Below, piece by piece: positions 1-34,067 of a stretch of DNA of 34,067 bases. The translations under genes were made by a program, and so were the position numbers. This DNA comes from an uncultured Flavobacteriales bacterium. GTDB taxonomy: Bacteria; Bacteroidota; Bacteroidia; AKYH767-A; 2013-40CM-41-45. The notes beneath the pieces are model-generated. The model searched no databases. It saw only the letters and a list, made by a program, of their open reading frames with translations, and had not been told where the DNA came from. The stretch is from contig CAYMMN010000001.1 of NCBI GenBank assembly GCA_964391495.1, forward strand, positions 1-34,067, written 5' to 3'. Every line of letters begins with the position of its first letter. Within the stretch, counting starts at the first letter, position 1.

Positions 1-1
1 T

Positions 2-790
2 TTTGGATTCAAAAATATATATGAATACGAAAGCAATAAATATTTTCCTGCGTTCAGTCGAACAAAAAATAAGTCTAACAATGTGATGCGAGACTTCTGG
101 GTAAAGTCTGCGTACTTACATTTTGAGAAAATCAATAATCCAAACAAATTCGATCGCGATGAGTTAGTTGATTTAATGCCAAAAATTAGACCGCATACTC
201 GAAACGAAGAAAATGGATTATTAACTGTTGTACGCGCTTTATATAAAGTTGGAGTAACAGTTATTTATCAACCCAGCCTGCCAACAGTTCAGGTACGTGG
301 GGCTACCTTTATTATTAACGGCGAACCAGGTATTGTACTATCAGATGTTTACAAAAACTATCCTACTCTATGGTTTGCTTTAATTCATGAATTATACCAT
401 GTATTATATGATTATGATGAGTTAAGTAAGCAGACCTATCATATAACTGGAGAACCTGATATTTTGCTCACTGAAAACGATGCGAATGCATTTGCAAGGG
501 AATATTTATTCTCAAAAGAGAATATGCAATACATTATTCCATTTATTAATGACGATTTCCTTGTAAGGGATTACGCACATGATCAACAATTACATCCAAG
601 TATTATTTATTCTTGTTATAAATGGGATCAGGAACAGCAAGGAAATAAAGGTGCGTGGGCGAAAAGAAAGACGCAAGAAATTCCGAAGGCGGCCATCGCA
701 GTTAAAAGTATTAATACCAATCTATGGATCGGTGAAAGCATTGAAGAGAGTGTGAAGAAGATCAAAGAAACAGTTTTCCAAAATTTATAA
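2..790 (+). CDS. ImmA/IrrE-family (COG2856-like) zinc metallopeptidase domain protein, probably 5'-truncated by the window edge
   Basis: HExxH motif HELYH at nt 386-400. About 35 aa downstream is ENDANAFAREYL, matching the E..AN.FA motif typical of ImmA/IrrE. The frame is open from nt 2 up to the GTG/ATG at 83/86, so an N-terminal (possibly HTH) part may lie upstream of the window. Confidence 0.7.
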   Translation, partial: FGFKNIYEYESNKYFPAFSRTKNKSNNVMRDFWVKSAYLHFEKINNPNKFDRDELVDLMPKIRPHTRNEENGLLTVVRALYKVGVTVIYQPSLPTVQVRGATFIINGEPGIVLSDVYKNYPTLWFALIHELYHVLYDYDELSKQTYHITGEPDILLTENDANAFAREYLFSKENMQYIIPFINDDFLVRDYAHDQQLHPSIIYSCYKWDQEQQGNKGAWAKRKTQEIPKAAIAVKSINTNLWIGESIEESVKKIKETVFQNL

Positions 791-793
791 ATC

Positions 794-1288
794 ATGAAAA
801 AAACAACTAAAGAGCAAGAAGCAAAAAAACTTAAGAAGAAAGCGGAGCAAGAGAAAGAACAAAGAGAAATACTCGCAAAGATTGGACAGGGCGGTGGTAA
901 GCAAATTGAAATCTCCCCGGAAGGTATTCGATCAACAAAAGAGTTGAAGGTTTTTGCGACAGGATCGGTAGATAACCCATTAAGGAAATATGACCTTTAC
1001 TACAAGGGGTTAACCAAATTATTGAAACAAAATTTACCAGCTGGGCCTAAAAACAAAAAGGCAAGGGAATTTATTTACGAAGAGAAAAACACATTTATAA
1101 CAAGAGGCTACAGAAAAAATGCACAAGGAATCAGAGGCATGGATGGTCGCATGGCATATATAACTGAATTGAAGGCAGCTCTCGATATAGTAGCAAATTG
1201 GGTGTTTCGTAATGGAACACCTCTCGAATTATTTGACGAGTTCAGAAAACGAAATATTGAAAAGGGTTACGGAGAGCCGAGATCTTAA
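794..1288 (+). CDS. hypothetical protein with a lysine/glutamate-rich N-terminus, coupled to the ImmA-like gene
   Basis: 164-aa ORF starting 4 nt after the upstream stop. The N-terminal 30 aa are K/E-rich (KKLKKKAEQEKEQRE). No motif recognised. Confidence 0.5.
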   Translation: MKKTTKEQEAKKLKKKAEQEKEQREILAKIGQGGGKQIEISPEGIRSTKELKVFATGSVDNPLRKYDLYYKGLTKLLKQNLPAGPKNKKAREFIYEEKNTFITRGYRKNAQGIRGMDGRMAYITELKAALDIVANWVFRNGTPLELFDEFRKRNIEKGYGEPRS

Positions 1289-1647
1289 ACTATCTTGCAT
1301 TTCTTTTCCGCTGCCTAATTAATGATTTCTTTGCGATGGGTGGAGGTTTATTTTTCCTCCCTTGCCCTCCTACTCATCCTACTACTGAATTATTCTAATT
1401 CCACGGCTGCCAGATTATTATCCTTTATTTAAACTCATCTCCTTTTCTTAGTATAATGGAAAATAGGAGATAAATTTCACAAGGTGGTTTGTATCTTTCG
1501 GACGTCTTTGATACTTAGTAAAACAGTAAATGTGTAAATGAATGACCAAACATCAAAATAAGAATTATTCAAACTGCCCCTTATCAAATAAATTGAAACA
1601 AGCTTAAACTTCTTTTCAAATCTTATATTCGCTTCCCGATTTATCCT

Positions 1648-2967
1648 ATGAATCAATCCGATATTGAAGAAATAAAAGAAAGCATCCGGGAACTTACTCT
1701 CATCCGAAAAGTAATTGCCTGGGGCATTGTATGTATTTTTCTTGTGTATGGTATTTATCTCCTGGTGGATCATTATGGAATGGGAGCCCATGTGATGGAC
1801 TGGGTCCACCTTATTTTCCGATGGGCTCATGTGATTCTGGGAATATCGTGGATTGGAGCTTCTTTCTATTTTATTTTTCTGGAGAACAGTTTAAACAGAA
1901 CGGAAAATCTTCGAGATGAACTGGCTGGTAATTTATGGGCAATTCATGGCGGCGGTTTTTACTATGTGGAAAAATACAAGATTGCACCCGGAGAGCTGCC
2001 AAAGAAATTGCATTGGTTCAAATACGAAGCTTACTTTACCTGGCTCACCGGAATCATTCTGCTTACACTGGTCTATTATTTTAATGCTAAAACATTCATG
2101 ATAGATCCGGATGTGGCAAAAATTTCACCTGCCGCATCAATTCTGATTGGAATAGGTACACTGATTTTCGGCTGGCTTGTGTATGATTTTCTATGTCGTA
2201 CTCCATTGATCCAGCAGAAGAAAACATTCGCTGTTGTTGGTTTTTTTATCATCACACTTATCTCCTTTTTTCTCAGTCATTTTCTGAGCGGACGTGCAGC
2301 CTTTATCCATGTGGGTGCTCTCATCGGAACAATCATGGCGGGCAATGTATTTTTTGTGATCATCCCTGCTCAAAAGGCCATGGTCAAAGCCGCTAAACAT
2401 GGCAAACCTCTGGATCCGAATCTTGGAAAATACGCCGGTCTTCGTTCACTGCACAACAATTACATGACATTGCCGGTCATCTTTGTGATGATCAGCAATC
2501 ACTTCCCGACAACCTTTGGCAATGCTTTCAACTGGGCGGTGCTTGCAGGCCTCACGCTCGCAAGTGTTGCCGTTCGACACTATATCAATTTGCATGAAAA
2601 AGGTCAGCACACTGCATGGATGATTCCATTCGCCGTGATCGCGTTGATTGCCCTCGTTATAGTAACAGCACCTACACCCTCTTCGAGAAAATCTTCAGCG
2701 CCTGTTGCCTTCAGTCAGGTTCAGCCTATTTTTAAGGCGCGATGTCAGAATTGTCATTCCGCTAATCCTACTGACGACGTTCAAAAAGTCGCTCCCGGAG
2801 GCGTGATGTTTGATACTCCCGAGCAAATTCAGAAGATGTCGGCAAGGATTCTTGTTCGGGCAGTACAAACGAAAACAATGCCTCAGGCCAATAAAACAGG
2901 TATCACTGAAGAAGAACGTGAACTCATCGGACTTTGGATTGACCAGGGTGCGAAAATTGAAAACTGA
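1648..2967 (+). CDS. puuD: PuuD-type integral-membrane urate hydroxylase (cytochrome c urate oxidase)
   Basis: Multi-pass membrane protein (WAHVILGISWIGASFYFIFLEN, WAIHGGGFYYVEKY). A C-terminal soluble domain carries the haem c motif CQNCH at nt 2743-2757. It is the first gene of a uricolytic operon that has no soluble uricase. Confidence 0.8.
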   Translation: MNQSDIEEIKESIRELTLIRKVIAWGIVCIFLVYGIYLLVDHYGMGAHVMDWVHLIFRWAHVILGISWIGASFYFIFLENSLNRTENLRDELAGNLWAIHGGGFYYVEKYKIAPGELPKKLHWFKYEAYFTWLTGIILLTLVYYFNAKTFMIDPDVAKISPAASILIGIGTLIFGWLVYDFLCRTPLIQQKKTFAVVGFFIITLISFFLSHFLSGRAAFIHVGALIGTIMAGNVFFVIIPAQKAMVKAAKHGKPLDPNLGKYAGLRSLHNNYMTLPVIFVMISNHFPTTFGNAFNWAVLAGLTLASVAVRHYINLHEKGQHTAWMIPFAVIALIALVIVTAPTPSSRKSSAPVAFSQVQPIFKARCQNCHSANPTDDVQKVAPGGVMFDTPEQIQKMSARILVRAVQTKTMPQANKTGITEEERELIGLWIDQGAKIEN

Positions 2968-3042
2968 TTATTCCGCTTATAACCTTATCTTGTGAACGGA
3001 CCGGGTGTTTTCCCGGTTGTATTCAGAATTTTATTTAATAAA

Positions 3043-4398
3043 ATGTCGATCCCTGATCTTGCCATACACAGTAAACGAGTTCTTCTGGATGGAGAGTTGA
3101 AAGATGCAACAATCTATATCCACGAAGGAAAAATTTTAGAGATCAAAGATGGAAAAGGTGATCTCAAATCCGCGAAAGTTTTTGACGATGTAAAAGATTC
3201 GGTTGTCATGCCCGGACTGATTGATTGTCATGTTCACATCAATGAACCGGGGCGCACCGACTGGGAAGGATTCGAAACCGCAACACGAGCAGCTGCTTCG
3301 GGTGGAATTACGACTCTGGTAGACATGCCATTGAATTCTACTCCGGTTACTACAACAGTAAAAAATCTCAAAGAAAAATTAGCAGCCACAGAAGGAAAAC
3401 TGTTTGTGGATTGTGGCTTCTGGGGAGGGATTGTTTCAGGAGATGTATCCGAAATTGAACCTCTGATAAAAGTAGGAGTCCTCGGCTTTAAAGCATTTCT
3501 GACACACTCGGGAATTGATGATTTTCCCAATGCAAGTTTGAAGGACCTTGAAAAAGCGGCACCGATTCTTAAAAAATACAATTTGCCCTTGCTTGCGCAT
3601 GCAGAACTGGATTCAAAACACAAAGGACAAAAAGCTTTTGAAGACGATCCGGAATCTTACCAGGCATTTTTAGGATCAAGACCGCGCTCCTGGGAAAATG
3701 AAGCGATTAAAGAATTGATTGCATTGTGTAAGAAGACCGGCGCACGAGTACACATTGTGCATTTGTCATCTTCAGATTCTATTGCTCAGATTCATGATGC
3801 ACGGTCAAACAATTTGCCTCTTACTGTAGAAACTTGTCCGCACTATCTTTTCTTTGACGCCGAAACCATCCCGGATGGAGACACTCGTTACAAATGCACA
3901 CCTCCGATCCGTGAAAAAGAAAATAATGAAAAACTCTGGCAGGCACTGAAAGACGGTACACTGGATTTCATTGTATCGGATCACTCTCCTGCTCCTCCGG
4001 AAATTAAGGAGATTGAAAGCGGAAACCTGAAAGAAGCATGGGGCGGTATTTCATCTTTACAATTTACTCTTGCTATTATCTGGACCGTTGCTTTGCGTGA
4101 TAAAACAGGCATCGCGGAAATTTCCAGACTCATGAGCAGAAATGTGGCTGATTTTCTCGGTCTTAAAAACAAAGGTCGTCTTGAACCCGGCGCAGACGCG
4201 GATATTGTCGTCTGGAGCCCTGAGAAAAAACTTAAAGTGTCCCGCAGCAACATACGATTCCGTCATCCGATCACTCCGTATGAAGGACAAATGCTGAGCG
4301 GGTTGGTTGAATTAACTTATGTCCGTGGCAACAAGGTTTATGATAAAGGATCCTTAGTATCTTCGCCAACAGGACAAGTGATTTTAAATACGCTATGA
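3043..4398 (+). CDS. allB: allantoinase
   Basis: Amidohydrolase signature DCHVHINEPGRTDWEGFETATRAAASGGITTLVDMPLNS, plus later HAE.. and SDHSP motifs. ATG at 3043 is preferred over the GTG at 2992, whose 17 extra residues are not conserved-looking. Confidence 0.92.
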   Translation: MSIPDLAIHSKRVLLDGELKDATIYIHEGKILEIKDGKGDLKSAKVFDDVKDSVVMPGLIDCHVHINEPGRTDWEGFETATRAAASGGITTLVDMPLNSTPVTTTVKNLKEKLAATEGKLFVDCGFWGGIVSGDVSEIEPLIKVGVLGFKAFLTHSGIDDFPNASLKDLEKAAPILKKYNLPLLAHAELDSKHKGQKAFEDDPESYQAFLGSRPRSWENEAIKELIALCKKTGARVHIVHLSSSDSIAQIHDARSNNLPLTVETCPHYLFFDAETIPDGDTRYKCTPPIREKENNEKLWQALKDGTLDFIVSDHSPAPPEIKEIESGNLKEAWGGISSLQFTLAIIWTVALRDKTGIAEISRLMSRNVADFLGLKNKGRLEPGADADIVVWSPEKKLKVSRSNIRFRHPITPYEGQMLSGLVELTYVRGNKVYDKGSLVSSPTGQVILNTL

Positions 4399-5405
4399 TA
4401 AAAGAAGTTTCTGAAGCTCCTGCATTTACACAGCTATTGAATCTGGCTGCGGATAAGCTGGGAGCAAAAGCCATTGCCTGCACGGATGATTTTTTTGCTG
4501 AAAAAGAAAATCTCGTTAAACCCGGTCGTGGAATTTTCATTGCCGATAAATATACTGATCGCGGCAAGTGGATGGATGGATGGGAATCGCGCAGAAAGCG
4601 TGTTCCCGGACATGACTGGTGCATTGTGCAACTTGGAGTTCCGGGTGTATTGCATGGTTTCGATATCGACACCAATTTTTTCCTGGGGAATCATCCACCT
4701 TTTGCTTCAATAGAAGCTTGTTTATTGACAGACGGAAAAAATCCTGAGGATGCAGGAGTAGAATGGAAAGAAATTCTTCCGAAATCACCATTGAATCCCG
4801 GAAGTCAGAATTTTTATGCCTGCACAGACAGAAATTTATATTCTCATATCAAATTACACATCTATCCGGATGGTGGTGTTGCACGATTGAAAGTCTATGG
4901 AGAAGTTCAGAAAGACTGGACAAAAGTAAAAAAAGACGATGTGATTGACCTTGCCTCTGCTTTAAATGGAGCAAAGGCAATCCTTTGCAACGATATGTTT
5001 TTCTCCCACATGGATAATTTAATCATGCCGGGAAGAGGTGTGAATATGGGCGATGGATGGGAAACAAAAAGAAACCGCACACCGAATAACTGCGATTGGG
5101 TAATTGTACGTCTGGCTCATCCGGGAAAAATAAAAAGTCTGCTCGTGGATACTTGTCATTTTAAAGGCAATTATCCTGACACCTGCTCAATTGAAGCCTG
5201 TTCGATATCTAATGAAGAAGAAAAAAATATTTTTTCAGATAAAATTTCCTGGAAAGAAATTCTTCCAAAACAAAAATTACAAGCGGATCATGAGCATGCT
5301 TATGAAAAGGAAATTCTTCCACATGATTCCATTACCCATATCCGTTTGAATATATTTCCGGATGGCGGCATTAGCAGACTGAGGTGTTTTGGAAAAATTA
5401 TTTGA
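4395..5405 (+). CDS. alc: allantoicase (two allantoicase repeats)
   Basis: The module is duplicated. First copy: DDFFAEKENLVKPGRG...GKWMDGWESRRKR..GHDWCIVQLG...DTNFFLGNHPP..SIEAC. Second copy: NDMFFSHMDNLIMPGRG...GDGWETKRNR...DWVIVRL...DTCHFKGNYPD..SIEAC. The start overlaps the allB stop by 4 nt. Confidence 0.92.
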   Translation: MIKEVSEAPAFTQLLNLAADKLGAKAIACTDDFFAEKENLVKPGRGIFIADKYTDRGKWMDGWESRRKRVPGHDWCIVQLGVPGVLHGFDIDTNFFLGNHPPFASIEACLLTDGKNPEDAGVEWKEILPKSPLNPGSQNFYACTDRNLYSHIKLHIYPDGGVARLKVYGEVQKDWTKVKKDDVIDLASALNGAKAILCNDMFFSHMDNLIMPGRGVNMGDGWETKRNRTPNNCDWVIVRLAHPGKIKSLLVDTCHFKGNYPDTCSIEACSISNEEEKNIFSDKISWKEILPKQKLQADHEHAYEKEILPHDSITHIRLNIFPDGGISRLRCFGKII

Positions 5406-5413
5406 TTATTGAA

Positions 5414-5917
5414 ATGACGCTCACTGAACTCAATCAACTCGGACCTGCGCAACTCCGCGAAGAATTCATGAAATGTTGTGGATGTACTTCATGGGCTGAG
5501 AAGATGGTTGCATCCGCACCATTTCAAAATCGCGAGGAGGTATTTGAAAAATCCGATCTCTTCTGGAATGAGACCAAGGCTGAAGATTGGCTGGAAGCAT
5601 TTTTACATCACCCAAAAATCGGGGATCTGAAGAGTTTAGAAAAAAAATTCGCCTCGACGAGCAAACTTGCAGGCAGCGAACAGGCTTCTGTGCATTCCGC
5701 TTCACAAAAAACACTTGAAGATCTGGCTGCCGGGAATGATGCTTATGAAACTAAATTTGGATTTATTTTCATCGTTTGTGCAACAGGTAAAAGTGCGGGA
5801 GAGATGTTGGAATTACTGAACAGCCGAATCCACAACAACAAAGAGGCTGAGTTGAGAATTGCTGCAGCCGAACAAAACAAAATAACACGTTTACGTTTAG
5901 AAAAATTATTGTCATGA
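5414..5917 (+). CDS. uraD: 2-oxo-4-hydroxy-4-carboxy-5-ureidoimidazoline (OHCU) decarboxylase
   Basis: Motifs CCGCTSWAEKM..APF, DWLEAFLHHPKIGD and FIFIVCATGKSAGEML, typical of OHCU decarboxylase. ATG at 5414 is preferred over 5384, which would overlap alc by 22 nt. Confidence 0.88.
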   Translation: MTLTELNQLGPAQLREEFMKCCGCTSWAEKMVASAPFQNREEVFEKSDLFWNETKAEDWLEAFLHHPKIGDLKSLEKKFASTSKLAGSEQASVHSASQKTLEDLAAGNDAYETKFGFIFIVCATGKSAGEMLELLNSRIHNNKEAELRIAAAEQNKITRLRLEKLLS

Positions 5918-6255
5918 GTCAGATCACTACACATATTCTGGATACTGCTAAAGGTGTTCCCGCACAAGGCGTTCATCTGGTCCTGGAAGCATTTTCATCA
6001 GACAACACATGGATTCAATTGGCTGAAGGAATCACAAATGCTGACGGACGTGTCAGTGATTTACTCAAAACAGATGTGCTTCTTTCTCCGGGAATTTATC
6101 GGATGACTTTTGAAACATCAGCGTATTTTACACAACAGGGACTGAAGAGCTTTTATCCGTATGTCCAAATTACTTTTGAAGTCAGTGACCCTCGGCATTA
6201 CCACATTCCTCTGCTCTTAAGTCCATACGGTTTCACCACTTATCGCGGCAGCTGA
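5914..6255 (+). CDS. uraH: 5-hydroxyisourate hydrolase (transthyretin-like)
   Basis: 113 aa with N-terminal ITTHILDTAKGVPAQGV and the diagnostic C-terminal tetrapeptide YRGS. 4-nt overlap with uraD. Confidence 0.92.
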   Translation: MSQITTHILDTAKGVPAQGVHLVLEAFSSDNTWIQLAEGITNADGRVSDLLKTDVLLSPGIYRMTFETSAYFTQQGLKSFYPYVQITFEVSDPRHYHIPLLLSPYGFTTYRGS

Positions 6256-6409
6256 GCGCTCAAAACACATCGTATTCCTGTCGAATTCAGACTACAGTAT
6301 CTTGGAATGCTGTATCTATCTGAATAACAGCCGCTTTAAGCTATCTTAGAAGCTGTATTTTCTTCCAAGGCTCCGAAACAATGCCTTTTTTTGAACGTAT
6401 TGCAGGGAT

Positions 6410-7903
6410 ATGAATCGTCCTCTGGAGGAAATCCTTCGCAATATTCTGGTAGCAAGGGATCAACCGGCTTTTTGTGTTGCAGGAACACATTACACGTATG
6501 CTGAATTCGGAGCATGCGTCGCGAACATTCAACACCAGATTCAAAGCAAAGGTCTTGAAGGAAATTGCAACATCGGTATTTTGACATACGATGATTTGCA
6601 AACATATGCATCCGTGTTTGCAATCTTATTCAGCGGCCATGCTTTCGTACCGATCAATCCTTTGCATCCAAAGACAAGGAATGAATCCATCATCGAACAG
6701 GCAGAAATAAGTGTATTGCTGAGTAGCAAGCTGGAAGAAGAAGCGATGTCTTTTTCATCCACTTCAACCATGGTACTGAAAACAAATTTGCCTCAGGATA
6801 TAAGCTCTGTTCCTTCTTTTATCGAACCGGAGCCTGAACGGCTCGCTTATATATTGTTCACCTCCGGCAGCACCGGTGTTCCAAAAGGTGTTCCTCTGAC
6901 GTTTCAAAATCTGGAATCATTTCTGAGAGCATTTTTTGCCCTCGGTTTTGAAATCGATAGTTCCGACAGATTCATTCAAATGTTTGACATGACATTTGAT
7001 TTATCCATCATGAGCTATATGGCTCCTTTGTGTATTGGAGCTTGTGTGTACACCGTTCCCTTTGATGGAATAAAATACATGCAGGTTTATCGTTTGCTTG
7101 AAGAGCACCATATCACATTTGCTTTGTTGGTTCCATCAATCATCACACATCTGAGGCCATATTTTGAAGAAATATTTTTAGAGAAAATGAAGTACTCGCT
7201 TTTCTGCGGTGAGGCTTTGTATGAAGATGTTACGTTGGAATGGGCAAAGTGCATTCCGCATGCGCAGTTGCTAAATGTCTACGGGCCAACAGAGGCTACA
7301 ATCTTCTGTACTACTTATCCGATCCACCGAAAAGGAGGAAATAAATGTCTCAATGGAATATTGTGCATCGGTCAGGCTATGAATTCCATGGAAGCGACTA
7401 TCTTCTCAGAAGATGGAAAGCCGGCAGTAGCTATGGAAAAAGGTGAGCTCTGTTTACATGGAGCACAGGTCACTCCGGGATATTGGAAAAACGAGACGAA
7501 AAACAAAGAAGCTTTTTTCAACTACAACAACAAACGCTATTACAGAACCGGAGATTTGTGTTTTGCGGATGCAGAAGGAGACATTAGCTACAGTGGAAGA
7601 ATAGATTTCCAGGTAAAGATCCAGGGCTTTCGTGTTGAATTGGGAGAAATTGAAATGCAGGCCCGTGAATTTTTGAAAACACATAATGTCGTAGCCATTG
7701 CAAAGCAAAATGAAGAAACTGTCTGGCAAATTTATCTGTTCATAGAAAACTTCACTGAATCCACAGCCATGCTGATGAAACATCTGAAAGAATCAATTCC
7801 TTCATATATGCTTCCGGCAAAAATTATCGGTACCGGTTTGTTCCCGTTGAATTCAAATGGAAAAACAGACCGAAAAGCATTGATGGCACAGGCAGGATTA
7901 TAA
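6410..7903 (+). CDS. DltA-like amino-acid adenylation enzyme (ANL superfamily, stand-alone A domain)
   Basis: Core motifs LAYILFTSGSTGVPKGV, MTFDLSIMSYMAP (FDxS with the Asp that binds a substrate alpha-amino group), NVYGPTE, YRTGDL and NGKTDRKAL. About 500 aa with no condensation or thioesterase domain. Confidence 0.85.
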   Translation: MNRPLEEILRNILVARDQPAFCVAGTHYTYAEFGACVANIQHQIQSKGLEGNCNIGILTYDDLQTYASVFAILFSGHAFVPINPLHPKTRNESIIEQAEISVLLSSKLEEEAMSFSSTSTMVLKTNLPQDISSVPSFIEPEPERLAYILFTSGSTGVPKGVPLTFQNLESFLRAFFALGFEIDSSDRFIQMFDMTFDLSIMSYMAPLCIGACVYTVPFDGIKYMQVYRLLEEHHITFALLVPSIITHLRPYFEEIFLEKMKYSLFCGEALYEDVTLEWAKCIPHAQLLNVYGPTEATIFCTTYPIHRKGGNKCLNGILCIGQAMNSMEATIFSEDGKPAVAMEKGELCLHGAQVTPGYWKNETKNKEAFFNYNNKRYYRTGDLCFADAEGDISYSGRIDFQVKIQGFRVELGEIEMQAREFLKTHNVVAIAKQNEETVWQIYLFIENFTESTAMLMKHLKESIPSYMLPAKIIGTGLFPLNSNGKTDRKALMAQAGL

Positions 7904-7919
7904 TCGGTAAACAAAAAAT

Positions 7920-7940
7920 GCTCACACGAATTGTGAGCGT
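7920..7940 (+). other. 7-bp stem / 5-nt loop hairpin in the adenylase-carrier protein spacer
   Basis: GCTCACA-cgaat-TGTGAGC, a perfect inverted repeat. It is not followed by a T-tract, so it is more likely an mRNA processing or stability element than a terminator. Confidence 0.4.
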
Positions 7941-7958
7941 TAATTGAGAGAGAACAAA

Positions 7959-8207
7959 ATGGAAAAACACGAAATATTAAATCAGCTTACAGGAATTTTC
8001 AAAAGAATCTTTGAAAACGAAACTGTCATCCTACAGATGGATACTACTGCGAACGATGTGGACGGTTGGGATTCATTAACACATACTTCCATGATTGTTG
8101 AAGTTGAAAAGCATTTCATGGTGAAGTTCAAATTAAAAGAAGTACTCGGATTTAAAAATGTTGGTGATATGGTAAACATGATCCATTCCAAACTCGCCGC
8201 CGCCTAA
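7959..8207 (+). CDS. acyl/peptidyl carrier protein (DltC-like)
   Basis: 82 aa with DGWDSLTHTSMIV, a DSL phosphopantetheine-attachment serine in a four-helix-sized protein. Lies immediately after the adenylation gene. ATG at 7959 is preferred over the TTG at 7944. Confidence 0.85.
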   Translation: MEKHEILNQLTGIFKRIFENETVILQMDTTANDVDGWDSLTHTSMIVEVEKHFMVKFKLKEVLGFKNVGDMVNMIHSKLAAA

Positions 8208-8216
8208 AGGAAATTG

Positions 8217-9644
8217 ATGGTATTCAATTCATTTACATTCCTGATTTTCTTTTTCCTTTTTGCCATCCTTTACTTCAGGATGAGAGGAAAGGTGCAATTA
8301 CTCTGGCTGCTTACCGGCTCGATAATCTTTTGCGCTTTCTACAGCCTCAAAGGACTTGGAATCCTGTCAGGACTAATCGTGGTCAATTACTTTTCAGGAA
8401 TTCTGATAGAAAAATCATCAAGAAAAGAACTGATACTTTTCCTCAGCTGCCTGGTGAATCTGGGAGCTTTGTTTTTGTTTAAGTATTATAATTTCTTCAA
8501 TCTAGAACTGACATCATTCTTACATTCAATCAATATTGACAACCCATTACCGGTAGTGAATTTTTTAATTCCGGTCGGCTTATCCTATTTCACTTTACAG
8601 GCTATCGGATACAATGTAGATATACAACGCGAGCTGGAAGTTCCCGAGAAAAACTTCCTCGTCTTTGTTACTTACTTCCTCTACTTCCCGAAACTTATCC
8701 AGGGACCGGTGGACAGACCAAGGAATCTTCTTCCACAATTGCATCATGCACAAAAGTTCGATTACAACAGGGTTGTTGGCGGATTAAAACTTATTGCCTG
8801 GGGTTTGATAAAAAAGCTGGTCATTGCCGACAGGCTTTCGATTTTCGTGAGCCAGGTTTACGATCATACTGGGAATTATAGTGGTGTTGTGCTTTTGCTT
8901 GCCGGATTATTTTATATGGTTCAATTGTATGCTGATTTCTCGGGGTATATGGATATGGCTCTCGGTATTTCATCCATACTCGGATTTGAAATCATGCAAA
9001 ACTTCAACAGACCATTTGCCGCTACATCTGTTACCGATTTCTGGAAGAGATGGCACATTTCACTTTCTACATGGCTGTATGAATATGTATACAATCCCAT
9101 TTCACTGCAATGGAGAAATCTCGGAAACTGGGGAATGGTATTCGCAATCTTCGTTACCTTCTTTCTGAGTGGTTTGTGGCATGGAGTCGGCTGGACATTT
9201 ATGACCTGGGGATTGATTAATGGACTCGCGATGGGTTATGAATTGCGCACGGCAAAATGGAGAAAAAAAACGTTTAAAAAATTATCTCCGACGTCTGCAA
9301 AATATCTCTCCATCTCCATCACATTTGTCTTTACCTTACTTAGTTTCACATTTGTGCGCGCCAACACGGTGAGTGAAGGATGGTATGTACTTACACATCT
9401 GTTTGATACTTCAAAAGTGGTGTCACTTTTTTCTCTTGGTCTGGATCCATTGAATTTCATGCTCGCATGTCTGGGAACAGCACTCTTACTCATTCTCCAA
9501 TTCTATCAACCTAAAATAAGTTTCAGCGAAGCACTTGCAGCAAAACCAATGTTGATTCGCTGGTCAGTGTATGGTCTTATTGCCCTTGTTATTTTAAACC
9601 TCGGAATCCTTGGAGGAAAAGGATTTATCTACGCTCAATTCTAG
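8217..9644 (+). CDS. MBOAT-family membrane O-acyltransferase (DltB/AlgI-like)
   Basis: Polytopic membrane protein with the MBOAT signature FWKRWHISLSTWLYEYVYNP (conserved His) and SGLWHG. Confidence 0.88.
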   Translation: MVFNSFTFLIFFFLFAILYFRMRGKVQLLWLLTGSIIFCAFYSLKGLGILSGLIVVNYFSGILIEKSSRKELILFLSCLVNLGALFLFKYYNFFNLELTSFLHSINIDNPLPVVNFLIPVGLSYFTLQAIGYNVDIQRELEVPEKNFLVFVTYFLYFPKLIQGPVDRPRNLLPQLHHAQKFDYNRVVGGLKLIAWGLIKKLVIADRLSIFVSQVYDHTGNYSGVVLLLAGLFYMVQLYADFSGYMDMALGISSILGFEIMQNFNRPFAATSVTDFWKRWHISLSTWLYEYVYNPISLQWRNLGNWGMVFAIFVTFFLSGLWHGVGWTFMTWGLINGLAMGYELRTAKWRKKTFKKLSPTSAKYLSISITFVFTLLSFTFVRANTVSEGWYVLTHLFDTSKVVSLFSLGLDPLNFMLACLGTALLLILQFYQPKISFSEALAAKPMLIRWSVYGLIALVILNLGILGGKGFIYAQF

Positions 9645-9647
9645 ACA

Positions 9648-10736
9648 ATGGCAAAGCTGATCCTTAAATTATTTCTTTTTGCTTTGCTCGCCATTGTACT
9701 GAGCATTCCGGTGAGAAAATTTTTACGTGCTCCGGATCGTGAATTGCCATGGTCCTACAGCTTTGATGCTTTGCATTTAAAAAGAGAATACCTGTGTACG
9801 TACCCGAATCGTTTCAACCTCTTGTTTATTGGTTCCAGTTCCACACGAAGAGGTTTTGTGCCACAGGTTTTCAATGAATCTACGGACTCATCCTTGCATA
9901 TCAATTCATTTAATTACGGAGTTGACTGGATGGGCTTTCCGGAAGTGTATTATATGCTTGATCATGTTGTTAAAGAAAACAGAGAAGGCACACATTATTT
10001 ATTCATCGAATTATCGAAAATAAAAATCATTGATTACCAGAATATGCATACTGCCCGTGCTATTTACTGGTACAACTGGTCTGATTTTACTTTTACACTT
10101 CGATCCATCGTCTCTTCTCCTTCCCCACCTTTGGTTAAAGTTGCCGCTCTTTCTTCTCATCTTATTGGTTACATGGATCATTTACTCAATGTTGGATCCA
10201 TTAGCGACCGGAATGATTATCACAAAAGACAAGCGATGGTGACTGATTCCATTGCTGACATGGGCGAAGCATATAATGGTTATAGTGGCAAAGAAATCCA
10301 TGAAGATGCAGGTCGTGAACATTTCCTAAAAGACACAAGTGGTTTAGCCGCACGAAAACTTAATTCCGCACAAGCATTTGAAGAGCTGGAGAAAAATCCT
10401 GATTTGATAAAAAACTATAATCATATTTATCTTGACAGGATCAATTCCACCATTCAAAAGTTACAAGAAAATGGAATTTATCCGGTCTTTGTGATGAATC
10501 CGCGTGCCGACCCTCGACAATACAAGGAAATTCTGACAGTATTTTATAATATTGATCCTCGCTATCGAATAGAAATTGCGGACAGTAGAAAGTATCCGGA
10601 ATTGTATCTTTCACAATACGCTTCTGACGAAACACATTTGAATGAAGAAGGAGCTGTATTGTACACAAAATATCTGGCGAGAGAATTCAATATGTTAATT
10701 AATGCTTCAACAGATACATCGCGAATCCAACCATGA
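9648..10736 (+). CDS. single-pass membrane protein with SGNH/DltD-like signatures (putative acyl-transfer accessory protein)
   Basis: N-terminal TM helix. The LLFIGSSSTRRGF block (GSS nucleophile-like) and the C-terminal SDETHLNEEGA block (DxxH) resemble SGNH blocks I and V as found in DltD/AlgJ/AlgX-type partners of MBOATs. Starts 4 nt after the MBOAT stop. Confidence 0.55.
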   Translation: MAKLILKLFLFALLAIVLSIPVRKFLRAPDRELPWSYSFDALHLKREYLCTYPNRFNLLFIGSSSTRRGFVPQVFNESTDSSLHINSFNYGVDWMGFPEVYYMLDHVVKENREGTHYLFIELSKIKIIDYQNMHTARAIYWYNWSDFTFTLRSIVSSPSPPLVKVAALSSHLIGYMDHLLNVGSISDRNDYHKRQAMVTDSIADMGEAYNGYSGKEIHEDAGREHFLKDTSGLAARKLNSAQAFEELEKNPDLIKNYNHIYLDRINSTIQKLQENGIYPVFVMNPRADPRQYKEILTVFYNIDPRYRIEIADSRKYPELYLSQYASDETHLNEEGAVLYTKYLAREFNMLINASTDTSRIQP

Positions 10737-11443
10737 CCAGAATACTCATCATAGCCGACGATCTGGGAATTGATTCGCTCACCAATCAGCGAATCACGGA
10801 TTGTTATGAAAAGGGTTTGATCTCTTCCACTTCGGTTATGGTTACCATGCCCGGTTTTGAGGAGGCTGTTGAGTGGTATAAAAAACAAACACCGGAACCA
10901 AAACTCGGTATTCATCTGGATCTGGACGGAGGGAAACCTGTTTCGGAAGTTTTCAAAAGTGCTTATGGCGAAAAGAAATTATTTTATCCGGGTGGACGGC
11001 TTTCCGCTGATCAAAAATACCTGAACATTCTTGAACAGGAGCTCGACGCGCAAATTCAAAAATTAATCAAAGCCGGAATTTCTCTTCATCATATCGATTC
11101 ACATCATCACAAACATACCAATTGGCCTGTTGCAAAGATTGTAGTCCGACTTGCAAAAAAATACGGTGGAGTCAGGATTCGTGTTGCCGGAAATGTACTC
11201 TATCCAAGCGCCTTTCATAAACAAATGTATCGATCGCTATTAAACAGCTATTTCAAGAAAAACAGCAATCCACAAAATCACATTCCCTATTTTGCACGTC
11301 TGGAAAAATTTATGGCAGCAAGACCCTCAATACAGGGTAACAGTATTGAATTGATGACTCATCCCGGCATGGATCAGGACTATCAGCTGCTAAACAGTCC
11401 TGCTTTTTCTGAGTTTCTCAAAGACTATTCCCTGATCCGATAA
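10733..11443 (+). CDS. YdjC/ChbG/HpnK-family carbohydrate deacetylase
   Basis: N-terminal ILIIADDLGIDSLTNQRITDCYEKGLISSTSVMV and later HIDSHHHKH, typical of the YdjC family. ATGA overlap with the upstream gene. Confidence 0.8.
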   Translation: MTRILIIADDLGIDSLTNQRITDCYEKGLISSTSVMVTMPGFEEAVEWYKKQTPEPKLGIHLDLDGGKPVSEVFKSAYGEKKLFYPGGRLSADQKYLNILEQELDAQIQKLIKAGISLHHIDSHHHKHTNWPVAKIVVRLAKKYGGVRIRVAGNVLYPSAFHKQMYRSLLNSYFKKNSNPQNHIPYFARLEKFMAARPSIQGNSIELMTHPGMDQDYQLLNSPAFSEFLKDYSLIR

Positions 11444-11455
11444 AAAGTATTTGCT

Positions 11456-11463
11456 TAGATTTG
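11456..11463 (+). promoter_or_regulatory. candidate Bacteroidota -7 box (TAGATTTG)
   Basis: Matches TAnnTTTG about 100 nt upstream of the ATG at 11563. No good -33 TTTG at the expected spacing. Confidence 0.25.
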
Positions 11464-11562
11464 GCAAATAAATTAGTACACAAAAACCTGGTACTTGTTA
11501 CCTCTTTAGAATCTCCCCATTCCCCTAATCACCTCCGATCCAACAAGAACGAATACGTCTGT

Positions 11563-12990
11563 ATGAAAACATCCATTTCAACCGCTGCTAAAGAGAAAAT
11601 TCTAAGTGATTTACAGAAAGCGAATTTAGTCTTTCAAAAAGTTTATCCGGGTGATAAGCCCGACAGACAACCGGTACATACAGTGTATGGTGGCGCGAAT
11701 TTGTTTCGTTCTGATTCCACAAAAAAGATGGGAGAGATTGCCTTACGTAGCCTCACCTCCTATGCTCCTGATTTTACTGTTTTGGCAAGAGTTCTCGAGC
11801 TCAGTGGTCACGAATCGCTTCCTACTGAAAAATCAAAGATTACCGAGCTGACCTCCGCTCTGGATAAAATGACATCGGATGAACGTAAGAAACATCCGGC
11901 ATGGTTATCCTATACAGTGTACAAAAAAATCATCGCGAAACTGGAACACGAAGCTGTAGAAGATTTCCGTATTGATTTTGAAGATGGATTTGGAAATCGT
12001 CCGGATGATGAAGAAGACGCGACTGCAGTAAATGCCGCGAAAGAACTGGCCAAAGGAATGAAAGAAAAAACAATCTCACCATTCATTGGCATTCGAATCA
12101 AACCATTCACAGAAGATCTAAAACAACGTGGTATCCGTACCCTTGATATTTTCCTGACAACACTTCTTTCTGAAACCGGAGGTAAATTGCCCGATAATTT
12201 TGTGGTCATGCTTCCGAAGGTTACCATACCTGAACAAATGCAGGCGCTGGTTCAGTTGTTTGAAATCATTGAAAAAGAAAACAACATTCCTGTAGGCACA
12301 TTGAAAATGGAAATGATGGTGGAAGCTACTCAAGCCATCATGGATAAAAACGGAGTAAACCCGTTGCGCGGTCTCATCATGGCAGCAGGAGGAAGATGCA
12401 TTGCTGCTCATTTCGGTACTTATGATTATACAGCTTCCTGTAACATCACCGCTAAATACCAAACCATGGATCATCCGGTTTGTGATTTCGCGCATCACAT
12501 GACAAAGGTAGCATTGGCAGGAACCGGAATTTTTCTTTCCGATGGAGCAACCAATGTCATGCCGATTGGTCCGCACAAGGGAGATAATCTCACAGATTTA
12601 CAAAAACAGGAAAATACAAATGTAGTGCACCGCGCCTGGAAATTATGCTATGGTCATTCCATGCATTCTCTTCGCAATGGTTTTTATCAGGGCTGGGATC
12701 TTAATCCCGCGCAATTACCGATGCGTTATGCAGCGGTGTATACTTTCTTTCTTGAGAGTTATGAAGATGCCGCAGCCCGACTGTTTCACTTTGTAAACAA
12801 AGCGGCACAAGCGACACTTTCAGGAGATATTTTTGATGATGCTGCAACCGGACAAGGACTTCTGAATTATTTCCTGCGGGCCATGAATTCAGGAGCGATT
12901 TCTGAAGAAGAAGCACTCGTAACCGGATTGACACTGGAAGAAATTCACAGCAGGTCGTTTTACAGGATACTTCGGGGGCGGAGGAAGTAG
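11563..12990 (+). CDS. HpcH/HpaI-aldolase / citrate-lyase-beta (CitE) / malate-synthase-like TIM-barrel family protein, specific function unknown
   Basis: FRIDFEDGFGNRPDDEED (D/E-x-ED metal and substrate motif) and LKMEMMVEATQAI resemble CitE/HpcH-type enzymes. 475 aa from the ATG at 11563. The TTG at 11461 adds 34 non-conserved-looking residues. Confidence 0.5.
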   Translation: MKTSISTAAKEKILSDLQKANLVFQKVYPGDKPDRQPVHTVYGGANLFRSDSTKKMGEIALRSLTSYAPDFTVLARVLELSGHESLPTEKSKITELTSALDKMTSDERKKHPAWLSYTVYKKIIAKLEHEAVEDFRIDFEDGFGNRPDDEEDATAVNAAKELAKGMKEKTISPFIGIRIKPFTEDLKQRGIRTLDIFLTTLLSETGGKLPDNFVVMLPKVTIPEQMQALVQLFEIIEKENNIPVGTLKMEMMVEATQAIMDKNGVNPLRGLIMAAGGRCIAAHFGTYDYTASCNITAKYQTMDHPVCDFAHHMTKVALAGTGIFLSDGATNVMPIGPHKGDNLTDLQKQENTNVVHRAWKLCYGHSMHSLRNGFYQGWDLNPAQLPMRYAAVYTFFLESYEDAAARLFHFVNKAAQATLSGDIFDDAATGQGLLNYFLRAMNSGAISEEEALVTGLTLEEIHSRSFYRILRGRRK

Positions 12991-12999
12991 GTTTTTTTG

Positions 13000-13069
13000 G
13001 TTCCGAGTTCCGAGTTCCGAGTTCCGGGTTCCGGGTTCCGGGTTCCGGGTTCCGGGTTCGAAGTTCGAA
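13000..13069. repeat. heptanucleotide tandem array A (10 units)
   Basis: Counted directly: GTTCCGA x3 (13000-13020), GTTCCGG x5 (13021-13055), GTTCGAA x2 (13056-13069). Head-to-tail with no interruptions. Confidence 0.97.
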
Positions 13070-13078
13070 GTTTTAAAA

Positions 13079-13162
13079 AATCTAACAACTAAAATCTAAA
13101 TTCTAAAATCTAAATTCTAACAACTAAATTCTAACAACTAAATTCTAACAACTAAAACCTTA
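13079..13162. repeat. heptanucleotide tandem array B (11 units NNNCTAA plus one degenerate unit)
   Basis: Units in order: AATCTAA CAACTAA AATCTAA ATTCTAA AATCTAA ATTCTAA CAACTAA ATTCTAA CAACTAA ATTCTAA CAACTAA (13079-13155), then AACCTTA. Higher-order 14-nt units are visible (ATTCTAA-CAACTAA x3). A 9-nt spacer, GTTTTAAAA, separates it from array A. Confidence 0.95.
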
Positions 13163-13168
13163 AAAGGT

Positions 13169-13939
13169 CTAGCCCCGACCTACGATATTCTTCACTGCAA
13201 TCATTTTGGCAAGAATACTGATCGCGATTTCTTCAGGAGTTTCGGCGCCGATGTCGATGCCCATGGGCATATCGACTGATTCCAATTCATTCAGACCGGC
13301 AATTTTTCCTTCTTCAAACATTTTCTTTGTCATTTCTACTTTGCGCTGACTTCCAATCATTCCGAGATAAGCATGTGGCTTCTTCAGACAGAATGCTAGA
13401 ATGTCGCGGTCATAAGGATGACTGTAAGTCATGATAGCAACAAAAGTCTGATCATCGAATGGCAATACAGGAAGCGCTTGCGCATAGTGCAGATTCATTT
13501 TACTCAATCCTTCGATGTTGATCTGATCAAGATATTCTTTCCTGTCATCAATCATGTAAAGTTCAAAATCAAGTCCTGCTGCAAGCTTTGCCAATGCATG
13601 TCCGGTATGACCTGCACCAAAAATATAGAGTCGTTTCTTTTTCATAATCGGTTCTATATACACATCCACACTGCCACCGCAACACATGTTGTGTTGATGT
13701 AATAAATCATGACGGAATAATGCAGGCTTCCCTGATTTCAGAACTTTGAGAGCCTGTTCAATCACACTTTTTTCAAGTTCGCCTCCACCAATTGTTCCGG
13801 AAATTCGTCCATCCGGAAATACCAACATCTTGGCTCCGGTTTCACGTGGTGTGGAGCCATGAGTTTTGACAATGATGCACAAAGCGAGGTTAGTTTGATG
13901 TTGACCTGCTTCTGAAATGGTTTCAAAAATGTTCGGCAA
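13169..13939 (-). CDS. xdhC: XdhC/CoxI-family molybdoenzyme maturation (accessory) protein
   Basis: N-terminal LALCIIVKTHGSTPRETGAKMLVFPDGRISGTIGGGELE (XdhC_CoxI motif). C-terminal Rossmann-like LYIFGAGHTGHALAKLAA. Confidence 0.85.
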   Translation of the reverse strand: MPNIFETISEAGQHQTNLALCIIVKTHGSTPRETGAKMLVFPDGRISGTIGGGELEKSVIEQALKVLKSGKPALFRHDLLHQHNMCCGGSVDVYIEPIMKKKRLYIFGAGHTGHALAKLAAGLDFELYMIDDRKEYLDQINIEGLSKMNLHYAQALPVLPFDDQTFVAIMTYSHPYDRDILAFCLKKPHAYLGMIGSQRKVEMTKKMFEEGKIAGLNELESVDMPMGIDIGAETPEEIAISILAKMIAVKNIVGRG

Positions 13940-13956
13940 GGGATAATCTTATCAAT

Positions 13957-13964
13957 CAAAAATA
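13957..13964 (-). promoter_or_regulatory. candidate -7 box for xdhC (TATTTTTG on the minus strand)
   Basis: Plus-strand CAAAAATA is the reverse complement of TAnnTTTG, 18-25 nt upstream of the xdhC start. No clear -33 element. Confidence 0.3.
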
Positions 13965-14064
13965 CAGATAATATTTATAAGCAACATTCAGGGAGATAAA
14001 GCTTCATCCTTGACAAAAAATATTAATTTTACATCCCGCACAACGAAATTGAAATTATTCGTCC

Positions 14065-14541
14065 ATGAAAAATAATCCAATTGAATTTATAAAAGTCGCC
14101 GTTGACCTCTCGAGAGAAGGCTCCCAATCAAATAAAGGAGGCCCGTTTGGCTGTGTTGTGGTGAAAGACGGAAAAATTATTGGCAAAGGTTCTAATCAGG
14201 TTACCTCTTCGAACGACCCGACCGCCCATGCAGAAGTAGTCGCCATTCGTGATGCATGTCGCAATCTCAATACCTTTCAGTTAACTGATTGCGAGATTTA
14301 TACCTCGTGCGAACCTTGTCCCATGTGTCTGGGCGCAATTTATTGGGCCCGCCCAAGCAAAGTTTATTATGCGAATACCCGACACGAAGCAGCAGCAGCA
14401 GGTTTTGATGACGCTTTTATTTATGAAGAAATCAATATTTCCCCTGATAAACGAAAAATTGAAATGATCCATTTGCCAGATGCAGCGGCATTGCAAATCT
14501 TCAAGGACTGGATCAATAAGCCGGATAAAATTGATTATTGA
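14065..14541 (+). CDS. guaD: guanine deaminase (small CDA-fold, Bacillus GuaD type)
   Basis: GGPFGCVVVKDG...SSNDPTAHAEVVAIR...YTSCEPCPMCLGAIYWARP...AGFDDAFIYEEI. These are the zinc ligands HAE/PCxxC in a context closely resembling B. subtilis GuaD as I recall it. 158 aa. Confidence 0.85.
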   Translation: MKNNPIEFIKVAVDLSREGSQSNKGGPFGCVVVKDGKIIGKGSNQVTSSNDPTAHAEVVAIRDACRNLNTFQLTDCEIYTSCEPCPMCLGAIYWARPSKVYYANTRHEAAAAGFDDAFIYEEINISPDKRKIEMIHLPDAAALQIFKDWINKPDKIDY

Positions 14542-14546
14542 TCTCA

Positions 14547-14590
14547 AAAAGCTATTTACCCTGGCAGAGTCTTGATTTATTATAGCTTTT
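14547..14590 (+). terminator. candidate intrinsic terminator after guaD
   Basis: 9-bp perfect stem AAAAGCTAT (14547-14555) / ATAGCTTTT (14582-14590), followed by cATTTTgATT. The loop is long (26 nt) and the stem is AT-rich. Confidence 0.35.
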
Positions 14591-14610
14591 CATTTTGATT
14601 AAATTTCCTG

Positions 14611-14630
14611 ATTCCGGCAATTGCGGGAAT
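14611..14630. promoter_or_regulatory. imperfect 20-bp palindrome upstream of the hybrid kinase gene
   Basis: ATTCCgGCAATTGCgGGAAT pairs at 9 of 10 positions per half-site. The TTGCGGAAT/TCCGCAA core recurs at about 14673-14679 (inverted) and 14716-14726. Confidence 0.3.
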
Positions 14631-14813
14631 TACTTGGTAAATTGCACTATCTTAAATTGCTGTAAGCAGGAAATCCGCAAAACCTGAGAAAAACCGTTAA
14701 AATACGCACATTTTTATTGCGGAATTGTGTAAATAATTTATCTTGCATGAGCATTCATCATGCGTTTCTTTGCTGCGTGCAAAGATTATAAGATTTTATC
14801 ATTTCGTTTATCT

Positions 14814-16493
14814 ATGACTCATTCCGACTCCACGCTAATCACGTGCAGCCTGTTTCACAATCTTGACCAAGTAGTACTCGCGGAAATTCTTTCTCACTCA
14901 GAAACGAATGAATATCCGAAAGGCGCTGTTTTGGTTAATAAGGGCTCTGTGCCCAGCGCGCTTTACATTGTAAAAAATGGAACAGTAGAAATTTACAATG
15001 AAGATGTATTGCTGGCGACACTTGGTTCGCTTTCAATCCTGGGTGAAAGTTTTCTTGCCGATGCCGTTGCGACAGCTACGATTGTGGCGGGATCAGACCT
15101 CACCATGGTGGAAATTAAAAAAGATGTTTTTTATTCTCTTGCGGTGAAATACCCTCAATTGATTCTGAACATTTTTAAAATTAATTTTCAACGATTAAGA
15201 AATTCAAATGACGCGGCTTTAAAAGAAGCACGCGAACGGGAAGAGAAATTAAATCAACTCGTCAACGAACGCACGCGCGCTTTGAATGAAACCATGCTGG
15301 AATTGCGTAAGACGAATGATGAATTATCCATCACGCGTGACAATCTGATCGAAACACAAAAATTCCGTCAGCAATTTCTGGCCAACATGAGCCATGAAAT
15401 TCGTACTCCCATGAATGCTATCGTGGGATTGACAAACCTTCTCATCAAATCACCGCTCAATGAGCAGCAGGAAAAATATTTAAATGTCATCAAGAAAAGC
15501 GGTGCCAACCTGCTGGTCATCATTAACGACATTCTTGATCTCGCGAAAATTGAATCCGGAAAAATGGAACTGGAAGCAGTACCATTCCCGTTCATTTCAG
15601 CAATTCACAACATTCACACGATTCTCGGTCTTAAGGCTGAAGAAAAGGGAATTAAAATGGAACAGATCATCGGAGAAGGTGTTCCTGAATATGTCGTTGG
15701 CGATGAAACAAGAATTACCCAGGTGATTATGAACCTTGCCGGTAATGCCATTAAATTCACTGAAAAGGGAGCTGTTACCATTTCCGTTATTCCTGAAAAT
15801 AAAACTGACAAGGAAGTCGTTGTCAGAGTAGGTATCCGCGATACAGGAATTGGGATTCCCGCTGACAAAATCGACAAGATCTTTGAGAGTTTTGGACAGG
15901 CCTCCTCAGATACAACCCGGAAATTCGGTGGAACCGGTCTGGGATTAACTATTTCCAAACAATTGGTGGAAATGCACGGCGGAGATTTGAAAGTTCAAAG
16001 TGAACCTGGCAAGGGATCTGAGTTTTATTTTACTATTAAATACACCATTGCTACAAAACCTCAGGAAGACAATATCGATGATCTGGCGACTTCACACGAC
16101 TTGTCCACTGTAAAAATTCTATTGGTTGAAGACAACGAATTCAATCAAATGGTAGCTGTGGATACATTGAATGATATTTTTCCTGAAGTAAAAGTGGAAG
16201 TCGCGAATGATGGACAAGAGGCACTTGATAAACTCAGTGCCGACAACTACAGTTTTGTCTTTATGGATATCCAAATGCCGGGAATGGATGGTTATGAAAC
16301 TACCCGTCGTATCCGGAAAATGGAAGACACATTAAAGAAGAATATCAGAATTTGTGCAATGACTGCTAACGTAACCCGGGAAGAAATCGATGAATGCCTT
16401 GCATCAGGAATGAATGATTACATGATGAAGCCATTCAGTACCGAAACTCTCCGGGAAAAAGTAATCCGTAACGCCTTTCCCAACGAATCGTGA
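14814..16493 (+). CDS. cytoplasmic hybrid sensor histidine kinase: CAP/cNMP-binding-like domain - coiled coil - HisKA - HATPase_c - receiver
   Basis: CAP-type beta-barrel (YPKGAVLVNKGSVPSALYIVKNGTVEIY...ILGES). H-box FLANMSHEIRTPMNAIVG. N/G boxes NLAGNAIKFT, DTGIGIP, GGTGLGLTISK. Receiver ILLVEDNEFNQ...FMDIQMPGMDG...MTAN. No TM segment. ATG at 14814 is preferred over 14760. Confidence 0.9.
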   Translation: MTHSDSTLITCSLFHNLDQVVLAEILSHSETNEYPKGAVLVNKGSVPSALYIVKNGTVEIYNEDVLLATLGSLSILGESFLADAVATATIVAGSDLTMVEIKKDVFYSLAVKYPQLILNIFKINFQRLRNSNDAALKEAREREEKLNQLVNERTRALNETMLELRKTNDELSITRDNLIETQKFRQQFLANMSHEIRTPMNAIVGLTNLLIKSPLNEQQEKYLNVIKKSGANLLVIINDILDLAKIESGKMELEAVPFPFISAIHNIHTILGLKAEEKGIKMEQIIGEGVPEYVVGDETRITQVIMNLAGNAIKFTEKGAVTISVIPENKTDKEVVVRVGIRDTGIGIPADKIDKIFESFGQASSDTTRKFGGTGLGLTISKQLVEMHGGDLKVQSEPGKGSEFYFTIKYTIATKPQEDNIDDLATSHDLSTVKILLVEDNEFNQMVAVDTLNDIFPEVKVEVANDGQEALDKLSADNYSFVFMDIQMPGMDGYETTRRIRKMEDTLKKNIRICAMTANVTREEIDECLASGMNDYMMKPFSTETLREKVIRNAFPNES

Positions 16494-17140
16494 ATCAAAT
16501 AACTTATTCCAAAAGCGCGAGGAATTATTCTTCGTCAACATCATCCACGGTCATGAACCGATACGAACAAACAAAACAATTTATACTCGGAAAACTGAGC
16601 ACCGGATTACCGGACAACCTCACGTATCATGGCTATCACCATGTTCTGGATGTATTGAGTGCAGCTGAAATGTTATGCGAAAAAGAGAAAATTCCAGCGG
16701 AAGATGTTGAGTTGGTAAAAGTAGCTGCCCTGATGCATGATTCCGGATTCATGCTGAATGCGGTAAACCACGAACAGATCGGTAGTGATATGGCCAGAAA
16801 ATTATTACCGGAATTCGGCTATAATAAACCTGAAATAGAAACTATCTGCGGCATGATTCTCGCGACAAAATTTCCGCAGCAACCTAAAAATCATCTGGAA
16901 GAAATTCTCTGTGATGCAGATTTGGATTACCTCGGCCGCCCTGATTTTTTCAGTATTGGAAATACCCTTTTTGAAGAACTAAAAACAAGTGGCAATATTT
17001 CTACTTTAAGAGAATGGAACCAGCTTCAGGTTACATTTCTATTAACCCATAAATATTTTACCCGTTCAGCCAAAGAACTGCGCGATTTTCAAAAAGAAGT
17101 CCATCTACAACAGGTGAAAAATTTGCTCGCAAAACCCTGA
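16490..17140 (+). CDS. HD-domain metal-dependent phosphohydrolase
   Basis: H...HD...D pattern: YHGYHHVLDV, ALMHDSGF, CDADLDYLG. The GTG start overlaps the kinase stop (GTGA). An alternative ATG lies at 16553. Confidence 0.8.
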   Translation: MNQITYSKSARNYSSSTSSTVMNRYEQTKQFILGKLSTGLPDNLTYHGYHHVLDVLSAAEMLCEKEKIPAEDVELVKVAALMHDSGFMLNAVNHEQIGSDMARKLLPEFGYNKPEIETICGMILATKFPQQPKNHLEEILCDADLDYLGRPDFFSIGNTLFEELKTSGNISTLREWNQLQVTFLLTHKYFTRSAKELRDFQKEVHLQQVKNLLAKP

Positions 17141-17160
17141 ATAATTCCTTCTACAATCTC

Positions 17161-17188
17161 CTGAAACCTGTGGATCTTTTCAGTTTTT
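17161..17188 (+). terminator. weak candidate intrinsic terminator after the HD gene
   Basis: CTGAAA (17161-17166) / TTTCAG (17178-17183) followed by TTTTT. Only a 6-bp AT-rich stem with an 11-nt loop. Confidence 0.25.
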
Positions 17189-17358
17189 GATTTTGATAGA
17201 TTAAATCTCTGTCCTGGAAAATCAGATCTTAACAATTTTTTTTGGCCATTTGCGTTTCTTTTTCAGTTTCTGCATTAAATCAAGAATAACACGGATTGTT
17301 AAAAAATCACCTCCGTAAGCCCCGCAAGGAAAAATATTATTGATAGATTTACCAAATC

Positions 17359-18222
17359 ATGAGACTTCTGGCAGTTCTCTTATGCGTTTTGGCTTTGGCC
17401 TCCTGTAAAAAGGAAGAGCTGGTTACAGTTGATAATAATATTCCACCGGAAGATTATACAATTGAACCTGTAGTTGTAGAAAATTATATCAACCGTACAT
17501 ATATTCTCACCCTTGGCAGAGAACCTGATGAAACTGAATTTAATACAGCGCGTCAGGCGCTATTGAACAGTGGAGTGGACAGCGCGTCCCGACAGGATTT
17601 CCTGGCTTCCGTTTTTTCGGACCCCTCGTATCTTCCAGCTGTTTACAATCAGAATAAAATTGATTTGCTAAACAACGTTGACACCGCAGAATTCACCAAC
17701 TGGATTAACATTTTTGAATTTTTACTGCAGGACTCAACGAATATTACTTCCTGGCCCGCCTTACAACAACAACTAGACAGGTTGATTGAATTGCGAAACG
17801 CATTCCCTGAATTCATAAATGCAACAATTGGTGTGGACGAATTGCAACGCAGAATGTGCAACAATTACCTCTATGATCAGATCAATATGGGTGCCGCGAA
17901 TTTTGTCATCTCTACCTTTCAGCACTTGATTAACAGAAACCCGACAATTTCCGAACAACAAAATGGAATCAATATGGTGGGCGGAATCAATGCGGTACTT
18001 TTTCTGCAAGCCGGATCTAATCAGAATGACTACCTGAACATTCTCACGCATTCCGGTAATTATTTTGAAAGCCAGGTGGTATTGCTGTATCACAAATTCC
18101 TCAATCGCGAACCAAATACTGAAGAAATGCTTAATGGCACTCAAAAATATAGCAGTATAGGGGACTACACAGCTGTACAAAGGGACATTTTAGCTACAAA
18201 CGAATTCATCGGCATCCAATGA
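17359..18222 (+). CDS. lipoprotein of unknown function with three DUF4214-like [LF]-x-R-[EN]-P motifs
   Basis: Lipobox LALASC. Repeated motif segments TLGREPDETEF, LINRNPTISEQ and FLNREPNTEEM. C-terminal ILATNEFIG. Confidence 0.7.
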   Translation: MRLLAVLLCVLALASCKKEELVTVDNNIPPEDYTIEPVVVENYINRTYILTLGREPDETEFNTARQALLNSGVDSASRQDFLASVFSDPSYLPAVYNQNKIDLLNNVDTAEFTNWINIFEFLLQDSTNITSWPALQQQLDRLIELRNAFPEFINATIGVDELQRRMCNNYLYDQINMGAANFVISTFQHLINRNPTISEQQNGINMVGGINAVLFLQAGSNQNDYLNILTHSGNYFESQVVLLYHKFLNREPNTEEMLNGTQKYSSIGDYTAVQRDILATNEFIGIQ

Positions 18223-18701
18223 AAAAATTAATTTTTCTTGTTTTGATTCTGCCATATTTATTTTCCTGTAGCAGGGAAAATAAATACGAATATGAAGTCA
18301 ATCCTGTGGATGTTTCTCAAAACGGTGGAGTAAAAAACTCGCAAAAGACAACTGCGGAGTTTATTTCCATCGCTTATGCTGATCTGTTCGGAATCCAGAT
18401 TCCTCAGTCAAGGCTTGTGAATCTGAGCATCGCATACAGTTCCTTTGGTGATCAAAAAGTGATTGAGGACCGTATTATCCGGAATTTCATTAACGATACA
18501 CTGGCCATCATTCCTGATTCCGTAGTGATCAATAGAGATACTTCGGCTTTCATTGTAAAAGCCTACAAAAAATTCTTCAACCGCGAACCTTCTGAGTTTG
18601 AAAAATACACCTGGAAGAATACAATTCAACAGGATGCTTCGATAAACCCTTTGATGGTATATTATACATTGATGACATCCGATGAATACAGATTCTATTA
18701 A
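18219..18701 (+). CDS. small lipoprotein of unknown function (one DUF4214-like motif)
   Basis: Lipobox YLFSC. KKFFNREPSEFEKY motif. C-terminal TSDEYRFY. ATGA overlap with the upstream gene. Confidence 0.65.
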   Translation: MKKLIFLVLILPYLFSCSRENKYEYEVNPVDVSQNGGVKNSQKTTAEFISIAYADLFGIQIPQSRLVNLSIAYSSFGDQKVIEDRIIRNFINDTLAIIPDSVVINRDTSAFIVKAYKKFFNREPSEFEKYTWKNTIQQDASINPLMVYYTLMTSDEYRFY

Positions 18702-18710
18702 TCTCAGCGC

Positions 18711-20063
18711 ATGATGAAAAGAAGGGATTTCATAAAAAAATCTGCACTGGCAACTGCAGGAGTGATTGCATCACCCTATCTGCTTCCATCCGGCAGTCTG
18801 TTCGCCGCGACCGGAATGCGTCGTGTTAACCATGTTGTATTTTGTCTGTATGCTGGAGGTGTGCGCAATCTGGAATCAGTTCACATGAATGACGGTAATC
18901 TCATGCCAAATTTACTTTCAGGTGGAGGTTCTGTTTCACCCGATATCGCCGGAGCGATGGAAGCCCTGCCACCAGCTCCGCTTCCGCTTCCCTTGCAAAA
19001 CTACGGCACCCTTTTCAAAGAATTTAGATATTACAATGGTCCGACGGGGCATTACAATGGACATACAGTTGCTCTGACAGGAAATTATGTTGATGTAGAT
19101 TTGAATCTGCGCGAACACCCAAGAAAACCTACCATTTTTGAATACTACCGCAAACACAATTCTCCACAGCAGAGCGCATTGAAATGCTGGTGGGTTGCAA
19201 ATACACTCGGACCTTATCCGGCCTTGAATTATTCCTCCGCTTCCGCATATGGTGCTTCCTATGGCGCTAATTTTATTTCGCCGACATCACTCATCAGTCC
19301 GCAGGGCTTTGATGTGCTCGGAAATCCGCGTGTGTTCAGCAGTCAGGAGGAAGCTGCGGTGAATAATATCCGTGGTTTTGTAAACGGAATGTTTAATCAT
19401 TCTTATTCCGATGGTTCAGCAGGAGTAGTGAATACAGATACCGATAGAATTCAACTTCATCAATTCATCACAGATTTATATACCAAAGCGCAAAGTTCAG
19501 CATTCCTTAATTCCTGGAACGCCGGAAGCGCAATGAATAATGATATGTACAACATTCTCTTCGCTGAAGAAATCATCCGCACCTTCACACCGGAATTACT
19601 GGTGGTGAATATGCAGGATGTGGATGTCTGTCATTTTCAATATACCCAATACGCCAACAACCTGCGCAAAGCGGATTTTGCAGTCGCTCAATTGTGGAAG
19701 ACTATACAATCAACTCCGGGAATGGCGGATGATACTGTACTTATCATAGCTCCTGAACACGGAAGAAATTTCTATCCGAATACTTCAGTGGATGCTTATG
19801 GCCGTCGTGCGCTGGATCATACTGCTCCGACAGATCCAAATTTTACCGGTGATCCCAACATGCAAATGGCCAGAGAAATCTTCTGTCTTGTTGTAGGACC
19901 TCCAAATGTTGTTGTACAAAATCAGGTAATCTCAACCATTATGGGAGAAAGCACCGAAATCGTTCCCGCCATTGCTAACTTACTTGGATTCGATCAGGAC
20001 ATGCCCGGAACATATGGAGTTAAACCCTGGTCAACATGCCAGCTTCAAGCCGCCTTTGTATGA
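18711..20063 (+). CDS. Tat-exported protein, DUF1501-like (alkaline-phosphatase/sulfatase-superfamily-like), function unknown
   Basis: Twin-arginine leader MMKRRDFIKKSALATAGVIASP. VVFCLYAGGVRNLES near the N-terminus, and IIAPEHGRN...GRRALDHT...EIVPAIANLLGF near the C-terminus. These resemble the DUF1501 pattern (xEFGRT...GRDHW...TiLxxLG) from memory. Confidence 0.55.
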   Translation: MMKRRDFIKKSALATAGVIASPYLLPSGSLFAATGMRRVNHVVFCLYAGGVRNLESVHMNDGNLMPNLLSGGGSVSPDIAGAMEALPPAPLPLPLQNYGTLFKEFRYYNGPTGHYNGHTVALTGNYVDVDLNLREHPRKPTIFEYYRKHNSPQQSALKCWWVANTLGPYPALNYSSASAYGASYGANFISPTSLISPQGFDVLGNPRVFSSQEEAAVNNIRGFVNGMFNHSYSDGSAGVVNTDTDRIQLHQFITDLYTKAQSSAFLNSWNAGSAMNNDMYNILFAEEIIRTFTPELLVVNMQDVDVCHFQYTQYANNLRKADFAVAQLWKTIQSTPGMADDTVLIIAPEHGRNFYPNTSVDAYGRRALDHTAPTDPNFTGDPNMQMAREIFCLVVGPPNVVVQNQVISTIMGESTEIVPAIANLLGFDQDMPGTYGVKPWSTCQLQAAFV

Positions 20064-20986
20064 TCAATATTAAAAAATATCTTCTGCATTTATTTTCGGC
20101 AGTGCTGATTGCTTCTGTATGGTCGTGCAAAAACGATGAAGAGCCGGTAAATCCATACGACGCACTTGACCACTCATCTAACACCAACACTCCCACACCA
20201 CCGGATCCGAATTCAATTGCAGGTTTATATAAAAATATTTTCAGTGTCCGTTGCGCAAACCCGGGATGTCACGACGGAACATTCGAACCGGATTTCAGAA
20301 CTATTGAATCTTCCTATGCAACTCTTGTTTATCAAACAGTCAACAAACTCACACTTGATTCAGCAAAATTTTATTCTTACAGAGCCATTCCCAATAATGT
20401 AAATGACTCCTGGCTCATCGAACGACTCACGACGCCAACAACCGAATACATGCCTTCTAACAGTATTCGTTTGTCTACAGAGGATATTGACCATGTAAAA
20501 AACTGGATCAATGCCGGATGTCCCGATATGAATGGCGTTGTCGCAGTAAAGCCTGATCTTCCACCGAATGTAACGGGCTTCGCTGCATTTGATGTTAACG
20601 GAAATCAGATTGATACAAATCGTTTGAATGGAGATCCGATCAGTCCTTTTCTGGTGAACGCAGGCAGCGCATTAACAATAGGCTTTGTCGCGACGGATAC
20701 GAGTGATGGAACTTCCGCGACAGATCCCGGACAATTCACGGTGAAGGAAATTCATTTCTCCACCGACAAAAATGATTTCAGTAATTCAACTGTTCTTGTT
20801 GCGAGTACATATATTGCAGGATATTCAGCCTGGCTGGCAACGTTGCCTGCAGTTTCATGGCCTGTTGGTACTACGGTGTATTTTCGGATTTATGTAAACG
20901 ATGGTCATCATACCAACAATACCGAATTTCCAAGGTTTGATTCTCCTGATTATTACAAAACCTATTTTTCTTTTTATGTACAGTAA
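20060..20986 (+). CDS. lipoprotein with N-terminal planctomycete-cytochrome-like domain (CANPGCH) and C-terminal beta-rich domain
   Basis: Lipobox SVWSC. CANPGCH at nt 20252-20272 is followed by ...EYMPSNSIRLSTEDIDHVKNWINAGCP, which parallels the PuuD C-terminal haem domain in this same window. ATGA overlap with the upstream gene. Confidence 0.6.
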   Translation: MINIKKYLLHLFSAVLIASVWSCKNDEEPVNPYDALDHSSNTNTPTPPDPNSIAGLYKNIFSVRCANPGCHDGTFEPDFRTIESSYATLVYQTVNKLTLDSAKFYSYRAIPNNVNDSWLIERLTTPTTEYMPSNSIRLSTEDIDHVKNWINAGCPDMNGVVAVKPDLPPNVTGFAAFDVNGNQIDTNRLNGDPISPFLVNAGSALTIGFVATDTSDGTSATDPGQFTVKEIHFSTDKNDFSNSTVLVASTYIAGYSAWLATLPAVSWPVGTTVYFRIYVNDGHHTNNTEFPRFDSPDYYKTYFSFYVQ

Positions 20987-21413
20987 AGGGATCTTTCTTT
21001 TAGTTACGCTCTTTCTTTGTTACTCCTGCAACAAAGACAAGATTGAATTTGATTCTACTCCTTCGATTGAAGTGACTGCAATTAGTCCCGGTTCCGTACA
21101 GGAATTTACACAGCCGGTAACGGTTACAATTAAATACAAGGATGGAGATGGAGATCTTGGGGAAAACAGCAGTGGTGTAAAAAACTGCTTTGTCACCGAC
21201 AACAGGATTGGAATTATCTCATCCTTTCGTATTCAGCAACTCGGACCTGATGGGTCCAACATCACCGGATCACTGAACATTGATCTAGGCGGACAAGGCA
21301 TCACAGATACATCCCTCAGTAGCCAGAATGTTAGTTTTTCTGTTTACGTTGTAGACAGAGCAGGACATGTCAGCAATACCGCTACTACTGCAGCAATTAC
21401 TATCCATAGATAA
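20976..21413 (+). CDS. small beta-rich lipoprotein of unknown function
   Basis: Lipobox LCYSC. 145 aa that look Ig-like or beta-sandwich-like (VTVTIKYKDGDGDLG, VSFSVYVVDRAGHVS). 11-nt overlap with the upstream gene. Confidence 0.6.
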   Translation: MYSKGIFLLVTLFLCYSCNKDKIEFDSTPSIEVTAISPGSVQEFTQPVTVTIKYKDGDGDLGENSSGVKNCFVTDNRIGIISSFRIQQLGPDGSNITGSLNIDLGGQGITDTSLSSQNVSFSVYVVDRAGHVSNTATTAAITIHR

Positions 21414-21592
21414 ATTCCCCTATAATCGTCATCATTCAATTCCTTTCTTTTTTTTAGTTCTGCGCTTTTTATGAATTCAACTATTGGACAAGATGTTTTT
21501 AGCCTTCAGTCTAATTTTTTTAACTAAAAAGGTATTAACATAATCCTCGTATAAGTATTATTCTGAAAATACTTTTATTCTGTCATTACATA

Positions 21593-21600
21593 TATATTTG
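21593..21600 (+). promoter_or_regulatory. candidate -7 box (TATATTTG) for the flippase gene
   Basis: Exact TAnnTTTG match 66 nt upstream of the TTG start at 21666. The -33 region is TTTT rather than TTTG. Confidence 0.3.
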
Positions 21601-21665
21601 AAGCGCCATTCAACAGTTCTGTTTGGCTCAAAAGGTTTACATCCGGAAATAAGAATTTATACCCC

Positions 21666-22928
21666 TTGCTGAATAGTATCAAAGAAAAATTAAAATCCGG
21701 CATTCTCCGGAATATGCTCATCTACAGCTTGGGAGCACTTTTTCTCAAAGGAATTTCCTTTTTTCTGATTCCGCTTTACACGAGGATGTTACATCCAAGT
21801 GATTATGGAAATCTTGAATTGCTCAACACGTTCACATCCATTCTGGAAATAGTATGTTCACTTGGCCTGGTACAATTTCTCTATATGGATTATTTCCATC
21901 ATGAAAAAGAAGGGCGGGTAAAATTGATGAATACAATTTTGTCGATTTACATTGGCTTGTCTACTCTATTGTATGTGATTACAGCAATTTTCATTTACTT
22001 CTATCACGAACATGCGCTTGGATCGCTATCACTCTACCTGATTTATTTTGGCATTCTCACCACCTATTTGAATTTCTTTCAGGGCATTTACATCCTTGTC
22101 CTCAAATTTTCAGAACGAGCTAAAGCGGTTACAATTCTTCAAATAACTATTGGATTGTTATCAATGGGAATGAATATTTATTTTGTGTATTACCTGCGAA
22201 CCGGTATTTCCGGAATTATTTGGGCAAACATGATCAGCATGATGATTTCGCTGATCATCATTAGCAGCTCACTTGGAAGTAAAATCAAACTCTTCAATTT
22301 TACCTGGGATAAAGAACAAATAAAGGACATTTTAAAACTCAGCCTGCCATTTGTACCCGGCGCACTCTCCTATTGGTTTTTGAACAGCGCTAACCGATGG
22401 ATTCTGCTACATTATGGAACTCTTGTTGATGTTGGGCTATTTTCACTGGCTATCAAATTCACATCCATTTTCGATCCCATCTTAATACAACCCTTTCTGA
22501 ACGCAAACAACCCGAGAACCCTCAGACAATTTTCGGAAGGAAATTATGTCCAAAATTTCCGTTACCTGTATCCCGGACTGATCATCTTTTTTATACTGAT
22601 GGGATTCGTGATCCGGCAAATAGCGGAATGGATGATCGACCCGTCTTATTATCAGGCACTGCCTTTGATTCCAGTTTTGGTATCGGGTATTTCCCTGAGC
22701 ATTCTTGCACAAGTGACAGCACTTTTGCTGATGTTCAGGAAGAAAGTCAAAAAAACATTTACGAGTATTGTTGCAGGTAGTTTTATGAGTGTGCTTTCAA
22801 GTTTTCTCCTGGTGCCGCAATATGGTTCAATGGGCGCGGCTATTGGAATTGTCATGGGCAACTTTTTCTGGTGCGGATTCATTTATATTTTCTATACACA
22901 GGAGAAGAAGAAAGTCCTTTCCAGCTGA
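21666..22928 (+). CDS. Wzx-like oligosaccharide/polysaccharide flippase (MOP superfamily)
   Basis: About 12 predicted TM helices. N-terminal NMLIYSLGALFLKGISFFLIPLYTRMLHPSDYGNLELL is typical of polysaccharide biosynthesis (Wzx) proteins. TTG at 21666 is the first standard start in the open frame. Confidence 0.7.
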   Translation: MLNSIKEKLKSGILRNMLIYSLGALFLKGISFFLIPLYTRMLHPSDYGNLELLNTFTSILEIVCSLGLVQFLYMDYFHHEKEGRVKLMNTILSIYIGLSTLLYVITAIFIYFYHEHALGSLSLYLIYFGILTTYLNFFQGIYILVLKFSERAKAVTILQITIGLLSMGMNIYFVYYLRTGISGIIWANMISMMISLIIISSSLGSKIKLFNFTWDKEQIKDILKLSLPFVPGALSYWFLNSANRWILLHYGTLVDVGLFSLAIKFTSIFDPILIQPFLNANNPRTLRQFSEGNYVQNFRYLYPGLIIFFILMGFVIRQIAEWMIDPSYYQALPLIPVLVSGISLSILAQVTALLLMFRKKVKKTFTSIVAGSFMSVLSSFLLVPQYGSMGAAIGIVMGNFFWCGFIYIFYTQEKKKVLSS

Positions 22929-23101
22929 TACGAAGTTCTGTACGCTTTTTTATGCCTTTTCCCTTACCTGAAGTAAAAAACAAACTGAATTCAGGTCATT
23001 GAAATAAATTTTTCAGCCTTAAATCCTCCCTCATTTCCTGATTAAATACAAGTTTTCAGAATCGAATTCGAAAAATTGACTGAATTGGCTTGAAATAATC
23101 C

Positions 23102-23154
23102 AAACATTTTTTAAACATCTTATTTAATCATTTGTTTAAATTATTTGTTTAAAT
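23102..23154. promoter_or_regulatory. candidate TetR operator: two AAACA(T) and two ATTTGTTTAAAT repeats in inverted arrangement
   Basis: AAACAT at 23102-23107 and 23113-23118. ATTTGTTTAAAT at 23130-23141 and 23143-23154. TTTAAACA (23110-23117) is the exact reverse complement of TGTTTAAA (23133-23140 and 23146-23153). Confidence 0.4.
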
Positions 23155-23175
23155 AATAATCTCAATCTACATTTG
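23144..23175 (+). promoter_or_regulatory. candidate Bacteroidota promoter (-33 TTTG / -7 TACATTTG) for the efflux operon
   Basis: TTTG at 23144-23147 and TACATTTG at 23168-23175 are separated by 20 nt. They lie 22 nt upstream of the tetR-family ATG. The -33 element sits inside the second direct repeat. Confidence 0.45.
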
Positions 23176-23196
23176 TCACCAATTAAGTACAGCCCA

Positions 23197-23844
23197 ATGG
23201 CCAGCCCCAAAAAAAAGGAAGTCGATCCGAGCACTGAAGAAAAGATCAAAATCGCTGCCCGTAAATTGTTTACACAAAGAGGATTTGCAGCTGTAAAGAC
23301 GCGTGATATCGCCGATGAAGCCGGTATCAATCTGGCCCTGCTCAATTACTACTTCCGAAGTAAAGAAAAACTCTTCAACCTGATTATGGAAGAAAGTTTA
23401 CTTCGTTTTGTGGAAGGTATCGCAGAAAAATTCAATGATGAAACAACAAGTATTGAAGTAAAGATCCAACGACTGGTTTCAAGTTACATAGATCTTTTTT
23501 CACAATATCCTGATCTGCCCTTGTTTATATTAAGTGAATTGAGACAACATCCCGACAAGTTACCTGCTAAACTGGATATGATTGCCGGCATTGCACGTTC
23601 ATCCTTTGTCAAACAAATACGTGAAGCAATGAAAGAAGGCAAATTTCCCGAAATGAATGTCTTTCATTTCATGGCAAACATGATGAGTCTGATTGTATTT
23701 CCATTTGTAGCATCACCCATGCTTATGAAAATATCAGGGGTTTCTCAAAAACAATACAATGAAATGATGCAGGAAAGAAAAGAAATGATTCCGCTCTGGA
23801 TCAATTCAATGCTCAAAACAAAAGCGATAAAAAAATCACGTTAA
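23197..23844 (+). CDS. TetR/AcrR-family transcriptional regulator
   Basis: N-terminal HTH EEKIKIAARKLFTQRGFAAVKTRDIADEAGINLALLNYYFRSKEKLF. ATG at 23197 is preferred over the TTG at 23173. Confidence 0.9.
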   Translation: MASPKKKEVDPSTEEKIKIAARKLFTQRGFAAVKTRDIADEAGINLALLNYYFRSKEKLFNLIMEESLLRFVEGIAEKFNDETTSIEVKIQRLVSSYIDLFSQYPDLPLFILSELRQHPDKLPAKLDMIAGIARSSFVKQIREAMKEGKFPEMNVFHFMANMMSLIVFPFVASPMLMKISGVSQKQYNEMMQERKEMIPLWINSMLKTKAIKKSR

Positions 23845-23863
23845 CTCAGGTAAATTTTCAAAC

Positions 23864-25159
23864 ATGTTGAAGCATTCAATGGTTAACCAAATTTTCCCTC
23901 ACCTCCGTACTATTGGTTCGTGGATTGTTCTCGCAATCTTACCACTACAATTATTTTCACAATCCCTGAACCTGGATTCCTGTCAGCACCTGGCAAAAAT
24001 CAATTATCCACTTTCAAAACAATCGGAATTACTCTCCAAAAGCAGGGAGTATTCTCTTGATAACCTGAACAAAGGATTTTGGCCTCAGCTGAATATAGGA
24101 GGACAAGCCACCTATCAATCCGATGTAACAGAAATTCCATTGCGTCTTCCTGGAATTTCCATACCCTCTGTACCAAAAGATCAGTTTAAAATATATGGGG
24201 AAGTTAACCAACCCATTACTGATCTGATCACTGTAGGAAAACAGAAGGAAGTTCAACGCGCTCAGTCTTACGTACAAGCCGCCAATCTCGAAGTTGAATT
24301 GTACAAACTGAGAGATCGCGTGAATCAGCTCTATTTCGGTATTCTCATGATTGATGCGCAACTCAGGCAAAACGAACTTCTGAAAAATGATATTCAAACC
24401 GGTCTCAATAAAATTAATGCCGGTCTTGCCAATGGAACAGAATACAAAAGCAATTCAGATAAACTAAAAGCGGAGCTGTTACGTGCCAATCAAAAGACTA
24501 TTGAATTGAATGTAGCTCGAAAAGCATATCTTGAAATGCTTTCACAATTTATCCATGTAACACTACAGGAAAATACCATTCTCGAAACTCCGGCACAACA
24601 AACCATTGCAGCGAATATCAACCGTCCGGAGTTGAATTATTATTCAAGCCGTGACAAGAGCTTCGATGCGCAGAAAAAATTACTATCCGCACGAAATCTG
24701 CCGAAATTCGGTTTGTTTTTTCAGGGAGGATGGGGACAACCGTCTCCTGTAAATCTTCTCTCCAAGGATCTTTCCTCCTATTATATCGCCGGAATCCGTT
24801 TGAACTGGTCCGTCAGTGGTTTGTATACACTGCACAAAGAAAAAGCCCTGATTGAACTCGATCGGAAAATGAACGATTCACAAAAGGAAACCTTTCTCTT
24901 TAACACAACATCAACAAACTCTCAGATCAATGCGGAAATTAATAAACTGCAACTACTGCTGAATACGGATGATGAAATTGTGCAATTGAGAACATCAATC
25001 AAATCGAGAGCACAGGTACAGCTCGAAAACGGAATCATTACCACAAATGATTATCTGAAAGAAATTTCAGCAGAAGATCAGGCAAGACAAAATAAAATTC
25101 TTCATGAAATACAACTTCTTCTTGCACTCTATACACAACAATACACAACAGGCAATTAA
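23864..25159 (+). CDS. TolC-family outer-membrane efflux protein
   Basis: Signal-like N-terminus. Two-fold repeat of long coiled-coil segments with beta-strand motifs (GGQATYQSDV, GLFFQGGWG). Operon context with an HlyD adaptor and an ABC exporter. Confidence 0.85.
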   Translation: MLKHSMVNQIFPHLRTIGSWIVLAILPLQLFSQSLNLDSCQHLAKINYPLSKQSELLSKSREYSLDNLNKGFWPQLNIGGQATYQSDVTEIPLRLPGISIPSVPKDQFKIYGEVNQPITDLITVGKQKEVQRAQSYVQAANLEVELYKLRDRVNQLYFGILMIDAQLRQNELLKNDIQTGLNKINAGLANGTEYKSNSDKLKAELLRANQKTIELNVARKAYLEMLSQFIHVTLQENTILETPAQQTIAANINRPELNYYSSRDKSFDAQKKLLSARNLPKFGLFFQGGWGQPSPVNLLSKDLSSYYIAGIRLNWSVSGLYTLHKEKALIELDRKMNDSQKETFLFNTTSTNSQINAEINKLQLLLNTDDEIVQLRTSIKSRAQVQLENGIITTNDYLKEISAEDQARQNKILHEIQLLLALYTQQYTTGN

Positions 25160-25181
25160 TTCATATTATCCTTCCCACGCT

Positions 25182-26072
25182 ATGAAATCCATTTCATTCC
25201 TAACTCTCCTGAGTCTTTTGCTTTTCTCCTGCAACCGGAACCAGATCAATTTTGATGCGTCCGGGTCCTTTGAAACAGAAGAAACAATTATTTCTTCTGA
25301 AGTAACCGGAGCATTGCTTCAATTCAACATTGAAGAAGGACAAACTTTAAAAGCCGGAGATGTGATCGGATACATCGACAGTACACAATTGTTTCTGAAA
25401 AGAAAACAATTGGAATCACAAATTCGCTCGACCCTCAGTCAGCGTCCTGATATATCTACACAGATCGCTTCCCTGCAAATACAGCTTGCCTCAGCAGAAC
25501 GCGAACAAAAACGCTTGAGTAATCTTGTAAAAGCAGAAGCGGCTACACAAAAACAACTGGACGATGCGACAGCACAGGTGGATGTAATCAAAAAACAACT
25601 TGCTGCACAGCAGTCGGCTCTTTCAATTACATCCGAAAGCATTACCCAGCAAACGAATCCACTGGAAGTTCAAATCGAACAAATCAATGATCAACTCTCC
25701 AAATGCAAACTGGTAAACCCGGTGAATGGAACGGTTCTTACAAAATATGCCGAATCAAAAGAAATGACCACGACGGGAAAAGCATTGTATAAGATCGCGG
25801 ATCTCTCTGAATTGTATCTGAGAGCTTATGTCAGTGGTGCTCAACTTAGTCAAATCAAACTCAATCAAAATGTAAAAGTATTTACTGATGACGGGGCGAA
25901 AAATCTCAAAGAGTATGCCGGCACAATCGTTTGGATCAGTGATAAAGCTGAATTCACACCCAAAACAATTCAAACCAAGGAAGAAAGATCCAATATGGTG
26001 TATGCTCTGAAAGTAAAAGTAAAAAATGACGGTTTACTTAAGATCGGCATGTATGGCGAGATCAAATTTTGA
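25182..26072 (+). CDS. HlyD-family periplasmic adaptor (membrane fusion) lipoprotein
   Basis: Lipobox LLFSC. Lipoyl-like VKAGDVIGYID, a long coiled coil (QLESQIR...AEREQKRL...QLDDATAQVDVIKKQL), and beta-barrel motifs (PVNGTVL, VWISDKAEFTPK). Confidence 0.88.
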   Translation: MKSISFLTLLSLLLFSCNRNQINFDASGSFETEETIISSEVTGALLQFNIEEGQTLKAGDVIGYIDSTQLFLKRKQLESQIRSTLSQRPDISTQIASLQIQLASAEREQKRLSNLVKAEAATQKQLDDATAQVDVIKKQLAAQQSALSITSESITQQTNPLEVQIEQINDQLSKCKLVNPVNGTVLTKYAESKEMTTTGKALYKIADLSELYLRAYVSGAQLSQIKLNQNVKVFTDDGAKNLKEYAGTIVWISDKAEFTPKTIQTKEERSNMVYALKVKVKNDGLLKIGMYGEIKF

Positions 26073-26096
26073 GGCTCCAAATCCTAAAACAAAACA

Positions 26097-27032
26097 ATGG
26101 TTGCTGTTGAGCACATAATCAAAACGTACAATAAAGGTCTCGTGAAGGCGGTAAATGATGTTTCATTTAAAGTCGACAAAGGCGAAATTTTTGGATTGAT
26201 TGGACCTGATGGTGCCGGGAAAACAAGTTTGTTTCGCATGCTCACTACCTTACTCCTGCCTGACGGAGGAAAAGGAACCGTATCCGGATTTGACATTGTG
26301 AAAGATTATAAAAAGATCCGGGAAAGTGTCGGCTATATGCCCGGAAAATTTTCCCTGTACCAGGATCTTACCGTTGAAGAGAACCTCTCCTTTTTTGCGA
26401 CAATATTCGGCACTACCATTCAGGAGAATTACGATTTGATCAAAGATATATACGTTCAGATAGAACCATTCAAAAAAAGAAAAGCCGGACAGCTTTCGGG
26501 AGGAATGAAACAAAAGCTGGCATTGAGTTGTGCTTTGATTCACAAACCTTCCGTGCTTTTTCTGGATGAACCTACCACAGGAGTCGATGCAGTTTCCAGA
26601 ACAGAATTCTGGGAAATGCTGAAACGGCTGAAACAACAAGGGATTACAATCCTTGTTTCCACGCCATACATGGATGAAGCCTCACTGTGTGATCGCATCG
26701 CGCTTATTCAATCGGGGAAAATTCTCTCCATCAATACGCCTCCGAATATTATTGCAGCCTACGGTGAAAAACTCTATGGAATTAAATCTGATCGCATGTA
26801 CGATCTTTTGAAAGACCTGAGAAAATCCGCGTTGGTTGACAGTTGCAATGCTTTTGGAGAATTCCTGCACATTACCTTCAAATCAAAAGAGGACAAAAGA
26901 AAAGAGTTGCTTTATGAATTAAAAAATCTCGGGCACTTGAATCCTGAATTCATCGAAACAGAACCAAAGATCGAGGATTGCTTTATCAAATTGATGAAAC
27001 AACCTTCTGATTCAGAAATTTTAGCCTCCTGA
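26097..27032 (+). CDS. ABC transporter ATP-binding protein (NBD1; canonical signature, degenerate Q- and H-loops)
   Basis: Walker A GPDGAGKTS, signature LSGGMKQKL, Walker B VLFLDEPTTGVD. The Q-loop position reads GYMPGKF (Gly instead of Gln) and the H-loop reads VSTPYMDEA (Pro instead of His). Confidence 0.9.
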   Translation: MVAVEHIIKTYNKGLVKAVNDVSFKVDKGEIFGLIGPDGAGKTSLFRMLTTLLLPDGGKGTVSGFDIVKDYKKIRESVGYMPGKFSLYQDLTVEENLSFFATIFGTTIQENYDLIKDIYVQIEPFKKRKAGQLSGGMKQKLALSCALIHKPSVLFLDEPTTGVDAVSRTEFWEMLKRLKQQGITILVSTPYMDEASLCDRIALIQSGKILSINTPPNIIAAYGEKLYGIKSDRMYDLLKDLRKSALVDSCNAFGEFLHITFKSKEDKRKELLYELKNLGHLNPEFIETEPKIEDCFIKLMKQPSDSEILAS

Positions 27033-27772
27033 TGTCGCAACCGGTTATTTATACAAATAAACTCACCAAGAAATTCGGAGACTTCATCGCCGCGAATGAA
27101 CTAAGCTTTGAAGTTCAACCGGGTGAAATCTTTGGTTTCCTCGGGGCGAATGGAGCCGGGAAAACCACCGCAATGCGAATGCTGTGCGGCTTGCTTGTCC
27201 CTTCTTCCGGGGAAGCACATGTAGCCGGATTTGATGTATACAAGCAAAGAGAAAAAATAAAACAGAATATCGGATACATGAGTCAAAAATTCTCTTTGTA
27301 CGAAGATCTCACCGTTTCCGAGAATATAAAATTCTATGCCGGAATTTATGGCTTGAGCAACTCTGAAATAAAAGAAAAGACCGACAAGTTGTTGAAACAA
27401 CTGGATCTGGAAAGCGAAGCGAACCAACTTGTGAGCAGTTTGCCTCTAGGCTGGAGACAAAAACTTTCCTTTTCCGTTGCCATCATCCATGAGCCCCGGA
27501 TTGTATTTCTTGATGAACCAACAGGCGGTGTTGATCCGGTAACGCGCCGACAATTCTGGGATCTGATCTACGATGCTTCAAGTCGGGGTATCACCGCATT
27601 TGTGACTACACATTATATGGACGAAGCAGAATATTGCAACCGGATTTCAATTATGGTGGATGGTGTTATTGAAGCATTGGACAGTCCGGTGAATTTGAAG
27701 AAAAAATTCAACGCGGTTTCAATGGACGATGTCTTCCGCCAATTGGCGAGAAGGGCGACAAGAAGTGAATAG
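27032..27772 (+). CDS. ABC transporter ATP-binding protein (NBD2; degenerate signature, canonical Q- and H-loops)
   Basis: Walker A GANGAGKTT, Q-loop GYMSQKF, Walker B VFLDEPTGGVD, H-loop VTTHYMDEA. The signature is LPLGWRQKL instead of LSGGQ. TGATG overlap with NBD1. Confidence 0.9.
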   Translation: MSQPVIYTNKLTKKFGDFIAANELSFEVQPGEIFGFLGANGAGKTTAMRMLCGLLVPSSGEAHVAGFDVYKQREKIKQNIGYMSQKFSLYEDLTVSENIKFYAGIYGLSNSEIKEKTDKLLKQLDLESEANQLVSSLPLGWRQKLSFSVAIIHEPRIVFLDEPTGGVDPVTRRQFWDLIYDASSRGITAFVTTHYMDEAEYCNRISIMVDGVIEALDSPVNLKKKFNAVSMDDVFRQLARRATRSE

Positions 27773-27803
27773 GGATTGAATGAAATTTATTCTCTGAAAA
27801 ATA

Positions 27804-28910
27804 ATGAAGCAGCTTTTATCATTTGTAAAAAAAGAATTCTATCATGTTTTCCGTGACAGGAAAACATTGCTGATGTTGTTCGGTTTACCAATCGCGCAGA
27901 TAATTCTTTTTGGTTTTGCTCTTACCAATGAAATAAAAAACGCGAAAATTATTGTTGTGGATTATGCCAAGGATCTGAAAAGCCGCGAAATCATCGACAA
28001 GCTGGAAGCAAGTAAATATTTTGATATTGAAAAATCACTGGCAAGTCAGAGAGACATTGAAGAGTCATTCAAAGAAGGAAAAATCAAAATAGCTGTAATT
28101 TTCCCTTTGAATTTTTCCGCTGATCTTGCCAGAACAAATAAAGCCAGCATCCAGGTAATAGCCGATGCTTCCGATATCAACACCGCCACAACGCTGACGA
28201 ATTACATCAGCGCTATCGTAACGGATTACCAATCGCAATTAAACAAAGGAAGTAAAATGCCATATCGCATTCTTCCCGAGATCCGAATGTTATACAACCC
28301 TCAACTGAAAGGAGAGCATACTTTTATTCCGGGGATGATGGCTATGATCATGATGTTGATCTGTGTGATGATGACAGCAATAGCTATTGTCAGGGAAAAA
28401 GAACTCGGAACCATGGAAATTCTTTTGGTTTCCCCTTTTAAACCAATGATGGTGATTGTTTCCAAATTTGTTCCTTATCTGTTGATATCACTTGTGAACA
28501 TCACCTCTATCCTTTTACTGAGCACATTCTTTCTCAATCTTCCGGTACAGGGAAGTATCGTGTTGTTGTATGCCATCAGCCTTGTATTTATAATAACTTC
28601 ATTATGTCTGGGGCTTTTGATTTCCATTAAATCAGAGTCCCAGCAAACAGCCATGTTCATTTCATTGATGGCAACCCTGTTACCGACATTGTTGTTGAGC
28701 GGATTTCTTTTTCCCATTGAAAACATGCCGCTTCCCCTTCGAACTATTTCCAATGTGGTTCCTTCAAAATGGTTTTACATCATCGTAAAATCAATCATGA
28801 TTAAGGGATCCGGTTTTCAGTCTGTTTGGAAAGAAACGCTGATCCTCTCAGGAATGGCAGTTGCACTACTGATGATTAGTATACGCAGTTTTAAAATCCG
28901 ACTGGCATGA
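27804..28910 (+). CDS. ABC-2-type transporter permease (YbhS/YbhR-like)
   Basis: N-terminal TM, a large extracytoplasmic domain, then a C-terminal bundle of 5 TM helices. Follows the two NBD genes. Confidence 0.85.
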   Translation: MKQLLSFVKKEFYHVFRDRKTLLMLFGLPIAQIILFGFALTNEIKNAKIIVVDYAKDLKSREIIDKLEASKYFDIEKSLASQRDIEESFKEGKIKIAVIFPLNFSADLARTNKASIQVIADASDINTATTLTNYISAIVTDYQSQLNKGSKMPYRILPEIRMLYNPQLKGEHTFIPGMMAMIMMLICVMMTAIAIVREKELGTMEILLVSPFKPMMVIVSKFVPYLLISLVNITSILLLSTFFLNLPVQGSIVLLYAISLVFIITSLCLGLLISIKSESQQTAMFISLMATLLPTLLLSGFLFPIENMPLPLRTISNVVPSKWFYIIVKSIMIKGSGFQSVWKETLILSGMAVALLMISIRSFKIRLA

Positions 28911-30025
28911 GAACTATTCGATTTCTCCTTCAAAAAGAGTTCCGTCAGATCTTTCGAAACAAAACTTTGTTGCGTGCTATACTGATGGCACCCCTGATGC
29001 AGCTGATGGTTTTACCCTGGGCGGCAAATTATGAAGTAAAAAATATTTCTCTTTCAATTGTCGACAACGACCATTCAATCGAATCGCAACGAATGATTTC
29101 TAAAATCAGGTCGTCCGGCTATTTCATTTTATCTTCCTACAATTCAAGTTTCAAGGAAGCGTATCAGCTCATCGAACAAGACAAAGCAGACATCGTACTT
29201 GAAATCCCATCTCATTTTGAAAGAAACCTGATTCGTGAGGGCGAACAGAAACTCTACATCGCAGCCAATGCGATCAATGGACCCAAAGCTCTGGTAGGAA
29301 GTGGTTATCTGAGTGGAATTGTAGCCGCATACAATGCTGAGGTAAGAATGCAATGGATCCAACCGACGAAGTTAAACCCGCTCCCTTCATTTGAAATTGT
29401 CTCCTCAAACTGGTACAATCCGCTGATGAATTATAAAATCTTTATGGTTCCGGGAATTCTTGTACTTCTGGTCACTATGGTTGGAAGTATGATGTGCGCG
29501 ATGAACATTGTGAAGGAAAAGGAAATAGGAACCATCGAACAGATCAATGTTACTCCAATTCGAAAACTTCACTTTATCCTGGGTAAACTCATCCCGTTCT
29601 GGGTGCTTGGGATTGTCGTTTTCACTATGGGAATGATCATTGCCCGACTGGTCTATGGGATCAATCCGGTTGGAAATATTTTATTGGTGTATGCATTTTT
29701 GTCCATTTACCTTGTGGCTATTCTGGGACTGGGCCTATTGATTTCCACCTATTCCTCTACTCAGCAGCAGGCCATGTCGGTTTCATTTTTCTTCATCATG
29801 ATTTTTAATCTGTTGAGTGGCCTGTTCACACCGATCGAAAGTATGCCCGGATGGGCTCAGGTGATCGCCAAACTGAACCCGGTAACCTATTTCATAGAAG
29901 TGATGAGAATGGTGGTACTCAAGGGAAGTACTTTTCACAACATCACTCATCACATCCTGATCATCCTCTTGTTTGCTCTTGTCTTTAATGGTTGGGCAAT
30001 CCTCAACTATAGAAAAACGTCCTAA
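28907..30025 (+). CDS. ABC-2-type transporter permease (paralog of the preceding gene)
   Basis: Same architecture as 27804-28910 (FRNKTLLRAILMAPLMQLMV..., EKEIGTIEQINVTP). 4-nt overlap. Confidence 0.85.
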   Translation: MRTIRFLLQKEFRQIFRNKTLLRAILMAPLMQLMVLPWAANYEVKNISLSIVDNDHSIESQRMISKIRSSGYFILSSYNSSFKEAYQLIEQDKADIVLEIPSHFERNLIREGEQKLYIAANAINGPKALVGSGYLSGIVAAYNAEVRMQWIQPTKLNPLPSFEIVSSNWYNPLMNYKIFMVPGILVLLVTMVGSMMCAMNIVKEKEIGTIEQINVTPIRKLHFILGKLIPFWVLGIVVFTMGMIIARLVYGINPVGNILLVYAFLSIYLVAILGLGLLISTYSSTQQQAMSVSFFFIMIFNLLSGLFTPIESMPGWAQVIAKLNPVTYFIEVMRMVVLKGSTFHNITHHILIILLFALVFNGWAILNYRKTS

Positions 30026-30186
30026 AATTGTCAGCCGGGACCCGGTTACATTACCCTGATCCGGGCACTTTTAACAACCCAATTCTTAGTAAATATCAGA
30101 AATCAGGTCATTTGGCCGCAGTGAATTTTCTATTTTTACCTTTATTCACACTTGTCGTCTGAAGCCGGCAAATGATCCAGATAAGC

Positions 30187-31596
30187 ATGCGGAATTATTA
30201 CATCAGGAAAATTCTTTATTTCATCCCTTCAGTTTTCCTGCTGTTGTTTTGCGCGTTTCTATTGATTCACCTGTGCCCCGGAGATCCGGTTGAAAGAATG
30301 CTTCAATCAGGAAATAATGAAGATGAGTCTTCTGCTACTTCTATTGTTCATGAAAAAGAAAAAGCATACTGGACGCATCGTCTTGGATTCGATCAACCCT
30401 TGTTTTATTTCAGCTTACACACCAAAGCAGAGCCGGACACGCTCTACAAAATAGCATCCGGGAAGGAACGAAAGTCATTGACTTGTCTCCTGAGAGAAAA
30501 TGGAAACACCGAAGCCATCATGAACTATTACCGGCTTTGGAAAGAAATGTCTGATGGAAGAGACCAGAGCAATCCTGAATTTACATCTTCCATTCGCTCA
30601 CTTTTTAACTATGCTTCCTTTGAGGAACAAAAGAACCACCTGCAAAATCTTCAGTTGTCAATTAAAAATGATTCATCAGGATTGGCAGCAATTGCCCAAC
30701 TTCAAAATAATATTCAGAATATTCAGTCACATACTGCACATTTTCGCAAGTGGATTCCCTGTATTAGTTTCAATGGAAGAAATCAGTTTCATTCCTATTT
30801 GTTTGGTGATGATAAAGGTAATAAAGGTGTATTACGTGGAGATTGGGGAATTTCTTATGTAAGCAAACAACCTGTATTGTCGCTTATTGTTGATCGTATT
30901 GGCTGGACTTTGTTTTTTACGCTCACCTCGGTGTTATTCAGCTTTTTGATAAGTATACCTGTTGCTCTGAAATCCGCTGCAAAACCGGGAAAGAGATTTG
31001 ATAAAAACACTTCATTACTGTTTACCATTCTATATTCCCTCCCTGCATTTTGGCTCGCTACTTTACTCATGATGTTTTTTTGTAATCCGGATATTCTCAA
31101 TTTACTTCCGGCTTCAGGCATAAAACCGATTACCGGATACCCTGCCGACAGCGGCTTTTTCAATAAAGTTCTAATATCATTGCCTTACTTAATTCTTCCT
31201 ACTTTCTGTTATACATACAGCTCCTTTGCTTTTGTCACAAGAAGCATTCGTGCGAATGCATTGGATGTATTTAAAAAGGATTATATCAAAACTGCAAGAG
31301 CAAAAGGACTGGATGAAAAAACCGTATTGTGGCGTCATGTCTTCAGAAATAGTCTGCTTCCGATTATAACCATGCTCTCGAATGTTTTTCCCTTCGCAAT
31401 CAGTGGCTCTATCATTCTGGAAACAGTATTTACAATTCCGGGAATGGGATTAGCAATGTATCAAAGTGTGGATGCACTGGATTATCCGGTGATCCTCGCA
31501 ATCTTTACAATCACCGGAATCATCACCATTGCCGGATTTTTAATTACTGATATTCTGTATTCCTTCGCTGACCCACGTATTAATTTGCAGAAATAA
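30187..31596 (+). CDS. Dpp/Opp-type ABC importer permease (DppB/OppB-like) with a roughly 140-aa periplasmic insertion
   Basis: N-terminal ILYFIPSVF...HLCPGDPVERM, RLGFDQPLFY ... LRGDWGISY, and the EAA-type region YIKTARAKGLDEKTVLWRHVFRNSLLPIIT. The insertion spans about 30411-30830. Confidence 0.85.
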   Translation: MRNYYIRKILYFIPSVFLLLFCAFLLIHLCPGDPVERMLQSGNNEDESSATSIVHEKEKAYWTHRLGFDQPLFYFSLHTKAEPDTLYKIASGKERKSLTCLLRENGNTEAIMNYYRLWKEMSDGRDQSNPEFTSSIRSLFNYASFEEQKNHLQNLQLSIKNDSSGLAAIAQLQNNIQNIQSHTAHFRKWIPCISFNGRNQFHSYLFGDDKGNKGVLRGDWGISYVSKQPVLSLIVDRIGWTLFFTLTSVLFSFLISIPVALKSAAKPGKRFDKNTSLLFTILYSLPAFWLATLLMMFFCNPDILNLLPASGIKPITGYPADSGFFNKVLISLPYLILPTFCYTYSSFAFVTRSIRANALDVFKKDYIKTARAKGLDEKTVLWRHVFRNSLLPIITMLSNVFPFAISGSIILETVFTIPGMGLAMYQSVDALDYPVILAIFTITGIITIAGFLITDILYSFADPRINLQK

Positions 31597-31597
31597 T

Positions 31598-32875
31598 ATG
31601 GAACAGCTGAAATTCAGGAAAAATATTTTTCGTAAGCTGCCACGGTTACCATTGATCGTGCTTTCCATTTTTCTTTTTATCGCCATTGCAGGCCCAATCC
31701 TTTCCAATGAAAAACCTGTTTTGTTAATACAGCATGGACATATTAGCTTTCCTGCTTTTTCAAATGATCCTTATATTACTATACATTCTCAGGATGGGAG
31801 TTCAATTAGCGTTCGCACAGATAATATCCGATGGGATACGCTCCGTGAAGGTTTTGTCCTTATGCCGCTTATTCCCTATTCAGCCGGAAAATCAGATCTC
31901 AACAACAGTAATTTTAAGTCTCCCTTTGAGAAACAATTTATAAGTACTAAAGAAGGGATTAAAGAACTATCATTCAGAAAGCGACACCATCTTGGCACCG
32001 GGAATCTTGGAAATGATCTTCTGGCAGGACTGATTGAAGGAACCCGCATTTCTCTAACCATTGGAATCGGCTCCATGATCATCGCATTGTTGATTGGAAC
32101 TTTATTAGGTCTTCTCTCCGGATATTACGGGAACTCGTTTTTGAAATTAAAAAGAATTTCCGCAATACTAATACTCTTATTATTACTCCCAGCCTGGTTC
32201 TATTTTTTCGAACTTCGCTCCTACTCAATTCAACAGAGTTTTGATAAGTCTGTTCTTTTTGGAATGGCGAATATTCTCTTTTCCTTATCTGGTTTTCTGA
32301 TTTTCATTCTTGTCCCGGCAAATTTAATTTCAAGGTTTCAATTTCCCGGTTGGCTGAATAATAAGGTGTTTGTGCCTGTTGATGCAGTGATTAACAGAGT
32401 TATTGAATTGTTTCTTTCCCTTCCAAGAATCGTCGTTCTTATCACTTTTGCTTTGATCTTCAGGCCATCCGTTTTGTCTGTCATTCTGATCATCGGACTT
32501 ACTTCATGGACATCCATTGCGCGTATGGTAAGGGCCTTGGTGATGTCACAACGCGAATCCGGATTTATAGATGCAGGAAGATCAATAGGTGTTCCCGGCT
32601 GGAGATTATTTTTGTTTCATTTGCTCCCTTCTACTTATTCTCAACTTAAAGTATTCCTGATTTATGGTGTGGCCTCCGCGATACTTGCTGAGACAGGACT
32701 TTCATTCTTAGGAATTGGAGTTCCGCAGGGAATCGTCACCTGGGGACAATTGCTTTATGAAGGAAAAGAAAATGTTAATGCCTGGTGGCTGATTCTTTTC
32801 CCCGGACTTTGCATTTTCCTGTTGCTAGCTTCATTGAATACGCTGGCAGACAGACTGGAAAAATCAGAAAACTAA
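31598..32875 (+). CDS. Dpp/Opp-type ABC importer permease (DppC/OppC-like) with extended N-terminal loop and an internal insertion of two predicted helices
   Basis: HLGTGNLGNDLLAGLIEG, SGYYG....VDAVINRVIELFLSLPRIV, FIDAGRSIGVPGWRLFLFHLLP. About 80 aa (nt about 32132-32374) interrupt the usually contiguous GYxGG-x-D motif region. Confidence 0.85.
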   Translation: MEQLKFRKNIFRKLPRLPLIVLSIFLFIAIAGPILSNEKPVLLIQHGHISFPAFSNDPYITIHSQDGSSISVRTDNIRWDTLREGFVLMPLIPYSAGKSDLNNSNFKSPFEKQFISTKEGIKELSFRKRHHLGTGNLGNDLLAGLIEGTRISLTIGIGSMIIALLIGTLLGLLSGYYGNSFLKLKRISAILILLLLLPAWFYFFELRSYSIQQSFDKSVLFGMANILFSLSGFLIFILVPANLISRFQFPGWLNNKVFVPVDAVINRVIELFLSLPRIVVLITFALIFRPSVLSVILIIGLTSWTSIARMVRALVMSQRESGFIDAGRSIGVPGWRLFLFHLLPSTYSQLKVFLIYGVASAILAETGLSFLGIGVPQGIVTWGQLLYEGKENVNAWWLILFPGLCIFLLLASLNTLADRLEKSEN

Positions 32876-32895
32876 AACCACACCGGATCAAAAAC

Positions 32896-32930
32896 AAGGG
32901 GCGCAAAGGATAGAAATCCTTGCGCCCCTT
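32896..32930. terminator. bidirectional intrinsic terminator hairpin between convergent genes
   Basis: AAGGGGCGCAAAGGA (32896-32910) - tagaaa - TCCTTGCGCCCCTT (32917-32930). This is a 14-bp GC-rich stem with one bulged A, flanked by A-rich sequence upstream and T/C-rich sequence downstream. Confidence 0.75.
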
Positions 32931-32952
32931 CGCTATTCCCTAAACAAAGGTT

Positions 32953-34065
32953 TTACATTTTTACAGTTCTGAAGACGTGTGTTTCACCGGAGAATCGGAT
33001 TTCAACAAAATAAATTCCAGGGGTGAAGCTTTCGATATCAATTCTCTTACGGAAGTTTCCTTTTGAATCCTGAACCGATTGATAAACCTGGTCTCCTACA
33101 ACATTCACGATGCGAATATCTATATTCGTTTCATGCATAGTACTGAGAACAATGTTGAGCTCGTTTAATGCAGGATTTGGATAAACAAGAGGAGTGATTG
33201 TTCTTGAAGAACTTCCATAGAAGCTGCGCTGACAGGAAATCGTAGATACGATCACATCATCAAAATTCTGACAACCGTTCACATCTGTTACCAACACCGA
33301 GTATGCACCGGCAGCACCTACAACAATCTGTTGTGTTGTACTTTGATCTGACCAGAAATAATCCATAAAGCCTGCACCGGCATCAAGCGTGATCATATCA
33401 CCGATACAAATTGTTGTATCAGGACCAAGATCAACAACCGGAGAAGGAAAATCATATCCGATCGTAACCGTGAGGAAGGCAGGACAATTATTGTAATCAG
33501 AAACCTGTACTGTATAATTGCCCGGAGCCAGATTTGAAACCGCCGCGGTTGTTGCACCACCCGGCAACCAGAGGTAAGAATATGGTGCCATTCCACCACT
33601 ACCAACAACTTCAGCACTTCCATCTTCTCCATTTTGACAATGCGCATTGGTTGATGAAACCAAAGATGCAGTAATTCCCGAACTATTACCCACAAGATCC
33701 GAAACAAGGACAGAACAATTTGTCTGATTGTCAGTAATGAGTACAGAATAATATCCGGAAGTTAGTCCTGTTGCATTTGCACCTGTACTTACTGCAGGTG
33801 TCCAGTCATAAGTGAAATCACCGCTGCCACCATTTGTGGTAACAGAAGCCGTTCCATCAGCAGCATTACATGTTGCTGGGGTAGTGAGAATTGAAGCTGT
33901 GAAGCCTGAACCTCCGGCAATAGTAACAGTATCTCTGAGTGTGCAATTATTATTATCGCGAATCAGAACACTATAAGTTCCGGCAGAGAGGTTGCCTACA
34001 GAATCTGATGCTGCAGGAGGAACAGTATTCCACAGATAAGTATACGAACCTGTTCCGCCACTCAC
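32953..34065 (-). CDS. SprB-repeat cell-surface protein with T9SS C-terminal sorting domain (5' end beyond the window)
   Basis: At least three repeats of about 77 aa with C..G.DGSA.V...GG...Y.Y.W (CNAADGTASVTTNGGSGDFTYDWTP; CQNGEDGSAEVVGSGGMAPYSYLWLPGG). C-terminal about 80 aa are Por_Secre_tail-like (YPNPALNELNIVL...GIYFVEIRFSGETHVFRTVKM). The frame is open to the window edge; the listed first codon GTG is internal. Confidence 0.88.
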   Translation of the reverse strand: MSGGTGSYTYLWNTVPPAASDSVGNLSAGTYSVLIRDNNNCTLRDTVTIAGGSGFTASILTTPATCNAADGTASVTTNGGSGDFTYDWTPAVSTGANATGLTSGYYSVLITDNQTNCSVLVSDLVGNSSGITASLVSSTNAHCQNGEDGSAEVVGSGGMAPYSYLWLPGGATTAAVSNLAPGNYTVQVSDYNNCPAFLTVTIGYDFPSPVVDLGPDTTICIGDMITLDAGAGFMDYFWSDQSTTQQIVVGAAGAYSVLVTDVNGCQNFDDVIVSTISCQRSFYGSSSRTITPLVYPNPALNELNIVLSTMHETNIDIRIVNVVGDQVYQSVQDSKGNFRKRIDIESFTPGIYFVEIRFSGETHVFRTVKM

Positions 34066-34067
34066 AT

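Follow-up and report, generated by a model that had tools for sequence, protein, structure and literature searches.

A five-gene cassette of a Bacteroidota genome encodes a putative carrier-protein-fed MBOAT-SGNH relay for aminoacylation of the cell envelope

Results and Discussion

In Firmicutes, teichoic acids are D-alanylated by the Dlt system, in which a carrier protein of its own, charged with a small amino acid by a stand-alone adenylase, feeds an MBOAT. The window analysed here, a stretch of 34,067 nucleotides from an uncultured Flavobacteriales bacterium, contains at 6410-11443 a cassette with comparable gene logic, in the order adenylase, carrier, MBOAT, SGNH-fold protein and YdjC-family protein, and raises the question of what such a relay would transfer, and onto what, in a diderm host. 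The first-pass annotation, made from the DNA alone, had placed the host among diderm Bacteroidota and left the acceptor unassigned; the related loci, which are from Bacteroidota, bear out the host, and we agree on leaving the acceptor unassigned.

Organization and history of the cassette

The five open reading frames are intact, lie on the + strand and are tightly packed, at the same coordinates as initially annotated. They comprise the adenylase (6410-7903, 497 residues), the carrier protein (7944-8207), the MBOAT (8214-9644, 476 residues, or 475 from the ATG at 8217), the SGNH-fold protein (9648-10736, 362 residues) and the YdjC-family protein (10733-11443, 236 residues). The carrier could start at a TTG at 7944, giving 87 residues, or at an ATG at 7959, giving 82 residues, and the shorter form is the more likely. 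The only long junction inside the cassette is the 55-nt spacer at 7904-7958, where a perfect 7-bp hairpin is found at 7920-7938; the terminator scan listed its stem on the minus strand. The 154 nt that precede the adenylase gene contain no Bacteroidota -7 box (TAnnTTTG) on the + strand; in the whole window this box, with 25 occurrences found against 34 expected, is no commoner than chance, and a sigma-70 promoter scan gave background levels only. Family searches of the neighboring genes revealed no glycan or LPS biosynthesis genes close to the cassette that would indicate the acceptor.

The cassette lies as one block between uraH, encoding hydroxyisourate hydrolase (5914-6255, + strand; TIGR02962, 141.7 bits), and a gene for a DUF6986 protein (11461-12990, + strand; PF22484, 616.2 bits), the true start of which is probably the ATG at 11563. 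These two genes are adjacent to each other in sister genera, and DUF6986, present in 29 of the 36 genomes of the family, occurs without the cassette outside genus g1. All five genes, the YdjC gene included, thus entered the urate-breakdown operon as a single block. Four further species of the genus have all five genes in an identical order, so the arrangement is not due to chance. Since dS was saturated in comparisons with loci L005-L007, dN/dS was taken from the comparison with genome G406, which gave 0.034 for the adenylase, 0.010 for the carrier, 0.048 for the MBOAT, 0.066 for the SGNH-fold protein and 0.041 for the YdjC protein, and purifying selection on all five genes is therefore strong (dN/dS 0.01-0.07).

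Environmental metagenomes commonly contain relatives of the adenylase, with at least 521 stretches confirmed, and in these relatives a GNAT gene, weakly RimI-like, usually lies between the adenylase and the carrier. The group transferred by the GNAT-bearing systems is possibly N-capped, and their chemistry may differ from that of the present cassette. Three of the related genomes appear, by their isolate names, to come from activated sludge.

The loading half: adenylase and carrier protein

The adenylase matches the Pfam AMP-binding family with 202.5 bits, and among the NCBIfam models it scores highest with TIGR01733, the amino-acid adenylation domain (303.7 bits against a cut-off of 317.4), whereas the DltA equivalog TIGR01734 is missed by a wide interval (277.1 bits against 559.85). 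Its best matches in the PDB are NRPS A domains, DltA (3dhv and 3fcc, 189.6 bits) and AlmE, and with the pocket segment by itself the best match is the glycine-specific AlmE 4oxi, with 58.4 bits. The TFDLSIMS core that had been noted in the first reading is present and includes Asp197 (codon at 6998) at the position that binds the alpha-amino group; Cys266 (codon at 7205) and Lys485 (codon at 7862) are the other key residues. Alignment of the specificity residues gave the code DLMSLCVIFK, to be compared with DLMSLCTVAK for B. cereus DltA and DLHTFCLIAK for AlmE in its glycyl-AMP complex (4oxi). Seven of the ten positions (D, L, M, S, L, C, K) are identical to DltA and five (D, L, C, I, K) to AlmE; the residues at positions 322, 330 and 331 (V, I and F) differ from DltA, and V and F differ from AlmE as well. 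In DltA the Cys common to these codes serves in the selection of D-Ala. The same pocket code is found in 24 full-length metagenome relatives, whose identity is about 45-57% and whose contigs have GC contents of 29-62%.

The carrier is recognized by the Pfam PP-binding model just above its cut-off (21.2 bits against 20.8) and misses the DltC model NF003464 (19.9 bits against 68). Its closest match in the PDB is 2lml, a "putative acyl carrier protein", with about 50% identity over 74 residues (E 1.1e-20). The DSL serine that had been pointed out earlier is present in the sequence WDSL, as Ser44 in the 87-residue numbering and Ser39 in the 82-residue numbering, and WDSL is kept in all relatives. 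A phosphopantetheinyl transferase is encoded in the genome.

If the relay carried an acyl group other than an amino acid, for example a fatty acid or a short hydroxy acid, this would be an unusual O-acylation system, and some of the data can be read in that way. The adenylase also matches acyl-CoA ligase models (for example TIGR03098 with 186.5 bits and PRK06187 with 164.8 bits), the carrier resembles ACPs more than DltC, and the genome encodes three further MBOAT-SGNH pairs that have no carrier and presumably use acetyl-CoA. However, the best models for the adenylase are those of amino-acid adenylation domains and DltA, the structures that it matches best are of the same kind, and Asp197 is invariant in seven aligned close homologues and missing from just one metagenome relative, so that a non-amino-acid cargo seems unlikely. 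Asp197 and Lys485, the ranking of TIGR01733, the DltA-like code and the proximity of AlmE together argue, as the first-pass annotation did, for an amino acid rather than a fatty or aryl acid, and the cargo is most likely a small one, glycine or D- or L-alanine, a specificity call made over 10 aligned positions.

The transfer half: MBOAT and SGNH-fold protein

The MBOAT matches Pfam PF03062 with 84.5 bits and falls short of the DltB model TIGR04091 (148.5 bits against 375). The WHISLS histidine motif reported from the first reading is located at residues 280-285 (His281), and a second histidine, His323 in LWHGVGW, aligns to the WHG histidine of DltB. The DltB structure 6bug aligns to residues 110-391 only and is followed in our protein by another 85 residues, which form two extra hydrophobic helices and end in the terminal sequence FIYAQF (residues 471-476, bases 9624-9641, with the tyrosine at 473). 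This corresponds to the FxYxxF acyl-shuttle motif as defined, and assigned its role, in PMC12148441; the acyl-Tyr shuttle mechanism has been demonstrated experimentally for PatA and DltX (PMC12148441). An FxYxxF-type terminal motif is kept in all 19 full-length MBOAT relatives examined and in 29 of the 32 metagenome MBOATs scored, and all MBOATs of this lineage end in F[IV]Y.Q[FY]. There is no separate DltX-like open reading frame: in 6256-11460, on both strands, the MBOAT is the sole frame ending in F.Y..F. In a tree built without DltB, PatA and AlgI reference sequences, and hence without characterized outgroups, the carrier-linked MBOATs form a clade with 100/100 support on a long stem, and the nearest kin of the cassette MBOAT are carrier-less MBOATs of Bacteroidota. 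Judged by its sequence, the protein is an MBOAT of the PatA/AlgI kind with a DltX-type acyl-shuttle motif fused to its C-terminus.

The single-pass protein encoded downstream has no Pfam or NCBIfam match. The features that had suggested an SGNH-type enzyme are all in place, namely a transmembrane helix at residues 1-28, GSS at 62-64 and DETH at 327-330, so that Ser64 (codon at 9837), Asp327 and His330 (codon at 10635) would constitute the catalytic residues, and a large helical insertion spans approximately residues 144-275. In the family of 154 members, Gly62, Ser64 and His330 are 100% conserved and Asp327 is 88% conserved. An MBOAT gene is always found directly upstream. The AF2 model of the protein (mean pLDDT 77.5) was compared with known structures: DltD structures take the first seven places among the Foldseek matches in the PDB (probability 0.92-1.0, E 2e-3 to 2e-2), with low TM-scores of 0.33-0.38, and VIA gave Z values of about 10 to many SGNH enzymes, with PatB among the top (Z 10.1). 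Assignment to DltD was considered and dropped, because the Foldseek TM-scores are low, DltD does not stand apart from generic SGNH esterases in VIA, and the DltD model PF04914 has no match in the whole genome at E values up to 10.

Could the cassette nevertheless be a true orthologue of the Firmicutes dlt operon that D-alanylates a teichoic-acid-like polymer? The similar gene logic, the seven code positions common with DltA, its Cys among them, and the DltD structures at the head of the Foldseek matches all fit such an assignment. The models for DltA, DltC and DltB are nonetheless below their cut-offs and that for DltD is silent; DltX is missing, its motif being fused to the MBOAT; the MBOAT is closest to carrier-less proteins of Bacteroidota; and the host is a diderm. 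Since every Dlt family model is missed, the cassette is not a Dlt orthologue, and we regard this possibility as highly improbable. The Dlt-like reading of the first-pass annotation therefore stands for the succession adenylase, carrier, MBOAT and SGNH, and fails for family membership. On sequence grounds the cassette is a hybrid of a DltA/DltC-like loading half and a PatA/AlgI-kind MBOAT.

Proposed relay

The explanation that we favor, with somewhat better than even confidence, is that the cassette encodes an MBOAT-SGNH acyl relay, fed by a carrier protein, for the aminoacylation of some component of the Gram-negative envelope. We infer every chemical step by homology with DltA, DltC, DltB, DltX and DltD and with PatA and PatB. 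The adenylase would activate glycine, D-alanine or L-alanine with ATP and thioesterify it to the phosphopantetheine arm of the 82-residue carrier, and the loaded carrier would dock at the cytoplasmic face of the MBOAT. His323 would then shift the aminoacyl group to Tyr473 in the MBOAT's own FIYAQF at the periplasmic face, and the tyrosyl ester would hand it on to the membrane-anchored SGNH protein, with Ser64 (of Ser64/Asp327/His330) as the recipient; this protein would deliver the group to a periplasm-exposed hydroxyl, or possibly an amine, of the acceptor. LPS or LOS, peptidoglycan, a glycolipid or another glycan are our guesses for the latter, and it is likewise a guess that the cytoplasmic YdjC protein de-N-acetylates a hexosamine, either in the acceptor or in its lipid-linked precursor.

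Comparison with known systems

Several systems share parts of this scheme. As in Dlt, the predicted relay uses an FxYxxF tyrosine shuttle and a membrane-anchored SGNH protein that has a helical insertion and its nucleophile in a GSS block; unlike in Dlt, the shuttle is carried on two extra MBOAT helices instead of a DltX microprotein, the carrier is of the 2lml type instead of DltC, a YdjC protein is added and no teichoic acids are known from the diderm host. PatA/PatB and AlgI-type pairs likewise have, in a diderm host, an MBOAT of about 475 residues with a C-terminal FxYxxF on extra helices, next to an SGNH partner that is also anchored by one N-terminal helix. These pairs are fed by acetyl-CoA and lack an adenylase and a carrier, whereas here and in the relatives both are encoded ahead of the MBOAT in the same operon.

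AlmEFG of Vibrio cholerae, which glycylates lipid A, is a Gram-negative system with a DltA-like adenylase and a carrier, AlmE loading glycine on AlmF. AlmG, on the other hand, is an LpxL-type acyltransferase of the cytoplasmic face, for which the MBOAT-SGNH relay acting on the periplasmic side would stand in here; no match to an AlmG-type (LpxL-like) acyltransferase was found among the five cassette proteins and the flanking genes. The Bordetella pertussis dra locus and enterobacterial dlt-like loci direct Dlt-like, carrier-dependent aminoacylation in diderms with an undefined acceptor. They have reportedly been described as close homologues of dltABCD, and it is by this description that we set them apart; to our knowledge neither a fused shuttle motif nor a YdjC protein has been reported for them.

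Our literature search found no description of an MBOAT system fed by a carrier in diderms, Bacteroidota included, and the MBOAT-SGNH association mentioned in the lipocone paper is unrelated. MBOAT-SGNH systems have been divided into two kinds, Dlt being carrier-fed with a separate DltX and all others being acyl-CoA-fed with a fused shuttle, and pathways other than Dlt are without such a carrier (PMC12148441). By pairing a carrier feed with a fused shuttle in a Gram-negative host, the cassette falls outside both. If the cargo is Gly or Ala, the relay would be an unstudied diderm route to positive charge on an envelope polymer, with possible effects on surface charge, on interactions with cationic peptides and phages, and on activated-sludge floc formation.

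The YdjC-family protein

The last protein matches Pfam PF04794 with 141.1 bits against a cut-off of 29.7, and its motifs ADDxG, GxHL and HIDSHHH align to EF_3048 (2i5i) and ChbG (7vi8). The metal-binding and catalytic motifs are kept, but the scores are far below both equivalog cut-offs (107.6 bits against 227 for ChbG NF002559 and 79.5 against 232.6 for HpnK TIGR03473). It has neither a signal peptide nor a transmembrane segment. Physically its gene belongs to the cassette, as annotated: its ATG overlaps the TGA of the SGNH gene (ATGA at 10733-10736), it arrived with the block and it is under purifying selection. In the aligned genes the gap at this junction is 0 in L006 and 2-32 nt in L005, L007 and G406.

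The gene was, in contrast, also taken as a mark of the system's acceptor chemistry, and as a general feature it does not hold: within the order it turned up in a single genus (5 of 146 genomes), and none of the 80 metagenome loci and none of the relatives L008-L012 has it. Outside the genus, the nearest YdjC homologues in Bacteroidota have at most 32% identity, and the homologues P0172-P0174 have 50-58% identity. Because relatives usually carry a GNAT instead, the YdjC gene is best described as a lineage-specific add-on; its restriction to one genus weakens the proposal of a chemistry centered on a de-N-acetylated sugar, and its link to the relay may be incidental. The four-gene relay could then operate as proposed, with the YdjC protein a co-transcribed passenger that deacetylates, for example, chitooligosaccharides or other amino sugars. 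This fits with ChbG being its best family model and with the core relay doing without it elsewhere; it sits less well with the entry of the gene into the chromosome together with the other four, with the tight junctions, and with its being intact in all five species of the genus under the constraint given above, and we hold it to be possible rather than probable.

HpnK provides a precedent for de-N-acetylation of lipid-linked GlcNAc. A wider reading, which we put forward tentatively, is that the YdjC protein unmasks a hexosamine amine on a lipid-linked precursor and that in the periplasm the relay attaches a glycyl or alanyl residue, either as an ester or as an amide of the amine so freed, to give a new cationic decoration of the Bacteroidota envelope; carrier-fed MBOATs with a fused shuttle might constitute, next to Dlt and the acetyl-CoA-fed Pat/Alg systems, a third and widespread class of envelope acylation machinery. 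The YdjC-bearing version of the cassette offers a natural handle for the acceptor search.

Organization and proposed mechanism of the cassette

The first-pass annotation had described a Dlt-like aminoacylation module at 6410–11443, and all five of its open reading frames were found on the + strand as stated. They encode an adenylase at 6410–7903 (497 aa; Pfam AMP-binding, 202.5 bits), a carrier protein at 7959/7944–8207 (82/87 aa; PP-binding, 21.2 bits against a cut-off of 20.8) with a WDSL serine, an MBOAT at 8214–9644 (476 aa; MBOAT, 84.5 bits), an SGNH protein at 9648–10736 (362 aa) without a Pfam or NCBIfam match, and a YdjC-family enzyme at 10733–11443 (236 aa; 141.1 bits), the ATG of which overlaps the stop codon of the SGNH gene (ATGA). 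The mechanism is most likely a carrier-fed acyl relay, in which the adenylase would load Gly or Ala onto the carrier, the cargo would pass by way of His323 of the MBOAT to Tyr473 of its fused shuttle, and Ser64 of the SGNH protein would transfer it to a periplasm-exposed acceptor. By analogy, the cassette would work like Dlt. A literature search found no paper describing this kind of cassette.

The cassette is flanked by purine-catabolic genes, with puuD, allantoinase, allantoicase, OHCU decarboxylase and HIU hydrolase on the 5' side and DUF6986 on the 3' side. A perfect 7-bp hairpin at 7920–7938 lies inside the one long gap between cassette genes; a scan listed it as terminator-like in minus-strand orientation, with a T-run behind it. 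Directly past the YdjC stop codon, at 11456–11463, there is a TAGATTTG box (Bacteroidota -7 consensus). The true start of DUF6986 is probably the ATG at 11563, because its homologues begin aligning at residue 35 of the TTG-start ORF.

The adenylase pocket and the carrier protein

Among NCBIfam models the adenylase scored best against TIGR01733, the amino-acid adenylation domain (303.7 bits), followed by the subfamily model for DltA (287.9 bits) and the DltA equivalog (277.1 bits, where the cut-off is 559.85). A whole-length PDB search returned NRPS A domains, with DltA tying the second A domain of LgrA at ~189 bits. When the pocket segment alone (residues 185–345) was searched against the PDB, the best match was 4oxi, which we take to be V. 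cholerae AlmE with glycyl-AMP, deposited as 'enterobactin synthetase component F-related protein', followed by FscH (6ea3) and B. cereus DltA (3dhv). The ten Stachelhaus positions (GrsA numbering) were placed via the conserved FD.S, GE, YGPTE and GK.D cores and gave the code DLMSLCVIFK; B. cereus DltA has DLMSLCTVAK and AlmE has DLHTFCLIAK. The protein has both the catalytic Lys and the Asp that binds an alpha-amino group. Positions 1–6 are those of DltA, including the pocket Cys, which in DltA disfavours L-Ala. Bulkier residues (V, I, F) fill the three positions that differ, an argument for a substrate with a very small side chain. The same code is found in homologues at 57–86% identity and is the commonest among metagenome relatives (at least 24 full-length, ~45–57% identity, on contigs of 29–62% GC), so the pocket is constrained across distant lineages.

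The carrier (7959–8207) shares ~50% identity with PDB 2lml, a 'putative acyl carrier protein', across 74 residues (E 1.1e-20), and is far nearer to it than to any FAS ACP or DltC; 2lml may be Geobacter GmACP3, linked to LPS genes.

The membrane half of the cassette

In structure, the membrane half belongs to the Pat/Alg type. The MBOAT ends in FIYAQF, and FxYxxF is an 'acyl shuttle' motif whose Tyr receives the acyl group at the MBOAT and hands it on to the SGNH enzyme; the Dlt pathway has it on a separate microprotein, DltX, whereas PatA and other MBOATs carry it fused to their own C-terminus, on two additional helices (PMC12148441). Alignment with DltB (6bug) covers residues 110–391 only, including the WHG histidine (His323), and the remaining 85 residues comprise two hydrophobic segments and the FIYAQF motif. 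No separate ORF ending in F.Y..F was found in the cassette. According to PMC12148441, MBOAT-SGNH pathways other than Dlt are without a carrier protein; the operon in the window has one.

The AlphaFold2 model of the SGNH protein, for which nine homologues were used (mean pLDDT 77.5), features an N-terminal membrane helix, an alpha/beta core and a helical insertion of ~130 residues. In a Foldseek search against the PDB, DltD structures, aligned along the full length, took the first seven places, with probabilities of 0.92–1.0 but E-values of only 2e-3 to 2e-2 and TM-scores of 0.33–0.38. In VIA many SGNH enzymes, led by PatB, matched at Z ~10 and DltD did not stand out, and a language-model atlas placed the protein weakly akin to DUF1574/LB_356. 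With an E-value limit of 1e-3, a profile search of 1.84 billion representatives yielded 3,458 relatives. Across 154 of these there is no variation at G62, S64 or H330, and N89 and D327 are conserved in 97% and 88%, respectively, a pattern that fits an SGNH Ser/His/Asp centre whose G-S-S block resembles that of DltD. In Bacteroidota the family occurs sporadically (7 of 401 species genomes), and an MBOAT gene lies directly 5' of the SGNH gene in every locus examined.

The cassette is not itself a member of the Dlt family: the adenylase score lies far from the DltA equivalog cut-off (277.1 vs 559.85 bits), and the Pfam DltD model (PF04914) has zero matches in the whole genome at E up to 10.

Carrier-fed and carrier-less relatives

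A carrier gene precedes the MBOAT in seven of the ten genome loci with the SGNH family, and in six of these seven an adenylase is located ahead of the carrier or, in the case of L009, elsewhere in that genome; the contig of L006 begins inside uraH, yet also holds the adenylase. Neither carrier nor adenylase is found in L011, L013 and L014 or in six further MBOAT-SGNH pairs from the phylum sample. The window's own genome also has three carrier-less, adenylase-less MBOAT-partner pairs (C9:14603–16949, C20:11321–13700 and C227:1225–3619), whose MBOATs are 34–38% identical and all end in FIYFQF. The partners 3' of these MBOATs are membrane-anchored proteins of 316–332 aa belonging to another family.

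A maximum-likelihood tree groups the carrier-linked MBOATs (the window group plus L008–L010) in a clade with 100/100 support on a long stem, and their sister is formed by the MBOATs of a Lentimicrobiaceae array, also with carriers. This tree, built without characterised outgroups, fits an origin of carrier feeding within an acetyl-type MBOAT lineage.

The array, from a Lentimicrobiaceae MAG (L012:1–12300 and L022, CAZZLL010000026.1), runs adenylase, carrier, MBOAT, 325-aa ORF, MBOAT, carrier, MBOAT, SGNH, MBOAT and three SGNH genes; it totals four MBOATs (two copies identical in sequence), two carriers and four SGNH paralogues, and its adenylase code is DAISLGVIFK. At L009:3044–4708, 3' of a carrier-fed cassette, there is a 554-aa protein with a weakly formyltransferase-like N-terminal part and a C-terminal GINT1_N / GH43-like domain (171 bits).

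Insertion history and the YdjC enzyme

Four further species of the genus (L005–L007, G406–G409) carry these five genes at the same position. Three sister genera of the same family have the order puuD-allB-alc-uraD-uraH-DUF6986, with uraH followed directly by DUF6986, a gene present in 29 of 36 family genomes. YdjC of the cassette type occurs in 5 of the 146 genomes of the order, all of one genus, and homologues in the phylum sample were limited to 5 further genomes, at identities up to 32%. The uraH-DUF6986 adjacency in the sister genera and the confinement of YdjC to the genus show that the five genes came in as a single block, YdjC included. All five are maintained, with dN/dS against G406 (dS 0.36–0.49) of 0.034 for the adenylase, 0.010 for the carrier, 0.048 for the MBOAT, 0.066 for the SGNH gene and 0.041 for YdjC. 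In the same comparison uraH (window 5914–6255 vs L031:14006–14344) has a dS of 1.36 and 87.6% amino acid identity and is far more diverged than the adjacent cassette genes (94–98% identity); the left edge of the insertion may thus coincide with a recombination boundary.

The YdjC motifs ADDxG, GxHL and HIDSHHH align to solved YdjC/ChbG structures, and the protein scores far under the ChbG and HpnK equivalog cut-offs; homologues at 50–58% identity were found in assemblies (P0172–P0174). It contains no membrane segment and so should act in the cytoplasm. Our guess, from co-inheritance and selection only, is that it exposes a hexosamine amine on the acceptor or a precursor. The genes around the cassette loci serve housekeeping or catabolism and are not glycan loci, which is mild support for a general envelope component as the acceptor.

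Metagenome relatives and the GNAT gene

Scanning metagenomes with the adenylase alignment confirmed at least 521 stretches as relatives, from which 80 loci (L032–L111) were retained. Common gene orders are adenylase-carrier, MBOAT-adenylase-carrier and adenylase-GNAT-carrier(-MBOAT), and YdjC is present in none of the 80. A GNAT of ~215 aa adjoins the adenylase in ~50 of them, its usual place in relatives being between adenylase and carrier, and it also occurs in two genome loci (L008:7613–8281 and L010:7584–8255). Its best matches, which are weak, are RimI-type alpha-N-acetyltransferases (N-terminal alanine acetyltransferases), and these suggest that the cargo may be N-capped in GNAT-bearing relatives. 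The gene is absent from the window cassette. A 37%-identical GNAT (E 4e-43) stands alone in an unrelated context of the same genome (C50:10576–11241; L118:3077–3742, minus strand), where it adjoins an AIR-synthase-related gene and an M78-peptidase gene, far from any MBOAT.

Follow-up and report, generated by a model that had tools for sequence, protein, structure and literature searches.

What might five adjacent genes do together when every product carries an export signal? We analyzed this question for a locus in a 34,067-nt stretch of DNA (the window) from an uncultured Flavobacteriales bacterium. ORF translation recovered five co-directional plus-strand genes spanning 17359–21413, here called p1 to p5 (Table 1). 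The close packing described in the initial annotation (ATGA or 11-nt overlaps and a 9-nt gap) was borne out, at p4/p5 by virtue of the preferred starts. An ATGA at 18219–18222 is common to p1 and p2, and p2 ends with its stop at 18701, leaving a 9-nt gap before the p3 ATG at 18711. Another ATGA, at 20060–20063, is shared by p3 and p4, provided that p4 starts at its ninth codon; p4 homologues mostly start at the equivalent of this residue (M9). The 11-nt overlap of p4 and p5 likewise presupposes a p5 start at codon 26. Junctions of this kind predict translational coupling of the five genes. Upstream of p1 lies the box TAGATTTAC, a candidate promoter element; the Bacteroidetes –7 consensus is TAnnTTTG. 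The pattern T[AT]nnTTT[AG]C was found in 28 of 73 orthologous loci, versus 5.9% of random 100-nt windows, and in most of these 28 it sits 5–16 nt 5′ of the p1 start. The genes p1–p5 probably form a single transcription unit, building a cell-envelope protein system.

Table 1. Coordinates of the predicted features of the five-gene cassette, counted from the first nucleotide of the window
Feature	Position	Strand	Basis or remark
Bacteroidetes-type –7 promoter-like box, TAGATTTAC	17344–17352	+	6 nt 5′ of p1 ATG
p1, 287-aa lipoprotein (Cys16), three DUF4214/phycobilisome-linker-like helical repeats	17359–18222	+	ORF, Pfam
p2, 160-aa lipoprotein (Cys17), single C-terminal DUF4214-like repeat	18219–18701	+	ORF, Pfam
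p3, 450-aa Tat-exported DUF1501-like protein, no lipobox	18711–20063	+	TIGR01409, AF2, Foldseek, profiles
p4, lipoprotein, Cys31 (numbering: ORF from 20036)	20060–20986 (full ORF 20036–20986)	+	Preferred start 20060
p4 N-terminal domain, aa 55–170, c-type-cytochrome-like	20198–20545	+	Invariant C73-x4-C78-H79, Y138-M139-P140
p4 C-terminal domain, aa 172–316, Ig-like beta-sandwich	20549–20983	+	AF2 strands
p5, ~145-aa lipoprotein, Cys43 (numbering: ORF from 20901)	20976–21413 (full ORF 20901–21413)	+	Preferred start 20976

The five genes proved to be strictly co-conserved. Among the best 80 related genomes, the order p1-p2-p3-p4-p5 was kept in 80/80 wherever the contig was long enough, and the flanking genes of the window were common to only two of these loci. 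In this set p3 is 57–92% identical and the other cassette proteins 33–81%, with p1 dropping to 33%. A relative of p3 is present in 381 species-level genomes. The same five-gene layout recurs at 31–45% identity in four other Bacteroidota loci (L083, L087, L092 and L093), and it is also found in a Myxococcales MAG (L086, 69.5% GC); across these two groups, versions as divergent as 27–38% identity are known. The cassette is located among housekeeping genes, one per locus, and no second copy of any of its genes was found within the 34-kb window. In four lineages a T9SS-sorted CUB/PKD protein of 1150–1360 aa is encoded 3′ of the cassette; the window's own clade lacks this sixth gene. Profile searches placed none of the five genes in a characterised pathway. 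Database names for the homologues are ‘hypothetical’, save that p3 relatives appear in some sources as ‘arylsulfatase A-like’, ‘alkaline phosphatase family protein’ or ‘Type I phosphodiesterase / nucleotide pyrophosphatase’. No published description of the cassette was found.

The most conserved product, p3, had been likened to DUF1501. This is indeed its nearest Pfam family and the most frequent Pfam match among its relatives (10/24 close ones; 28 bits in two distant ones), but p3 itself scores only 11.9 bits, under the threshold of 27. A sulfatase/alkaline-phosphatase-like fold is nonetheless predicted, as the initial annotation proposed. The AF2 model of p3, which is of low confidence (pLDDT 59.5, pTM 0.71), matched sulfatases, LtaS, YejM and AP in Foldseek searches of the PDB (E down to 1.2e-8, TM about 0.4). 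A broad p3 profile (A8) matched S1_8A sulfatase (8.7e-8), iPGM (9e-4), LtaS (3.7e-3) and NPP (0.024). Seven residues (R52, D278, D305, H308, G351, R352 and H370) are unchanged across 27 sequences, the most distant of them 22% identical, and in the profile alignments to iPGM and sulfatase p3 residues fall on the metal motifs D-x-x-(G)H and DHG. Together, profiles and model identify p3 as a member of the alkaline-phosphatase superfamily. With type I sulfatases, NPP, iPGM and LtaS it shares the core fold and the D-x-x-H and (D/E)-H-G-R motifs; it differs from them in having neither a C/S-x-P-x-R formylglycine motif nor the canonical beta1 Asp, and its invariant Arg52 and E/D55-S/T56 pair are specific to the p3 family. 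Gly-Gly replaces the beta1 Asp and H350 is kept in no more than 14/27 sequences, which casts doubt on a second metal site. T112, considered as an NPP-like nucleophile, was dropped, being conserved in only 14/27 sequences.

For p4, an N-terminal cytochrome-like domain joined to a beta-rich C-terminus had been suggested, and both parts found support. In the AF2 model (pLDDT 77.5), the N-domain forms four helices and the C-domain strands have pLDDT ∼90. Relatives of the N-domain matched TIGR03806 dihaem cytochrome c (15/18, best 2.4e-5) and PSCyt1 (7/18, best 0.0029), all under curated thresholds. A profile of the domain (A4) aligned with the dihaem cytochrome FoxE (5mab, E=4.4e-7) over vPGDp..S...MP...WI..GA; the alignment spans the Met-bearing half of the p4 domain, and of each FoxE haem domain, not the Cys motif. 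These comparisons mark the N-domain as a cytochrome homologue, at the level of sequence. C, C-H, R..VP, MP and WI..GA are kept from Bacteroidia to distant homologues, which include stand-alone proteins of 155–180 aa, and together they match what is typical of haem c with His/Met ligation. The Cys spacing of this putative site is x4 in Bacteroidota and x6 in the Myxococcales copy, CxxCH being canonical; p4 may attach haem. The C-domain gave generic Ig-like Foldseek matches only (E≥1.7e-3) and no detectable relation to p5. The p4 equivalents in L083 and L087 (163 and 178 aa) lack it, and it appears dispensable in some lineages.

All four [LF]-x-R-[EN]-P-x-x-x-(E) motifs listed in the initial annotation are present, three in p1 (LGREPDETE, INRNPTISE, LNREPNTEE) and one in p2 (FNREPSEFE). 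The accompanying DUF4214 call held for p1 (25.2 bits, cut-off 23.2) but not for p2, which stayed under the cut-off (19.5 bits, E=1e-3). Among 26 p1 orthologues, 23 hit DUF4214, 6 PBS_linker_poly and 3 PSD1/DUF1553. In the PDB, the p1 profile matched the phycobilisome linkers Glr2806 (E=2.4e-6) and ApcH (4.5e-4), with the central p1 repeat corresponding to the linkers; to this repeat p2 is weakly similar (E=1.3e-3). The cassette hosts, however, are non-photosynthetic and lack phycobiliproteins, and the likeness is best read as a helical protein-docking fold, not as function. The Myxococcales p1 orthologue (301 aa; hhalign E=3.8e-12 against the p1 profile) has a weak precomputed PSCyt2/DUF1549 match. 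Neither p1 nor p2 matched DUF1800 in Pfam scans; hhalign aligned p2 with the last 118 residues of a 902-aa protein at L091 that has PKD and faint DUF1800 matches (prob 94.6, E=6.7e-8). The Myxococcales match, the 3/26 PSD1 matches and the p2 alignment support homology of p1 and p2 to the proteins of DUF1549/DUF1553/DUF1800 type that accompany DUF1501 enzymes, and with it the earlier idea that the partner is split. The smallest product, p5, is probably Ig-like. It has only weak Ig-like Pfam matches (DUF4625, Big_x) and no match to PDB sequences; hhalign relates it to a Myxococcales 182-aa protein (prob 82, E=1.1e-5). Its invariant motifs are Y.D.DGDLG.N and DR.G..S, the former including DGDGDLG in the window's copy.

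Each export signal claimed for the locus was present and conserved. The lipobox strings LALASC, YLFSC, VWSC and CYSC occur in p1, p2, p4 and p5, with the Cys kept in 73/75, 78/78, 78/79 and 77/77 orthologues, respectively. The twin-arginine leader of p3 (MMKRRDFIKK) scored 19.7 bits against TIGR01409, above the curated cut-off of 16.7, and R4, R5 and F7 do not vary among 24 homologues. The claim that the system is all-periplasmic and outer-membrane-anchored was not established. A signal like C-X-K-(D/E)2, which directs surface export of lipoproteins (PMC5080379), occurs in 37/79 p4 and 38/78 p5 orthologues and in few of p1 and p2, so the partners may not all share the compartment of p3.

Taken jointly, these data point to an envelope enzyme–cytochrome system, the equivalent in Bacteroidia of the planctomycetal and verrucomicrobial DUF1501 + PSCyt1/PSCyt2/PSD1 modules with the partner split up, a reading to which we give about even weight. 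In such a system, p3 would be the catalytic subunit, folding and gaining metal in the cytoplasm, leaving via Tat, and then cooperating with four lipid-anchored partners, perhaps in a physical complex. A metal site of D305, H308, H370 and E349, together with R52, E55-S56 and H114, would attack an ester or anhydride of phosphate or sulfate type on the substrate. p1 and p2 would be helical adaptors, equivalent to the DUF1549/DUF1553/DUF1800 part of large partners. p4 would supply a mono-haem c-type-cytochrome-like domain (C-x4-C-H site, Met-Pro distal ligand) fused to the Ig-like domain, and would swap electrons with the p3 reaction or maintain the redox state of its metal centre. p5, small and probably Ig-like, with a motif of the calcium-binding type, would anchor and orient the complex at the membrane along with p1 and p2. 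No enzyme of the alkaline-phosphatase superfamily is known to require a cytochrome.

The superfamily matches of p3, and the names given to some of its relatives, would also fit hydrolytic nutrient scavenging, with p3 acting in the periplasm as a phosphatase, a phosphodiesterase or a sulfatase-like enzyme and the lipoproteins tethering it or binding substrate. The phosphatases PhoD and PhoX are likewise Tat-exported, and the Ig-like domains of p4 and p5 could bind polymers. Here the p4 domain would be structural or metal-binding without redox-active haem, in keeping with its non-canonical, variable Cys-Cys spacing; the conservation of the His/Met haem c pattern speaks against this. Nor did any phosphate/sulfate transporter or Pho-type neighbour recur in the flanks of related loci, and the related PVC modules always include cytochrome-motif partners (Kamneva et al. 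2012, PMC3542564). We consider scavenging unlikely, though a serious contender.

The best TM-scores of the p3 model (0.42–0.54) were to the periplasmic domains of LtaS/LtaP and YejM, and LtaS is also a profile match. p3 could then be an envelope-modifying transferase of the LtaS/EptA/OpgB/YejM type, moving or sensing a lipid or glycan phospho-alcohol head group on a membrane scaffold of lipoproteins; a single cassette among housekeeping genes would suit such a role. LtaS-, EptA-, OpgB- and YejM-type enzymes have a transmembrane anchor, however, and p3 has none. By E-value sulfatases outrank LtaS and YejM, and the cytochrome domain would be left without a role, making this reading improbable.

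Cell-surface electron transfer or metal oxidation centred on p4, with p3 as accessory, would draw on the fact that, among solved structures, the p4 domain is best matched by FoxE, a putative Fe(II) oxidase. FoxE is a soluble dihaem cytochrome from Rhodobacter ferrooxidans SW2 with two canonical CxxCH haems, encoded in an iron-oxidation operon; p4 differs in that it is lipid-anchored, has a single C-x4-C-H site and is fused to an Ig-like domain. The surface-export-like signals and the T9SS-sorted neighbour would also fit. Yet the cassette offers a single haem site and encodes no outer-membrane conduit, its most conserved protein is p3 rather than p4, some lineages retain just the N-domain of p4, and the clade of the window has no sixth gene; we regard this reading as very improbable. 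That the five proteins are unrelated and merely happen to be adjacent, as the want of a common annotated pathway or experimental link might suggest, is effectively refuted by the synteny data: the order is identical wherever contigs allow despite differing flanks, is retained across phyla and in versions of just 22–38% identity, and is accompanied by overlapping start and stop codons.

The enzyme–cytochrome reading invites comparison with two known arrangements. PVC genomes carry many paralogous DUF1501 modules each, in which the partner is a single protein of roughly a thousand residues; the cassette has four small lipoproteins instead. DUF1800 + DUF1501 gene pairs are widespread in Proteobacteria and Bacteroidota. 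Similarly, at L091 a p3 relative with a weak DUF1501 match is flanked by a cytochrome-like protein and by the protein with PKD and faint DUF1800 matches; this partner is a single 902-aa chain rather than a set of lipoproteins. In Planctomycetota, Verrucomicrobiota and Lentisphaerota, DUF1501 genes, often with Tat signals and of no known function, are paired with those of cytochrome-motif proteins (PSCyt1, PSCyt2/DUF1549, PSD1/DUF1553) (PMC3542564; He et al. 2017, PMC5615132). The cassette, by contrast, is hosted here by uncultured Bacteroidia, its cytochrome motif has the spacing C-x4-C-H, or C-x6-C-H in the Myxococcales copy, rather than the CxxCH of PSCyt1, and every protein of the window stays below the Pfam thresholds for DUF1501, PSCyt1, PSCyt2 and PSD1. 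In both, a Tat-signal DUF1501-type protein adjoins proteins with a cytochrome domain resembling PSCyt1 and helical regions resembling DUF1549/DUF1553, Ig-like beta-sandwich domains of protein- or sugar-binding type are attached, and gene linkage is conserved. Overall, the cassette resembles a DUF1501/planctomycete-cytochrome module broken up into separate proteins.

The five genes p1–p5 form a translationally coupled operon, all five products of which carry export signals. An ATGA overlap joins p1 to p2, a 9-nt gap separates p2 from p3, a second ATGA joins p3 to p4 (start at 20060), and p4 overlaps p5 by 11 nt (start at 20976). At the hydrophobic leaders of p1, p2, p4 and p5 lie the lipoboxes LALASC, YLFSC, VWSC and CYSC, respectively, and the lipobox Cys is kept in 73/75, 78/78, 78/79 and 77/77 orthologues of these proteins. 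The N-terminus of p3 reads MMKRRDFIKKSALATAG, with the twin-arginine leader MMKRRDFIKKSALATAGVIA. This leader fits the Tat pattern S/T-R-R-x-F-L-K plus a hydrophobic stretch, scores 19.7 bits against the TIGR01409 Tat model (cut-off 16.7), and contains R4, R5 and F7, which are invariant in 24 homologues. ORFs, junctions, leaders and motifs all confirm the packed, entirely exported five-gene operon described in the initial annotation. A Bacteroidetes-type -7 box occurs upstream of p1 in 28 of 73 loci, versus 6% of random windows. A generic scan for sigma-70 promoters and terminators did no better than on shuffled sequence, and neither Rfam families nor tRNAs were found within the window.

Genes p1–p5 and the upstream promoter-like element
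Feature	Position	Strand	Description
-7 box, Bacteroidetes-type, TAGATTTAC	17344-17352		just upstream of p1 ATG
p1	17359-18222	+	ORF, 287 aa
p2	18219-18701	+	ORF, 160 aa
p3	18711-20063	+	ORF, 450 aa
p4	20036-20986	+	ORF, 316 aa; ninth codon at 20060, the start in most homologues
p5	20901-21413	+	ORF, 170 aa; codon 26 at 20976

Two other groups of genes in the window can be described from their translations or sizes. At 14760-17140 lies a gene for a 577-aa hybrid sensor kinase, with an H-box (HEIRTPMN) in mid-protein and a putative receiver (MDGYE) near the C-terminus. It overlaps by 4 nt the gene of a 216-aa protein in whose translation we read an HD-like motif. This pair is common only to the closest locus, L002, and hence lies outside the cassette. 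Judged by size, a run of co-directional ORFs at 23173-30025, probably an efflux or export operon, would encode a TetR-like regulator, a TolC-like outer-membrane protein, a membrane-fusion protein, two ABC ATPases and two ABC-2 permeases.

To assess conservation, we scanned one genome per species and found p3 relatives in 381 genomes. The best 80 of these are all MAGs of uncultured Bacteroidia, and include the complete chromosome of Candidatus Pollutiaquabacter aromativorans, from a candidate order of this class. Wherever the contig was long enough, the order p1-p2-p3-p4-p5 was kept (80/80 loci). Over these loci, identity ranges from 92% to 57% for p3 and falls to 33–38% for p1 and p4. The genes flanking the cassette in the window recur in only 2/80 loci. 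Clustering of the flanks of all 80 brought up housekeeping families alone, none of them in more than 25 loci (M20 and M16 peptidases, TM2, GH3, DUF3822, LysE and a CoaD-like cytidylyltransferase); a TonB-dependent receptor lies in the flanks of 8. The recurring flanks being so few and of this kind, the cassette evidently moves and persists as an autonomous block, and we dropped neighboring genes as a hint to function. These data show that the five genes are co-inherited across deep divergence. Such strict co-inheritance tells which parts belong together.

The cassette is common, present in no fewer than 381 species-level genomes, and at least one variant (L092) comes from Tara Oceans metagenome assemblies. 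The remaining genomes are MAGs of uncultured bacteria, with isolate names that suggest wastewater, freshwater and soil sources. Four MAG records (L034, L044, L060 and L063) bear the titles Bifidobacterium breve, Bifidobacterium sp. or Chitinophaga pinensis; their bins have probably been assigned to the wrong taxon. In the databases, every homologue is named either 'hypothetical protein' or, generically, 'alkaline phosphatase family protein'. Literature searches on DUF1501, DUF1553, DUF1549, PSCyt, DUF4214 and Pollutiaquabacter returned, within the searched library, no functional study and no account of the cassette. The cassette thus represents an envelope system of abundant environmental Bacteroidia, probably enzymatic, which is now annotated merely as 'hypothetical protein'.

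More divergent copies retain the same layout. In L083 and L087, the products measure 297–303, 161–167, 448–456, 163–178 and 148 aa, with tblastn identities to the cassette proteins of 31–45% and 29–40%, respectively; here the p4 equivalent consists of the N-terminal domain only. The corresponding sizes are 303-167-454-318-145 aa in L092, for which related sequences are labelled Flavobacteriales, and 307-174-510-334-147 aa in L093. A further copy, L086, is in a Myxococcales MAG of 69.5% GC (301-180-483-310-182 aa). Matches by tblastn for p2 (E=7e-6), p3 (6e-49) and p4 (6e-12), and by hhalign for p1 (E=3.8e-12) and p5 (1.1e-5), support homology of all five proteins to their L086 counterparts. 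A deviant layout was seen at L089:2583-7866 (65% GC), with products of 494 aa, 302 aa (p1-like), 459 aa (p3-like), 171 aa (unassigned) and 325 aa (p4-like); tblastn detected neither p2 nor p5 at this locus.

In four divergent Bacteroidota versions, a sixth gene directly follows p5 (L083:7964-11458, L087:6980-10456, L092:7780-11365 and L093:8000-11533). Its products are orthologues of 1150–1360 aa that share 30–36% identity along most of the chain. They contain CUB/PKD domains and a CHU_C sorting domain, which would mark them for the type IX secretion system. No sixth gene lies beside the cassette in the window or in 78 of the 80 close loci. At the end of the window, a minus-strand ORF (32953-34065) has a product weakly similar to the large CUB/CHU_C proteins in their C-terminal part (27% identity along 196 aa, E=2e-8). 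This product, too, probably leaves the cell by type IX secretion; by its position it is unrelated to the cassette.

The lipoproteins themselves also bear on compartment. In Bacteroidota, surface lipoproteins carry an export signal (LES) of the form C-X-K-(D/E)2-X right after the lipidated Cys (PMC5080379). In the window, p1 matches (CKKEEL) and p4 nearly so (CKNDEE), while p5 (CNKDKI) and p2 (CSRENK) do not. The strict motif is present in 14/74 orthologues of p1, 2/79 of p2, 37/79 of p4 and 38/78 of p5. Taken with the type IX-sorted product in four lineages, the counts for p4 and p5 suggest that part of the system may face the cell surface.

We next consider the individual proteins, beginning with p3. 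The initial annotation had called this protein DUF1501-like, with a sulfatase-like fold. DUF1501 (PF07394) is indeed the nearest Pfam family, but p3 misses the curated threshold for membership: the window protein scores 11.9 bits (E=0.13; gathering threshold 27 bits). Ten of 24 close relatives match DUF1501, all below threshold (best 5.2e-4), seven match Phosphodiest, and one each matches Metalloenzyme and Sulfatase; the four families belong to one Pfam clan, that of alkaline phosphatase. Two distant relatives, P0297 and P0305, just pass the DUF1501 threshold (28.0 and 28.6 bits). When 1.8 billion representatives were searched exhaustively with the profile, no more than 713 proteins reached E<=1e-3 and 66 reached E<=1e-30, so the p3 family is small and distinct.

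Structural comparison upheld the fold. The AlphaFold model of p3 is mediocre (pLDDT 59.5, pTM 0.71), and Foldseek returned 211 PDB matches at E<=1e-3, headed by sulfatases, LtaS, YejM and alkaline phosphatase (E=1.2e-8, prob 1.0, TM ~0.4). Searches of the PDB with the single sequence or a narrow profile gave nothing significant, and a broader p3 profile was needed; this matched the S1_8A sulfatase (8.7e-8), iPGM (9e-4), LtaS (3.7e-3) and NPP (0.024). In these alignments, D305-x-x-H308 and E349-H350-G-R sit on the metal-ligand motifs of the matched enzymes (PDmvGH and aDHG of iPGM, gDHGR of the sulfatase). Conservation was counted over 27 sequences, down to 22% identity. R52, E/D55, D278, D305, H308, E/D349, G351-R352 and H370 are present in 27/27, H114 in 26/27 and S/T56 in 25/27. 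These data show that p3 falls within the alkaline-phosphatase superfamily, its conserved polar site intact. The strand-1 (beta1) Asp usual in the superfamily is absent, with G49-G50 in its place, and H350 is kept in only 14/27. From this, p3 is expected to have a single well-formed metal site together with an Arg, instead of the classical pair of metals. T112-G-H-Y-N-G-H was considered as an NPP-like motif with a Thr nucleophile and rejected: T112 is kept in 14/27 (Pro in the Myxococcales copy), as against 26/27 for H114.

For p1 and p2, a repeated motif had been read as DUF4214-like, and all four [LF]xR[EN]Pxxx(E) occurrences were found. The family assignment holds for p1, which passes the gathering threshold of DUF4214 (PF13946; 25.2 bits versus 23.2) and of whose orthologues 23/26 match the family; p2, with one repeat at 19.5–19.8 bits, is sub-threshold and only DUF4214-like. 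Scanned against Pfam and NCBIfam, the five proteins of the window gave nothing beyond DUF4214 and the Tat signal. The central p1 repeat resembles a phycobilisome linker domain, with PBS_linker_poly matched by 6/26 orthologues and Glr2806 (E=2.4e-6) and ApcH (4.5e-4) in the PDB. Window p1 has no Pfam match to PSCyt2/DUF1549 (PF07583) or PSD1/DUF1553 (PF07587). Among its orthologues, 3/26 touch PSD1/DUF1553 (best 1.8e-3) in the last 60 model positions (184-241 of 244), where orthologues were concatenated in threes and only the match positions used, summed E-values being disregarded. The Myxococcales orthologue, alignable to the profile of p1 across 255 columns (prob 97.6%, E=3.8e-12), has a weak precomputed match to PSCyt2/DUF1549. 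The p2 profile aligns to the C-terminal 118 residues of a 902-aa PKD protein with a faint DUF1800 match (prob 94.6%, E=6.7e-8), encoded directly upstream of a p3 relative with a weak DUF1501 match and a cytochrome-like protein. These alignments show homology of p1 and p2, as judged from sequence, to DUF1501-partner proteins, of whose helical part they appear to be small, lipid-anchored relatives. Similarity between p1 and p2 themselves is weak only (prob 18%), and p2 was rejected as a clear paralogue of p1.

The initial annotation proposed for p4 a cytochrome-like N-terminal domain and a beta-rich C-terminus, and both were supported. In the model (pLDDT 77.5), an N-terminal domain of four helices (~aa 60-165) is followed by a beta-sandwich predicted with confidence (aa 175-316). 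A Foldseek search with the whole model returned chiefly generic Ig and nanobody structures, owing to the C-terminal domain. The N-terminal domain has the invariants C73-x-x-P-G-C78-H79-D-G-T-F-E-P-D and Y138-M139-P140, and the putative haem motif in the window is C-A-N-P-G-C-H, i.e. C-x4-C-H. Profile searches recovered stand-alone homologues of this domain (135–205 aa), across all of which the pattern C-x4-C-H, R-V-x-P, M-P, W-I-x-x-G-A persists. Window p4 is not recognised by family libraries, has no PSCyt1 (PF07635) match at E<=5 and no CxxCH. Seven of 18 relatives match PSCyt1, all sub-threshold (best 0.0029), and 15 of 18 match TIGR03806, a dihaem cytochrome model of the SO2930 family, in its C-terminal haem domain (best 2.4e-5). 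In the PDB, single-sequence and narrow-profile searches gave nothing significant; only a broader p4-domain profile matched FoxE, a solved dihaem cytochrome (5mab; E=4.4e-7), over the Met-Pro segment and C-terminal helix of both FoxE haem domains. Together, the family, FoxE and motif matches show the aligned N-terminal domain to be homologous to c-type cytochrome domains, with a Cys spacing of four, not two.

The Myxococcales p4 equivalent (L086:6438-7370) has C-x6-C-H (CAGQPGLCH), in contrast to C-x4-C-H in Bacteroidota, so the spacing of the putative haem cysteines varies inside one family. Some cytochromes do bind haem through C-x3-C-H, C-x4-C-H or still longer spacings, and haem binding by p4 is plausible. 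Should the C-x4-C-H/C-x6-C-H motif bind haem, it would join the few non-canonical motifs known for haem c attachment. Distant relatives of the p4 domain that stand alone (~135–146 aa, CAVPGCHGG) were also seen in a GC-rich host (L084:5829-8526 and L085). Their context differs, with a CHRD-domain protein on one side, a 373-aa protein lacking annotation on the other, and no p3-like enzyme.

For p5, neither family libraries nor PDB sequence searches gave a match, and orthologues show only weak Ig-like Pfam matches (DUF4625, Big domains). Its invariant motifs, Y-x-D-x-D-G-D-L-G-x-N and D-R-x-G-x-x-S, point to a probable small beta-sandwich that carries a loop of the calcium type. We considered p5 as a paralogue of the C-terminal sandwich of p4; hhalign shows no relation. 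In 15/80 loci, a second p5-like lipoprotein is encoded ~3.8 kb downstream of the cassette (e.g. L036:12634-13185, 183 aa, with motifs KDGDGDIG ... DRANHKSN), making p5 part of a wider lipoprotein family.

How might these parts work together? Metal loading in the cytoplasm is the usual reason for Tat export, and p3 would be loaded there before docking on the lipoproteins. By analogy with the protein docking of phycobilisome linker domains, p1 and p2 would act as adaptors. p4 would supply haem for electron exchange, and its sandwich and p5 would bind substrate or other envelope components. Chemically, the system would attack an ester of the phosphate or sulfate type, possibly with redox coupling. 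We hold this overall picture with moderate confidence. Its main rival is a purely hydrolytic scavenging enzyme, the cytochrome-like domain not being redox-active, which we consider possible though rather unlikely. More doubtful is a new extracytoplasmic class of redox enzyme, in which p3 would exchange electrons with a cytochrome c of its own, one that has the non-canonical C-x4-C-H/C-x6-C-H motif for haem attachment. Such an enzyme might oxidize a reduced P or S compound (e.g. phosphite) or cleave an ester oxidatively, with electrons going to the respiratory chain; if true, this would also explain what the hundreds of DUF1501/PSCyt modules of Planctomycetota and Verrucomicrobiota do chemically. 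An envelope-modifying transferase seems improbable, and a surface electron-transfer device centered on p4 slightly more so. A chance cluster of genes is effectively excluded. Returning to the docked p3 enzyme and its lipoproteins, a similar enzyme–partner logic has been proposed, without proof, for the DUF1501/PSCyt modules (PMC3542564).

The DUF1501 + PSCyt1/PSCyt2/PSD1 module of Planctomycetota, Verrucomicrobiota and Lentisphaerota is the closest described system to the cassette. By 2012, DUF1501 enzymes and their planctomycete-cytochrome partners had been identified as conserved modules; they rank among the most expanded gene families of Planctomycetota and Verrucomicrobiota. The module is conserved, often Tat-targeted, has cytochrome motifs and no known function (PMC3542564; PMC5615132). 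Typical DUF1501 features are a twin-arginine signal and an adjacent PSCyt/DUF1549/DUF1553 or DUF1800 partner (PMC3542564), and p3 has both, its adjoining partners being homologous to PSCyt/DUF1549/DUF1553/DUF1800 proteins. The cytochrome homology of p4 and the relation of p1 and p2 to DUF1501 partners support the earlier suggestion that the partner role is split among lipoproteins, with curated thresholds missed. A DUF1501-like module in Bacteroidia would not by itself astonish a specialist. The split architecture, the unusual C-xn-C-H and the wide environmental spread provide a good handle on a long-standing question. The cassette is similar to the module in composition, yet it is no member by curated criteria (p3 is below DUF1501, p4 lacks PSCyt1 and CxxCH, and p1 lacks PSCyt2 and PSD1). 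It further differs in that a single cassette was found per locus, its hosts are uncultured Bacteroidia plus one Myxococcales MAG, and its partner is divided into four lipoproteins. It is thus a naturally dissected module, with the cytochrome, DUF1549/DUF1553-like helical and beta-sandwich parts on separate small proteins, each open to expression and testing by itself.
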